64,000 bases of DNA from Amoebophrya sp. A120 (GCA_905178155.1 CAJINV010000004.1:3803519-3867518); one strand, 5' to 3'. Positions 1 to 64,000 are shown, counted from the first letter of the stretch. The notes: generated by a model not told the origin, from the letters alone. Translations and numbers: made by a program.

Positions 1-3
1 CAC

Positions 4-669
4 GTGCCGGGCTATCTGCAGAACAAGAGCACCAACTACTACGCTTCGAGCCTGTTCGGTGGCGGCAGTTCTTCGGCCTCCAAAACCTTCGGGAACAATG
101 TGCAGAGTGGGTACAACAATTACACGGCCTCGCGCAACAAGAAGAACGCTGCCAACGCGAACAACGTCACAGAGGGCGTGGTGCGGATGGGAGGCAGCGT
201 TTCCGGGATTTTTGAGCAGAGCAAGATGCTGTTCTGGAAGCAGGTGAACGGTATCTTCTTCACGATTTTGTGTGAACCACTGGAAAACACGCTACTCGCG
301 ACGAACTTCCTGGAACTGCTGATCACAGAATTGCACCGCCACTTCGAAATAGAGCTGAAGCTGGGCGGGAGCGGGAATTATGACAAGAAAAATAAGAATT
401 ACACCGACAGAAATAATGCCATGACTGCCGCAGGAGATCACCATCCGCTGCTGGAGGACCATCTTCATGGGGGAGGGAATGACCACGGCCGGGTGGCCAG
501 TAATGGCGGAAACAATTACGGGAGCACACTCGCGGATCGGATTCTAGACAAACCAGACGAAGTTCTGATGATTCTGCACTACATGCTCCCCGGAGGACAG
601 CTGCAATTCATAACCTACAATCTGTACGCGTTTTTAAGGACAAACATAGCGGACTCACTGAGCAACTGA
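4..669 (+). CDS. AP5S1: AP-5 complex subunit sigma-1-like (3' part; 5' end outside window)
   Basis: Motifs LFWKQV..FFTILCEPLENTLLATNFLELL and ILDKPDEVLMILHYMLPGGQLQFIT resemble the recalled AP5S1 segments ENLLLAE..LRLL and LLRADRIEGILTRFLPHGQLLFLN. Confidence 0.75.
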   Translation: MPGYLQNKSTNYYASSLFGGGSSSASKTFGNNVQSGYNNYTASRNKKNAANANNVTEGVVRMGGSVSGIFEQSKMLFWKQVNGIFFTILCEPLENTLLATNFLELLITELHRHFEIELKLGGSGNYDKKNKNYTDRNNAMTAAGDHHPLLEDHLHGGGNDHGRVASNGGNNYGSTLADRILDKPDEVLMILHYMLPGGQLQFITYNLYAFLRTNIADSLSN

Positions 670-1488
670 GATGAAATGTATTTCTGTGATAATCGCTTTC
701 GTGATAGATTTTGCTGGTGCTCACTTGTTGTTGTTGATCAAAATTTGAAACGAAGCCACTTCTCATGATGAAGCAAACGCACGCGCGCCGAAGATCGAAA
801 TTAAGTACTGACAAAACGCATGCTGAACTGCAGCAAAGAGAAAGACTTAAGCAGCTAAATCATGATGAACACTTCAACTATCATCTTTCGGGTCTGAAAC
901 TACACCGAATGAAGATACGTTACTTTACTTTCGTTCTGCTGACGATAAAGGAATTACTTTACTTTCGTTCTGCTCGGCCAGGGCCTTCCGTTGTACCTCG
1001 ACCGCCATATTTATTTATCGCAAACGAAGCAGATGATCCGTGAAAGTGAAGTAGAAACACAAAAAAGGAAAAGGATCCTCCAGTGGTTTCGAAGATCAGG
1101 TCTTGTTCAAACAAAAGGTCATCTCCCTCCACGTGCAACATCCAAAAAGATAGAGATCATGATGAGAGGATCCACAAGCACGAGCAGAAAGTCGAGTTGA
1201 TAGAATGGTTCAACTCAAGGAATAAACGATCTTCTGGTTCGGAGTAACCTCGCGAAGCTAGCACTGTCGTGCCTATTCTTCAAACAGCGAATCCAACGGG
1301 TACAAGTAGGCTGAAGAGTAGTTCTTGTTGTTTTCCGGTACATCACTACAACATAGCGGCGCAAGTACGTTTGTAGAGGCGTTAATCTTCTTCTTCTACA
1401 GTAGAGTTTGTCGTCGTACAAATACCATATTTAAATTTTTTAGAAGCTTCTCTCAGGCCGACCTTCTTCTCGTTTCGCTTTCGAAAAA

Positions 1489-3759
1489 ATGGTAAAAAAG
1501 AGCATGAAACGAAAGCAGGCCTCTTCTGCAGGAGACCACAGCGCGGGTGGCAACAAAAATGCGAAAGCATCATCATCCTCCGCCGCCAGCACTGCCGCGG
1601 AACCAGCACAGCAAATGGAGCATCTTTTGTCCGGTCCGGCGCTGAAACAGGCCAAGAAAATTTCCATCGCTAAAATTAACGGTCCGGACGAGGGAAAGTT
1701 GCTCCTCCCGCGAAACGCGGAGGATAAGAAGCAGGGCGAGCGGGTGGTGGTCGTGCTGGAAAAGTGTTTTTTGGAGCTAGTGCAGATCCGGAAGGGGACG
1801 TACGAATTGCTCAATTCCGACGACCACAAGACCTTACTGATGAAAAACGAAAAGCGCAGGAACGACCTGGCGGAAGCACGCCCGGACATTACGCACCAGT
1901 GTTTGATGACGCTTCTGGATTCGCCGCTGAATAAAAAAGGTAGACGTTATTTTGTCCGTGCAAGACAGATTTACGTTTGCCACCTGAGCCAGCATGTTGA
2001 CAACATACTCCATTTTTTATATTTTTTCTTGCAAAATAGAACAACTTGATGTAATGCTGCTCGCATTGGTGCGATATATAGCATTAGCATTGCACCAACC
2101 ACCATGAAAACCTTAACAGGCAAGCTGCTGATCTACCTGCACACAGCGCAGAATGTGTTGATTGAAGTGCACCCGAGCCTGCGTGTCCCCCGAACGTTCA
2201 AGCGATTTTGCGGGCTCATGGTGGAGCTGTTGCAGAAAAACAAAATCAGAGCCGCGCAAACAAACGAGATCCTGATGAAGGTGCGATGAGTCCTTATTTT
2301 TTTTTTCGCAACTTCCTGATGGATCGTCCTGTTTGAAGATGCAGACGAAAGATTTGTTGATAGGGCATACACTAGTTTCTGATTGTGTTTTGCATTATTG
2401 TTGGCAATGGGAGACTTCGACAGCCATATAGATTCGGAATAGATTCCAAATAGATTTGAGATAGATGGTTTCTGTTTTCCGAAAAAGCGTCTGCAGTTCT
2501 GCAGCACGCGATCGAATGGAGAATAAAAACAGTCACCGAAGTCGCGAGCTGGGCGAAAAATGAGAACAATTCTGACCAAAATTTCCCGGGCCGATGAGAA
2601 GTGGCCACAAGGTGCCTGCCCTAGCCCGAGAAAGTGGCCAGGTGAAGGGGGTAATCTTGCAGCGCAAGCGCCGCGCTATGCTTTTAGTTGGGCCTAGACT
2701 CTCGGACCAAGTAAGAGCATACCCTGGCGCCTGGGAAAAAGATTGCTCTGGCCCGCAAAAGTTGGCACAGGCGCCACGGCATTCTTTTGCCGGGGCTGCC
2801 AGGTTTTAAGGCCAGGCACTGTCACAGAGGTGCGCATGTGATGCGAAATTCTCCTGGCCCGAGAAAGTGGCCAGATCGATGATGGAGGAGCGTGGTGTTT
2901 CTGATGCGAAAATGTTCTGGCCCGAGAAAGTGGCCAGATAAGGGGGGGGTGATCTTGAAGTACAAGCAGCACGCTGTGCTCTTACCTGGGCCTCTCGACT
3001 TTGAGGCCAGGTAAGAGCATAGCATGGCGCTTGGAAGGAAAAAAGGCCCCGTCGGCCCAAACAAAGTTGGCCCAAACACCACGGCACTCTGTTCCCTGGC
3101 CTTCCAAGTTTTGGGGCCTTCCAAGTTTTGGGGCCTATGCAGACGAAAGATTTGTTGATAGGGCATACACTATTTATTGTGTTTTGCATATTGCATTGTT
3201 GTGGTCAACTCGTTTATTATTTCCAAAAACCCCATCACAGGTTATCTCCAACCCGATTGACAAGTACCTTCCACCGGGCGGGCGCAAAGTCGGTCTTTCT
3301 GTGACGGGCAAGTCCGTGAACGTTCGCGACTACTGTAAAATGCTGGTGGACGAGCAGAGACCAAATAAACCACTAGGAGGAGCTTCTGATGCAGGAGCAC
3401 GAGAAGCTGCAGCAGGAAGTAGTGCTAAAGGCTCATCACCGTCCACCTCTAGCAGCAGTTCAACAGCGCCATATGCAGGTGCGCAACAGGTAGTTGCAGC
3501 TACGACAGCACATCAGCAGCAACCAGGTCATCTACCTTGTGCTGAGGAAGAGGAGCAGCCAACCCTGGATGTGAAACAAACCGCGTTTCTGCCGATCACG
3601 TTCGTGATTGGGGCGGTGGCCCACTGTGACCCGGCGAGCGAAAGCAATTTCGGCCTGGATTACACGACGGAAAAGATAAGTATTTCCCCGTTTGGGCTCA
3701 GTGCGAGTTGTGTATGCAGCAAGCTTTGCCACGAGTTTGAACACTTGTGGAATGTTTGA
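1489..3759 (+). CDS. EMG1: 18S rRNA pseudouridine N1-methyltransferase Nep1/EMG1; exons 1489-1939, 2120-2280, 3241-3759
   Basis: [77 protein letters not shown]. Two canonical GT-AG introns join in frame. Confidence 0.95.
2339..3172. mobile_element. Insertion in EMG1 intron 2 flanked by a 36-bp direct repeat, with internal degenerate ~190-bp repeats
   Basis: ATGCAGACGAAAGATTTGTTGATAGGGCATACACTA at 2339-2374 and 3137-3172; repeated CCCGAGAAAGTGGCCA motifs inside. Confidence 0.6.
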
Positions 3760-4391
3760 TAGTACAGATGAGCCTCGATGGCGGATACGAGTTGTAGTAA
3801 ACGACAATGCTTATGATTGCAGTGCGGTATGTGCCTTGGTACAATTACAATGACCGAGGATGGAAGAATAAAAATCTATCGAGGTGAAAATTCTTATTCT
3901 GATGCAGTAATGCTGGGAGCCGCTGCTGCATTTGTTTTTGCGTTCCTTCACAGGCGTCTCCTGCAAGTCTGCAGCTTCCGTTCCTGGATGAATTTTCGTG
4001 CGGCGTGGTTGGGTCTTTTCGAAGATGAGAGCTGCAAAAATATTGTTGATTTGCTTCTGAGAGACAGATGACATCAAAACCATGCAAAAACCGTCTTGCA
4101 AAAAAGAACAATTTTCCCGACATAGATTTAGATAGACGAAAGAATTGATAAGTACAACTTCGACCAGCGTAGACAAGGTCAGCGAGTCTAGCTTGATGTG
4201 TCCTAGTACAAGCGTCGTGACAAAGTAAGCGATCATAGTACAATCATAATCAAGTCGTTTTAAGTGTACCAAGTGAGATACAAGAAAGGAATTTTTTTGT
4301 GCACGACCTCCTTCCTTTATCAACATTCCTCAAATCTAAAGAGTCAAGAGCCAAAGTTTCAGGTTTATAAGATTAAGCGTATCAAAATCAA

Positions 4392-7300
4392 ATGCCCTCG
4401 ACGCCAACGGACAGTTCATTCTTGCGACAGCAAGTCGTGCAAGACACACCGACTTTTGGGGTGCCAGGTCGTGGTGGCGATACAGGAAGGAAGGGCAGTA
4501 CGAGTAGCGCCACTGGTTTTCATCCAAAGAGTGGCACATCTTCTACCGCTGCGTCATTTGTCAAAACAGCAGCATCTTCGGCAAGCGACGCGGCTACAAC
4601 AGGAACTACACCCGGAACAAGAAGTGCTGTCCCCTTCGCGGCCCCCGCACTTGTTCCTGCGGCCGAGACTTTTTCAAAAATGTCTGTGTCAGCCTCGTCG
4701 GCTACGGCTTCATCAGCTGCGGAAAGCAGAAGTACCATGATGAACATAGCGGCCAAAGAACCGCCCGTAGTTGCGGCCGAACCCGCGTTCGAGCGGGACA
4801 CGGATGAAACAGAAGAGATGACGGCGGACGAGGTGTGGCGAAAAGTCCTGATGCCCAACGCGGCGTCGGCACCACTAGCGTTTGCTGCGGGCTACGACCA
4901 ACGTAGAAATAATGATAGACGGTTCCTTGTTCAAATGTTTGAATTTCGCATCTATTTCTATACAGAAGCACCAAGATTTTGATGTTCCAGAAAAAGATGC
5001 TCGCATTCATTTTCGCTGTGTTTTTGTGTTGACGGTTCTTGGCCTGATAAATTTTTCCAAGAAATTGATTCCTATACAGGTCTGTTCGACGGCTGGGTCA
5101 AGCAGCCCTCGCCGTGCTGCGGTGCCGCGTCCGTTGCGGGCGCCTGGAATGCGCTGCGGAACGTGCACCGTTCGGGGGACAACTATCAAAAGGAAAAATC
5201 CCCCCACCCCATACTCAAACTAGAAATTTGTGATGCAGATTTGTGGTCACAAATCAGCTTTGTCATGCTAGAAGGGAAAAGATGCGGACTGTAGTGCTGG
5301 TTGGCGTGGGAAAGCCTTGCACCTTCAGCATGACAGGGGGCAGCTGGAAGTGGGAAACAGCATGACAAATTGCCAGCAAACGAGGCCAGAGCTGCGTCTC
5401 TTGGCCTTCTAGCATTACAAGTCGATTTGTGTACTCAAATACTCGACCCGGCTTTCACTAGGGGGAGCATTCGTACACTTTGTGCCCTCCGGGACTATGC
5501 CTCTGCTTCCGTCTAAACTGAGGGGTCCACTTATCCCTCTCGGTATTCGGTCGCAGGGAAGGGTTGCCGGGGTCTCCCTCGCATCGGTTCTCGATGTCGG
5601 GTGTGAGTTTGTGACTGCGGGGGCAGTGGTTGGCTTAGGTGTGTGGAGTACATCTGAAAAGAGGCTCCCATTCCTTCTTCCAGGTAGCGATCCTAGATCG
5701 CTGCCATGCGGAGCCACCCCCGTATTTCACCCCCAGGGGGTTGTGGACCTGGCAAAACCGATGAGTTCGGGCTGCTGACTGTTCCACCTCTTCCGAGAGC
5801 GATCATGTTACGCCTCACGCCTCAAATACAGCATCACAAGTTTCGTTTTCGATGTGGGGAGGGGGGATTTTTCGTTTTGATAACAACGCGAAGGACTTCC
5901 GCAAGCTCTCCGATGTGCTGGCGAAGTACTGCGACGCGTTGGCGAGAGGGAGACGGAAGCGGTTGGATCGCATTCTCGACGGGTATTTGCGGTGTGTCCT
6001 GCCCTCCGGGGAGGAGATTGCGAAGATGGGGGACTACTTCTTGGCGAAAATTCAGCAGCACAACTTTCTCGGCGAGGAGTACGAGCAGCAAGAGTGGCAG
6101 CGGAGAAACATCTCGCATCTGGAGCTGCATGCGGGCGGTGGTGGGGACAACATCGCGACTTGTGCGACTGAAAAGAACTTGTCCAGTACCGCTCTCTTAG
6201 CTGCAGCGAACATCGAGTCTTCAATGGATATTGCGGTCGAGAAGATGGAGAAGTGTAGTAATAATTTTTCGGGGGCACCAACATCTAGAACCACTTCGGC
6301 ACTAGCAGTTCCAAAGATTGTGCAGAAGAACAATCCACCTGCTCTCCCGGTGGGCAAGGACATGACGGACGCCGAAAAGAAGGAGCTGCCGGTCTCGAAA
6401 TATTTCAAGACGGAGGAGAAGTTATGAACTGCAAAAACATCGTACTAGTATAAATTGCAATACAAATTAGCTCAGCATTACAAACTTTGTAATGCGGATT
6501 TTCTTTAACAAAAAGATTTGTATTATGCATAAACGCAATTAGTACGAGTACGATACTTTTGCACAGGATAGAAGTTTCCGATGTTACTGTACCTAGAGAA
6601 ATTCATCGAGGACTACCTGTTTCAAGTTGAGCAACGCACCTGGATCGGGACCAAGAAGAGTATTTATTGCGTATGTTGTTGTTTGTCATGCAAGACACAA
6701 CACGTGATGAGGTATATTTCTCATGCAGGACGCACAGAACAAATACGACATTTTATCAAAAAACAGAAAACAAGCCCGTCGACCCTGAGAAAACCCCTGT
6801 CGAGGGTGTTACCAAAACCGCCGCGAAAGACGCGTTGAAAGCGGTGTGTGAAGCACAAGTTGCGCTCCGCTGCACAGTGGCGACAGACGAAAAAAATTCT
6901 AGTCCAACTGCCGGGGAGAACAACATTTCGTCGTCCGAGGAAACCACTGCAGTGACGGCGTCGAGCGGCTCGAGTTCGCGCACCTCCAGTAAGGAGTCAA
7001 CCACAAATGCAGTTCCGACGCCATATTTCACGCCCTACTCGGACTTGAGTTCGGCCAGTTCGTCCGGCGAGGAGGGGGGCTTGGACCTGGGCGCCGTGCG
7101 GGTGGACCTGCTCACCGGGCATCCAGCGCTGCTGCCGAGCGGGCGGGGTTTGAATGTGGAAACGACCGCCGTGCAAAAGGACTATAACGAGATGAAGATG
7201 AGCTACCCTAGTGGTGGTGATACAACATCGCTGGCGACCACTTTTCAGAACGGGTTGGGAAATCGAACCATTTCCGCGGCGCTGGCAACCGCGAGTGCGT

Positions 7301-10300
7301 CTCTGCGCGGTGGACAGAGTGGCAAACCGGCGAGCGGAGTTGTACAACTTCTTGATGCACCCACCCCAGCGCACTCTCCCGCGGATGAAGAGGTATCAGA
7401 TAAAACTACTAGCGCGCCGGCGGCGGTGGACGAACAGAAGCAAGCGGGCCAAGCTGGTACCGAATCCGAAAGGAAGCAGGAGACAATCACACCACCAGGA
7501 ACAACTGCCGCTGCTGCAGACAACACTTCATCTACAACTCTGCAGCCCAACACTATCAACCCTTCCCAATACGAGGGGATTCTGTGGTCGGCGTTTCTGG
7601 AGCTCTCCCAGGAGGAGCGATTCGCCACCGAGCTGGGTGAACTGTACACGAAAAAGCGGGCGGTCGCGCGCCTCACGCAGTACTTACCCGGCACCGCGGA
7701 AATCGGCAACTGGGGCATTCTCAAGGCGTGCAAAAGAACGGGGCTGGATTATCAAAGTGAAAAAAACTGCTTCCTCCCATTAACATTATTGAAACGGAAA
7801 TTTCTGTTGCTGGATTTGTGTACACAAATCAGAGCTGTATAATTGCAGCATGTGCTTGTAGGCATTTTCTAAACCTGATTAGGTATGCAAAAGGCTAGCA
7901 CTCAGGAATGACAGACAGCTTTGCAGTAGCCAAAAAAGCATGACCGCTTGGCTGGGGAATGCGCCGCACGGCGTCCATTTGCCTCATATGAAGGACAAAG
8001 CTGATGCTGATTTGTGGTCACAATCACAAATCAGCGTCAAACTCGATATGGGAAGGGGGGATTTTTTTATCACAATATAGTTGCGAAAGTAATCGCGAAC
8101 CGGCGGTCGATTCTGGGTGGGAAAGCAGTTTTATGGAAGTGCACAGCCTCCCCTGTATTTGTCATCCAAAATCCCAAATCCAGGCTGTGCCTCTTGGCAC
8201 TGTTTGCATGACAAATTCTGGTGTGCTGCACTTCTGTTTAGCATGACAAGTTCTGGTAGTTCAAATAGCACCAATACACTCCCGCGCAAATTTGTCATGC
8301 GAAACCGGCATTCTTGCTGATGCTTGTAATGCCACTCATGCTACACAAATGAGGAGGAGGGGCGGTTGTGTACTCTCATAACAATCCGCGCCCGGCGAGG
8401 AGAAGCGAAAGGAGGATTTGTGGAACCTGCTGAAATATCCTGTGCAAAAGTATCGTACTCGTATTGCAGTCATGCATTACAAATTTGCCTTCAAACGTAA
8501 ATCCGCATTACAAATTCTATTTCTCATGCAGTAATCCGCCGAACAGTCCCAGTACCCCCCGAGTAGCCCCCCCAACTACTCACCCGAGCCCATGATCCCA
8601 CCTGTGCTTCGCACCAACTTTGGATCGGCTCAACATTCGCTTCCGGGGGGTGCAATTTGGTATCTAACCGACATTGTGCCAAGAGGAGGGCCTCCTCGGA
8701 ACCGCCTGGCGAAAGCCTGCCATGGGTTTCACTATCCACGGGTGGTGTTGCGGGTATTCCTGGCGAAAGCCAAAAACCGGCAGAAAACGGGCCACGGCAG
8801 TGCTCTCGCTGGACATTACCAACATTTGTCCGGGCAGGGCCGTCCTCTTGCCGGACACAACCAACATCTGTCCGAAACAGCCTAGGGCCAAGACGACACC
8901 GTGAGGACGACCACAGGGGGTTCGTCTCAATGATGATGATGATGCTGAGGAAATTTGTAATGCATTTATACTTACGAGTACGATACTTTTGCAGTCCATA
9001 TGAAAGCGAACATCGGGCAACCGCAGACGGTTCTGCTGTTTCACCTCACCAACCATTACGCGTTGCTTTACTGTTGGCGCGAGTACTTCTGCCTGAAACC
9101 GCCGGGGGAAGAGAAGAATAAAGCAGCGCTCGTAGTAGGCGGAGAACAAGAAGAAGAGAAACTAAGTACAACTACACCAACAACGGGAGACGTCGTTTCT
9201 GTTGCTCCGGAAGGACGAGGAAACTATACAGGAGCAGTAGACCTACGACCTGCAACCACCACCACACGTCCTGCGGAAGAAGATGTCGAAAGTAGTAAAG
9301 GACTCGAAACCGCTAGCAGTGCTTCTGCTTCTTCCTCCGCATCGAAAAACGTTGGGACGGGTGATGTTCCTGTCAGCAGTTCTTCATCAAAACAGGACCC
9401 AGCCGTCGTGGTGGTAGTGCCCAAAACTTCTTCCACCTCTGCCAATTGTTCTACTTCCGCCGCCGCGCCGAAGCGTTCCGCCACGCCACCGCCGAAGGTG
9501 ACACCGAGGGGGAGTGTGAAAAAGAAGAAGACGACAGGCGCGGCCTCTCGTGCAGGTGGAATCACTTCTGGTGCCAAGCAGAACACGACATCGACGACCT
9601 CTTCTACTTCGCCAAACAATCAATCGGGTGCTGCAGCTGCGGAGATGAGCGAGGGGAAAAAAACTTCATCAGCGACCAAACCATCTTCCTCTGCGAACAA
9701 TACTAAAGCCGGTGCATCAACATCTTCTGTCCCACCGCCGGTCCCGTCGAATTACCAACACGTGCGGGAGATCTACACCGCCCGGAAGGGGCAGCGCCCC
9801 ACCGCGTGGCTGTCGTTGGATGAGGTGTACTATGAACTGCAAAAGTATCGTACTCGTATAAATGCATTACAAATTTCCTCAGCGTGAGAAATAAAATTTG
9901 TAATGCTGATGTACCTTAAGAAAAAGATTTGCAATGCATTACTGCAATGCGAGTCGTGCGATACTTTTGCACAGGATATGTACAAAATTCTGGTTGGGTG
10001 GTCCGGGTACGCCATCATGAAGGTCACGCTGAAGCCTACGAATTGCAAAAATGTCTGGGTCTGGAAGATTGCAACTTGTCATGCTGTTTTTGGATTCTAA
10101 AAAAATTTGTATTGCATGACCAGCAAGAGGGGTGCAATTTGTACTACACGGACAGGGCATTTCTCATGCGAAAGGTGCATCAGGTTCAGGAAGCCTTCTA
10201 AAAGTCTGCGATGCTAGGTCATGCATTACAGGCATCATGGGTCACGGGAAATATGCATGGCAAATCTTGCATTCTTCCAGAGCCAGACCCAGACATATTT

Positions 10301-10382
10301 GCACTTGATAAAGCCGGAAAACGACCCGTTCGCCTCCGAACAAAGCAACGACGAAGAGGATGAAGCGGACGTGTGTCAATGA
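4392..10382 (+). CDS. Large multi-exon hypothetical protein with putative papain/C39-like Cys-His core split by low-complexity inserts
   Basis: Removing introns/introners gives a continuous frame containing KQPSPCCGAASVAGAWNAL, PGTAEIGNWGILKAC, LFHLTNHYALLYCWRE and IYTARKGQRPTAWLSLDEVYKILVGWSGYAIM; stop TGA at 10380-10382. Confidence 0.7.
5184..5882. mobile_element. Introner family C (with nested insertion 5443-5820)
   Basis: TIR TATCAAAAGGAAAAATCCCCC; 5-bp DR ACAAC; removal joins SGDN-AKDF. Confidence 0.9.
6423..6570. mobile_element. Introner family B
   Basis: TIR TAT..TGCAAAA..TCGTACT; DR GAAGT. Confidence 0.9.
7750..8077. mobile_element. Introner family C (decayed)
   Basis: Degenerate family C TIRs; DR eroded (TGGAT/TAGTT). 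Confidence 0.7.
8132..8380. mobile_element. Introner family F
   Basis: TIR TATGGAAGTGCACAGCCTCCCC / GGGGCGGTTGTGTACTCTCATA; DR eroded. Confidence 0.8.
8436..9000. mobile_element. Introner family B (with nested insertion ~8530-8941)
   Basis: Family B TIRs; DR TGAAA. Confidence 0.9.
9831..9978. mobile_element. Introner family B
   Basis: Family B TIRs; DR TGTAC. Confidence 0.9.
10037..10310. mobile_element. Introner family A
   Basis: TIR ..TGCAAAAATGTCTGGGTCTGG; DR AAGCC. Confidence 0.9.
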
Positions 10383-11691
10383 GTCGATGTGGTGGTACAA
10401 CTCCTCTTTGTATTTGGTCGTCGTGGTGTCCTCCTCCTCCGCAATCAAACTCGGGGAGCACTTTTTACAAAATTTAAATCGTTTTTCTATGTTTGTTGTA
10501 GCTCGTTGTGTAGATGAAGATGATGGAAACGAAGAAAGGCGTCCTCCTCTTCGAGATGCTATGTATAAACTTGTGCCATCCGACAATAGGATAGCCAATT
10601 TCATCATCCACGTTAGATTTGTTGCAGTTTTGGTGCTGTCGAGCGTCCGACCACTTTTTTGAACAATTTGAGTATTGATTTTTTTTTTTGACCATCGTTC
10701 CATTTTACTTACTTTGTTTTTTGCGCTTTTCAACAAATCATGTTGAGATTTTCTACTCTCTGATTTCGGCCGTGTCCACTCTTTTGGCAAAAATAAAACG
10801 ACTTAACCGCGACAAAGTCGACATCACGTTGCTGCTGTTTCAGAACATTTTTCGAACTGACGACTTTTTTCGAAATTTTTTGTTTCCAAACAACTAAAAA
10901 CAAGCACTGCAGCCACTGCTGGCTCGATTGCACCATCACCCGGAGACCATACCGGTGCCTGCTTCGCTGCGTGTGGGCCCAGCGCTGGATGGTTTTGCTG
11001 CTTTGACCGACGTCTGTTCCATCTGTTTGTAGCAGTCTGGGACCAACTTGGCAGGACGATGTCATTTTCTCATGGGGATCCACTTTCGCAGTGGCATCGG
11101 ACTTCTTTGCGCAAGACAGGCATCGATCGCACCATCTTCGTAAGTAGCCGCCTCGCAACCACTAGGAGTCTCTCTGTTGTTCGCAAAGTGTAGTAGGATC
11201 TGCTGCTCGGGTGCACTATCAAGGTTGACACACGCGGCGGCGGTGTTGCAATTATTGGCTGATTTTCTGCAAGGAAAGAATAAAGATCTACCGTGTTTGT
11301 AGTAGTTCTCAATCTGCGCCATGACGACGTCCTCGAGTACTGTCTTTGAGCCGCCACCGCGCACGCTCGGTGCGGGGCAAATGGTGGTTTCGCCGAGTCG
11401 CCAGCTCGCATTGTCGACCATGGATGAACAGCAGCAGCAGCAGAACTTGGAGCTCGCTGCTATAGGTGGGGCCTATATTAACCATTACGACGGAGCCGGA
11501 GAAGTAGGACCACAACAGAAGAAACCTTCTGTGGTTATGCAGGTCGGGCAGAGTGCAGCAGTAGCAGCGTCGAGCTCCTCGTCCAGAGCTGCGCAACATC
11601 AAGGTGATTTCGCGGTGCAGCGTATCACAGACGGGCAAACCAGAATGATGCGGGTAAGTGGTACAACCACGCCCAGCAGCTCGTCGTCCGC

Positions 11692-12004
11692 TATTGGGAG
11701 GAAAAATCCCTCCTCCCCGTATCGAAACTAAGTTTCTGATGCTGAATTTGCGTACACAAATCAGATTTGTCTTGCAGAAAGTGCTTGGCGGAATTTTCTG
11801 AGCCTGTTTGGGTCCGCAGAAGGCTAGCAATCCCGCTTGGCAAACAGGTTTGCAGTAGCCGAAAGCGCATGACAGACTTACTCTGGAAGGCGTTAAATGG
11901 CTCGTCCTATGACGCTATATGCAAGACAAAGATGATTTGTGACCACAAATCTGCATCACAAATCTCCGTTTTGATATGGGGAGGGGGGATGTTTCATTTT
12001 GATA
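11692..12004. mobile_element. Introner family C
   Basis: Family C TIRs; DR TCCGC/TTTGC. Confidence 0.8.
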
Positions 12005-12072
12005 TTTGCAGTACCGTCTTCACGGGAAGCGGTTTTTTCGGATCACGGACAACATCAGGTATACGTTCTTGA

Positions 12073-12216
12073 TATCCCGTGCAAAAGTATCGTACTCGTA
12101 TAAATGCAAGTCTTGCATTACAAATCTTGCTTTTCAGGTAAATCCGCATTACAAATTTTATTTCTCATGCTGAGGAAATTTGTAATGCCTACTTTATACG
12201 AGTACGGTACTGCATA
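12073..12216. mobile_element. Introner family B
   Basis: Family B left TIR, shortened right TIR; DR CTTGA/CTGGA. Confidence 0.8.
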
Positions 12217-12401
12217 CTGGAAAATTTTTGATGCGATTCTTGTGGTGACACAACAGGTTTTCATTTTTGCTAGAACAAGATGAAGCCGACTCACCGCCAC
12301 CATGAACAAATGAAAAACATTTTAAGTACATATGCGATACCACATCCAACGAAATCGAAATGTAACTGAATAAAGAACTAAGAAATAATCACAAGCTTCC
12401 G

Positions 12402-14007
12402 ATGTTGAACGCGGCAGCTTCGAGCAAGTACGCAGTGGGGGCGCAAGATCGAGCGGCAACCGCAGATAATCTTCCGCCTCCGTACAACTTCCAACCGGGG
12501 TCCAGAATGGTCCAAGAAAGCAGCGCCACCACGACCACTCTCCCCGGCGGTGCTGGTGCGACCAGTCCTGCGTCGTCCGGGACCGCGGCGCAAGAGCAGC
12601 GGCAAATCTGGATCGAGCACGCCCGCGTGGTGGCGGCGGGCACCATTGTGTACTGTGGTTTCTTCGCGTTACTCTCGCTCATCGTTGGGATTTCGGACGA
12701 CAGCGTGGCGCTGATCGGGTTGGCAGTGGAGTTCTCCCTGGACGCGATCACCAGTTTTTTGGTGCTCTGGCGGTTCAAGCGGGGCAAGCAGCGGAATTTC
12801 ACGTCGCAGTACGCCGAGGCCGATTTCCAGGCGCAGCGCGACCGTTTACGGGAAAAAAATTCCGGGATCGGCATTGGCATCGTGTTTCTAACCTCCGTAT
12901 GAACTGCAAAAATGTCTGGGTCTGGAAGAATCCGAACTTGTGATCCGCATCTCAGAACACAGAAAAACCTGTCATGCGTAGGTAGCAAAACCTGCTCGCT
13001 TTCTGTCACCAAAATGGGGGATTTGTCATGCGGATTCGGCATTGCGGAAGCTTCTCGAAAACTGTGATGCTAGAGCTTCCATTCCAGACCTTCTGTGTCA
13101 TGCAAAATCAGCATGAGTCTTCCAGACCCAGACACTTTTGCAGTTGATACTCCGCCCTGTTCCTGTTCTGCATGGCGATCTGGAAACTGGCCAGCTGGGA
13201 CAACCGCGGCACGCACGGGGACGCAAACCGGTCCACTTCGTTTTATGCATAATTGCAAATATGTCTGGGTCTGGAAGACCACCGATTTCTCATGCTAGTC
13301 TGGCATGACAGGGAGCTCTGTATTGCGCGACCGCGAACGCCTTGTCTTGTTTGTCATGAGAAAATGCTGTTTCTCATGCGGAATACGCAACACAGAATCA
13401 CGAAAGAGTCTGTGATGCTTGGCGTTGCATTACAGTGTACTATACTATTCGCTGACATGCATCACAAGTTTCCAGACCCACACATATTTGCACTTAAAAC
13501 GTTTTACTCGGAGGCCATCGCTTGGCCGTGTGCGATCGTGTTCAGCGTCTTAGCCGCGGTCAAAAGGCAGCTGGCGCTGGATTTGGGCAGCAGCGTACTG
13601 TATGAAGGTACCGCTTACATTCATAGGAATTTTCATGTCATGCTAGGAATTCATCTTTGCATCTTGATTTGATTCGCATGTTGACCACCTCGTCGGTCCC
13701 GCTCGCTGTCTCACATGGTTGGGTCCTCCATAACTGCTACGCGTGCGTATTGGCTGCTTGCTTTAACTACACAGAATAAACCACTACTACAGACGCCTTG
13801 AGCAGTTTCCTCGGCGCCGTACTGTCCGGGGTCGTGATAGTCGCCGGGTTCCTGGAGCGCCTCCACGTGCCGGGCGCCTGGCGCGCGGACGCCATCGCGG
13901 GTTTCTTCATTGCCGCGGCCCTGGGCTACGAGGGACAAAGGGCACTGCGCGCGAACTTGGACGGGAGTGGCGATGAACAGCACCAAATGATGCAGGAGCT
14001 ACCTTAA
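12402..14007 (+). CDS. TMEM163-like / cation (Zn) efflux family membrane protein; may extend 5' to ~11321
   Basis: SVALIGLAVEFSLDAITSFLVLWRF and LGSSVLYEDALSSFLGAV..WRADAIAG, with about six TM segments, after removing two introners and the GT-AG intron 13608-13792. Confidence 0.75.
12898..13149. mobile_element. Introner family A
   Basis: Family A TIRs; DR CTCCG. Confidence 0.9.
13244..13499. mobile_element. Introner family A
   Basis: Family A TIRs; DR CGTTT. Confidence 0.88.
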
Positions 14008-14669
14008 AGATGGAAGGAGAAGTCATGCGCAGGAACGACTCTAAGTTCAACACTGTATCATGGTATCAACCGTGACTCCACGCACCTCCTTCTCGGTTCT
14101 GAATATGCGGAAGAACAACTTTCTTCGAACGCTCAATCGATGACTGCGGGTAAAGCTAAATGCGCACGACTTTTATCAAACGTCGCCTGGCGCGTTTTCA
14201 TCGGTCCCACTCCGTGGTCCCCCACTCTCTGTCTGACTGTTCGAACGGTCGTGCAACGTTCGGCAGTACTGCTGCACGGAACTGAAGTTGCGTCGGTTCT
14301 CGATATGGTTAGCTCGTAAAGCTTTTGGAAATCGGTTCGTTCTGAGCACAGCTACAGCGAGAGCCGCATAACGCAGAAAATCACTCAATCACGTGTGGGT
14401 GAACTACGAAGGCATTCGTGTAGACGTGTCGTTCATGGCATAAGAAGTGATGAAGCAAGCTTCGTACTCGGTGTGTGTCCAGTCGTGATGAACGTCGAAT
14501 GTACGTCGTCCGTCTTTATGCATCTATCTACTAATAAGTACGTGCAGCAAGTTTATTTCATCTGTGCAACTTCAAGCGGGGCCTTGCTGCCCTCTGGGAT
14601 TTTGCGTTGCAATATGTAAAGCAAATTACGCTCGGTACGCAGGTTAGGAGTAGGACACTTACTTCATTC

Positions 14670-14741
14670 GGTCTCGTGCGTTCTGAAGGTCTCGTGCGTT
14701 CTGAAGGTCACGTGCGATCTGAAGGTCACGTGCGTTCTGAA
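14670..14741. repeat. 18-bp tandem repeat x4 (GGTCWCGTGCGWTCTGAA)
   Basis: Read directly. Confidence 0.9.
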
Positions 14742-16854
14742 GCTAACAAATTCGTTCGGTTGCTCGTCAGCAATTCAGTACCTTCCTGAAGGCGGTAGCG
14801 CAATTCTTTCGCAATGAAGGAAGGAACGAAAAAGAGAGAAGAATAGCATAAGCCTGATTTCGCCAGAGTTGTGCGTGGGCTCTCACCTGAGTAACAATCT
14901 TGATTATTGCTGGGATGCGCACAGCCGCATCCGCGCGGGCCCATCACGATTTGATACGAATGGAAAGAACAGCAACAGAAGAGCAGCTGCAACCTCGAGC
15001 AGAATGATGAATAAGCCGCCCCCCTCTTGCAAGTAAAGAACGTAAACCCCTGTTGAAAAAAATCAAGAACCAAAAGTCCCAAACTCAATCTGAAATTCTA
15101 AGCGAGCTTATCAGTATCACGATCAGACCAGTAACGCAACGCCATAGCTCGGGGTCTTCTCCTGTCCCTCGTCCTGTGGATGTAGTTTTTCATTTTCCCT
15201 GTGTCTCTTCTCACTCTGCTACCGTGTTTTGTTTTATTTGGCAAAGCAAAAGTTCGCACTTATCCTCTTGCCAATTATTTGCGTCAATCCTGTTTTTCAT
15301 CGCAGGAACAGTGGCTAATTTCGTCCTCAGTGCAGTAGTTTTGCCGAATTGAGATTCAGCAGCGTTTGCTTCCGCTTTGTCGGCAGCAGGAGGATACTTA
15401 CACGAACATCATAGAAGACCCACCGCTGCAGAGGAGGATTTGAAGCGGACGCACTGAGGGAGGTAGGTACAACCAGCGACAGCGGCCCGAAATCTTCGGC
15501 GGCCTGGCACGATAGAAGAACTACAGCAGCTGCGTGTGGATAATTTTAAGACTCCGACGTGGGCATTCGCTTTGTGTTTGTTCTTTTTGGACCGACTCTG
15601 AACAGGCATGGGCAACAGCTTGGAAAGGTAGGCCGGGTCACGCCCTTCAAGTTGAAATCACACCCCTTAAGGTACCGGCATCATGCCCCTCAAGCTTCGG
15701 GGCGTAGGGTTCGGGGCTCGGAGCTCGGGGCTCGGGGCTTAATAGGGCCGCCGGGGCCAGCCGTCGCGATTGCCGGCCCCGACCATTCCTTTGCTGCACC
15801 CCCCCGTCGCCAAGCGGGGGCGAGGCTTCCCCTGACCCCCCGGGGGGGGCGCGCCTGCTTTCCCCGTCTTATCTATGTATATGCTTCCCGCTTAGGCCTT
15901 CGCCTTCCCTTCCGTCCGAGTGTTTCTGGCGGGCGCACTTCGTAAGTCGCCCCGAGGAGGCGTCGCGCCGCTCGTGCTCTAAAGCTCCAGGCGCCTTTCC
16001 AGCTACTTCGTTTGGAGGATGGCCACCCGGCGGTTCTGGTGTCTCCGGTTCCGGAGCATGGCTACCGGGAGAGCCCCCCGCCCCGAAGGACTCGGGGCGG
16101 GGAATACCTACGCCGACTCCTTATCGGACGGGCTGGCTCCGGGGCGGGGCCACGCGCGCGCCTAGCGCGCGGGCCCGTCTGACCGGGGCCCTGGCCCCAC
16201 GCACTCCTGAACCCCCGGAACCTTCAGGGGGGTGGCCCTTCCTTGGGGGCGTGGTCCGGCCGATCCGAGTACTTGGTACTACAAGGAACAACAGTGTCGG
16301 TGCACGGAAAATGGAGGATACGGGTATTGGTTTTCCAAATACCTTGGGGAGACCACGCCCGACGATAACGACCAGTACCAGTGTAGCATTTATTGCAGTG
16401 TCACTGGTGGGTACCATGGGGGGTCCAGCGATTCATTGCTGCTCGGGCTCACCTCGCGATTGGAAACCATCTTCAGAGAACAGGGGGGCAGCAAGTTCGG
16501 TTGGTGTGCTCAAGTCAACTCACAAGGGCCTCGACAGGCCACTGCGAAGATGAAAGAGTTGGTTTATAACAATCCGGACGTGGATCGGGACGCCAAACTA
16601 CGATCCGGACATTTTTTTGAACGCTCTAGCCGGTTTTTTCGATTCACACCTTCAACAATTGTGCGACCCACGGCTGCGACAGTTCTTTGAAAAGGTGCAA
16701 ATTCAGAATTTGCACTATTTCAATGAACAACGTTTTCGAAAATTTCCAATTCCAAAATTTGAAAACGTAGCGAAAGTGATGCTGCGCTTGTCTCTTGGGA
16801 AGTACAACTCGTTGGGGGAGGCAAACGGGGAGATACGCGATATGTTTGGATTGA

Positions 16855-17109
16855 TATGAGGGTCTCAGATGTGAAATTTGAAAAAACCGAAAAAAAAAAC
16901 TAGCTAATTTAGGTAATTTATCACTTATCTCATGAACTAGCTAGGTCAGGTAGGGCGGTCTCGTGGTCTCCGGCTGCGGACGCAGCCGGAGACCTCGAAA
17001 CCGCTCCACCTTAACTAGCTACTGAACTACTTACATGATTATTTATGCATCGAAACTAGCTAGTTTCTTTTTTGGAAAAATTTGAAACTTCACATCTGAC
17101 GACCTCATA
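16855..17109. mobile_element. Palindromic MITE, Tc1/mariner-like ends
   Basis: TATGAGGGTCTCAGATGTGAA...TTCACATCTGACGACCTCATA; central hairpin GGTCTCCGGCTGCG-GA-CGCAGCCGGAGACC. Confidence 0.8.
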
Positions 17110-17110
17110 A

Positions 17111-18325
17111 AGCACTATTAAGATTAACAGCGACGTGTCTCACGCTGTAGAAGCAAACCTCGTCGCGCAGTTGATGACTATCCAGGTAAACCAGGCGTAT
17201 ACGGATTGGGCGAGCAGCTGGACGCACGCCGTCGCCCCCGCCGGGGGGCGACCCCATTCCTCCTTTCTTGAAGAAGGAGCTACGCAGACGCAGCATTCGC
17301 ACGCAGCACTGCGTGGTGGACCCGAAGCAGCGACAGGGTCAGCACCTTTTGCTGACGAAGTCTCGACAACTCCCGTGCCCCCTCGTGACTCTCTGGCTTC
17401 GCCGACCGTCTCTCCCGCCACGCTTGCCGGACGAACAATGGACGACGGCGTCCTCTGGTCTGAGATGCAAACGTCCCCCAGTACGGGTCTTGGGATCGAA
17501 ACACCGCCGAGTACTGCTGGAGAAAACAGCCCGTTGTCAAGCGGACAGCTGAATGCTGTTGCGGAGATGCCGGGCGATGTGAGCAGTGGCAGCGGGAGTC
17601 CTGGTGCGCAGAACGGCCTTTTTCGTGTGGTGTCACCAGAAATTTCGCACGCTCCTCCCGCTGCTGACGGGCCTGGAAATTGCCCAGACGACCACCCCCG
17701 GAGCAGTTCTGGGGAAACAGCTGCCGCGTCTTCCAGCAGTATCACCTCGAGCCAGCAACGCCCATGCTCCAATGACGAGAAAACGACCAGCACCACCCGC
17801 GATGGCGACCAGAATTTTCGCGGCAACCTACGTGGAACTGCGATGAAGCAGGAGATCGCGAACGTGAAGGAGCTGCCAGCTTGTGACGGCGTGCGTAGCG
17901 CCGAGAGCCACAAGCTCGGTTTCGCGGTTTCGAAATCCTCTGCGTGGGCACAGGAGGGCGATGCACTCTCCGCCTTTTTACTAGCGTCGGTTGCTCTGAC
18001 GGCGCTTATCGGGCTGGCCTGCAACTTCGGTCTATTTCGCCGATGCAACTTCTTTTGTTGCGCGCGCGCGACGCGCGGTCTCAACTGGCGGAAAAAGGAG
18101 CACCTGCGAGCCTCGTCGCCCCTCCGCCCTGATGCCGCGTCGCCGTCTTCAGAGCATGGCGAAGCCAGATCGAAAAGTACCGCGGACCAAGGGCACTCAG
18201 ATGCCGCTTCTTGCGAACGTCATCCTGAACCAGAGGGACGAGGTGTCACCTTCCCCGGGCATCTTGAGCATCAGAGTTGCACGGATGGCACAACTTCAGA
18301 AACCCATGCGCTTCTGAATTCCTGA
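17111..18325 (+). CDS. Hypothetical Ser/Pro-rich protein with one C-terminal TM helix; possibly continues ORFs at 16232-16859
   Basis: ~400-codon open frame with hydrophobic ALSAFLLASVALTALIGLACNFGLF followed by RRC; no recognisable family. Confidence 0.45.
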   Translation, partial: STIKINSDVSHAVEANLVAQLMTIQVNQAYTDWASSWTHAVAPAGGRPHSSFLEEGATQTQHSHAALRGGPEAATGSAPFADEVSTTPVPPRDSLASPTVSPATLAGRTMDDGVLWSEMQTSPSTGLGIETPPSTAGENSPLSSGQLNAVAEMPGDVSSGSGSPGAQNGLFRVVSPEISHAPPAADGPGNCPDDHPRSSSGETAAASSSSITSSQQRPCSNDEKTTSTTRDGDQNFRGNLRGTAMKQEIANVKELPACDGVRSAESHKLGFAVSKSSAWAQEGDALSAFLLASVALTALIGLACNFGLFRRCNFFCCARATRGLNWRKKEHLRASSPLRPDAASPSSEHGEARSKSTADQGHSDAASCERHPEPEGRGVTFPGHLEHQSCTDGTTSETHALLNS

Positions 18326-20427
18326 CGGAACAAGGGCAGCGAAGATGACGTGTGGCCTTTTTCGTTTTTATTAATTTCACCTTTCATTCACATTCAGTTT
18401 CAGATTCAGCATCTTTTCCGTTTTTTAAAAATTTTTGTTTAATCATTGCCTATCAGTTGTATCAGATATAATGGATATATAACGAAGGTGTACACGGTTC
18501 ACTTTTCGGCAGTGGTAGATCTCCACTTCACTTCGAGTTTTCCAAAGCATGACCCTTGAGGCAAGAACGTAAAGCCAGACGAAACAGCAAATCTTGATTT
18601 TTCAAATAAAGAAGAAGAGCTCTTGTCTTCCAAACAAATTCTGTCTTTCTGGTTTGAGAAGTGCGGAGGGAGGCACAACAGCGCAGGTTTGAGGTTCTAT
18701 CTTTTCCCCCATGTCGTACAACGCTACTAGAGCTATTCATTGCGCGCTCACTTTTCGAAACAAGTGAAGCTCCCGGCTGTGCTTTCTGCTAGTGGCGATA
18801 CTGATGCCAAGAGTAGTAGTAGCACTTGGGCTGCTAGTCGCTTGTGTAATTGTACAGCACTGACTACGTGATAGTGCATGCTAAAGTTCGCGCAGCAATA
18901 GTAGTAATACAATACGGCTACGCTGCAGCCCCGTAGCTTTTCAGACCCAGTATATCAAAGCAGTGCCCCCGCGAGCTATTTTAGTTTTACAAAGAGCGTT
19001 TTCATTTCAATAAAAGAAGAGACCTACTGTAAAGAGCGTTTTTATTCATTTTTTGATTTTTATCTGCGTGTTCATACATATTAACATTAAGTATTTCGAT
19101 TGTTTTTATTTGGCTGCAAGGCTCTCGTCTCCCGGGTAAAAAACGTGGATACCTCGAAGAGCTCCCCCCGGAGTGCAGCTAGTATAGTTGACATCAGCAG
19201 CGCCAGTACTACAACTCCAGAGGAGAGGCATTCGCATGAACCACGATAGGGTGCACAATGAACAGGTAGTGCCGCAGCTCCTGCCTGTCTCAGAATTCGG
19301 AAAAATGCTAAAGTGCACGGCCGCAGGTTCATGCAGGTGGGAGTTTAGTCTTTTCAGTCGCAGCAGTTCTCGGGGTGGGTGGTGATTTCGCGGCTGCGCT
19401 GCAGTTTCATCTTCGACAAGTAGAAGACTACAGAGCCTCCAGCGAAAGCATCAAACAAGGTCAAGACTATAGAAGTGACCTCCTTGAAAATAAAAGACAG
19501 CTCACCACTGCCCAAGCAACAATAGCAAGACCGCCCTCTGATGGATGCTACACGAGAAGAGTGAGGACGAACAAAGAGGCGACACTGAAGAGTATACGCT
19601 ACAGTGTAAATGCTTCATGGAACGAAATGTTTTGCACCCGCCCCCCCCCCCTTAGGGGATCCCAGGAGATGCTGAGAAGTACTTATGACTAACGAAAAGA
19701 AAGCAAGGCAAAAAGAGGTCGCTCTTCGCGACGAAATGTGTATACGCTATCGCATCAGCCGACGTGATGTTCTCGTTCCACCACGTACTTGATTACTTAC
19801 TCCGTAGCGAAGGCGCAAAGGAACTTTCTGCGACCGGCTAGTCGATTATCTGCTTCAATAGTTCTGCTGCTTCGTCACCGTTACCGTCACCGTCAATAGA
19901 CACAGGATCTGTCCCGGCAGTGGACCTCAAGCACGACTGCTCGACGTAGCAGCTACAAGCAAATGATGTTGCTTGCATTTTGCAAGGTCAGGGTCACGAA
20001 ATCTAGAGCGAAACACGACGAGCTCAGAAGTACGGTGTCTTCACACGGACCGTGATTCATTGTGTCAGACCTAGTATCGGAAATTTATTAACAAGTCCTC
20101 TTGGTTGCCACTGGTACTGTACTAGAAAGATGTACAAGATTTATGTCAAATGTCGGGATTAAAAACAATTAACCGTGCACTTTCCGTCCACAACATTTTC
20201 GACGCTTGGAAAGATAAGTAGACGTATTTAATTGACTGGATCTTCAGCTTCAGGTCGACTTACGTTTCAGTCCTTAAATTTTTTGGATCAGTGTTTTTAT
20301 CATCTACAAGCAGCGACGACAAACGCAATCCAGTTCTCTAGTCGAAGTCGACGACCAACACGCTTTACCTACACATCGGCAGCTTGTTGAACAGGAAACT
20401 TCATCACATTAAATCTACCATAGAAAA

Positions 20428-21400
20428 ATGGGCCTGTCCTTCGAAGAAGCAGCTGAGAAGGTGAAGACCTTCAAAAAGAACCCGGGCAACGACGTGAAAT
20501 TGGAGCTCTATGCCTGGTTCAAGCAGGTAAGTTAGAAGTGGTGAATCTGTGATGCATATTAAACATTGAAAATGCAATTGACGGACATTGTTTTTCCAAC
20601 GTCAACGTGCATGACAAGAATAAAGCTCGGATGATTTTATCATAAGGTAAAAGACGGCGACTGCAAGGGCGACCGACCGGGGATGTTTTCTATGGAAGCC
20701 CTATGGATTGCAAAAGTGTCTGGGTCTGGAAGATTCTAAACTTGTAATGCTGTCACTGGATTCTAAAAAAAATTGTATTGCATGACCCGCAAGAGGACTC
20801 CTGCTTGTGCTAGGCGGAGAGGGCATTTCTCTTGCGGTAGAGGCATCACGAATTGTTCTAAAAATCAGTGATGCATGCTAGGGCATGCATCACGGACATC
20901 ATGGGACATTCAAAACATGCATGACAAACCTGGCAATCTCCCAGACCCAGACATTTTTGCAGTTGATAAGCCCGGGCAAAGTACGACGCGTGGGCGAAGT
21001 GTATCGCAAGAAAAAATCCCCCCTCCCCATATCGAAAAGAGAATCCGTCATGCTGATTTGTGACCACAAATCAGCTTTGTTTTGCGTACACGGCAAACGG
21101 CAGCCATGTGGCGCATTGTGCAGCCACTCTGTCATGCGTTTTCGCATATGTCAGACTTGTTTCTCATGCGCAGCTGCTAGTAGCCGGATGCGTACCCAAA
21201 TGGGCTTAGAGCATGTAGTCGACAAGCTCGTCTTGCTACAGTACAAAGCTCATTTGTGTACGCAAATCCAGCAACACAAATTGTCTTTTGAGTATGGAAT
21301 GGGGGCTTTTTTCATTTTGATAAAGTGCACGGGTATGTCTCCCGACGACGCGAAGGCAAAATACATCGCGAAAGTAGAGGAGCTGATGGCGAAGGAGTGA
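20428..21400 (+). CDS. ACBP: Acyl-CoA-binding protein (84 aa)
   Basis: Spliced product MGLSFEEAAEKVKTFKKNPGNDVKLELYAWFKQVKDGDCKGDRPGMFSMEARAKYDAWAKCTGMSPDDAKAKYIAKVEELMAKE; GT-AG intron 20527-20646 plus two introners. Confidence 0.97.
20702..20968. mobile_element. Introner family A
   Basis: DR AGCCC; removal restores MEA-RAKY. Confidence 0.95.
21002..21322. mobile_element. Introner family C
   Basis: DR AAGTG; removal restores WAK-CTGM. Confidence 0.95.
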
Positions 21401-23626
21401 GGAAATTCAGGCCTGATTATATTAGACGGGACTTCTTCCGGTTCCGCATGATAGATTATACCTTGGAGTTCGACTGCGTGTTTTACTTTTACAAGACCCA
21501 ACGTGAAACGCCATCAAAAACCGCTTTGCTTCCAAAGTACCACAAACTTCGATCCAAAACGCGCACCCTTTTTTGCATCAGCGACATACTAGAATAAGAC
21601 TCAGCGATGTCAGGAGGACACAACATTGCCGCAGTCATTTAGATGTCGCATGGCAACCCCGGGAAAAGAAATAATCTGGATATAACGGAGGAGGTGTTCT
21701 GGTCCTGCCTTTGGCCCTGCGTGCTGCCACGTCAGTTCCCCTCGTGCGAACAGTCAAATCTTATGTCGGCAGAAGAAGATCTAGATCTTGGTTGAGCTAA
21801 AAAGATCCAAAACCAGAGAAAGTAAAACAGATCGAGCTCCCTTCCCAAGGGCTTTTTTCAAGATTTTTTTGCAAGAAACGATCAATTTCTCCTAACTGAT
21901 GTCACGTGCCGTGCCATCGAGAGGATCGTGAGTCCCTCCTGCGAAACGGATGACTCTATTGCCGCGTATTTGGGTCACTGCGATCTGGTTCTACTTTTTG
22001 CGTCGCAGCTTTCTTTTGATTTCTGTGGTTTTTTGAAGCCAAGCCGGATCATTGACATTGAGATTGATCTTGATCGCACCCCCATCATGATTGTAACGTG
22101 AAAAAACGGAGAACGTCGGGCTCGACGCCTTTCCGTAATAGGTCGAAGGAAACGAAAGCGAAAAGGTCCGGAAGTCGTTAGTATTCAAGCTCCCCCGTGA
22201 ACAAAACGTGACCACGATCGCTTCCCATCCGTGTTGCTGTTGAAAACGTGCCAGCTCCCCAGTAGTTCGCGTTCCGTATTGGATCCTCTGACCCGGAGTC
22301 CCACTAAGATGCAATTATCGGCGCTTTTAGTTGTGAAGAGCGTGCCTCTGCACCGACATAATTACAAGAAAGTATGGCAATGGTATTGATTTCCTGTCAG
22401 GTCTGTCATCCATCGGGATTGGAGTGGAGAAAGGAGTCATGTGTTTGTTTGTTCGTGGCAAGTGCAAGTCTTCATTTTCCCAACTATCCCTCGTGTGTAA
22501 TAATTCCACCGTGTATTAAGTAGCGGCTCTACTAGAAGTACCGTCTCAATAAATGAAACAGAAGATAATTTGAAGAAAAAGCTCAAGCATCAAGTATTGT
22601 TAGATCACTTTTCCTAATTCGTGTTCCCCAAGAGCAGACCTCTTGCTATTCACGAACAAAAGATCATCATTCTCACTTCTCTTTCCCGTCGTGTACTACT
22701 CTCTTGCGGCCTCGTTCGTGGTCACTGAAGGTTCTGCCTAGGAACTCGCAATATTAAAGAAAAAAGATAAAGAACCGTCGGACCGAATTCGGCATCCGAG
22801 TTCTTGACCTCTTGATGTCGATCAAATCAATAATTGATCACCTGCATGGATGTTCTATGCTACTAGAAGTTTTGAAATAAGAAGCAGTTCTTGAACACCA
22901 CAATTGGATTTGAAACTATTTGCCACCCTAAAAGTAAAATCATTTTGAAAAAAAAATATGTTTCCGTGAAGTGCTTTGGTATTTTGCCTCCTCTCTTCGT
23001 TTTTGATTTTGAATCGACCTACCACCACGACGACCCCGGGATCAAAAATGTGTAGTGTTGTGTCGCACTCGAACTTCTACCCGCTGGTGGCTGAGCATCT
23101 AGACGAGCCGCAGGAGCACTTCGTGACCCACGACCTGTCCGGCGGTTGTTCCATCGGAGCTGCGGGCCCTGATTGCTGCGAGGTCACGATGCAGTGATTT
23201 TTGCTCACGCGAAACAAACGGATGTGGAGGACGAGTAGCTCGGCAAGCCGCGCCTTTTTGATGTGGATGAGACCATTCCCACACCAAGAACTCAGAGCCG
23301 CATAAAGACCGAACTGACTACGAACACGCATCAACATACGACGACCTGCGGGAATATCCAACCGTTTTCTTGACCACACTTTCCTTCCCAAGGACGAAAA
23401 ACCAGCCGCCGAATTTCATCTTTTTTCGCACGAAGAACGAAACATTAAGCTACTAGCAACTCCGCGGGCAAACGGCGCGTACAACATCAACAAATAGCTT
23501 CCCTCGTGGTCTTCTTGACTTTTGTAGTTGTTGAGCCCCTACTTAGCCGACGTGCGCTCTTTGCAGGACCTTTTTACAAGGTTTTGCGAAGAGTGTCGCC
23601 GACAACATTGAAGCTTTCTAGGATAG

Positions 23627-26600
23627 ATGCAGACGTTGCTCGAGGGAGGTCGACGTGGGGACGAGCAAGTTGTGGAAGACGAGATTCTTCCTAGCAAGAA
23701 AAAGGATACAGTGCTTACGGGTACCAACATCGTCACCACATCAACTACTACAATCGACGACGGAACATCAAGACACCTGGTGGAAATATCAAGAGCAGAC
23801 CAAACCGAAACCTCGGAAAGCAGCAGCACCAGCACAACTACTGCACCGGTTGTATTACCATTGCCGGTCGCGCAGCCGAAGCAAACCAGCTGCATAAAAT
23901 CTGTCGGCCCATCAATCTCTACAACGAGCCCCTCCCCAAAAGCGGCGCAACAAATCATCCCGATTCTCGGCACAAATGACAGTCTTCTGGTCACCGACAC
24001 GACGCATCTTCGGAGAAATAAGGTGCCTGCTGTAGGTGGAGTTCCGGGGGTCGTGAAGGTTCTTCCTCCTGTTGTTGGAACAGCTACAGAAGGAGTTACG
24101 GCGTGCACTTCGATTCCGAGCGCGAGTACGACCAGTCCAGGTGGTGGTGCTAATACCGCTGCTGCGGCGAAGAGTCCGTTGACCGGAGCTGGTGAGGCCG
24201 CCCCGGCGGCTGTAGCACTAGGAGGCTGCAGCTACACAGCAGCTGCGAGCGACAGTGCTAGTGTTATTAAAAGCGCCTCCAAAACCGCTCAAGTTATTTC
24301 GCCCGGCACAAACACCTCTGCGACACGAAAGATCATTCCGGTGCCGCCGAAAGCCTCTTGCGGCATTGTCGTTGGGAACAATTTATCTCGTGCAAAATTA
24401 CTTGATTGTGTCTATTGCGCTCGTATTGATTGTAAGCATTTGCATGCTAACCACACGGACCCCACACAACTACTTCCTAACGTGAGTCAGCTGCAGTACT
24501 TCCTGAAAAAATACATGTGAGAGTTTCGAGTTCGAGTAGCATCAAGTAAACGATAAAAATTTTGCAATGCATAAAACCCCTTTACCGCGAGCGTGACGGC
24601 GACGAGCGGCGGCGTACCGAAAAGCTTGCTAAAGACTGCGGCAGCTTCAAGCGGGGGTGATCATATTAAAGGCGCAAGTAGCAATTCTAACTGTTCCACT
24701 ACGGCAACTACCTCGTACAAGAACACGACAGCTGGCCCAGGACCAAACAATCCGCACAGCACTCCGTCTCTCGTTTCCGAGGCCCCGACGTCCAACACCG
24801 TGTCGCCGAATTTAACCCCCCTGCCCGCCTCTCTTTCCGATCTTAACAACTGCTGCGGGGGCTCGGGCGCGAGCGGCACGGAGGGTGACCTGGAAATCAG
24901 CGAATTCGAATTACTCGGCCGCCATATCGCGAGGAAAAATCCCCCCTCCCCTTACTGAAAAGGTATCTTTTTGGAAATTTGCGATGCTGATTTGTGGTCA
25001 CAAATCGTGTCTGTCTTGCAAGAAGGCAATCCGAGAAGGCCCCCCGCATTATGCCAGAGCGGTTTGTGATGCTGTTAGGCCTACAGCGTGGACTTTTGTC
25101 ATGCTGTGTGCCTATGTCAAAACCTCTCCACTCAGGCTTGATATGGGCCTGCAGTCCTCTACCGCAAGACGCGGCTGATTTGTGTACGCAAGTCCAGCAT
25201 CAGAAAGGTCGTTCTGATATGGGGAGGGGGTTCTTTTCCTCGTGATACGCCAGGTATCCTCATCATCCGAGGATTTGATACTGCCTGAACTCGAGGACGA
25301 GGAATTGGACGGGATCAGTCTGGGCACCGGACAGGAGCAGCACGAGGAGCCAGAACGAGGAGGACCTGGTGGTCATCTTCAAGTAGAACAGTTTCATCTC
25401 CCTATCGGAGATAACGCTGGGTGTACGAGTACAATTACCCCGGAGGTTTCATCTCAGGCAGTACAACCAAATCTGAAAGTAAAGCCTTCTTCGCCTCCGC
25501 TCGTCGCGGCGCACCGGATATTGTAAGGAAAAATCCCCCCTCCCCATAGATATCGAAAAGAAACAGAAAGTTTGTGATGCTGATTGTCAACCACAAATCG
25601 TAATCGACTTGTATTGCTAGAAGGCCAAGAGACGTAGCTGTTCCCTCTTTTGCAGACAATTTGTGATGCTGTTTCCCGTTTCCAGTTGCTTCCTGTCATG
25701 TTGAAGACGCAACAAGGCTTTTCCAATTCCACGCCAGCCAGTACTACGGTCCGCATCTCTTTCCTTCTAGTATGACCCTGCGATTTGTAATCACAAATCA
25801 TGCTACACAGATCCGCTTTTGAGTTTGGGGAGGGGGCGGGATTTTTCCTCACAATACCGGACGGTAATTATCCAGAAGGAAAAAGTCATCCTCGACGGCA
25901 CCCCGGCAGCGCGGTCGGACGGCACTACCCAGGGAGGACGCGCCGCGGGCTGGCAATGTCTGCGGTGCCGGAACTTTAACTCCACCACGGTCGGTAGCTG
26001 TCTCAAGTGCGAGCTGGCGCGGGAGCGATCGCAGTGGCAGTGCAAAAGCTGTAGCACCTGGGTGGCCAACGAATATGGCGATGGGACCATTGGATGTTCA
26101 GTTTATTATAGGGCGGCTACTAGTGTTTGTGATGAGAATGAGATACAGATATATGTACGTGCCATGTTGTACTTTCACCTCCGGAATGAAAATAAAACAC
26201 GTCTTGTACGAGTTCTCGCGCACCTAGCTCTTGCAACAATTACCAACCGTAGTAGCTCTGGACATCAATTTTCCGCGTGCATAGCCCCGACCCCCGGTGC
26301 CCATTGTGCTCTATGTGGGACGGTTCGCGCGAACCAGATGCAAAGCGGATCTGCGTCGGCCCCGGAGCGCATCGGGTAGGGTTTCTTGTTTTATTTGGGA
26401 GCAATTTCGTATCGAAACTTTCCGTGAGAAGTGCGATCGATATCGCTTTGAAAATAAATGCGAAGCAATGTGTAGGATGTTGTGCATTTTTTTAAACATT
26501 TTCATCTTGATGTTTATTTTGCTTTTTTCTCATTCCGCTTCCGCAGAACCCGCCTCCTTCGGCGTCGCACCTGGTACCACACCCCCCGCCCCACTCGAGC

Positions 26601-29600
26601 AGCGGGCCCGCAGCTCTCGGGCACCACCAGAGCAATCCACACCTAACGAGCGCCAATGCGACGCAGCTCGGCTCCGGGCTCGGTCAACCGCACGGGGTCA
26701 ACCAATGTTCTTCGGTCAACAGCACGCTGCTGGCCGGTGGCGGCAAAGGCGGCGGGAAGCTTCGCAAGCCGCCGCAATCGTGGCACTGTATGCAAGAAAA
26801 AAACTGTGTAAGTGTAACTCTGATTCTGTAATGCAGAACATGCAAGAGAGTTACGCCTGTCATGCCAGACAACCATGAAGTCCTCTTTCTTTGTGTGTTT
26901 TCCCTTACAAACCACGCATGACAGGTTTTCTCTGTCATGTCCGCAAATTTGTGATGCTGTCAGCCAAAGAAGGTATACACTAACACAGTTCTTTTCTTGG
27001 ATACACTGCGTGGAGTGCTACTACGACAACTGGGAGCAGCGGACGACCTGCAATAAGTGCTTGAAACCGCGAAAGGAGTGCGAGGGCCCAGACCTGGGCG
27101 TGAAACGGAAGTTGCCGGACCCCAGCAAGGCGTTGCTGCAGATTTCCGCCGAGTTCGCCGCCGGGCTGTCGCCCGGCCCGCAGGACGGCCTGCAAAGCGG
27201 GACCAGCTCGGGAGCGAACCGCACGCCGCCGCACCAAACGTCGACCAGTGCTGGGGCAGGTGGTGGTGAAAGCAGCGGCGGGCCGCAGGACCATTCCACG
27301 GGTGGTGGAGGTGGGCAAATGAACACCACCAGCACGACCAAAGGAGGACCAGGAACTACTTCTGCCCACCCAAATAGTAAACCGCCGCTCGAGTTCCCGG
27401 AAATTCCGGAGTTGGGGTATGGCTTGCTCAGTTGGAACAATGATCTCCACTGGAACAATAGTTTGTGATGCAAAATTATAGAAGATAATGCGCATCCGCA
27501 TGAACATGGCCTGTCCAGTAAGTAGCTCTCTGGGTAGACGTGCTCAGCATGATATTGATATTGGCGATAAATCTATGACACTCCAGAGCCAGCATTGAAA
27601 TCCGCACATACATTTTTACCTTATTGCAAAACTGGACCTACTTGTACTTTGCCATTCCGCGGCTTCCTTTACTACCTTGTTCCGGTTGAGATCGTTCCCG
27701 TTCTTTACTAGGGCATATGGGGATAAAGAGCGCGAGCAGGTGCAAGAATGAAATGATCTTATCTCGCGCTTTGCCGACTCCGCAGTTGCCGCCAGTCAAC
27801 GAGCAACATCTTCCGGGTGGTGTGCCGCACTCGAAATCGCACCTTCAGGGAGCGAAAATGGGAGCTGGTACTGCGAGTAGTTGTTTTCTCATGAAGGTGA
27901 ATTGCTATCGCTGAGGATGGCTCGTCAAGCACAAGCAGAAGTATTGAGTACAATTAACGGAGGCGGGTAGTTTCCGCATCCATCATGCATGATTAGATAG
28001 GAAAGAAAAAAGAAAAACCCCGATGAACAAACTGATTAAAGATAAAGACGCAAAAATTATTTCAGGCGGTTCTTTCCACGGTACCGACCACGGTAGTTCT
28101 TTGGAGCACGGAGGGCCACCGCACCCCGCACCGCCTTTTCAGGCGAGCTCCAAAGGGGCTGGTCACCACCACCACCATCCGGCGCATCACCACCAGAGGC
28201 CCGGCATGAACGGAATGGTAGACCAGCGCACGTATGGCGCGTCCGGCAAGGGAGGGCCGCACAACCACCATGTAGTTGGTCAACACCTTCATCCGCATCA
28301 TCCACAACATAGCACGGGGAACAGCACAGGAGGGGGAGGTCCACCAGGTGTAGGAGTTCCGCCAATCGGTGCAAATCCAAATGCAGCGGCAATGAGGCAA
28401 GATCAACACCATCTTTCGGGCACTAGCACACAGCACCAGCACGTGGTCCCAGGCGCTGGTGGGCCTCCGCAGGGGGGAAGTAACAACCACGGTACGGTGA
28501 ACAAGGGAGGTCCTGCAGGAAGTATGCATTGCACAAGCATCGTACTAGTATGAGTTGCATTTTTACAATCGGCTGAGCATGACAACGATATATGAAATGT
28601 GGAACTACTTACTTAATGCGTGACTGCAATTAAGTGCTTTTAGTTTTACTACGAGTACGACTACGATATACTTTTGCAATGCATAGGAGGCGGCGCACCT
28701 GCGACGACACAAAGCTCCTCCGCGTCCTCTTCCTCCACACTGCAGGGCCTGGCCGGCTTGCTCGGGTCGAAGTTTCAGTTCGCTGACTTGGAGCGCGCGT
28801 ACGCGAGTTCGCGGGAGCTGCGCGAGACCGCGGCTTCGCTATCAAATGCAAAAATGTCTGGGTCTGGAAGGTTGGAACTTGTGATGCTAACTGTGGACTC
28901 TAAAAAGATCTGTATTGCATGACCAGCAAGGGAGGCCACGTTTCTGCTACGCGGGGAGGGCATTTGTCATGCGGAGTAGGCATCAGGATCAGGAAGCCCT
29001 CTAAAAATCTGTGATGCTAGGTCGTGCAAAATATGCATGACAAGTCTCAGAATCCTCCAGACCCCGACACTTTTGCATTTGATAATCGCAGGGAATCTAC
29101 AACGTGGAGCAGCTGCACTCCACTCTGATGACCATCCTCGCACAGAAACGGGAAAAAGAGCAGCGGACCCCGCCGCTGCGGGCCAGTGCAAATAAAACCT
29201 CCACCGCGACAGCACAATCTTCGCAGTCGGCCGTGAAGGGTAAGCTTATGATGCAGTCCCTAAAAAGAGATGAAAAGAAAAAAATTATCTCGGAAGAAGA
29301 TGTGTGGTATTACGATAGGCAATTCTGATTTGGGCCCTTCATTGTCATTCGCTTGATTTGTTCGATTTCGTTCACATTTTTATGAGTGGCTTTGTTGTAG
29401 TCTTCCCGCCCACGACACAACTAAGGTAACGGCCCACCGCCCAACTTTCCACCAACGGTGCAGACCTTGCGCATGACGGACACGGGGCAGGTAATACCGC
29501 TGCAGCAGTGGAATAAAAAGATGATGGAAGACGTGGACTCGTTGAACACCCTTTTCAGCGACACGCCAGGTACAAAGTGCTGCATGTTAAAGGGCTTGTT

Positions 29601-30480
29601 GCTTTTGATCAGCATCTTCAACAATGTTGTTTATAGAAATGAAAAATTATCCAGGCTCATCTAAATAAATCTTTTGCTCATCTCAGTTCGTCTCCGTTTC
29701 TATTGGAGGGTTGTACTAGCCAAAAAAGATCCGCGCATAGTATAGTTTCTATGAATCTTTTCAGGTGGTGCGAGTGCGCCGGGGGCGGCGGCGGGCGCTG
29801 CAGCCACAGCAGCTACATCGAAGACTGGCGAGGAAGTAGAAAAAGTGATGTACGAGGCTATTCTGGCCAAGCTGAAAGAGCAGAAGCAGGTAGAAGTTCT
29901 TTGTGTGATTCTTGTAAAGGACAAAAAATTCAAATTCCGTTATTCTGAATTGAACATCTGCGAATATGTCGTCCCACAACTGCAAGAACCGGATTTGCTG
30001 CTTCTAAACTACTACTCAAATCTTCGTCTTCCTATCAGGATGAAGACGATTATGACTTCGATTCTTTTGACCCGGACCCGTTTATCAAGTGCAAAAATGT
30101 CTAGGTCTGGAAGAGTGCCAGGTTCTTTGTCATGCATGTTTTGCATGGCGATGTGAAAGTGCCTTTAATGCATGACCCAGCATCACAGATTTTGCGAGGG
30201 CTTTCTGATGCGTATTCCGCATGAGAAGTGCCTGTCGTCCGTGTAGCAGAAACTGGACTCCTTGTTTTGCTGCTCATGCAATACAGATTTTTTTGGAATC
30301 CGAAGACAGCATCACAAGTTTGTCTTCTTCCAGACCCAGACATATTTGCAATCCATACCGTTCCTCAAATCGCCGAATCGTCCGGTCAAGCTGGAGAACC
30401 ACCCGCAGTTGCAGCAGTACGGCATCTATACAGTGCAAAAGTATAAATCGTATCAACACTCGTACAAGTTGTACAACTAG
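23627..30480 (+). CDS. Large low-complexity protein with RanBP2-type zinc fingers (exon structure partly uncertain; could be more than one gene)
   Basis: WQCLRCRNFNSTTVGSCLKC, WQCKSCSTW..HCALC and WHCVECYYDNWEQRTTCNKC (W-x-C-x2-C-x3-N-x6-C-x2-C pattern); His/Gly/Pro-rich linkers. Confidence 0.65.
24925..25247. mobile_element. Introner family C
   Basis: DR CGCCA. Confidence 0.9.
25519..25856. mobile_element. Introner family C
   Basis: DR CCGGA. Confidence 0.9.
26789..27003. mobile_element. Introner family D
   Basis: TIR TATGCAAGAAAAAAACTGTG; DR CACTG; removal rebuilds zinc finger WHCVEC. Confidence 0.92.
28523..28685. mobile_element. Introner family B
   Basis: DR GGAAG/GGAGG. Confidence 0.85.
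28840..29084. mobile_element. Introner family A
   Basis: DR TTCGC/ATCGC. Confidence 0.9.
30083..30357. mobile_element. Introner family A
   Basis: DR CCGTT. Confidence 0.9.
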
Positions 30481-31060
30481 TGCATGACAAATTCAAATGC
30501 CCTTTCTGTGTCTCCGCCAAACAATAATTGAATCAATACCAACCACTCGCCCGTTTTTCTTTTTCATCATCTACATCATGCTGCGTGTAGTCACACAATT
30601 TCTACGTAAGAACGTGGTACTTTTGCGATGCATAGCCTCACGGGCGGGGAGCTGAGCACCTTCTTGAAGTTCTGGAGTATGAGCTCGAATGCGGAATCTG
30701 AGGTATGCTTTGTATTTGTACCGTTCAAAAAATACACGTACTAGTTGCGACAACGTTAACGTTCCGGTTTCTGTAATGATGAGGAAGATTTGATTTTGAA
30801 CTGCATCTATGTATCCCGCACTACAAGGCCTCGAACTACTTACTTGCTATGAAAAGTATCTTTGGTGGTCTTGTATGTTGGTACCCGTCAAAAGTAAATG
30901 CGAACAAAATGTTCGTTCTTCGTCCCTTCCAGATCTGCCCCCGTTATCACGAGCTGGAGTGCGGCGTGTGGATTTGTGCTAGCTGCTACGGAAGTGCACA
31001 AGAACTCGCTCTTCCCTGACACTACACACAACAGCAATATTAAGATTAACGCAGTTCTTT

Positions 31061-31640
31061 TTGCAACACAAATACAAGCTGACACATGAACTGCAGCAGA
31101 AGTACTACAGTAATCGGGCTACTACACATGCAGAAACTGGTAAAGGGCAACAAACTATGAACAATTTGGTATTAATTATGCATGAGCATGACAAACGAAG
31201 GGGACGAAGCGAAGGCGTTGTGTCGAGGCATAGCTGCGACAAAGCCAACACGCACCAGGACCGAATTTGTACGCAATGCGACGAGATCCGCGAGTCTACA
31301 CAGTGGTTCTGCCGACACAGCTGCACTTGGCAAAATAACGACGTGCTGGAGTGCACTTCCTGCATACGAGGGTGCACAACTCCCCCTCCCCTTCATTTGT
31401 AATGCAAAACACCAAACTCACACCTTACCCTTAGCCCTACTCGTTTGCGCACAAACAGTACTACAATCCGCGCGCTGATTTCTCATGCGGGAGCCGCTTT
31501 TCTGCTGTTGGCTGTATTGCAGTTCATGGTATACGAATGAGGGCGAGGGGGAGTTGTGCACTCGCATACTGCAAAAAACCCCGAGCTCGGTGCGAAGCGA
31601 CACCGGAAATGGAAATCTTCAGGATTTTCGGGTACTGTGA
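31061..31640 (+). CDS. RanBP2-like zinc-finger fragment (paralog or pseudogene)
   Basis: After introner removal: QWFCRHSCTWQNNDVLECTSCKKPRARCEATPE, similar to CNKCLKPRKECEGPD at ~27050. Confidence 0.45.
31365..31568. mobile_element. Introner family F
   Basis: DR CTGCA; TIR ..GTGCACAACTCCCC. Confidence 0.9.
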
Positions 31641-34600
31641 GTCACGTAGAAAATTATTTTCACCATCGCATACGATTATAGGCGGCCCTTACAACGAGAT
31701 GGAGGGAATGTTACAGCCAGCGAGCTCCTACTGCACCACTAACGTACTTTTCTTACCCCTGCTACGACTTCTCACGTGGTCCTGTAGTCTTTTGCAGCAC
31801 CGCGAAGAGGTAAAAATAGGATGAAAATGTTGATCACAGATACAAGCACCAAGAGACCGATGAGGGCACGACTTACGAGGACCTGGTACATGGGATGGTC
31901 TGTGTATCAGATTGTTCCGTCAACACATCACCCGTTCTGACTCTCGTCTCTACTCAGTTGTCATGCAAAATGCAAAATGTAGCATGCAGTAGCGTCCTTC
32001 GCTGTTTAACATTTTTCGCATGGCAAGTTGTTCAGGATCCGGAGCCGGAGACATTAACACCACAGTCCGTGCGTGGGTTACAAATTGTTGTCATGCAGCA
32101 GGACCTCTATTCCATTTTCATCTGCCATTCATTGCTTGTGTTGCTGTTGTTCATGCAAACTGCGAATGAGGGGACGACACCAGGCGGGGCGATTGTGCAT
32201 TGGGATACTGTGTCGCAAAGCGGATCCTGAAGCGCTACACAATAATGGAGGAGAAGGAGCGAACCGCATCCGCATCCGGGAACACCGAACGGGCAGCTGC
32301 GTGATAGCGAACCGCATGATTCGTATCTAGGAAGAACACCGAGCGGTCGGCTGCGTCGTGAACTCGATAAATCGACTGAAACTTAAGATTTCGGAAAAAT
32401 GGGGAGTATGTCACAAGCGGAGAACTCGCTTCTTGATGATGTCTATTCGCACTTTTTTTCAACATCAACATAGATACCTACTTTACACAGGAGCTTTTCA
32501 GTTCTCCTGATGTATACAAGAGGTGCTAGTTTACTAAATTTTTCTCTTTATTTTCCACTATTTTTTTACCAAAGCTGTATTCTTGTGGTGGGTCGGTCGT
32601 GTAAATCACAATATTTTTCACCATCTCTCGGGATTTATTTTTTTTTGGTTTTCCTTTTCACTTTCACTTTACTACTTCTCACTTTCTCAGGTCTATCATT
32701 TCATTTTCAGTTGCGTTGTGTCGTGATTTTCTTTTTTTCTTTTACTTGTCCCAGCTGCAGGCTGGCGTGGGCAAGGAATGTTGCGGAAGGACTGCGTAGC
32801 TGGCCATATAATCACGCTGCTACGGAAAATTGTTATTTGTTTTCGGCGGCTCTAACTCCGAACTCTTGAACTTGATGGGTGTTTTAGATCATGATCTTTC
32901 TTCGTCTAGTATGGCCCTCTATTCGAGTCGATTCTCGATACTTCGTACCACCTTTATTTGGCGACAGTTAGTTCCTGTTCGCGACGAGAGCAAGGTACGG
33001 AATATTTTTAAGAAAATGTGCTTCTCGATGATAGATACAAGCCGACCCCTTCATCGTATTGACGTTTCCCAACTAGAGACAAGATTTTTGTGATGTTTTA
33101 GCTCTATTCTGGCTTTTGTTTTTAGTTTTACTCAACAGATCTCGACATTTTTTTTTACAACGAGGGCTCCTCCCGGGGCATCAGTTTTCATCATCTTGAA
33201 GCGGCCCTGCGGCCGCCCTAAACTAAGTAATATACAAGTAGCACTTTTTCATTTGGTGCCTTGCCTGTTTTGGTTTTCAATTGATGGTTTAAATGAGAAA
33301 AATGTTCTTCATGACCTTTAAGAAAGCTTGGGCGTAACAAGTATTTTCACCACAAGAAGAAACTGAAGAACGAGGCAGCTTCGTGCGATCGATGGGAGAT
33401 CTGCTCATTCAAGCATGAGTCGATTCATGGTCAGCATGAACGAACGAAGCTGCTGATCGAGGAAACTTTTTTTGACTGCCAAAACGTGAATCCACTTCCG
33501 GTACTGTTTTTGTTTCATATTATTTTTGTCGACCAAATGTTCTTCCATTGGACACGTACTTCTACCGTGTGGATACAAAATGCGGCATCATTTCTGTTTC
33601 AGTTGTGGCCTCTTGTTCAGTCTGTGCTACTTACGCAGCTAAGCCAAAAATGAGAAACAAAAGTATTGTTCTATGAATGTTGGAAACTTTTAATATGGAT
33701 CAAATATAAAATTCTGTTCATCTTTGTCTACCTCCTCGCGCGCACGAGCCAAAAATGCGCGTGCGTCTGTATGATCGCACACAAATTATAGAAATGCAAA
33801 GTTAATAAGATCAACCACCTCCGGAGATCTATCTTGCTTCGGACTCTTGTCGTTCGGTGATTGGTGGCGCGGTCCTGAAGATAAAAGTAAGTGGAATGAA
33901 AATATTAAAGTCATCATTCAGCTTGGTATGATATTTTAGGTATTAGTTCAACATCGGTCAAAGCGCAAGCACAGAGTGTAGTCACAACTCCTCGGAAAAT
34001 TAACAAATCAATGTGAATGTGTCGGTTTAAAGATATTTTTATTGTTTGTCGATCAAATCAAAATCGTGGTGTAATATGTCCAGATAGCAAGGTTCAAGTC
34101 TGTACCGATTGATCACGTCACTGACTGCCTCACACGGGCACGGCAGCAAAAAATGCAGAGATCATATATCAAAATCCGGCTCGTACAAGTACTAGTACAC
34201 CACCAGAAGGGACTGAGTTCCTCAGAGTTCTATTTGTTATGCACATGATGCACCCATAACCAACCGGAATGTTGACAGGCATTAACACTTGAATAAAACA
34301 CGAGGTCTCTCGAGTTCCGACTGCAGCGCTCTACTCAGTCATACTTGTTTTGCGTACACGATATATTACACATCTTCACCGAGTCTAGTGCAAGGCACAC
34401 AACGACGTTTTGAATCTAACTTGAGTTATTTGCAGATCTTCTTCGCTCATGCTCATCTACATCTTACTTCCGATAGATCGCCTACGCCTCGATTACTTTT
34501 TCCTGCAGATTTGTTTGTACCAGGAATAATTGCGGATTGCAGAAGAGGAGGCTTTTGTTCAAATTTTGGTTTGTTTGTTTGTTTGTGGTTACTTATGCAG

Positions 34601-35135
34601 GAAGGTGGTGCCGCTGCCAACTACCACGCGAATCTACTTGCATTCTTTTCGCATTTTTTTTTACAAGAAAAACAAAAATAAAAATACTTACAGGCTAGTC
34701 GGGTTTGAGATAAACAAAACGGAAACCTTAAAAACTTACGCAATTTGCTAGTTACTTACTAAAAAGACGAGAGTAAAGGATCGGGACCTGTGATTTTTAC
34801 CGGCGACCTGATAAAGAAATAATTTTTTTTGTGGCGTAAGTAATTTCAAAACAAGTAAATTGAGTTGTTCAAATACAAGAAATTGTCCGTTTGCTACCAC
34901 CAGTCTGACGTCTAAAAGGTGAACCGTTGAAAGTAGTATAGAAACTGAGTAGCATAAGCATCCTTGCCTGCTCTCGAATTACTTTGACACTTTTATTTCG
35001 AGATCGAAGTAGCAATCTTTTTTTTGTTAACTCATCAAAAAGCCAGCATAACCAATACAGATCCCTAGGATGTTGAAGCGTGACGGCCGTTGGGGTTCTT
35101 GCACGTTTTCTTGTGGTGCGCCGCTTCTCAACTCG

Positions 35136-38100
35136 ATGCGAGTGGCCGCGACTGCCCTTCTGTTCTTCCTTGTGGCCGAGGACCTCAATACCAGTCGATC
35201 CGGAGGTATACTATCTCCTGTTCGTGGGCTCCGGGTGAAACCACGACGCCAGACCACGAGGACCCCAAATGCTGACGGTGGCGACAGGTCTGTTGCAATT
35301 GGGAAGGAGGTGAAGTGGTTTTGCGACAAATGGAAGCTGTTCGCTAAAATCGCAGACTTTGGGTGGACGCGCCACGACATCACTGGGTCGCACCATAAAT
35401 TCGTGAAGACGGGACGGTCGCCGATCATCGTGGCCGTGCACGACAAACAGGGAATCCGCAGCGATGTTGCCCGGAACGTCCTGAAAAACTTGCGCGCCCG
35501 GGAGCTAGAGTACGAGACTCGCCAGGCCGCGGGCGTAGGTGAGCCGGAGGAACAGGCAGAACATGCGGGTCCGCAGCACGACAGCGGGCGCGGTCTGCGG
35601 AAAGAGGAACGGAAAGCCATGATGGAGCAGCTGCGACAGTTGATGGCGCGTGGCGCCCTGGAGAAGGAAGTAGGAGCAGTGGCGTCCGTAGCCGACCCGG
35701 ACGCGCTTGCGAGAGTGCGGGCAGAAGCCGTACGAGCTAAACAGGACGTAGAAAAAAAGAAGAAACAAGAGCTGGAAAAATGGTTGGAGTTTGTGCAAAA
35801 TTTGATGAATGAGCAACGACGGTTCACAACGGCGCTGTACGTCCTCGTGCACTACCTTGGTGGCAAGCGGGACTTTTTTGCGAAAAAGAGGGATGATTCT
35901 CCTGGGGGGGAGCTAGATTTTTTCGTAAGCCAGTCTTGGGAGGAGAAACTGAAGAAGGGACCCACCAGGAAGTTGTCCTTTCAGGGATTACACATTTCGC
36001 TAGCTCCTCCACAGGGGGCTATGTGTTCACTAGGGAAAGCACATTCCTCAGGAGAATCAATGTGTGTAATCCCCTGTGAACACAATGTGTCCCCTGTAAT
36101 TCCCCCAGGAGGGAAAGCACATTCCTCAGGGGATGATTCTCCTGGGGGGAAATGTGTTCGTACAATCCTGAAAGATGAACAAAACCATGCAAGAACAGAG
36201 CCAAAACTATGCAGACAAATTCTGTTCAGCGAAATTTCGCTCTTCCAAATTATATTCAATCCAGCTCGTTTCCTGCTTCGATTTTCAATCCAGCTCGTTT
36301 CCTGTATAAAAGCGGTTTTTGATGGAGCTCCCTCGCGGTCGTGGTTCCTGTTTCTTGAAACAACCAAGGCAAACAGGCTTGCAAGCTGAGCTCTTTGACG
36401 TAAAAAACCGCTGTAGCTGCTTTAGTTGCCGACAGATTTTGGCGTCTGATTACTGTCTATCAACGAATAAACTGCCAGCCTAAGAGAACACTCGTGACCT
36501 CACTACATTTGCTAGGGACGTTCATCGTTTTACTTTGCTATCAATTCAGATGACCATGACTTTCAGTATCCTCGGTTCCTGCTCGCCATAGAACTTGTTG
36601 AAGGCCGCTTCCAAGGAGCATGGCAGAGTTTCAGACTGTTTTTGCTATGCTGACCTGTTTTTTCTACGAACTGATGTTCCAGCTTCTACTTTCGCGGTTT
36701 TGCTTTTCGGACAACTCGAGTCGTATTTACATGCTGTTGCTAAAGATAAAGTTCTTCAAACTTCTGCCGCTAGCTTCTGAATTTGGATTTGCCGATTCCG
36801 CCCTCGCGACCAACTTCTTCTACCTCCCAATGAACGCCGCCAGGCTCGCCCAGATTCTCCGAGTGATTTATCCCACGAAAAGAGTGTTACAGTTACACAT
36901 TTGTTGTCAATTCAGCAACACAAGTTTCTCTGCATGAGAGAGAAAACTTGTACTAGTATAAATTGCATTACAAATTCGCTCAGCATTAGAAATGAAACTT
37001 GTAATGCCGTTTTCCCTTAAGAGAGAGATTTGTCATGCAATGCAGCAATTACTACGAGTACGATACTTTTGCAGTTCATACCACGAGGTACTGGACGATT
37101 CGCTCCTGGGTTGCCATGCAGGCGTAGTGTATCCACAGTAAATTTCCCGTACACGTACAAATGCGGTTCCCGCATGACAAAACTTGGCTTCGATCCTAGT
37201 TTAGCATGACAAGTCTTACGCTCCAAATTGGTAAAATTTGTGATGCATCTTGTACATCTACGGGAAATTTGTATTGCATATAGTGCACGAGGGTTTTACG
37301 CGAAGTTTTCTCGAAAATGACGTTCCTATCCACAGAAAAAAACGCATGCCATCCCCATCCATTTTTTGGATGACAGCCACGCCATCTTATGTATGTCTCG
37401 CATGACAAATTGGATGGGGATGGGTTTTTTTCTTTGGATAGTTCTCCTGATCGTCGTACAGATTTTTTCGTAAGCCAGTCTTGGGAGGAGAATCTGAAGA
37501 AGGGGCCACCCCAGCTGGATGCAAAGGAAACGATGGTCGGCGATGATGAAGCAGCAATGCGCAAGAGTCTGGCAGTGCTACACGGCGGGGACCACCACGG
37601 CAGCGTGCGCAGCAGCACACTTCTTCCCGACCTATTTCAACACTATCCCGAGTTGCTTGCCGTCCGCGATTTTTTTCTGTTTGAGGTGTTGTTCTCACAG
37701 GGAATCTCACTCAGCACGGAGCTTACGCACGTCATGGAAGGTCTGCATTTCCAAATTACGGGCGAGACAGGCGTGGTTCAGCCACTTTACGCGAGCGGGA
37801 TTGTTACAACCCCATCTGGTGGCCGCGTTGCAGCAGCCAAAAGCGGGGGGGTGTTTGAGTTTGTCCTAACCGAAGAGCCGGAGGTGGAATTGGTAGAGCA
37901 GTGGACCGCTTATAATGTTCGTGCAGCCGACAGCGCCAGTGATGACGAGGATGAAGCCGGCAGCGGATCGGATTCTTCTGGAAGCAGGTCGCGCAGTGCT
38001 GCGGGGGCCATTCAAGACTTGGCTGGTGTTGTGTCGCCGATGTCCAGACTGGGTGTGAGCATGATAGATGACGCGGACCGAGTTAAACAGCTCACGGAAA

Positions 38101-40820
38101 AGTATGAGAAGACAGTTTTCGCTCTCCTCGGGGCGCTGCACAAGGCGCAATCCAGAACGGGCAGGTTTGAATCCTGGAAAATTGACGAAGCGGAGCAGCG
38201 CTACTATGGCAAAGCCGCCGTGCGCATCCAAAATGATTTGATGGAGCGGGTGTTTCAGCTCTGTTACAACTCCATAATGGTCGCAAACCTCGACGAGATC
38301 AGCAAAGGGCCGCAAGACGAGGAGCAACGATCCGAGACACGGCTTCTTATGGAAGAATGGCTCACCGAGCGCTTGAGATTCGTAATCAAGTTGTTTGAGC
38401 CATTGCCAGCATCCGGTGGGAAGGCCTTGTTGCAGCTCGACAAAGCGGATCTGGTCGAAGTTTATCCTCGGATATTTCGGGATGTACTGCGGCACTACGT
38501 CGTCCAAGGCTTCGAGAACCTGCTGGATAGCCAGCCAGACCTTACGAGCGCATGGAAGAAGCAGGGGGACGTTACGAGGCAGAGAAACTCGTATCTGCGT
38601 GCTGTGAAGAAAGTCTGGCAGGAGAAGATCAAGCCTGCGTTTGACCGGCTCGACGTCTGGCAGGCAGTGGAGGAGAAGGTCTTGCCTAAGTACCCGACGA
38701 CGAGGGAAGAAGCATTACGTGGCCAGGACGTGGTGCCCAGCCAAGCAGGGCAGCATTTGTTTAACCTGCGCAAACCGCTGCGCGAGTGGTACGAAATGAG
38801 CACGAAGTCGCGAAACAATGGGGGCTACGAGTTCCTGCAGCCTGTTAGTGCCGTTAACCTGGGACATAGCGAGCGCGGCATCATAGGTATGGACTGTGTT
38901 TTTCCTGGCTGGGCGGAGCAAAGTCTGCTGCCTGCGCTAAGAGGGTACGCGGAAAGCTTCGTCCTCCCGTACGTGACAGCGCTGCGGCACGTCAAGCCCG
39001 GCGTGATGAATGCCGACCACGAGGGCGGGTGGTACCTTTTGGGCCGACACGTGCAACCTGCGGCGGTCATGGTCGCGCACGGCCTAGGTCCTGACTGGTA
39101 TAAGATCGACGGCGAAGTTCTCCCGAACGTGGTCACGTTCCGCGTATCTTGGTATGTCCTCCTTGTCGAGGAAGCACTGTATGGAGCTTTCATGAAAACC
39201 AGGAACGCTGTTGAGTTTCCCGCTTCTGAGGTTGCCCTGTTCCAGCAACTGTATTTTTCCTACGTTATGCGGGCCATGTACCTCGTCGAAAGGACGTGGG
39301 CACAGCAAGATGCTGTGGAAGGGGCCGGCAGTCGCGGCCGCGGCGCGTCCTCCACTTCTACTTCTACCCCCGAAGTCAGCTTGGCGCGCGTCTTCGGTCA
39401 CGCGGCGCGCCTGCGCCGCGCGCTGGTGTTCTCTTTTTCTGAGGGAGTTCCGGCGGACTTCCAGGCCGGGCCGCTATTCAGTGCAAATGTGTAGTCTACT
39501 GGGTCCTCTGAGGGATTGCAAGACCATCTGCCATGCAGGAAGCTTCAAATGGGCGCCGCTGTGAAGCCCAGGAATGCGAGCCGTAGTATGTATGATCACA
39601 GGTTTTGATGTTGAGAAGACTCCGCAACCCCATGTTCGGGTTGTTCGCAAAGGAGGTGGTTTTATAATTCTCTGCTCACGCAGACGCTATATTTTTTGTG
39701 ACGCCCAGGCCCAGAAGACTAATAGCATGACAACCTCGCGCGCGGACTCTTCCACGCCCAGTAGAGATATATTTGCAATGCATAGCCGCCCGCATCGGCC
39801 CAATCAATGGAAGGCAGCCGGACCACCGGGAGCGACCTTGTGGGCGATGGCTCGCGCGATGTTTTTTTGCAGGACGAAGAAAGTTCGGGGAAGGCAGGAA
39901 TGCTCGCGACGCTTTCTTACTACATGGAGGGGGCAGGAACTACGCGCGGGGGCGGGCCGACAAGTCCGCAGCATTTTCAGAATGCCCTCACAGTGTGGAA
40001 CTCACTCCAGAGGCGGCGTGAAGATGGAAAGGTCCAAGTTACCCTCACGCCTCAAGCCCTCGAAGCGTTAGGATCTACTTATGTGCATGATTCCAGTGAC
40101 CACCTCCCGGGAGACCACGAGCATGGAAATGACATGAACATCGAAAGGATGGGATTCGCCTTGCAGATGTCCGCTGCTGAAGCGGAGGCTGCCGCTGCGG
40201 ACTTTGTCGCGATCTATCAGAAGTGGTCGGAGCTGTATTTGGTGGCCCTGCTGGGGGTGGGTGGCCCCTCGCCCGATGTTCCGATGCACCGGGGCGAGTT
40301 CGGGCTAGTCTTCTGGAGGTTTCTCACAAAAGTGGTGAGCGACAAGCTGCAGCAATCAAGGTCACCCGTGGCCGACGAGTTACGACGAGCGCTCAAAAAT
40401 GCCAGGGAGATAAAGGCGACCCTGCAGGAGTGGCAGGAGAACCAACAAGGGACCTCCACGTTCGTGGCGCGCTTCCGCGATGACCGGCCCTTCCTGTATG
40501 GTGTAACGGATAGCGCCGTGGCTCTGAGAGACGGCCTCCTGAAATTCATAGATGAGGTATTCTCGTACTTCTCGGGCGGAACAAATAAACCCCTCTGGCC
40601 GGATGCGTCCACGGTTTCAGATTTGGTGTGGTTCGATGAAGATTATCCCGAGCAAAAAGCCTACCTCTTGGAAGTGATCGAGAGGCATACAGCAAGCCAA
40701 GTAAAAAAAAACGCGAAGCAAGGGCGGAAAACCCGTGCAAAAAAGAGAAGAAGGCGGCCGGCAGCCAAGCAACAAAAGAAGAAGACAGGCGGACGGAACG
40801 GCGGAAATGGAAGGCGGTGA
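35136..40820 (+). CDS. ~1270-aa protein: N-terminal signal peptide, HicA-like toxin domain, coiled coil, large helical region, basic NLS-like C-terminus; segments 35136-35959, 37505-39474, 39790-40820
   Basis: MRVAATALLFFLVA; FGWTRHDITGSHHKFVKTGRSPIIVAVHDKQGIRSDVARNVLKNL; KTRAKKRRRRPAAKQQKKK. Removing the 1545-bp DR-flanked insert and introner 39475-39784 keeps the frame. Confidence 0.65.
36878..37080. mobile_element. Introner family B (left end rearranged)
   Basis: Family B right TIR; CCACG at both flanks. Confidence 0.65.
37130..37280. mobile_element. Introner family H
   Basis: TIR TATCCACAGTAAATTTCCCGT; DR TAGTG. Confidence 0.9.
37327..37440. mobile_element. Short introner (D-related)
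   Basis: TATCCACAGAAAAAAAC...GTTTTTTTCTTTGGATA; DR GTTCC/GTTCT. Confidence 0.8.
39475..39784. mobile_element. Divergent introner (family J)
   Basis: TATTCAGTGCAAAT..TCTACTGGG / CCCAGTAGA..ATTTGCAATGCATA; DR GCCGC; removal fuses the 701-aa and 337-aa ORFs in frame. Confidence 0.88.
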
Positions 40821-43726
40821 TGAAGGTAGCAGTGTATGTTTGGGAAGGAAGAACGAAAGGAAGCACGGAAAAGCCTCGCTGTTGTAATATGCTGTACTCC
40901 GCCTGCAGCAGCTGCGTGCTTATACAATATTTTGTCTTTACAAGAATTTGAACATACTTGCTACATGCGATTTTACTTAAGCTGACGCAAATTTTGTGTA
41001 TGTTCGAACCTTTCGTGTGTTTAGCTTAGCATCGGCCCGTGCGTAGAATTGCAAGCTAGCAAGCGTCTGTGCATCTGAACGCCAAAAATCGACTTTTACC
41101 TTTACGAAGAAGTAAAATACTTCTCCTGAAGGCGCAGGCCTATCAGCGCACTAGTAGTTTTAAGCAGAGACTCTAGTATAGCCTTTGCGCACCGTCGAAA
41201 GAACTCGGCCGCCAGCGCAAGGAGAAGCAGACTCTTGCAGGCGCTGCCCGAAAAAAGTGGCTTCGTCTTCTGCAAAATTTCAGCTTCGGAGCAGAAGACA
41301 CGCAAAGACAAACTTGCACTGTAGTGTGCGATCAGTTTTTTTGAAAGGTTTTCTGTGAAAGGTTTTTGTGAAAGGTTTTTTTTTTGGTAGGTTTGGTAGG
41401 TGTAAGCTCAACAAAAAATAAAGCTGAAGAGGTGTTTCAGTTACCTTGCTTTAAGTAGGAAAGGTTCCCCAGGATTCCCTCCGGTTCTGTTGTCTGCTGA
41501 AGAAAGGAAGAAATCTTGAACAAAACGCGAACTACACTTCTCATTTCATGGCCGATCCTGGAGCTGCGAGTGCGTGGCTTCAGTTTCGAGTCCGAGTTCG
41601 GAGGCAGATAGACGCCCTTCGCTCTTAGAGATGGTCTTAGAGTAGCTTTCATGTCCATTTCGTTTTTTCACCCGATCATGCGATGCTTCATCCAACAATC
41701 AAAATAATGTCAGACCGAGGAAGGGTGGCACGGGGCTTCGGTCACGTGTTGCCCTTCCTCACGCCAACCCGGGAAGAGGACAACCGCAGGGGCTGCTGAT
41801 GTTCAGCCACGAAAACCTGCACTGGGCGAAGTTGTGCCTGCTGCTGCCGCAGCAGGCTGGAAGCACGTACGTAGATACGCGCCTCAGTACGTCTGAAATA
41901 CCGAAGAAAACCTAGTTTACCGCCTGTTCACAGGCACCCTCGATCACACTAACTAACACGTACTGAGGCTAGGCTCGACCGGGTGAGTAGGTATGCCTTT
42001 GCAGGCTTAGAAACCGCCCAAGATCTCCCATATCGCCCCCTGTAGATCTAAAATTTTGTATACAACGAGGCGAAGACCATGGATTACGGTGGAGACCCAC
42101 GGCACTAGAGTATCTATGTATGACCCGGCGCGTGCAAGAGTTGATCAGAAGCAGGGGTAGTAGTGTAGTTTTTGCTGTTCAGTAGCTGAAGGGACCATAC
42201 AAACAGTAATAAGAGTCTAACAGAACCACAGACGCCGTGGTACGAGAACAAAGAAAGAGATCGGCCCTGTAAATCCAAAAAAAAAAATGTGTCTTTCCAT
42301 AAGTTCCAACTCTGCAGCGCGGGATTCAGGCATGCCCTAAAGTTAACAAGTGTAATCAGCACGGGTTTGGGGTTTTTACTTACATAGTGGCGTCGGTAGA
42401 AGAAAAAAATAATTTACAGATCATTTTTGTAAGCAACTTGTATATAGCTCAGGGTTTAGGGCAAAGGCGTGTTCTCACGTCAGAGAGGCGACCACACTGC
42501 TCCTTCCTAGTCGTGTGCCAGGCTGCGAACAGATGTAAACCCGCTCCTGTCTATCGAGGGATTGAGTAAGAGGCAACGCCAATCACCACCTATCTAAAGC
42601 TAAAAAGCTCGATCATTCCAAGTCCAAGTCCACTATCTCTATAACAACAACACCCTTTAGAAAGTTCGATGCCCTCTACTACACTCTAGTGCTTGCGTCG
42701 TGTCTCCCTCCGAGTCCGAAAGTCGTTAAGGCGTTTGTCACGCCTCGATGATGTAGTCGAGGCAAGTTGCTAATTCATCTGATGTTTGCCTTCATTGAAC
42801 GCAACAAAAGCAAAACGAAGTACTCAGCTAAGGTCCGAAAGATTCTGCGCAGATGACTACACGAAGAAGCGAGCTATTTGGACGATCGGAATCCGAACGC
42901 CAAGAAATTGAAACTCACTACAACGACGGTCGAGCTTCTTAATGATGACTTGCTTCGCGCCAAATGGAAAGCGCATAACATTTATATACTAATGCGTACA
43001 GGTCGTGACAGGAGGAATAACCAGCAGCAATTACAAAAGCGAAACAAAAAGGGCACGTCCCTACCTCTAGTGATTGATAGTAAGCAGCTCGCATGCATGT
43101 TCTCCGTCGTGTGGGTGCCGTTGTGATGTGTGAATCTGTCGTCTTCGTTTGCTTTAGTGAGCACAAAGCGTCTCGTCCGGAAGCCTAACAAGCACAGCTG
43201 CCACCGTATTTCTATTCTGTTGCTGGTATGTTGTGGTGTCGGTCATTTTGTGTTTCAGTTGGAGGGCATCTTCTCCCATGAGTGCGTACCCACAAGAACC
43301 TATGGAGTGCTGCTGCTTCTTCGAGCGACAGCGAGAAAACTACGAAAAACCAAATTTTACTCAAATCATGAGCGGCGCCTGGTGTGCAGCCCGTTTTTGT
43401 CTTTTTCGCTTTTGAGCACTGCGTGCAGATGTGTCCCTTGAGAGCGCTTAAGTACCTATACATAGATACAGACTTCTCTGGATAGAAGAAGTCCACGCCA
43501 AGCCAACTTGTTTGGGGTCTCCTGGTCCTTGAAAGAAGCTCATCCTCGTCTGAGATTATTAGAGCCACCTGGTGTCCTCGAGCGAAGAAAACAAGAACCG
43601 ATACGATTTTATTACTGCTGGGCGGATGAGTGCTGCTGCCCCTGCCGCTAAAGCGGGATCTGAACGGGGTCGCGGCGGTTTGCGTGGCGGCACCTGGGCT
43701 ACTGCGCGGTCTACCAAGTCGTTTTT

Positions 43727-44909
43727 CTATCCGTCCGCATTGAAGAAGGAGAAGGAGAGCCTCTTGCACTCCATCTTCCACCCAGGGGGAAGTACCAGCT
43801 CGGGCCGGGACTCCCGGTCGTCCAATCGGTCTTCCAGCTCGTTCCGCACGCAGCGGTCCACCTCTATTGAAAGGGAAAACCCCCCTCCCCATATCAGAAC
43901 GGAAATTTGTGATGCTGATTTGTAGTTACATACAAATCGTCTTTGTCTTGCCTATCGGGTAAAAATAGGAGCCATTTGGAGGATCATTCCAAAGCCAGTC
44001 TGTCATGCGCTTTCGACTACTGCAAACCTGTTTGCCATGCGTAACTGCTACCATCCTTCTGCATACCCAAACAGGCTCAGCAAATGCCGCCAAGCACTTT
44101 CTGCAAGAGAAATCTGATTTGTGTACGCAAATCCAGCAGCAGAAACTTCGTTTTGATATGAGGCGGTTGGATTTTTCCGCACAATAACCTCCAGTGCATA
44201 CCTGGAGGACCCGTCCGCCCTCCGCGGCCCGGTGGGCAGCACCAGCTCCTCCGGGAGGTCCTCTCGGGGCTCCTGGTTCAATAAATTTACCCGGTCCAAA
44301 AGCCTGACCTCCTCCCGTTCCTCGCGCAACAGCTTCGGGGACTTCTCCTTTGGCGGCAACGTATGAACTGCAAATATGTCTGCGTCTGGAAGAATGCAAA
44401 ACTTGTACTTGTCATGCACATTTTGCATGACCCATGCTGTCTGTGATGCATGCCCTAGCATTACAGACTCTTTGGCGGCTTTCTGATGCGTATACTGCAT
44501 GACTCTGCGTAGCACAAAGTCGGCTTCTCTTGCTGGTCATGCAACACATACTTTTTTAGAATCCGAAAACAGCATTAGATAGAAGTTGCATCCTTCCAGA
44601 CCCAGACATCTTTGCATTTGATACAGCGTGTCCAAGAACGAGGGTGGAGCACCAGGAGGTGCCTTCATTATGGTGTTCTCAACTGTTACATTCTCAAGTG
44701 TTACATGAACTTGTGATGCAAGAACTGGAAAAGTGCAAGGGGGAAGGTTGCACCTGTAGCATTACAAATTCCGCACAGATTTAGATGCGGTTTAGGTCTT
44801 CGCAAATTTGTCATGCGGAGCAGCTTGGTCGTGAGGATGATGATGGTGCTTTTGCATGACAAATCCGTGTAACAGTTGAGAATGTAGCAATTGAGAATCC
44901 CATATTCAT
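43727..44909 (-). CDS. Hypothetical ~115-aa protein with three introners (strand uncertain)
   Basis: Spliced minus frame MKAPPGAPPSFLDTLPPKEKSPKLLREEREEVRLLDRV...FFNADG; a plus-strand frame is also open. Confidence 0.35.
43865..44186. mobile_element. Introner family C
   Basis: DR ACCTC. Confidence 0.9.
44362..44623. mobile_element. Introner family A
   Basis: DR CAACG/CAGCG. Confidence 0.88.
44669..44904. mobile_element. Introner family G
   Basis: TIR TATGG..TTCTCAA.TG.TACA; DR TTCAT. Confidence 0.9.
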
Positions 44910-45093
44910 CCCGCCGCCTCTGTAAAAAGGAGCTCCTTCCCCCGCGGGGGAAGATAGAAAGGGACGACCGCAGTCGTAGTCGACGTTTCACATCATCAAC
45001 TATGGGTTGAATTATAGCGAAGTACAGAAAACAGACCGGATTTTTTTCAAGAAGAGCTTCGCTACATTATATTATAGAACGCTTTATAGAATA

Positions 45094-45698
45094 GGGAATA
45101 GGGAGAGATAGGGAGAGTAGGGAGATAGGGAGAGTCCCCCTAAAAGGGGGCAGCAAAAACAAAACCAAACTGATCGCAAACAGCATGGCACGGCCACGAC
45201 AACATCTTTCGAAATCTGGGGTGGAAATGCTTCCGAGTACCCCCCTCCTCGGCGGCTCCTCCCGGGGTCGGGGAGGCGCGGAACCTTCCCTGAGGGGATT
45301 TATCCTCTTGCGGGCCCGTAAGGCTCAGGTCTTGCTCCTCAGCTGGCGAAGGCGGAAAGGTAAAGTGGCCATTTCAAATTTCCTTCGATGAGGGAAAGTT
45401 GAAGTGGCCATTTCAAATTTTCCTCGATGGGGAAAGTTGAAATGGGCAACTCGATTTTCCTTCGATGAGGGAAAGTTGAAGTGGCCACTTCAAATTTCCT
45501 TCGATGATTCAACGGGCGCGCGGTGCTCGTTCGCCTTCGAATCGATGCAACGCGCGCGCGTGCATGAATGCGCGCGCGAAATTTTTTTTGGTTCTACGGC
45601 TTACCAAAACGGAGCATACCATCGCGATTCAAGGGGAATTAGGTTTACCACGGCTCTCCCTATTGACCTATTCTCCCTATTCCGCTCTCCCTATTCCC
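45094..45698. mobile_element. Non-autonomous TIR/foldback element with internal ~39-bp tandem repeats (45361-45505)
   Basis: GGGAATAGGGAGAG-type arrays on the left, inverted CTCTCCCTATTCCC arrays on the right; TTCGATGAGGGAAAGTTGAAGTGGCCA units. Confidence 0.65.
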
Positions 45699-46433
45699 TC
45701 GATTCACAACAGTCATATATATTATAACGAGGAAAACGAACCTGTACATAAGACCTCCACGCAAGGTGCTGGACTACATCAAAGCTACTACGATCACCAG
45801 CAGTCCATCCACGGTATTACAGGCCCAATTTCACGAAATTGGAAGACATAGAACACATCAATCGACGGATTTCTACGGCCTACCACCGAACCCGCAACAA
45901 GAAGCTGTGAATGAAACGACCAACAGCGGCGAAGGTGGAGTGATTGAAAATCGCAGTAGACCCAAACGGGCTCCTGCGGCAAAAAAATCTTTTCTGATGT
46001 ATTAAAAAGCTCGAACAAGAGCGAAGCCGAAGCCGAAACATCTTCGACTGTTGTAGAAAAAAGCGAGCACAACTTTTTCGAGGAACAATTTTCATCATCA
46101 ACATCCGGTCTTTTTTGATACAGACGACAAGTTTTAGTACGCCACGTTGGAGTTCGTCCGGACTTCTACAACTACACACGACATCTACTACTACACCAGC
46201 ATCAGCAACGCTGCGAGGACAAAATTTTTGTTGAATAGTTGTACCGATGAACTAGAAGAGGGGGAGCCAGGGGACACTTCCAGCAGCCAGTGGTATATTA
46301 AACACCACCACCTGGTCGTGCCACGGCCAGTTCCACGTACGGCGAACTTTTGAATACGGCACATCGTCTCCGATTCTTTTCCCCACCTCCGCTCCTGTAC
46401 GTTTCTCTAGAGTAAGGCTAAGGCTGCACAACA

Positions 46434-46695
46434 TATCAAATGCAAAAATGTCTGGGTCTGGAAGATTCTGGGATTTGTGATGCATATTTTGTATGAGGTA
46501 TGATGCATGTAATGCATGATCTAGCATCACAGATTTTTAGAGGGCTTTCTGATGCCCATCCTGCATGAGAAATGCCCTCTCCGCGTAACACAACCTGGGC
46601 TCCTATTGCTGGTCACGCAATCCAGATTTTTTGGGATTCCAAAGACAGCATGACAAGTTGCAATCTTCCAGACCCAGACATTTTTACATTTCATA
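46434..46695. mobile_element. Introner family A (apparently in 5' UTR)
   Basis: DR CAACA; upstream frame has stops before ATG 46713. Confidence 0.88.
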
Positions 46696-46712
46696 CAACA
46701 AGGTGCAGCACT

Positions 46713-49700
46713 ATGTCGGTCTCTGGCGCCTCCATGACCGACCACCACGATGGTGTGGGGTATCAAATGCAAAAATGTCTGGGTCTGGAAGATTTCGAGA
46801 TTTGTCATGCTAGTCTAGCATGACTCTGCACTCTGTATTGCGTGGCCACCAAGAGGTCCTCTTGCCTGTCATGTAAAAGCGCAGTTTGTCATGCGAAATA
46901 CGCAGCACAGAAACACGAAAAAACTTGTCATGCTTACCGGCGCATTACAGAGCACTTTATTGTTCACGGACTTGCGTCACAAGTTTCCAGACCCAGACAT
47001 TTTTACAGTTGATATGGGGGGCGGTTTAACGACGATCGTCGAGCTCGACTTCGCGATCCTCTCCGCGCTACTTGGTCCGGAGTGGCGCGAACAGCGGTTG
47101 CAGCACTTGGATTTCAGTGATCCGGCGTTCGCCCTGGAAACGCTGAAGATCAAGGAGCACGAGGAGGACAAGGCGTTTGCGCCCTTGCTGCGGTCCAAGG
47201 TGATTTCGATCGACCTCACGAAGAACAAGCTCACATCCCTGTTGCAGCTCCGCGGGGAATATCAAATGCAAAAATGTCTGGGTCTGGAAGATTGCGAGAC
47301 TTGTCATGCTGATCTGGCATGGCCCTTAAATCTGTATTGCGTGGCCACAAACAGCCTCTCTCGCCTGTCATGCAAAAACACAGTTTCTCATGCGGAAGAC
47401 GCAGCACAGAAGCACCAAAAAACTTGTCATGCTTGGCGGCGCATTACAGTGCATTTGCTATTGACTGTCTTGCATCACAAGTTTCCAGACCCAGACATTT
47501 TTGCATTTGATAGGGAAGATTTCCCGTCCTTGAAAATTTTCCGCTGCAAGTCGAACGAACTGCTCTCGGAGAACGTCCTACTCGCCCTGCCCCGGCTAAA
47601 GGAGCTGTATCTCGGGCGGAACCAACTGACATCCATCCCGGCGCTGGCCGGGCTGCCCAGTTTGGAGATCTTGATTCTGAATCACAACCGCATCCAAACC
47701 GAACTGTTCGGGAAGGATTTGGCCAAGGGCGGGAAGGAGTTGCGGAAAATCGATCTTCGGGGGAACCTATGCATTGCAAAAGTATCGTACTCGTACTGAT
47801 TGCGTTTATGCATTACAAATCTCTTTATCAAGGCAAATCCGCATTACAAATTCAATTTGTAATGCTAAGAGAATTTGTAATGCAATTTATACTAGTACGA
47901 TAGGATACAGATACTTTTGCACAGGATAGAACCAGATCGCCAACAACCCGAACAACTTTCTAAAGTCTCTGATCCGGTTAGCGTCTTTATCGAACCTGAA
48001 CATGTTCAAAATTGCGGAGAACCCATTCTGCGGCCTGTTCCCCGAGTACCAAGCGGTGCTGTATGGGTTTCTCTGCTCCGCGGGCATCAATTTGCGGCAG
48101 CTGGACCGCATTCAGGTCGCGGGAGAGAAGGACACGCACATGTTGGAGGTGTACGAGCAACTGGTTACCACGGTCTACATATTAAAAGGAAATATTAAAG
48201 TCCCCCCTCTCCATATAAAAACGAAACTTCTGATGGATTTGCGTACACAAATCAGATTTGTCTTGCAGTAGAGGACTGCAGGCATGCACTAAGCCTGAGG
48301 AGCGGCGAGGTTTTGACATTGGCGCCCAGCATGGCAAACGTTTACGCTGTTGTAGGACCAACAGCGTCACAAATCGCCCGCATAGTGCTATCTAATGCAG
48401 CGGAGCCATTGCCTCGGCCTTCTACTTCTTGCAAGACAGCCACGATGGCCACAAATCAGCATTGCAAATTTTCAGAGCCGTGTCATTGCGATATGGGGCG
48501 GGGGGATTTTCCCTCACGATACTACATCGAAGACAGCGCGTATGGAGAGAAAAAAGTTTGTCACAGTCACTAACTTGCAGGTTTTGCATTACAACTTTTC
48601 TCAGCATCACAACTTCTCCTTGTATTGCAGAAACACTAGGGAAATCCCTTATGAAGTGTGGCTGTGATGCATTTTGACGCATGACAGACAATTTTGTATT
48701 GCAAAAATGCCCATGAGTGATCGTGACGAACTTTTTTCTTTTGATAGCGCGACCATGAAGGAGTATTTGTTTGACGCGAAGCTGATATCCCCGAACTCCG
48801 GAAAATATCCTGTGCAAAAGTATCGTACTCGTATTGCAATCATGCATTACAAATTTTTTTCTCAAGGTAAATCCGCATTACAAATTTTATTTCTCATGCT
48901 GAGGAAATTTGTATATGCATTTATACGAATACGAAACTTTTGCAGTTCATAGAAAAGTCACTTTTGACACGGACCTTCCGAACTATCACGGTGTAGCAGG
49001 AGGGGGTGGTCTACTTCAAGACCCCCAACATGGCGTTCTCAACGAGGAGGTCCACGTCATGGCTGGGGATTTGTTACTGCTCGATGGCAAGCTCGCGGGC
49101 TCTATGCTGTGCAAAAGTATCGTACTCGTATAAATGTAGGTCTTGCATTACAAATTTCTTTGTCAAGGCAAATCAGCATCTTCATGCTGACAAAATTTGT
49201 AATGCATTTATACGAGTGCGATACTTTTGCAGTTCATAGGCTACAAACTGGAGACCTTCCTTCTCGCGAACCCGGCGAACGCGTTCCAGTACCCCTTGCC
49301 GGTGCGGTATCGCAAGGAAAAAACTGTGTATAGTGTAAATCTTCGATGCAGAAAATGCAAAACGCTTACACTTGTCATGCTGGAAGTGCGTCACAGGCTA
49401 CTACCATACGTGTTTCCACGTACTAGCTGCGCATGACAGGTTTTCCCTGTAATGCAAAACGAATTTGTGATGCTGCTCTTCCTACAAAGTTACACTTATA
49501 CAGTTTTTTTCTTGGATGTGCGGTTTCTGCAGCTCTCCCACCTGTCCACGCTTTTCGACGAGAGGTTGGACGCGAACATGCAGGGCAACAAAGTCAACAA
49601 ATTATTTGCGTCCTCCCGAAGTTCCCATAAACCTCGGCTTCGCGAGTCCAACGGGCAGCCGGACGAGGCCCCGAAATTGCCAATGTTGTCGCAATTGATA

Positions 49701-52700
49701 GCCTACTACGAAGACGTTTTGTCAGATCCCTCGACGCTGATGCAGCAGTTGGAGCTCGTCTTCCGCTTGGCTTCGAAGATTTGCGTGGCCTCCCAGGAGG
49801 AGTTTCCGGAGATTTTCGGGCGGGAGCGCATGACGGCGGTGCAGTACGCGCGGTGGATGCGGGGATTGTCGGCGCAGGAACAGCAGGAGATCCAGCAGAA
49901 CGACGAGAACGAGTGCCAACACTTTTGCCAGGTGTTGCGAATGGTGCACGAGAGGTACGCGGGCTTTGTGTCGACCATTGCCCCCCTCTTGTTCAGAACC
50001 CTGTCGAAGCTGGCGGTGGTAAACGGCACCGGGACGGGCGGGCTGGGGACGCACTGTCTTTTCTGCTTGTCCGAGTTGGGGAAGGCGCATGAACAGGAGG
50101 TCCTGGACTTGGTTGAGGAGATGCTGATTCCGGAATTACAAATGATCTCCACCTGGCAAGACGGGCTGAACGACCGCAACGGGGTGAGTTTGGCGGAGAC
50201 CATTGTTTCCGGTCTCGTCTTATCCTATGTAAAAACGTCCCCACCCCATAGTCAAGATCGAGAATCGGCTAGACAAATCCACAAGCCTTGGCTGTTTTGC
50301 ATGACAAACTTGGACTCGTAGTGTAGTGCTATTTGAGGTAGTTAAGCAGCATCACAGATCTAGTACATCATGCTGATTGGAGCATGACAAATTCCACAAC
50401 ACGCCTAGAAAAAGTTTTTCATGGGGCTCCGCAGGAGAAACATTCTCAGCATGCAGATTTGCATTACATGGGTTGGGGACGTTTTTAAATGCGACGCGTC
50501 TTTTTCGCACCGACGGAGCCGTATTTCCGTATGGCTTTCTCAACTGTTACATTCTCAGCTGTTACATGAATTTGTAATGCAAGAATGGCAACAGGAGTCA
50601 AAGGGGCCAGCTTGCTGCTTTCGCATCACAGATTTGGCACAGATGTAGAAACTGTTGAGTCCTTCGGAAATTTGTCATGCGAAGCAGCTTGATTATCTGT
50701 TGGCTTAAGCTAGTTTTGCATGACAAATCGTGTAACAGTTGAGAATGTAACGTTTGAGAACGCCATACTCCGCCCCAGTTTGCTGCTCGGCTACCACCAC
50801 GACGCGGCGTATTTTTGTAAGAAGATGCCCAATGTGGTGCGAAAACTCTGCGAGTTTTACCGTGCGGACCGGGCGAACACCGTGGAGCTGGCCCACTGTG
50901 CGGTCATGAGCCCGCCGTACGCGAATTTGATGAAGCACTGCGTGGCCAGTCGCGACAACGCGACGCTGTCCGTTGCACGCGACACGATTCCCGAAATGGT
51001 GATGTGGCTTTTCACCGAGCAGCACTTGATCGTCGACGAGCCGGACAAGAAAAAATCGAAGCGCTTCAAGGATTTTGTAAAAGTCGCAATTTCCATGATC
51101 ACCTTCGCCCGGGAGGATTCGGTGCGGGTTTTATTACCCTGTTTGGAAATCTGGGCGAGCCAGATCCAGCAGCTCGCGCGCACGGGGCCGCTGAACGACA
51201 TGGCGCCGGGGATGTGCGCCACGATGGCGCTGTTGATTGACGCAGTCACCTGCATGATGGCCAACAGCAACGAGGCGCTGAGCATCATTGTGAACCAAGC
51301 AAATACGGAGAAGGGGATCGTGGAGAAGCATCTACCCTTCCTCTGCGACATTATCAACGAGCAAATTGCCGAACCCCTACTCCTCTCCGCCTCTCTGCGC
51401 TGCTTCTGCTTGGTGCTGACCCATTCCCAAAAGTGCCGGGACGCCTGGATTGAGCTGGTAGTGCGGCCGACCGGGGAAAAGCCCGCGGGGGTTTTGGAGC
51501 TGGTGTTGCCCTACATGGGCGGGAAAAAGTACAAGGCGATCTACGAACGGTGCGCGCTGCTACTGGACGCGCCGGAGGAGGGCAAGCAGCAGGTGGTGAT
51601 CACGCCGCCCCTGGCCATGTGCTACAACCTATCGGAAGAAAAAACTGTCTCAGTCTCAACTTGTCATGCGCAAGAACTTCCTTGAGACAGTTTTTTGTCA
51701 TGCTCGACATGCAAGAAAGTCGTCCTTCGTATGCGTTTTCCCTTGTGTCTGACGCATCACAGATTCTTTTCCGTGTCATGCTGAGCAGATTTGTATTGCG
51801 GAGTCCTCTACGTCTACTGCAATGGTTTGAGACTTCTGAGACAGTTTTTTCTTGCGATACAACCTGTACGTCCACGAGTGTTTGATCGCATTGGTGGACT
51901 TATCAAATGCAAATATCCCAGGACGTCTGGAAGATTCCGAGATTTGTGATGCAGTTCATCCAAGCTCCACCAAGTCTGGAATGCAGGGTCCTCTAGCATC
52001 ACAGGATCTGCAGTCCCTTGGTGATGCCTGTTCTGCATGGCAAATGCCCTGCTCTCAGCAGGGCCAGAAATGGGCACCTTTTATTGCAAGTCACGCAACA
52101 CAGATTTTTGCACGATCCGCAACATGCATCACAAGTTCGCATCCTTCCCGACCCAGACATATTTGCAATGCATAGGACTTTGTGAAGGTTTTTACCTCGC
52201 TCGCAAACACGGACAGCTTCTGCGACAAAATGTCCGAACAACTCAATCAGAGGGGGCGGGAGAAGGTATTCGCGATTTGAATTTGCATAATAATTTTTGG
52301 TAAGGGTCGTGACTCAGGCGCTTGAGAGAGACCTCGACCTTATTACTTTTGATAAGAAGCTCAAGCTAAAAAACTTTTTTGCCCGAATCCTAGTATTTAG
52401 CACAGCTATTCTGGGGAGGGTGGTTTCCGCTTGCCCATGACTGCAATAGCGCGGATAGCATAACTGGAAATGCACCCGGCCGAACTCTCGAGAGGGGTAC
52501 TCACGCTCTGGACTTCGGTCCCTCCAAGTTCTGGGGTCTCGGCCCTAGGTGCGCGCCGGAACGGGGTTGCTGGGACTCTGACCTCTCCCAATAGGGTCCT
52601 TCGAGCCTCAGAGAGTGTCCGGCAGGACCACAGTGGTCCGCTCGCTGGCAATACAGAGAGACGTCTCTGGCTGGGGGACACAGGTTCGAATCCTGTAACG

Positions 52701-55700
52701 CGCTACTTTTGCGACGTATAGCAAGATCAACATTTTTCCACTGAACACAACTCGCATAACTACACAAAACAATACAACAACCAACAGATCCTTTTCTCCC
52801 TCCTCTCCGTCCCCGACGAGACTGTCCAGGAGGCGGCGATGAGCTGCATCCGGTGTGTCTCTATCCTGTGCAAAAGTATCGTACTCGTATTGCAGTCATG
52901 CATTGCAAATCTCTTTCGATTAAGGTAAATCAGGAGCATTACAAACTTTATTTCTCATGCTGAGGAAATTTGTAATGCATTTATACGAGTGCGATACTTT
53001 TGCAAATCATAGTCTCCCTCGATGAGCTAGAGGCGGATGAGATCGAGTTTCTGGTAAACATGCTCGACGTTTCGAAGCAGAGGATCCAGGGCGGCCTGCT
53101 CTCCGCGGTTTTGAACCAGCTGCGCGAGCTCTGCGTCACCGAGGGGAGCATCGCCAGCAAGGTGTTCCGGTCCAAGTTCGTGGAGACGACCAGTAATCAC
53201 GTGTTTGAGATTCTCCTGAAGAACCTGCAGATCGTGACCTACAGCAAAGCGGACGCGGACGCGAAGGCCAAACTGTCCTTCGGCTGTCTCCACTACTTGC
53301 TGATCATCAGCAAGTCTATGAATTTGCGCGCGCACCTCCGGTCCAAGGAGCTGTGCATCGGGCAGATGCCCGCAATTTTGAAGCTGGAGGAAGCGTATCA
53401 ACTGCAAATATGTCTGTGTCTGGAAGAATGCAAGATTTGTCATGCATATTTTGCATGATCCATAATGCCTGTAGTGCATGGCCTAGCATCACAGATTTTT
53501 AGAGCCCTTCCTCATGCCTATTCCGCATGACAAACGCCAACATCTCCGCGGAGCACAAAATCTACTCCTCTTATTGGTCACGCAATACAAATTTTTTTCG
53601 AATCCAGAGACAGCATCACAAGTTAGAATCTTCAAGACCCAGACACATTTGCATTTGAGAAAGCGGTGTCCGATGTGATGGAGCAGGACGTGTTTGTGGA
53701 GCGCACCTGGTCTATGACAGTGCACAACTCCCCCTCCCCCTCATTTGTCATGCAAAATTCCCAGTCCACCCTTCGCCTCTTGGCACTGTTTGCATGACAA
53801 GTTCTGGCAGCCCAAATGGCACTTCCGTTGCAAACTTTGTCATGCAAAACCGGCACTCTCGCTGATGTTTGCGCTGCCGTTCATGCTATACAAATGAGGG
53901 GGAGGGGGCGTTGTGCGCTGTTACATGGTCCGGAAGGAACCTCGAAGCGTTGTTGTCCTGCCTCACCGGCCCGCAGAAGCTGTCCGTCCGCGGGCCGCAG
54001 TCGTTCCGGGTCTTCATGCGCATCGCGGACGTGTTGCAGGGCCGCCCGGACAGTCTGGAGCCGTTGTCGGAGCTGAAGCACGACGCGGTGGATGGGAAGC
54101 TGTATGTGGATGTTTTGGCGGAGCGAGAGCGGGAAATGTTTGATCAGGGCATGATATGGATTGCAAATATGTCTGGGTCTGGAAGACTGTAAACTTGTCA
54201 TGCAGGTTTTCCATGACCCGTGAGGTCTGGAATGCGGAACCTAGCATGACAGACTCTGTGAGGTCTCTGTAATGCCTATCATGCTGCATGAGAAACTCTC
54301 TCCCAACTTGGTCGAAAGTGGGCAGCTTTTGGCACTCATGCAACACAGATTTTTGCATGATTCGGATTTTGCATGACAAGCTGCATCCATCCAGACCCAC
54401 CAGACATATTTACATTTCATACATGATCGAGAAGGAAATGCGGATGCTGGACGATTTATCCACAGTAAATTTCCCGTACACGTACAAATGCAGTCTCTGC
54501 ATGAGAAAACTTGCCTTCAATCCTAGTCTAGCATGACAAGTTGGACACTGCAAGTTAGCGAAATTTGTCATGTATTTTGTACATGTACGGGAGATTTACA
54601 TTGCATACGATCAGGAATGGGAGGACCGCGTTTCGCAGCACCAGTCCTTTGCGACCTTTCACGGCCTGTATCAGAGTTGTGCAGAATTCCCCCTCCCACT
54701 GATTTGAATGGCATGAGCAGCAACAAGAGCAACGTGACAGGCATGTGGCTTCCGCATGACAAATTTGCACACGGATTGTAGTACTGTTTGACGCTCCAAA
54801 ATTTGGCATGCAAACTGTGCCTAGAAGTAAAATGTGAGTTTGGTATTTTGCATTACAAATGAGAGGAAGGGGAGTTGTGCAGTGGAATAGCCTGGACGTG
54901 ATGCTGACGTATTTGGAGACGCAGCTGGGCACCGTATCAAATGTAAAAATGTCTGGGTCTGGAAGATTGCCAGGTTTGTCATGCACATTTTGCATGACTC
55001 CTGATGTCTGTGATGCATGCCCTAGCATCACAGATTTTGGGAGGGCTTCCAGATGCCTATACCGCATGAGAAATGCTCTTTCCGTGTAGCAAAACTTGGA
55101 CTCTCTTCGCTGCTGATGCAATACAGATTTTTTTAGAATCCAAAATCAGCATGACAAGTTGGATTCTTCCAGACCCAGACATTTTTACAATCCATACACC
55201 GCGGACGAGGACATTTTGTCGGTGCCGTTAGGAAAATTGGTGAACGACTTCGGTTCGAAACTCGCGACGGAAACGGAGGAACTCGCGACGCAGCGAAAGC
55301 AAAAGGAGACGGCGGAGGAGATCCACTTCGAGGTGGAGTACCCCGATCCGGACGACGCGAACTGCAAAAACACGACGGACCACTTCCTGCAGGCGTTCCT
55401 CGAGACGGTGTCGACTGATTTCTCCCGGGACGAGTACCTGGTGACGCACCAAACGTATTTCTCCGAGGGTCAGGACCGGTTGGAAACGCTGTTAACGCGA
55501 TCGCCGGTCTACATATCCTATGTAGAAACGTCCCCACCCCATAGTCAAGATGGAGAATCGGCTAGACAAATCCACAAGTTTTGGCTGTTTTGCATGACAA
55601 ATTTGGACTCGTAGCGTAGTGCTGTTAGAGCTAGCCCCCGAGCATCACAGATCTAGTATATCATGCTGATTGGAGCATGACAAATCCCAAAACACGACTC

Positions 55701-58700
55701 GAAAGCGCTTCGCATGGGGCTCCGCATGAGAAACATTCTCAGCATGCCGATTTGCATTACAGCTATGGGGTGGGGACGTTTTTGAATACGATACTACAAC
55801 GACGTGCCCTACGTGCTGGGCGGCGCCAACGGATCCGGGACCTACCGCCCGGTTCTGACCGCCGACCAGGGCCTGAACACGAACGCCATCGTGTCCGCGT
55901 TTCTGCGGTCCGCGTACGTTTTACTCACGGTTCCCTGCGCGCACAACCTGAAGAAAACGGTGATGACTTGGGTCCGGAACAAGGTCACGCTCCAGCGGTT
56001 ACTATGAACTGCAAAACTATCGTACTCGTACGAATTGCACTTATGCATAACAAGTTTCTTTTTCAAGTAAATCGCTGAGCTACTAACTTGTATTGCAATA
56101 CTACGAATGCGATACTTTTGCAGTGCATAGTTACTCCGGCTGGTCAACTCGCTGTCCGACTGCACGGAGTTTCACGTGGCGAGCAAGTTCCTGCGGATTC
56201 TCAATCTGTCCCACAAGTGCGGGGCGCGGGACTTGGAGCAGTTACGGGAGGTGTTGCCCGCGGAAGTGCCAAAATCGCGGTTGGACGTGTTGTTTCTATC
56301 CCGTGCAAAAGCATCGTACTCGTATTGCAATCATGCATTACAAATCTTTTTGCTAAGGTAAATCTGCATGACAAATTTTATTAATATCTCATGCTGAGCC
56401 TGAGGAGATTTGTAATGCATTAGCATTTAATATAAGAGTGCGATCCTTTTGCAGTTCATAGCTTCTCTGGCAGGACTATTTGAATAATTTGATGGCCATG
56501 TTGGTGCCCAGGTGTAAGAACTACGCGCGCACTATGGGAGTGTCAGGATCGAAACCGTCAGAGTTGAAGAAATAGTTTGTCATGCATAAAATCGATACCA
56601 GTTGGAAGCCCACTTATCAAGCGGCGCATGACAAATTTTCGGAGCAAGTCCAATTTGTCATATTATTTGGGCCCAAAAGACTGCTTCTGTCATGCTCCTT
56701 TAGCAGCTCTATACCAAACCCTAAATAGGCTCACAATCTGCCTCAATTGCCATCCCGGCAAGACAGGCACTTCATGCCTTGCATATTTATTATGCATGAC
56801 AAATGATTTCAACTTTGTCGATTTCAAAGCTGACGCTTCCATACGCACGCACGTGAAACTGAACGACCAGCAGGAGGTGCTGTCGCTGGAGATCCTTTTG
56901 TCGCTCCACCTTATTTCGCACCTTCTGCCCATGTTTTCCTACGCGAAGTACTACTTGGTCCACCTCCAGTGCCTCAATCTGGTTTTCTACCAGTTTTTCC
57001 GCCCGGCGATCGACAACTTCATCGAGTTCTGTCTCTACGACCTGCGACTAGATTCGTTATCGAGCACGCAGTATGGATTGCAAAAATGTCTGGGTCTGGA
57101 AGATTCTGAGATTTGTCACGCATGTTTTGCATGACCCAGGATGTCTGTAATGCACGACCTAGCATCACAGATTTTTACCGGGCTTCGTGATGCCTACTCC
57201 GCACGACAAGGGCCGTCCCCGCCTAGCACAAACTAGATTCCTCTTGCTGGTCATGCAACACAGATCTTTTTAGAGTCCAGAGTTAGCATCACAAGTTCCA
57301 ACCTTCCAGACCCAGACACTTTTGCATTTGATACGCAGGCCAGAATTAGCAAGGATTTCGCGTACAGCGGCAACCGACGGGTGGCTTTGCTGGATTTTGG
57401 CATGGAAATCCTGGCGAAGTGCATGCAGCACTATCCTGATAAAAAACGTACCCACACCAGGGTCAAGATGGGGAATCTGCTAGACAAATCAACCAGCTTT
57501 GGTTGTTCGGCATGACACGTTTGTCCTCGTAGTGTAGTCCTGTTTAGCTAGTTCAGAAGCATAACAGATCTAGCATAGCATGCCGATTCTAGCATCGCAA
57601 ACTCCAAAACACAAACAGAAAATGCCTCTTTTAGGGATCCGCGTGAGAAACTTTTTTGGCATGCAGAATTGCATGACAGCTATTGGGTGGGGACGTTTTT
57701 ACACAGGATGAGCACAGCAGCAGCCTCAAGTACGACATTCTGGAGAAGTTCAACAAATCGTCCGAGGTCATGCGCCTGCCCTATCTGAAGCAATTACTAC
57801 ACCTCTACCAGATGTCGCTATACCAGTCCTCGGTGGAGATCCTGCTCAACTACGGCGACGTCAAACTCGCCCTGCAAGCGCCGGCTAAGGAGCGGGTGCT
57901 GCATTTGCTCGAGGTCAGGTTTCCGAGCACAAAGTCGAAGTACCACAAGACGACGGCGCTGAACAAACGGGAGCACCTGTTACTCTGTGTCAGCACGAAA
58001 AGGATTTTGTTGCTACAGAAAGGTATTAAGTATCAGAATCAGTATGGTATAGTGAAGTGGACTTGAATCATGATTTTGTTAGTAGTAGTATCATGATACT
58101 TACTTTGGTGACATCATGGTTTTTCTCATGCTGCGGATGGTACATGATGAGTAGTCCAATTGACGGTCACGTAGGCATCTTCACTTTAAGCTGAGCAATG
58201 AAAAGTCCATGTTGAAGATCTTCACGTCAGACTCTTTTTATCGATCCACAGACACCACTCGTGCCTCCTACTGGTTGCACCCGGCTTTAGAAGGGCCCTG
58301 CGGCGTTTGCCCCACGCAGGCGTTTTGTCCGAAGCTGCCTTCCGTCCTCTTCTCGCACAATTTTGACAAGCTCTGCCGCGTCGTGGATGGGTGGAGCCAG
58401 ATGCTCGCGGTCGGCTTCATGTTCGGCGCAGCCGAGAAGACGGAACTGTTACTGCTGAAAACGTCCCCGATGGGCAAGCGCAAGGTGCTGGACCACTTTG
58501 AGACCCTAAGCACGTGCGGCATCTCGGCGGACGCCATGTTGCGAATTTCCCCGGACGTCATTTCGGAGTCGGGGTTGATATTCAAGGTCCGTTTTACTAG
58601 AGTTTCACTACTGCAAATGGTGCACTTTAGCAGGTGCCAGACGATATCGGAAATGGTTAACTATTCCGGCTGTAGTTCCACCTGCTCCTGAAAAAACTCG

Positions 58701-61700
58701 ACCCAAGATTATGTTTGGGAAAAATAATTGAAAGATCCCGGCAACTGATGCCTTTCTATCTCGTGGTACAAAAATACTTTTAATATAATATATATTGCTC
58801 TTTTATCCAGGTCGGAGACACCCAGATCGTTGGCCTGCAGTTTGTGCGCGTGCGACGCGTGAAAAACTTGGAAGTCGTATTCTACGCAAAAACGTCACCA
58901 CCCCATACTAGTCAAGTTGGTAAATCTGCAAGACAAATGCAGAAGTTTTGGGAGTCGCGCAACACATGTTTCCGTCTGTATTGTAGTGCAGTTTAGCAAG
59001 GGCAGGCGCATCACAAACCCATCCCCTCATCCTGTTTACAGCATTAGAAATTCGAGAGCAAGGCTGGAAATGCCTCTCATAGGGCTGCGCATTACAAATG
59101 TGTCTGTAATCGAAATACTGTATGAGAATTCTAGGGTGGGGACGTTTTTTCTCAGGATGAGTCGCGCGGTCTGTATCAAATGTAAAAATGTCTGGGTCTG
59201 GAAACTTGTGATGCTGTGTGGCGTATCATGAGGAGGCGACACTTGCTGGCTCAGCATGACAAGTTTCTGAGCTTCTAGGTGTTGCCTATTCTGCATGACA
59301 AACTACGTTTCTGCATGACAGAAAAGTGGGGCTCTTTGGTAATGTGCATGACAGATGCAAGAGTCATGCAGACAAGCATGACAAACTTGCATTCTTCCAG
59401 ACCCAGACATTTTTACATTTGATAGTCTGGCCGCTTGGACTACACCATGGAAGAGGCGGCTATGGCGTTCTCAACTGTTACAATCTCAACTGTTACATGA
59501 GTTTGTGATGCAAGAATGGGAAAAGTGATCGGAGAGATCTTGCGCGTCTTGCATGACAGATTTGGCGCCGATTATCAGCCTGTTTGGCCCTCTGAGAATT
59601 TGTCATGCGAAGCAGCTTGATGGTGTAGATTCTGAAGGCAATTCTGCATGACAAACCATGTAACAGTTGAGAGTGTAACGTTTGAGAGCCCCATAGCGGC
59701 CGATCGGTATGGGCGCGAGTGGAGTGAGGCGCTGATCGTGTTAACCGAGGGCGAATTCTTCGAGTTTGTCGTGAATTGGGACTACTGGCTCCCACCCTTC
59801 GAGGAGGACGACGACGACGGGGCGGCGCTGCAGGAGGAGATCCGCATGAAGCTCCGCGGGCGGAGCATTCCGAAGATGGCGAACGAGATCATGTTATGAA
59901 CTGCAAAAGTATCGTACTCGTATANTCTTCCAGACCCAGACATTTTTACATTTGATAGTCTGGCCGCTTGGACTACACCATGGAAGAGGCGGCTATGGCG
60001 TTCTCAACTGTTACATTCTCAACTGTTACATGAGTTTGTGATGCAAGAATGGGAAAAGTGATCGGAGAGATCTTGCGCGTCTTGCATGACAGATTTGGCG
60101 CCGGTTCATTCGTGTGGATCGTGATCACCGGTTCATTTGTGTGGCGGGATGAGGGGGCAACGTCTTTCTTGTTCATGTTTCAGGATCATGACGAGAAGAA
60201 CGACTTTTGTCGCCACGGCAGGCGACAAGTAGATATTGAATTACTACAAAAGCGACCGAGCGCAATAAAATCCTGTTCCGCGAGAACCACCGGAGCGGCG
60301 TGGGCGCTTTTTGGTTTACCCATCGTAGTCTTAGTGCCGCGTTTTGGTGCTGCCTTTCTCTCGCTCGCCGGTTTCTTGATTCCTAGAACGCTGAAACCGG
60401 GGGCGTGTACTGGGTGGGTTGCCATCCCCAGTGCACGAGCGTGCCTTGCAGTTGCCCCGAGCGACCCCGCGGGGGTTGAGGCGCCTTGTCTCAAAAAAGA
60501 ACTCTAGCCCCGGGCGGAGTACGAATCCGGGCAGGTTGCGTACCTGCGCAGGGCAAGTTTTTCAACACGTTTCGCGCCCAGGTGTGCGCCAAACGCTTTT
60601 GTAGGCGGGGCTGGAGTTCTGGTTCTCCAGCCCCGTAGGGTAGCGACAGGTAGCGCGGTGAAGCGACACTTCCCCAGGCTGCCAGTAGGAAAGACTCAGT
60701 CGACGCACTCGGCGATTGGGAAATGTTGCGGCGACTGGGAAGATACCAAATCACCTCGTGCGCGCTAAGTCGCAAGCACGATCGTAGAGACTCACGCGAG
60801 GGTCGTGAGTTCGTTCGTTCCAGTTCGCACCTGGGACAGCTTCAGAAGGTGCTACCGCGCGACCAAGAGTTGGTCGCTTCGCTGTTGACGCGAAGATACG
60901 TCTCCGTTCGCGTGAAAAGGTTCGCGCTTTGGGATTCTTCGTTCGTAGCGCGACCGCAGGATCTGAGTGCCCGACCCGCTTTGTGGTCGGTGTCCACGTG
61001 CTTACTGAGTTTAGACAGATGCACGAACTTAGCCTATCGATCGAACTTTTAAAATTAAGTAGATATTGAATTACTACAAAAACGACCGAGCGCAATAAAA
61101 TCCTGTTCCGCGAGAACCACCGGAGGAGCGTGGGCGCTTGTGATGAAAAAATCAAAAGTCACACACCTTCTACATCGGCAGCAGCAAATATGTCTGGGTC
61201 TGGAAGGATGCAAGGTTTGTCATGCTCGTCTGGCATGACTGAAGAGCTTGTGATGCGCGTTCAAGAAGAGACCCTTTTGCTTGTCATGCAAAAACGCAGT
61301 CTGTCGTGCGGAAACCGCAACACTTAGTCACGAAAATATTTCTTATGCTTGGCTGTGCATTACAGAGCATTCTCTATTTCCAACTCAGCATTACAAGTCT
61401 CCAGACCCAGACACATTTGCATTTGATACAGCAGCCTCAAGTACGACATTCTAGAGAAGTTCAACAAGTCGTCCGAGGTGATGCGGCTGCCCTATCGTGT
61501 GGTGGATCGTGATCACCGGTTCATTCGTGTGGCGCGAGGAGGGGACAACAACTTTCTTGTTCATGGTTCAGGATCATGACGAGAAGAACGACTTCTGTCG
61601 CCACGGCAGGCGACAAGTAGATATTGAACTACAACAAAAACGACCGAGCTCAATAAAATCCTGTTCCGCAAGAACCACCGGAGCGGCGTGGGGCGGCGTG

Positions 61701-62887
61701 GGCCGCCGTTCGAGGAGGACGACGACGACGGGGCGGCGCTGCAGTATGAGAGTGCACAACTCCCCCTCCCCCTCATTTGTAAAGCATGAACGGCAATACA
61801 AACACCAGCACACAAGGAGCCTATGCATGACAAGTTCGTGCGCCCACTGGCACTGTAGTGCTGTTTCTGTTTGCTGGGCTTCCGGAATCTGTCATGCAAA
61901 CAGTGCCACAGGGAAGCACGTGGATTTGGGGTTTTCCATGACAAATGAGGGGGGAGGGGGGGTTGTGCACTGTCATATGCAGGAGGAGATCCGCATGAAG
62001 CTCCGCGGGCGGAGCATTCCGAAGATGGCGAACGAGATCATGTTATGAACTGCAAAAGTATCGTACTCGTATAAATGCATTACAAATTTTCTCAGCATCA
62101 GAAATAAAATTTGCCATGCTGATTTACCTTAAGAAAAATATTTGTAATGCAAGACCTGCATTTATACGAATGCGATACTTTTGCACAGGATACATGTCCT
62201 TGTCCGCCAAGACATCCGCCCTGGATCTGCAGCTGACCGACTACTATCCTGTGCAAAAGTATCGTACTCGTATGAATGGCAGTCTTGCATGACAGATCTA
62301 CCATTTTACCTCAATCAGCATTACAAATTCCATTTTTCCTTTTGCAAAAGTTTGTCATGCGATTTATACTAATCCGATACTTTTGCAATGCATAACTACC
62401 AGCTGAAAAAGCACGCGGACCGGTCGCGGATCCGCGAGCGCACGGAGTACGACCAGTTCATGAACCAAGCCGCGAAAAACCAACATATGCTGTGCAAAAG
62501 TACTATCGTACTCGTACTAATTGCAAATATGCATGACAGATCTTCCTCCAAAGGTAAAACAGCATTACAAATTCCACTTTTCTACTTCTTGCGAAAATTT
62601 GTAATGCAATTTAAACTAGTACGTTACTTTTGCAATGCATACAGCACACCGTGGAGCAAAAAACGAGGGAGATGCAGGTGTCCCGCTCGAGTGCGCGCCA
62701 GCACTTCATGTTCGACCGCGTCACCAAGCTATCCTCCGAGACGCCCAGCGTGGCGGCTTCCGGCGGGTGCTTTGTCAAGGAAGAGGACGTGACCATGCGG
62801 GAAAAGAAGAAAAAAGCGGTGCTGCGCTGCCACGACCTGCTGCTACAAAACCAGTTTCACGCCTCGCTGTCAACGCTGATGGGTGTG
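46713..62887 (+). CDS. Very large protein: N-terminal leucine-rich repeats followed by ARM/HEAT-like helical region; about 30 introners; 3' part disrupted by mosaic region
   Basis: LxxLxLxxNxL repeats (LKELYLGRNQLTSIPALAGLPSLEILILNHNRI, LRKIDLRGN, MFKIAENPF). The exon junctions checked join in frame after removing element plus one DR; GT-AG intron 52266-52787. Confidence 0.75.
46761..47014. mobile_element. Introner family A
   Basis: DR TGGGG. Confidence 0.9.
47260..47512. mobile_element. Introner family A
   Basis: DR GGGAA. Confidence 0.9.
47768..47928. mobile_element. Introner family B
   Basis: DR GAACC. Confidence 0.9.
48180..48521. mobile_element. Introner family C
   Basis: DR CTACA. 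Confidence 0.88.
48541..48746. mobile_element. Introner family D-like
   Basis: DR GCGCG. Confidence 0.85.
48806..48951. mobile_element. Introner family B
   Basis: DR GAAAA. Confidence 0.9.
49103..49238. mobile_element. Introner family B
   Basis: DR GGCTC/GGCTA. Confidence 0.9.
49308..49518. mobile_element. Introner family D
   Basis: DR TGCGG. Confidence 0.88.
50221..50496. mobile_element. Introner family E
   Basis: TIR TATCCTATGTAAAAACGTCCCCACCC; DR CGTCT. Confidence 0.88.
50530..50767. mobile_element. Introner family G
   Basis: DR TTCCG/CTCCG. Confidence 0.9.
51630..51859. mobile_element. Introner family D
   Basis: DR CAACC. Confidence 0.9.
51901..52174. mobile_element. Introner family A
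   Basis: DR GGACT. Confidence 0.9.
52447..52710 (+). ncRNA. tRNA-like Pol III-type RNA with ~190-nt structured insert replacing the anticodon loop
   Basis: Terminal stem TAGCGCG/CGCGCTA, D-arm GCAT-AACTGGAA-ATGC (A box), stem CCCGGCC/GGCTGGG, T-arm ACAGG-TTCGAAT-CCTGT (B box), TTTT at 52707-52710. Confidence 0.65.
52862..53011. mobile_element. Introner family B
   Basis: DR GTCTC. Confidence 0.9.
53396..53660. mobile_element. Introner family A
   Basis: DR AAGCG. Confidence 0.9.
53713..53925. mobile_element. Introner family F
   Basis: DR TGGTC. Confidence 0.9.
54155..54421. mobile_element. Introner family A
   Basis: DR CATGA. Confidence 0.9.
54457..54607. mobile_element. Introner family H
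   Basis: DR CGATT/CGATC; homologous to 37130-37280. Confidence 0.9.
54669..54889. mobile_element. Introner family F
   Basis: DR GCCTG. Confidence 0.88.
54935..55196. mobile_element. Introner family A
   Basis: DR CACCG. Confidence 0.9.
55514..55793. mobile_element. Introner family E
   Basis: DR CTACA. Confidence 0.9.
56003..56129. mobile_element. Introner family B
   Basis: DR GTTAC. Confidence 0.9.
56297..56460. mobile_element. Introner family B
   Basis: DR GTTTC/GCTTC. Confidence 0.88.
56533..56843. mobile_element. Introner family I
   Basis: TIR TATGGGAGTGTCAG / CTGACGCTTCCATA; DR CGCAC. Confidence 0.9.
57072..57333. mobile_element. Introner family A (opposite orientation to 28840-29084)
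   Basis: DR CGCAG. Confidence 0.9.
57432..57710. mobile_element. Introner family E
   Basis: DR AGCAC. Confidence 0.88.
58878..59159. mobile_element. Introner family E
   Basis: DR AGTCG. Confidence 0.88.
59174..59424. mobile_element. Introner family A
   Basis: DR GTCTG. Confidence 0.9.
59461..59695. mobile_element. Introner family G
   Basis: DR GCGGC. Confidence 0.9.
59925..61744. other. Assembly gap (N at 59925) followed by a mosaic of duplicated gene and introner fragments
   Basis: 59926-~60100 repeats ~59393-59570; an 83-bp unit recurs at 60227, 61057, ~61615 and ~62987; an exon copy lies at 61429-61495. Confidence 0.8.
60310..61056. other. Hairpin-dense ~750-bp insertion flanked by 83-bp direct repeats (structured RNA or retroelement-like)
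   Basis: Many short stems, e.g. GGGGCTGGAG..CTCCAGCCCC, GCGACCAA..TTGGTCGC, ACTCACG..CGTGAGT, CCGGTTTC..GAAACCGG. Confidence 0.5.
61745..61977. mobile_element. Introner family F (absent from the duplicate exon at 59829)
   Basis: DR TGCAG. Confidence 0.92.
62044..62192. mobile_element. Introner family B
   Basis: DR CATGT. Confidence 0.9.
62245..62394. mobile_element. Introner family B
   Basis: DR ACTAC. Confidence 0.9.
62486..62641. mobile_element. Introner family B
   Basis: DR CAACA/CAGCA. Confidence 0.88.
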
Positions 62888-63300
62888 TATCAAATGCAAA
62901 AATGTCTGGGTCTGGAAGAATGCAGCTTGTCATGCTAAATCTGAAGCATGCAAAAATCTGTGTTGCATGATTACCAAAAGTCGTCCAGATATTGAATTAC
63001 TACAAAAGCGACCGAGCTCAATAAAATCCTGTTCCGCAAGAACCACCGGAGCGGCGTGGGCGCTTGTGATGAAAAAATCAAAAGTCACACACCTTCTACA
63101 TCGGCAGCAGCAAGAACAGAAGAGGAAACTACTCTTCACAAAGACGAGAACGAAGACCACGATGAAAGCAAAGAAGTGCGACACGTGTTCTGGAAATAAC
63201 GATGGTGACGAAAATGGACACCTCAAGCACAAGCTGCTGACCGGGGACGAAGAGGACAACATATCGAATAACAATGGCTTACTATCCTCCAGCGCGCAAA

Positions 63301-63606
63301 TATGGAAGCGTCAGAATCGAAATTCGCAAAATCGAAAAACTTGTGATGTATAAAAATCTATACCAGTTGGAGCCTCAGTTTCTAAGTGGCGCATGACAAA
63401 TTTTGGGAGCAACAAAATTCAGTCTGTCATGCTGTTTGAGCAAAAAGACTGCTCCTGTCATGCTACTCTAGCAGCATATCGTCTTCCCCTAAACAGGCTT
63501 GTAATCGGTCTTATTTGCCTGCTCCCCAACACAGGTAATGCGTGCCCTACATTTTATGCATTACAAATTTTTCGATTTTGTCGATTTCGATCCTGACATT
63601 CCCATA
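63301..63606. mobile_element. Introner family I (flanks not duplicated)
   Basis: Family I TIRs; flanks GCAAA vs CGTTT. Confidence 0.8.
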
Positions 63607-63667
63607 CGTTTCGGGGAAGAAATACGCCCCGGTCAGCACGTCGCACTTGCGGATGCCGGAGCACGGG

Positions 63668-63919
63668 TATCAAATGTAAAAGTGTCTGGGTCTGGAAACT
63701 TGTGATGCTGGGTAGCGTCTCATGATGAGGCCAAAAATGCTGGCCCAGCATGACAAGTTTCTGAGCTTCTAGGTGTTGCCTATTCTGCATGACAAACTGC
63801 GTTTCTGCATCACAGAAAAACAGAGCTCCTGGGTAACGTGCATGACAGATTTAAGAGTCATGCCAGACAAGCATGACAAACATCAATTCTTCCAGACCCA
63901 GACATTTTTACAGTTGATA
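63668..63919. mobile_element. Introner family A (flanks not duplicated)
   Basis: Close to 59174-59424 in sequence; flanks ACGGG vs AGAAG. Confidence 0.85.
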
Positions 63920-64000
63920 AGAAGTTGTCTGGGACTTTTGTGGGATGAAACTGAAGGAAGAAAACATATCCTGTGCAAAAGTATCGTACTCGTAGTAATT

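What the first reader, a model, noticed from the sequence alone, without database searches (positions are those of the whole stretch)
35136..40820. Candidate secreted, nucleus-targeted effector carrying a bacterial HicA toxin (RNase) domain
Seen: a hydrophobic N-terminus (MRVAATALLFFLVA). At ~35331-35495 is LFAKIADFGWTRHDITGSHHKFVKTGRSPIIVAVHDKQGIRSDVARNVLKNL, followed by a coiled coil, a long helical body and a K/R-rich end (RAKKRRRRPAAKQQKKK). Known: HicA toxins of HicAB type II toxin-antitoxin systems have the pattern GW/F-x(5-6)-GSH-x2-F...V(P)xH...ILK, use the GSH histidine catalytically, and are essentially prokaryotic or phage proteins. No HicB partner is visible here. Inference: a horizontally acquired mRNA interferase repurposed by an intracellular parasite as an exported effector. 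Some Amoebophrya strains develop in the host nucleus. The gene sits in a gene-poor island and has few introners, consistent with an accessory locus.
Basis: partly seen in the sequence, partly recalled or inferred. Interest (0 to 1): 0.88.

Follow-up and report, generated by a model that had tools for sequence, protein, structure and literature searches.

The report
Bacterial RNase toxin in parasite gene
A nuclear gene of what is likely an algae-infecting parasite (Amoebophrya type) carries a bacterial-type HicA toxin domain, predicted to cut RNA, behind a likely export signal and with no antitoxin gene nearby, so it may be sent out to degrade host RNA; a 1.5-kb insertion interrupts the gene, and only one of four transcript assemblies joins the toxin part to the long tail with the predicted nuclear signal.

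Summary
The HicA domain is real. It passes the Pfam cut-off, keeps the Gly and His that bacterial HicA needs, folds αβββα and matches solved HicA structures first. It sits in an intron-bearing eukaryotic gene covered by RNA contigs; no hicB is in the window (98). A signal-like N-terminus and a K/R tail exist.

The single "signal–HicA–body–NLS" protein is not established. A 1,545-bp insertion with a 48-bp direct repeat interrupts a 1,274-codon frame. One of four RNA assemblies skips it in frame, inside a 33-nt exact repeat where assemblers can mis-join. Two read the HicA exon on into the insertion (417 aa, no NLS), and two give the body its own spliced leader (10, 13). The body has no relatives or fold match.

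Best reading (0.4): an antitoxin-free HicA RNase, exported into the host to cut RNA. Secretion, activity, host targeting and transfer route are inferred. Ten paper searches listed no eukaryotic HicA. The scan's notes held nothing on this. New variant of a known kind.

The parts
34300..35069 (+). Likely long 5' untranslated leader (start not mapped)
   Evidence: Covered by RNA-type contigs in X2 and X4; 2 ATGs against 13.6 expected, while CAT is 11 against 14.3 (Poisson P 1e-4)
35070..35135 (+). Upstream in-frame ATG and 22 extra codons used by the public gene model
   Evidence: P0001; codon score -0.10 +/- 0.15, inconclusive
35136..35177 (+). Signal-peptide-like N-terminus, 14 residues (short for a cleaved signal)
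   Evidence: KD 2.74; crude rule met by 4 of 825 ATG frames; SignalP not available
35313..35510 (+). HicA (dsRBD-like) toxin domain; Gly84-Ser85-His86 with the His codon at 35391-35393; second His102
   Evidence: Pfam above cut-off; G, H, H invariant in 40 of 40 rows; AF2 pLDDT 80.6, alpha-beta-beta-beta-alpha; HicA structures at Foldseek ranks 1-6 and VIA ranks 1-4
35511..35914 (+). Charged, probably helical linker; rest of exon 1
   Evidence: GC3 0.62, codon score +0.24; coiled coil not tested
35915..35962 (+). First copy of a 48-nt direct repeat (first 33 nt exact), same reading frame in both copies
   Evidence: Family D1, 96% identity, spacing 1,545
35915..37459 (.). 1,545-nt insertion interrupting the frame; skipped in X3, retained in X2 and X4; holds three introners and a captured gene piece
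   Evidence: Joint 35914-37460; read-through codons GC3 0.40 and codon score about -0.2; DNA run X5 covers it at depth similar to the flanks
35963..36389 (+). Read-through tail (141 codons plus stop) of the unspliced HicA frame; non-coding in character; product 417 aa from 35136
36950..37080 (.). Introner-family element with many relatives in the window
   Evidence: blastn self-search
37081..37459 (.). About 105 nt of another gene in three pieces (37081-37124, 37281-37321, 37441-37459), split by introners of 156 and 119 nt; spliced onto the body in X1 and X2
   Evidence: Joints; the same pieces occur with foreign flanks in X4 and without the 156-nt element in DNA run X5; in the body's frame the spliced leader has a stop
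37460..39469 (+). Body exon; starts with the second repeat copy; first in-frame ATG at 37533; orphan sequence
   Evidence: No hit in Pfam, NCBIfam, PHROGs, PADLOC, PDB sequences or 1.84e9 representatives
39470..39784 (+). 315-nt non-canonical intron (introner: terminal inverted repeat, 5-nt direct repeat), removed in frame
   Evidence: Joint in X1; anatomy; the X5 DNA contig length of 3,546 equals the unspliced span
39785..40820 (+). Last exon, ending in a K/R-rich NLS-like tail at about 40704-40784; stop at 40818-40820

Best explanation
This nuclear gene encodes a HicA-fold domain with the catalytic Gly and His intact, behind a likely signal peptide and without a HicB gene nearby, and it likely works as an exported RNase that cuts host RNA. 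Shown: the domain, its motif, its place in an introner-bearing gene, RNA cover, and a 1,274-codon frame interrupted by a 1,545-bp insertion with a 48-bp duplication. Inferred: the domain came from a prokaryote or phage. The signal peptide would move it into the ER as it is made, keeping it away from the parasite's own RNA and so replacing the antitoxin. After secretion it would degrade host transcripts or nucleolar RNA, for shut-off and nucleotide salvage. The gene appears to be read in more than one way: a 417-aa signal-HicA product without the NLS, a headless 990-aa body with its own leader, and perhaps the full 1,274-aa protein when the insertion is spliced out. Only that last form carries the NLS-like tail (my odds that it is made: about 0.45).
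For: Domain. Residues equivalent to B. pseudomallei Gly22 and His24, needed for toxicity (PMC3969222, passages), are kept. Fold. An independent Atlas model of P0001 residues 78-150 also aligns to HicA clusters (TM 0.61-0.75). Signal-like start. No HicB in the window. The coding signal stops at the first repeat copy and resumes at the second, in the same frame. X3 contig 9 (4,055 nt) equals exon 1 plus both body exons, with one open frame of 1,288 codons. Only 3 Cys in 1,274 residues suits a reducing compartment better than a lumen (inference). Biology: the host nucleolus shrinks and host transcripts fall during intranuclear infection, and the authors could not identify the responsible nucleases (PMC9478091, passages); parasite RNases were invoked in PMC7793755 (passages). 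HicA has been recruited as a secreted toxin tip in bacteria (PMC9424270, passages).
Against: The join is seen in 1 of 4 contig sets, all from one study, three under one sample label. It lies in a 33-nt exact repeat, longer than the 31-nt word of the assembly. Its mean depth of 16.3 is also what exon 1 at 3-5 and the body at about 19-20 would give. X1 runs from the small exons through the repeat into the body unbroken; X2 and X4 read exon 1 into the insertion. No GT-AG cut exists inside the repeat. The signal is only 14 residues, an upstream ATG in a better context exists, and no signal predictor was run. The AF2 model was given a HicA alignment, so it leans to that fold; Foldseek E-values are only 0.03 or higher and VIA Z is 6.6-7.6 (rmsd 2.0-3.2, 57-63 aligned). 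No paralogue in the window and no relative anywhere, so there is no conservation test. The conserved Pro before the second His is missing (P41A did not affect toxicity in PMC3969222).
Confidence: 0.4

Rival explanations
1. A gene in decay: the insertion split a once-whole gene. The HicA half, with a junk tail, is leftover transcription, and the X3 join is an assembly path through the repeat.
For: The insertion is in the DNA at full depth, the two repeat copies have diverged (2 of 48), and three introners sit in it. The body has its own spliced leader in 2 of 4 sets. The depth arithmetic fits a chimeric contig. No homologues.
Against: Both halves stay open (260 and about 1,014 codons) with coding-like GC3, catalytic residues are intact, the leader is depleted of ATGs, and all 4 RNA-type sets cover the HicA exon.
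Confidence: 0.2
2. A cell-intrinsic RNA-binding protein or RNase: translation starts at 35070, the hydrophobic stretch is a buried helix or anchor, and the K/R tail directs it to the parasite's own nucleus or nucleolus, for example in antiviral or anti-transposon defence.
For: The upstream ATG has A at -3 and is covered by RNA contigs. HicA domains in prokaryotes are linked to defence and occur fused to large helical proteins (PMC10865869, abstract and passages). A basic tail cannot tell host nucleus from own nucleus.
Against: A signal-like pattern at this start is rare by chance (4 of 825). An active HicA with no HicB nearby would need another restraint.
Confidence: 0.2
3. Secreted, but not a host-nuclear effector: a digestive RNase of the phagotrophic vacuoles, or a weapon against bacteria or competing parasites.
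For: Mature trophonts digest host chromosomes in vacuoles (PMC9478091, passages). The most often seen HicA-bearing form lacks the NLS. HicA serves as an interbacterial toxin tip.
Against: The protein is nearly Cys-free with a very basic tail; no feature points to lysosomal or bacterial targeting (inference).
Confidence: 0.17
4. The HicA match is chance or bacterial contamination.
For: Pairwise E-values are weak (0.06 against PDB, 0.2 against phages).
Against: Pfam cut-off passed, shuffle control passed, two independent structure routes agree; the flanks hold introners and an EMG1 gene; one DNA contig spans 34300-35944.
Confidence: 0.03

Closest known systems
HicA toxins of type II HicAB systems (Pfam PF07927; PDB 6G26, 5YRZ, 4P78, 6HPB)
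   Same: Alpha-beta-beta-beta-alpha dsRBD-like fold, G-W, G-S-H-H and second His kept, net charge +7.
   Different: Embedded in a eukaryotic gene with introns, behind a signal-like peptide; no hicB in the 64-kb window; only 24-46% identical to any hit.
Fused HicA proteins, classes 11-14 of Gerdes 2024 (PMC10865869; abstract and passages seen)
   Same: HicA as one domain of a larger, largely helical protein without a separate antitoxin gene.
   Different: All prokaryotic; partners are HicB or SMC domains, and the text has 0 occurrences of 'signal peptide', 'protist' or 'fungi'. The body here matches neither HicB nor any Pfam family.
HicA tips of S8-PTS and RHS polymorphic toxins (PMC9424270; passages seen)
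   Same: HicA recruited from TA systems as a secreted weapon.
   Different: Bacterial, C-terminal tip, with immunity genes and a peptidase; here the domain is N-terminal and eukaryotic.
Host-nucleus effectors of alveolate and oomycete parasites (Toxoplasma GRA16/GRA24, Theileria TashAT, Crinklers; recalled, not tested)
   Same: Signal peptide plus basic NLS; Crinklers carry toxin domains of bacterial origin (recalled).
   Different: No sequence relation tested or found; no export motif identified; none is known to me to carry HicA.
Amoebophrya introners (PMC7789003; section 10 and passages seen)
   Same: The 315-, 156- and 119-nt introns have terminal inverted repeats and 4-5 nt direct repeats.
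   Different: The 1,545-nt skip has a 48-nt direct repeat, about ten times the 3-5 nt described, and no terminal inverted repeat was found.

Membership tests
HicA toxin domain (PF07927) | Profile score at or above the Pfam gathering cut-off | tested here: met
   28 and 31.6 bits against 27
HicA toxin domain (PF07927) | Alpha-beta-beta-beta-alpha dsRBD-like fold | tested here: met
   AF2 pLDDT 80.6 with a HicA alignment; HicA entries rank first; independent Atlas model TM 0.61-0.75
HicA toxin domain (PF07927) | Catalytic His and preceding Gly of the GSH turn | tested here: met
   Invariant in 40 of 40 rows; required in PMC3969222
HicA toxin domain (PF07927) | RNase activity or growth arrest | not testable with these tools
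   Needs an assay
Type II HicAB toxin-antitoxin system | Adjacent or fused hicB | tested here: not met
   HicB profile: 6 of 6 controls found, no hit in the window's six frames; the rest of the genome is not held
Type II HicAB toxin-antitoxin system | Small stand-alone toxin (50-100 aa) in a prokaryotic operon | tested here: not met
   Domain lies in a 417- or 1,274-codon eukaryotic frame
Secreted host-nuclear effector | Cleaved signal peptide | tested here: inconclusive
   Crude rule met (4 of 825); 14 residues; alternative upstream ATG
Secreted host-nuclear effector | Signal, effector domain and NLS on one transcript | tested here: inconclusive
   Joined in 1 of 4 RNA-type contig sets, inside a 33-nt exact repeat
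Secreted host-nuclear effector | Delivery to the host compartment | not testable with these tools
   Needs localisation
Secreted host-nuclear effector | Infection-stage expression | not testable with these tools
   Contigs give no stage, strand or level
Horizontally acquired gene | Nested in a prokaryotic clade in a supported tree | not tested
   No tree was built: 60 residues at about 30% identity; named hits are all prokaryotic
Amoebophrya introner (315-, 156-, 119-nt introns) | Terminal inverted repeat, 3-5 nt direct repeat, spliced from RNA | tested here: met
   definition from PMC7789003
Amoebophrya introner (1,545-nt segment) | Terminal inverted repeat and 3-5 nt direct repeat | tested here: not met
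   48-nt direct repeat; no inverted pair at its ends among the 25 longest of 74 pairs shown

The most novel reading that the evidence does not exclude
A eukaryotic parasite has domesticated a bacterial toxin-antitoxin RNase as a secreted host-nuclear effector, using the secretory pathway in place of the antitoxin. It switches between a full 1,274-aa nucleus-targeted form and a short form by splicing out a 1.5-kb insertion through a 48-nt direct repeat, a kind of intron not described for this genus in the paper read.
Probability: 0.22. Interest if true: 0.88.

Novelty: new variant of a known kind. Interest (0 to 1): 0.6.

Why it matters
HicA RNases are described from bacteria, archaea and phages. 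An intact one in a protist parasite, behind an export signal, is a concrete candidate for an open gap: host transcripts and the nucleolus decline during intranuclear Amoebophrya infection, and the nucleases were not identified (PMC9478091). The 60-residue domain is easy to assay. The locus is also a possible snapshot of an insertion turning into an intron, or of a gene splitting in two.

Tried and rejected
No genome is held, so paralogues and a distant HicB could not be sought beyond the window; none lies in the window.

No RNA holder was listed as such. The three raw-read RNA runs X8-X10 do not cover the gene and hit only a repeat at 40945-41086 with many differences, so they say nothing here.

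Homologue searches that came back empty: domain alone, near lengths; longer lengths gave only the window's own P0001 among 30 candidates; body against 1.84e9 representatives; pattern scans of viral, metagenome and genome contigs. The profile search of longer proteins gave 51 hits among 6,618 candidates. I read 22 of the 50 that are not P0001: these looked like prokaryotic HicA with spurious extensions, HicB fusions or a toxin tip, and none was recognisably eukaryotic. The search is word-limited and seeded with bacterial sequences, so it does not show absence in eukaryotes. From recall, untested, HicA-superfamily hits are annotated in some predicted fungal proteins; this would lower the novelty.

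Single-sequence AF2 of the body gave pLDDT 38, and its Foldseek rows are meaningless. The Atlas could not read the body.

The idea that 36400-37459 is a decayed copy of exon 1 was rejected: score 152, reached by 58 of 300 shuffles and 214 of 286 random pieces. Its last 103 spliced nt score above 1,000 of 1,000 shuffles, but the unspliced control scores nearly as high (55 against 49), so I do not rely on it.

Ten paper searches (listings only) showed no paper on a eukaryotic HicA. The 'hica' hits in PMC13170202 were 'HiCanu'. Subscription papers and supplements were not seen; the supplements of PMC7789003 and PMC6176090 may list this gene. Five look-ups in the scan's notes gave nothing bearing on this. 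No complex prediction was run.
Full report
Setting. The window is eukaryotic: an EMG1/NEP1 gene in pieces and an LRR gene, and many non-canonical introns with terminal inverted repeats and short direct repeats (15 found by a strict rule). This fits the Amoebophrya introners described in PMC7789003 (passages and section 10 seen). The HicA frame is in public collections as a 439-aa model on an 11.76-Mb contig, from NCBI, nr and EukProt. The genus is my inference from intron anatomy; the strain was not identified, so whether it develops in the host nucleus is unknown. No whole genome is held.

The HicA domain is real. Pfam PF07927 scores 28 bits in the first frame and 31.6 bits on 35313-35510, against a cut-off of 27. 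PHROG 353 'toxin' matches at E 9e-5. Of 3 PDB sequence hits at E up to 10, the best 2 are HicA, weakly (E 0.06, 0.14). A profile from 39 prokaryotic rows, without the query, scores the domain 29.4 bits; the best of 2,000 shuffles scores 10.6, and the next frame in the window 8.2. In a 40-row alignment the Gly and His of the GSH turn and the second His are invariant. These correspond to Gly22 and His24, required for toxicity of B. pseudomallei HicA; the missing Pro was dispensable there (PMC3969222, passages). AlphaFold2 gives alpha-beta-beta-beta-alpha at pLDDT 80.6, but it was fed HicA sequences. Foldseek ranks HicA-family entries 1-6 (probability 0.93-1.0, E 0.03 or higher). VIA-align ranks them 1-4 of 48,161 chains (Z 6.6-7.6, rmsd 2.0-3.2, 57-63 aligned). 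The Atlas's own model of P0001 also aligns to HicA clusters (TM 0.61-0.75); its feature scores of 0.85-0.86 are only a lead.

No antitoxin nearby. A profile from 28 genes lying behind hicA in fetched loci finds 6 of 6 HicB-bearing controls and nothing in the window. The rest of the genome could not be searched.

N- and C-termini. The ATG at 35136 starts a basic residue plus 12 uncharged residues, the most hydrophobic window of the frame. A crude rule, made after seeing it, is met by 4 of 825 ATG frames. It is short, and an in-frame ATG at 35070 with A at -3 could add 22 residues; RNA contigs cover both. The 770 nt upstream hold 2 ATGs against 13.6 expected, as a plus-strand leader would. The tail is 56% K/R over 25 residues: NLS-like, but silent on whose nucleus.

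Gene structure is the weak point. The parts lie in three frames. So X1-X3 behave as RNA. Between exon 1 and the body lie 1,545 nt bounded by a 48-nt direct repeat (96%; first 33 nt exact), read in the same frame in both copies. Coding character ends at the first copy (GC3 0.62-0.76, then 0.40; codon score +0.2, then -0.2) and resumes at the second. Removing the segment gives 1,274 codons from 35136. The simplest history, inferred, is an insertion with target duplication into one gene. The segment holds three introners and about 105 nt that also occur elsewhere with other flanks and without the 156-nt introner (X4 record 19 and the X5 joint), that is, a captured piece of another gene.

What RNA shows. 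Four RNA-type contig sets were laid, all from one study, three under one sample label. X3 has one 4,055-nt contig joining 35914 to 37460, with no cover of 35938-36522 or 37342-37458. X1 and X2 instead splice small exons from inside the insertion onto the body; that leader has a stop in the body's frame, so the body would start at 37533 (990 aa). X2 and X4 read exon 1 on into the insertion, giving 417 aa without the tail; X4 does so in one 1,915-nt contig. The X3 joint lies in a repeat longer than the 31-nt assembly word, and its depth of 16.3 equals a mix of exon 1 at 3-5 and the body at 19-20. Graph cleaning could remove the competing branches (recalled assembler behaviour). No GT-AG cut fits; AT-AG, GA-AG and other cuts are possible, and over 60% of introns in the two strains of PMC7789003 are non-canonical. 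I put the full-length protein at about 0.45.

The body is an orphan: no hit in Pfam, NCBIfam, PHROGs, PADLOC, PDB sequences, 1.84 billion representatives or pattern scans (one search gave two chance-level hits for the last exon). Its model is unusable.

Mechanism. Best reading (0.4): an antitoxin-free HicA RNase, made safe by co-translational entry into the ER and exported to cut host RNA. In an intranuclear strain the host nucleolus shrinks and transcripts fall, and no nuclease was identified (PMC9478091, passages); parasite RNases were invoked in PMC7793755 (passages). PMC6176090 has 0 occurrences of HicA or signal peptide in its main text. A parasite already inside the nucleus might not need an NLS, so the short form could also serve (inference). 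Rivals: decaying split gene (0.2), cell-intrinsic RNase or RNA binder (0.2), vacuolar or antibacterial enzyme (0.17), chance or contamination (0.03).

Comparison with what is known. It is a member of the HicA domain family by score, fold and motif. It is not a HicAB system: no hicB, and not a small stand-alone toxin. Gerdes 2024 lists 14 contexts, all prokaryotic, including fusions (PMC10865869; abstract and 12 of 16 passages). HicA as a secreted toxin tip is known in bacteria (PMC9424270, passages), HicA in phage defence in PMC13092281 (passage), and the family's general properties in PMC7180214 (passages). Ten searches listed no eukaryotic HicA paper, and the 22 long hits I read looked prokaryotic. 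These searches are limited, and I recall untested database annotations of HicA-like domains in fungal proteins. Horizontal origin is likely but no donor can be named.

Verdict. A real, apparently intact HicA domain in a protist parasite gene with a likely export signal: a new variant of a known kind, cheap to test. The secreted, nucleus-targeted, single-chain effector remains a hypothesis, weakened by the interrupted gene and mixed RNA evidence. Interest 0.6.

Noticed in passing
window 40945-41086: A 142-nt element in or next to the 3' end of the body transcript. Several variants of it are very abundant in all three raw RNA runs (hundreds to over a thousand reads) and in X1 contigs. In X9 and X10 the same flank lies before and behind it, hinting at tandem or circular copies. 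No Rfam match; folding z-score -1.0. Could be a small RNA or a MITE family.
   Followed up: partly
window 37081-37459: Captured piece of another gene inside the insertion; read on the minus strand after splicing it resembles an ankyrin repeat (recalled resemblance, not tested against Pfam). Two introners sit in it that the source copy appears to lack at least in part.
   Followed up: partly
window 35890-36149: Short nested direct repeats (20 nt at 35890 and 36130; 24 nt at 36032 and 36110) straddle the left edge of the insertion and may be scars of the insertion event.
   Followed up: no
window 35897-35904 and 37442-37449: An 8-nt word lies at the same 1,545-nt offset, 18 nt upstream of both copies of the 48-nt repeat; possibly microhomology used in the insertion.
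   Followed up: no
window 1444-3759: EMG1/NEP1 methyltransferase gene in pieces; ordinary housekeeping gene.
   Followed up: partly
window 46819-47799: Leucine-rich-repeat gene with introners, followed by long unannotated helical-looking exons at 49437-53458.
   Followed up: no
window 45330-45510: Tandem array of about 40-nt units in the gap downstream of the gene.
   Followed up: no
window 24900-28550: Small introner-separated exons with Cys-spaced motifs resembling RanBP2-type zinc fingers (recalled resemblance; no Pfam hit on two frames at E 0.01).
   Followed up: no
P0045: A metagenomic protein with a Hint/PT domain (PF07591) followed by HicA: another polymorphic-toxin tip use of HicA.
   Followed up: no
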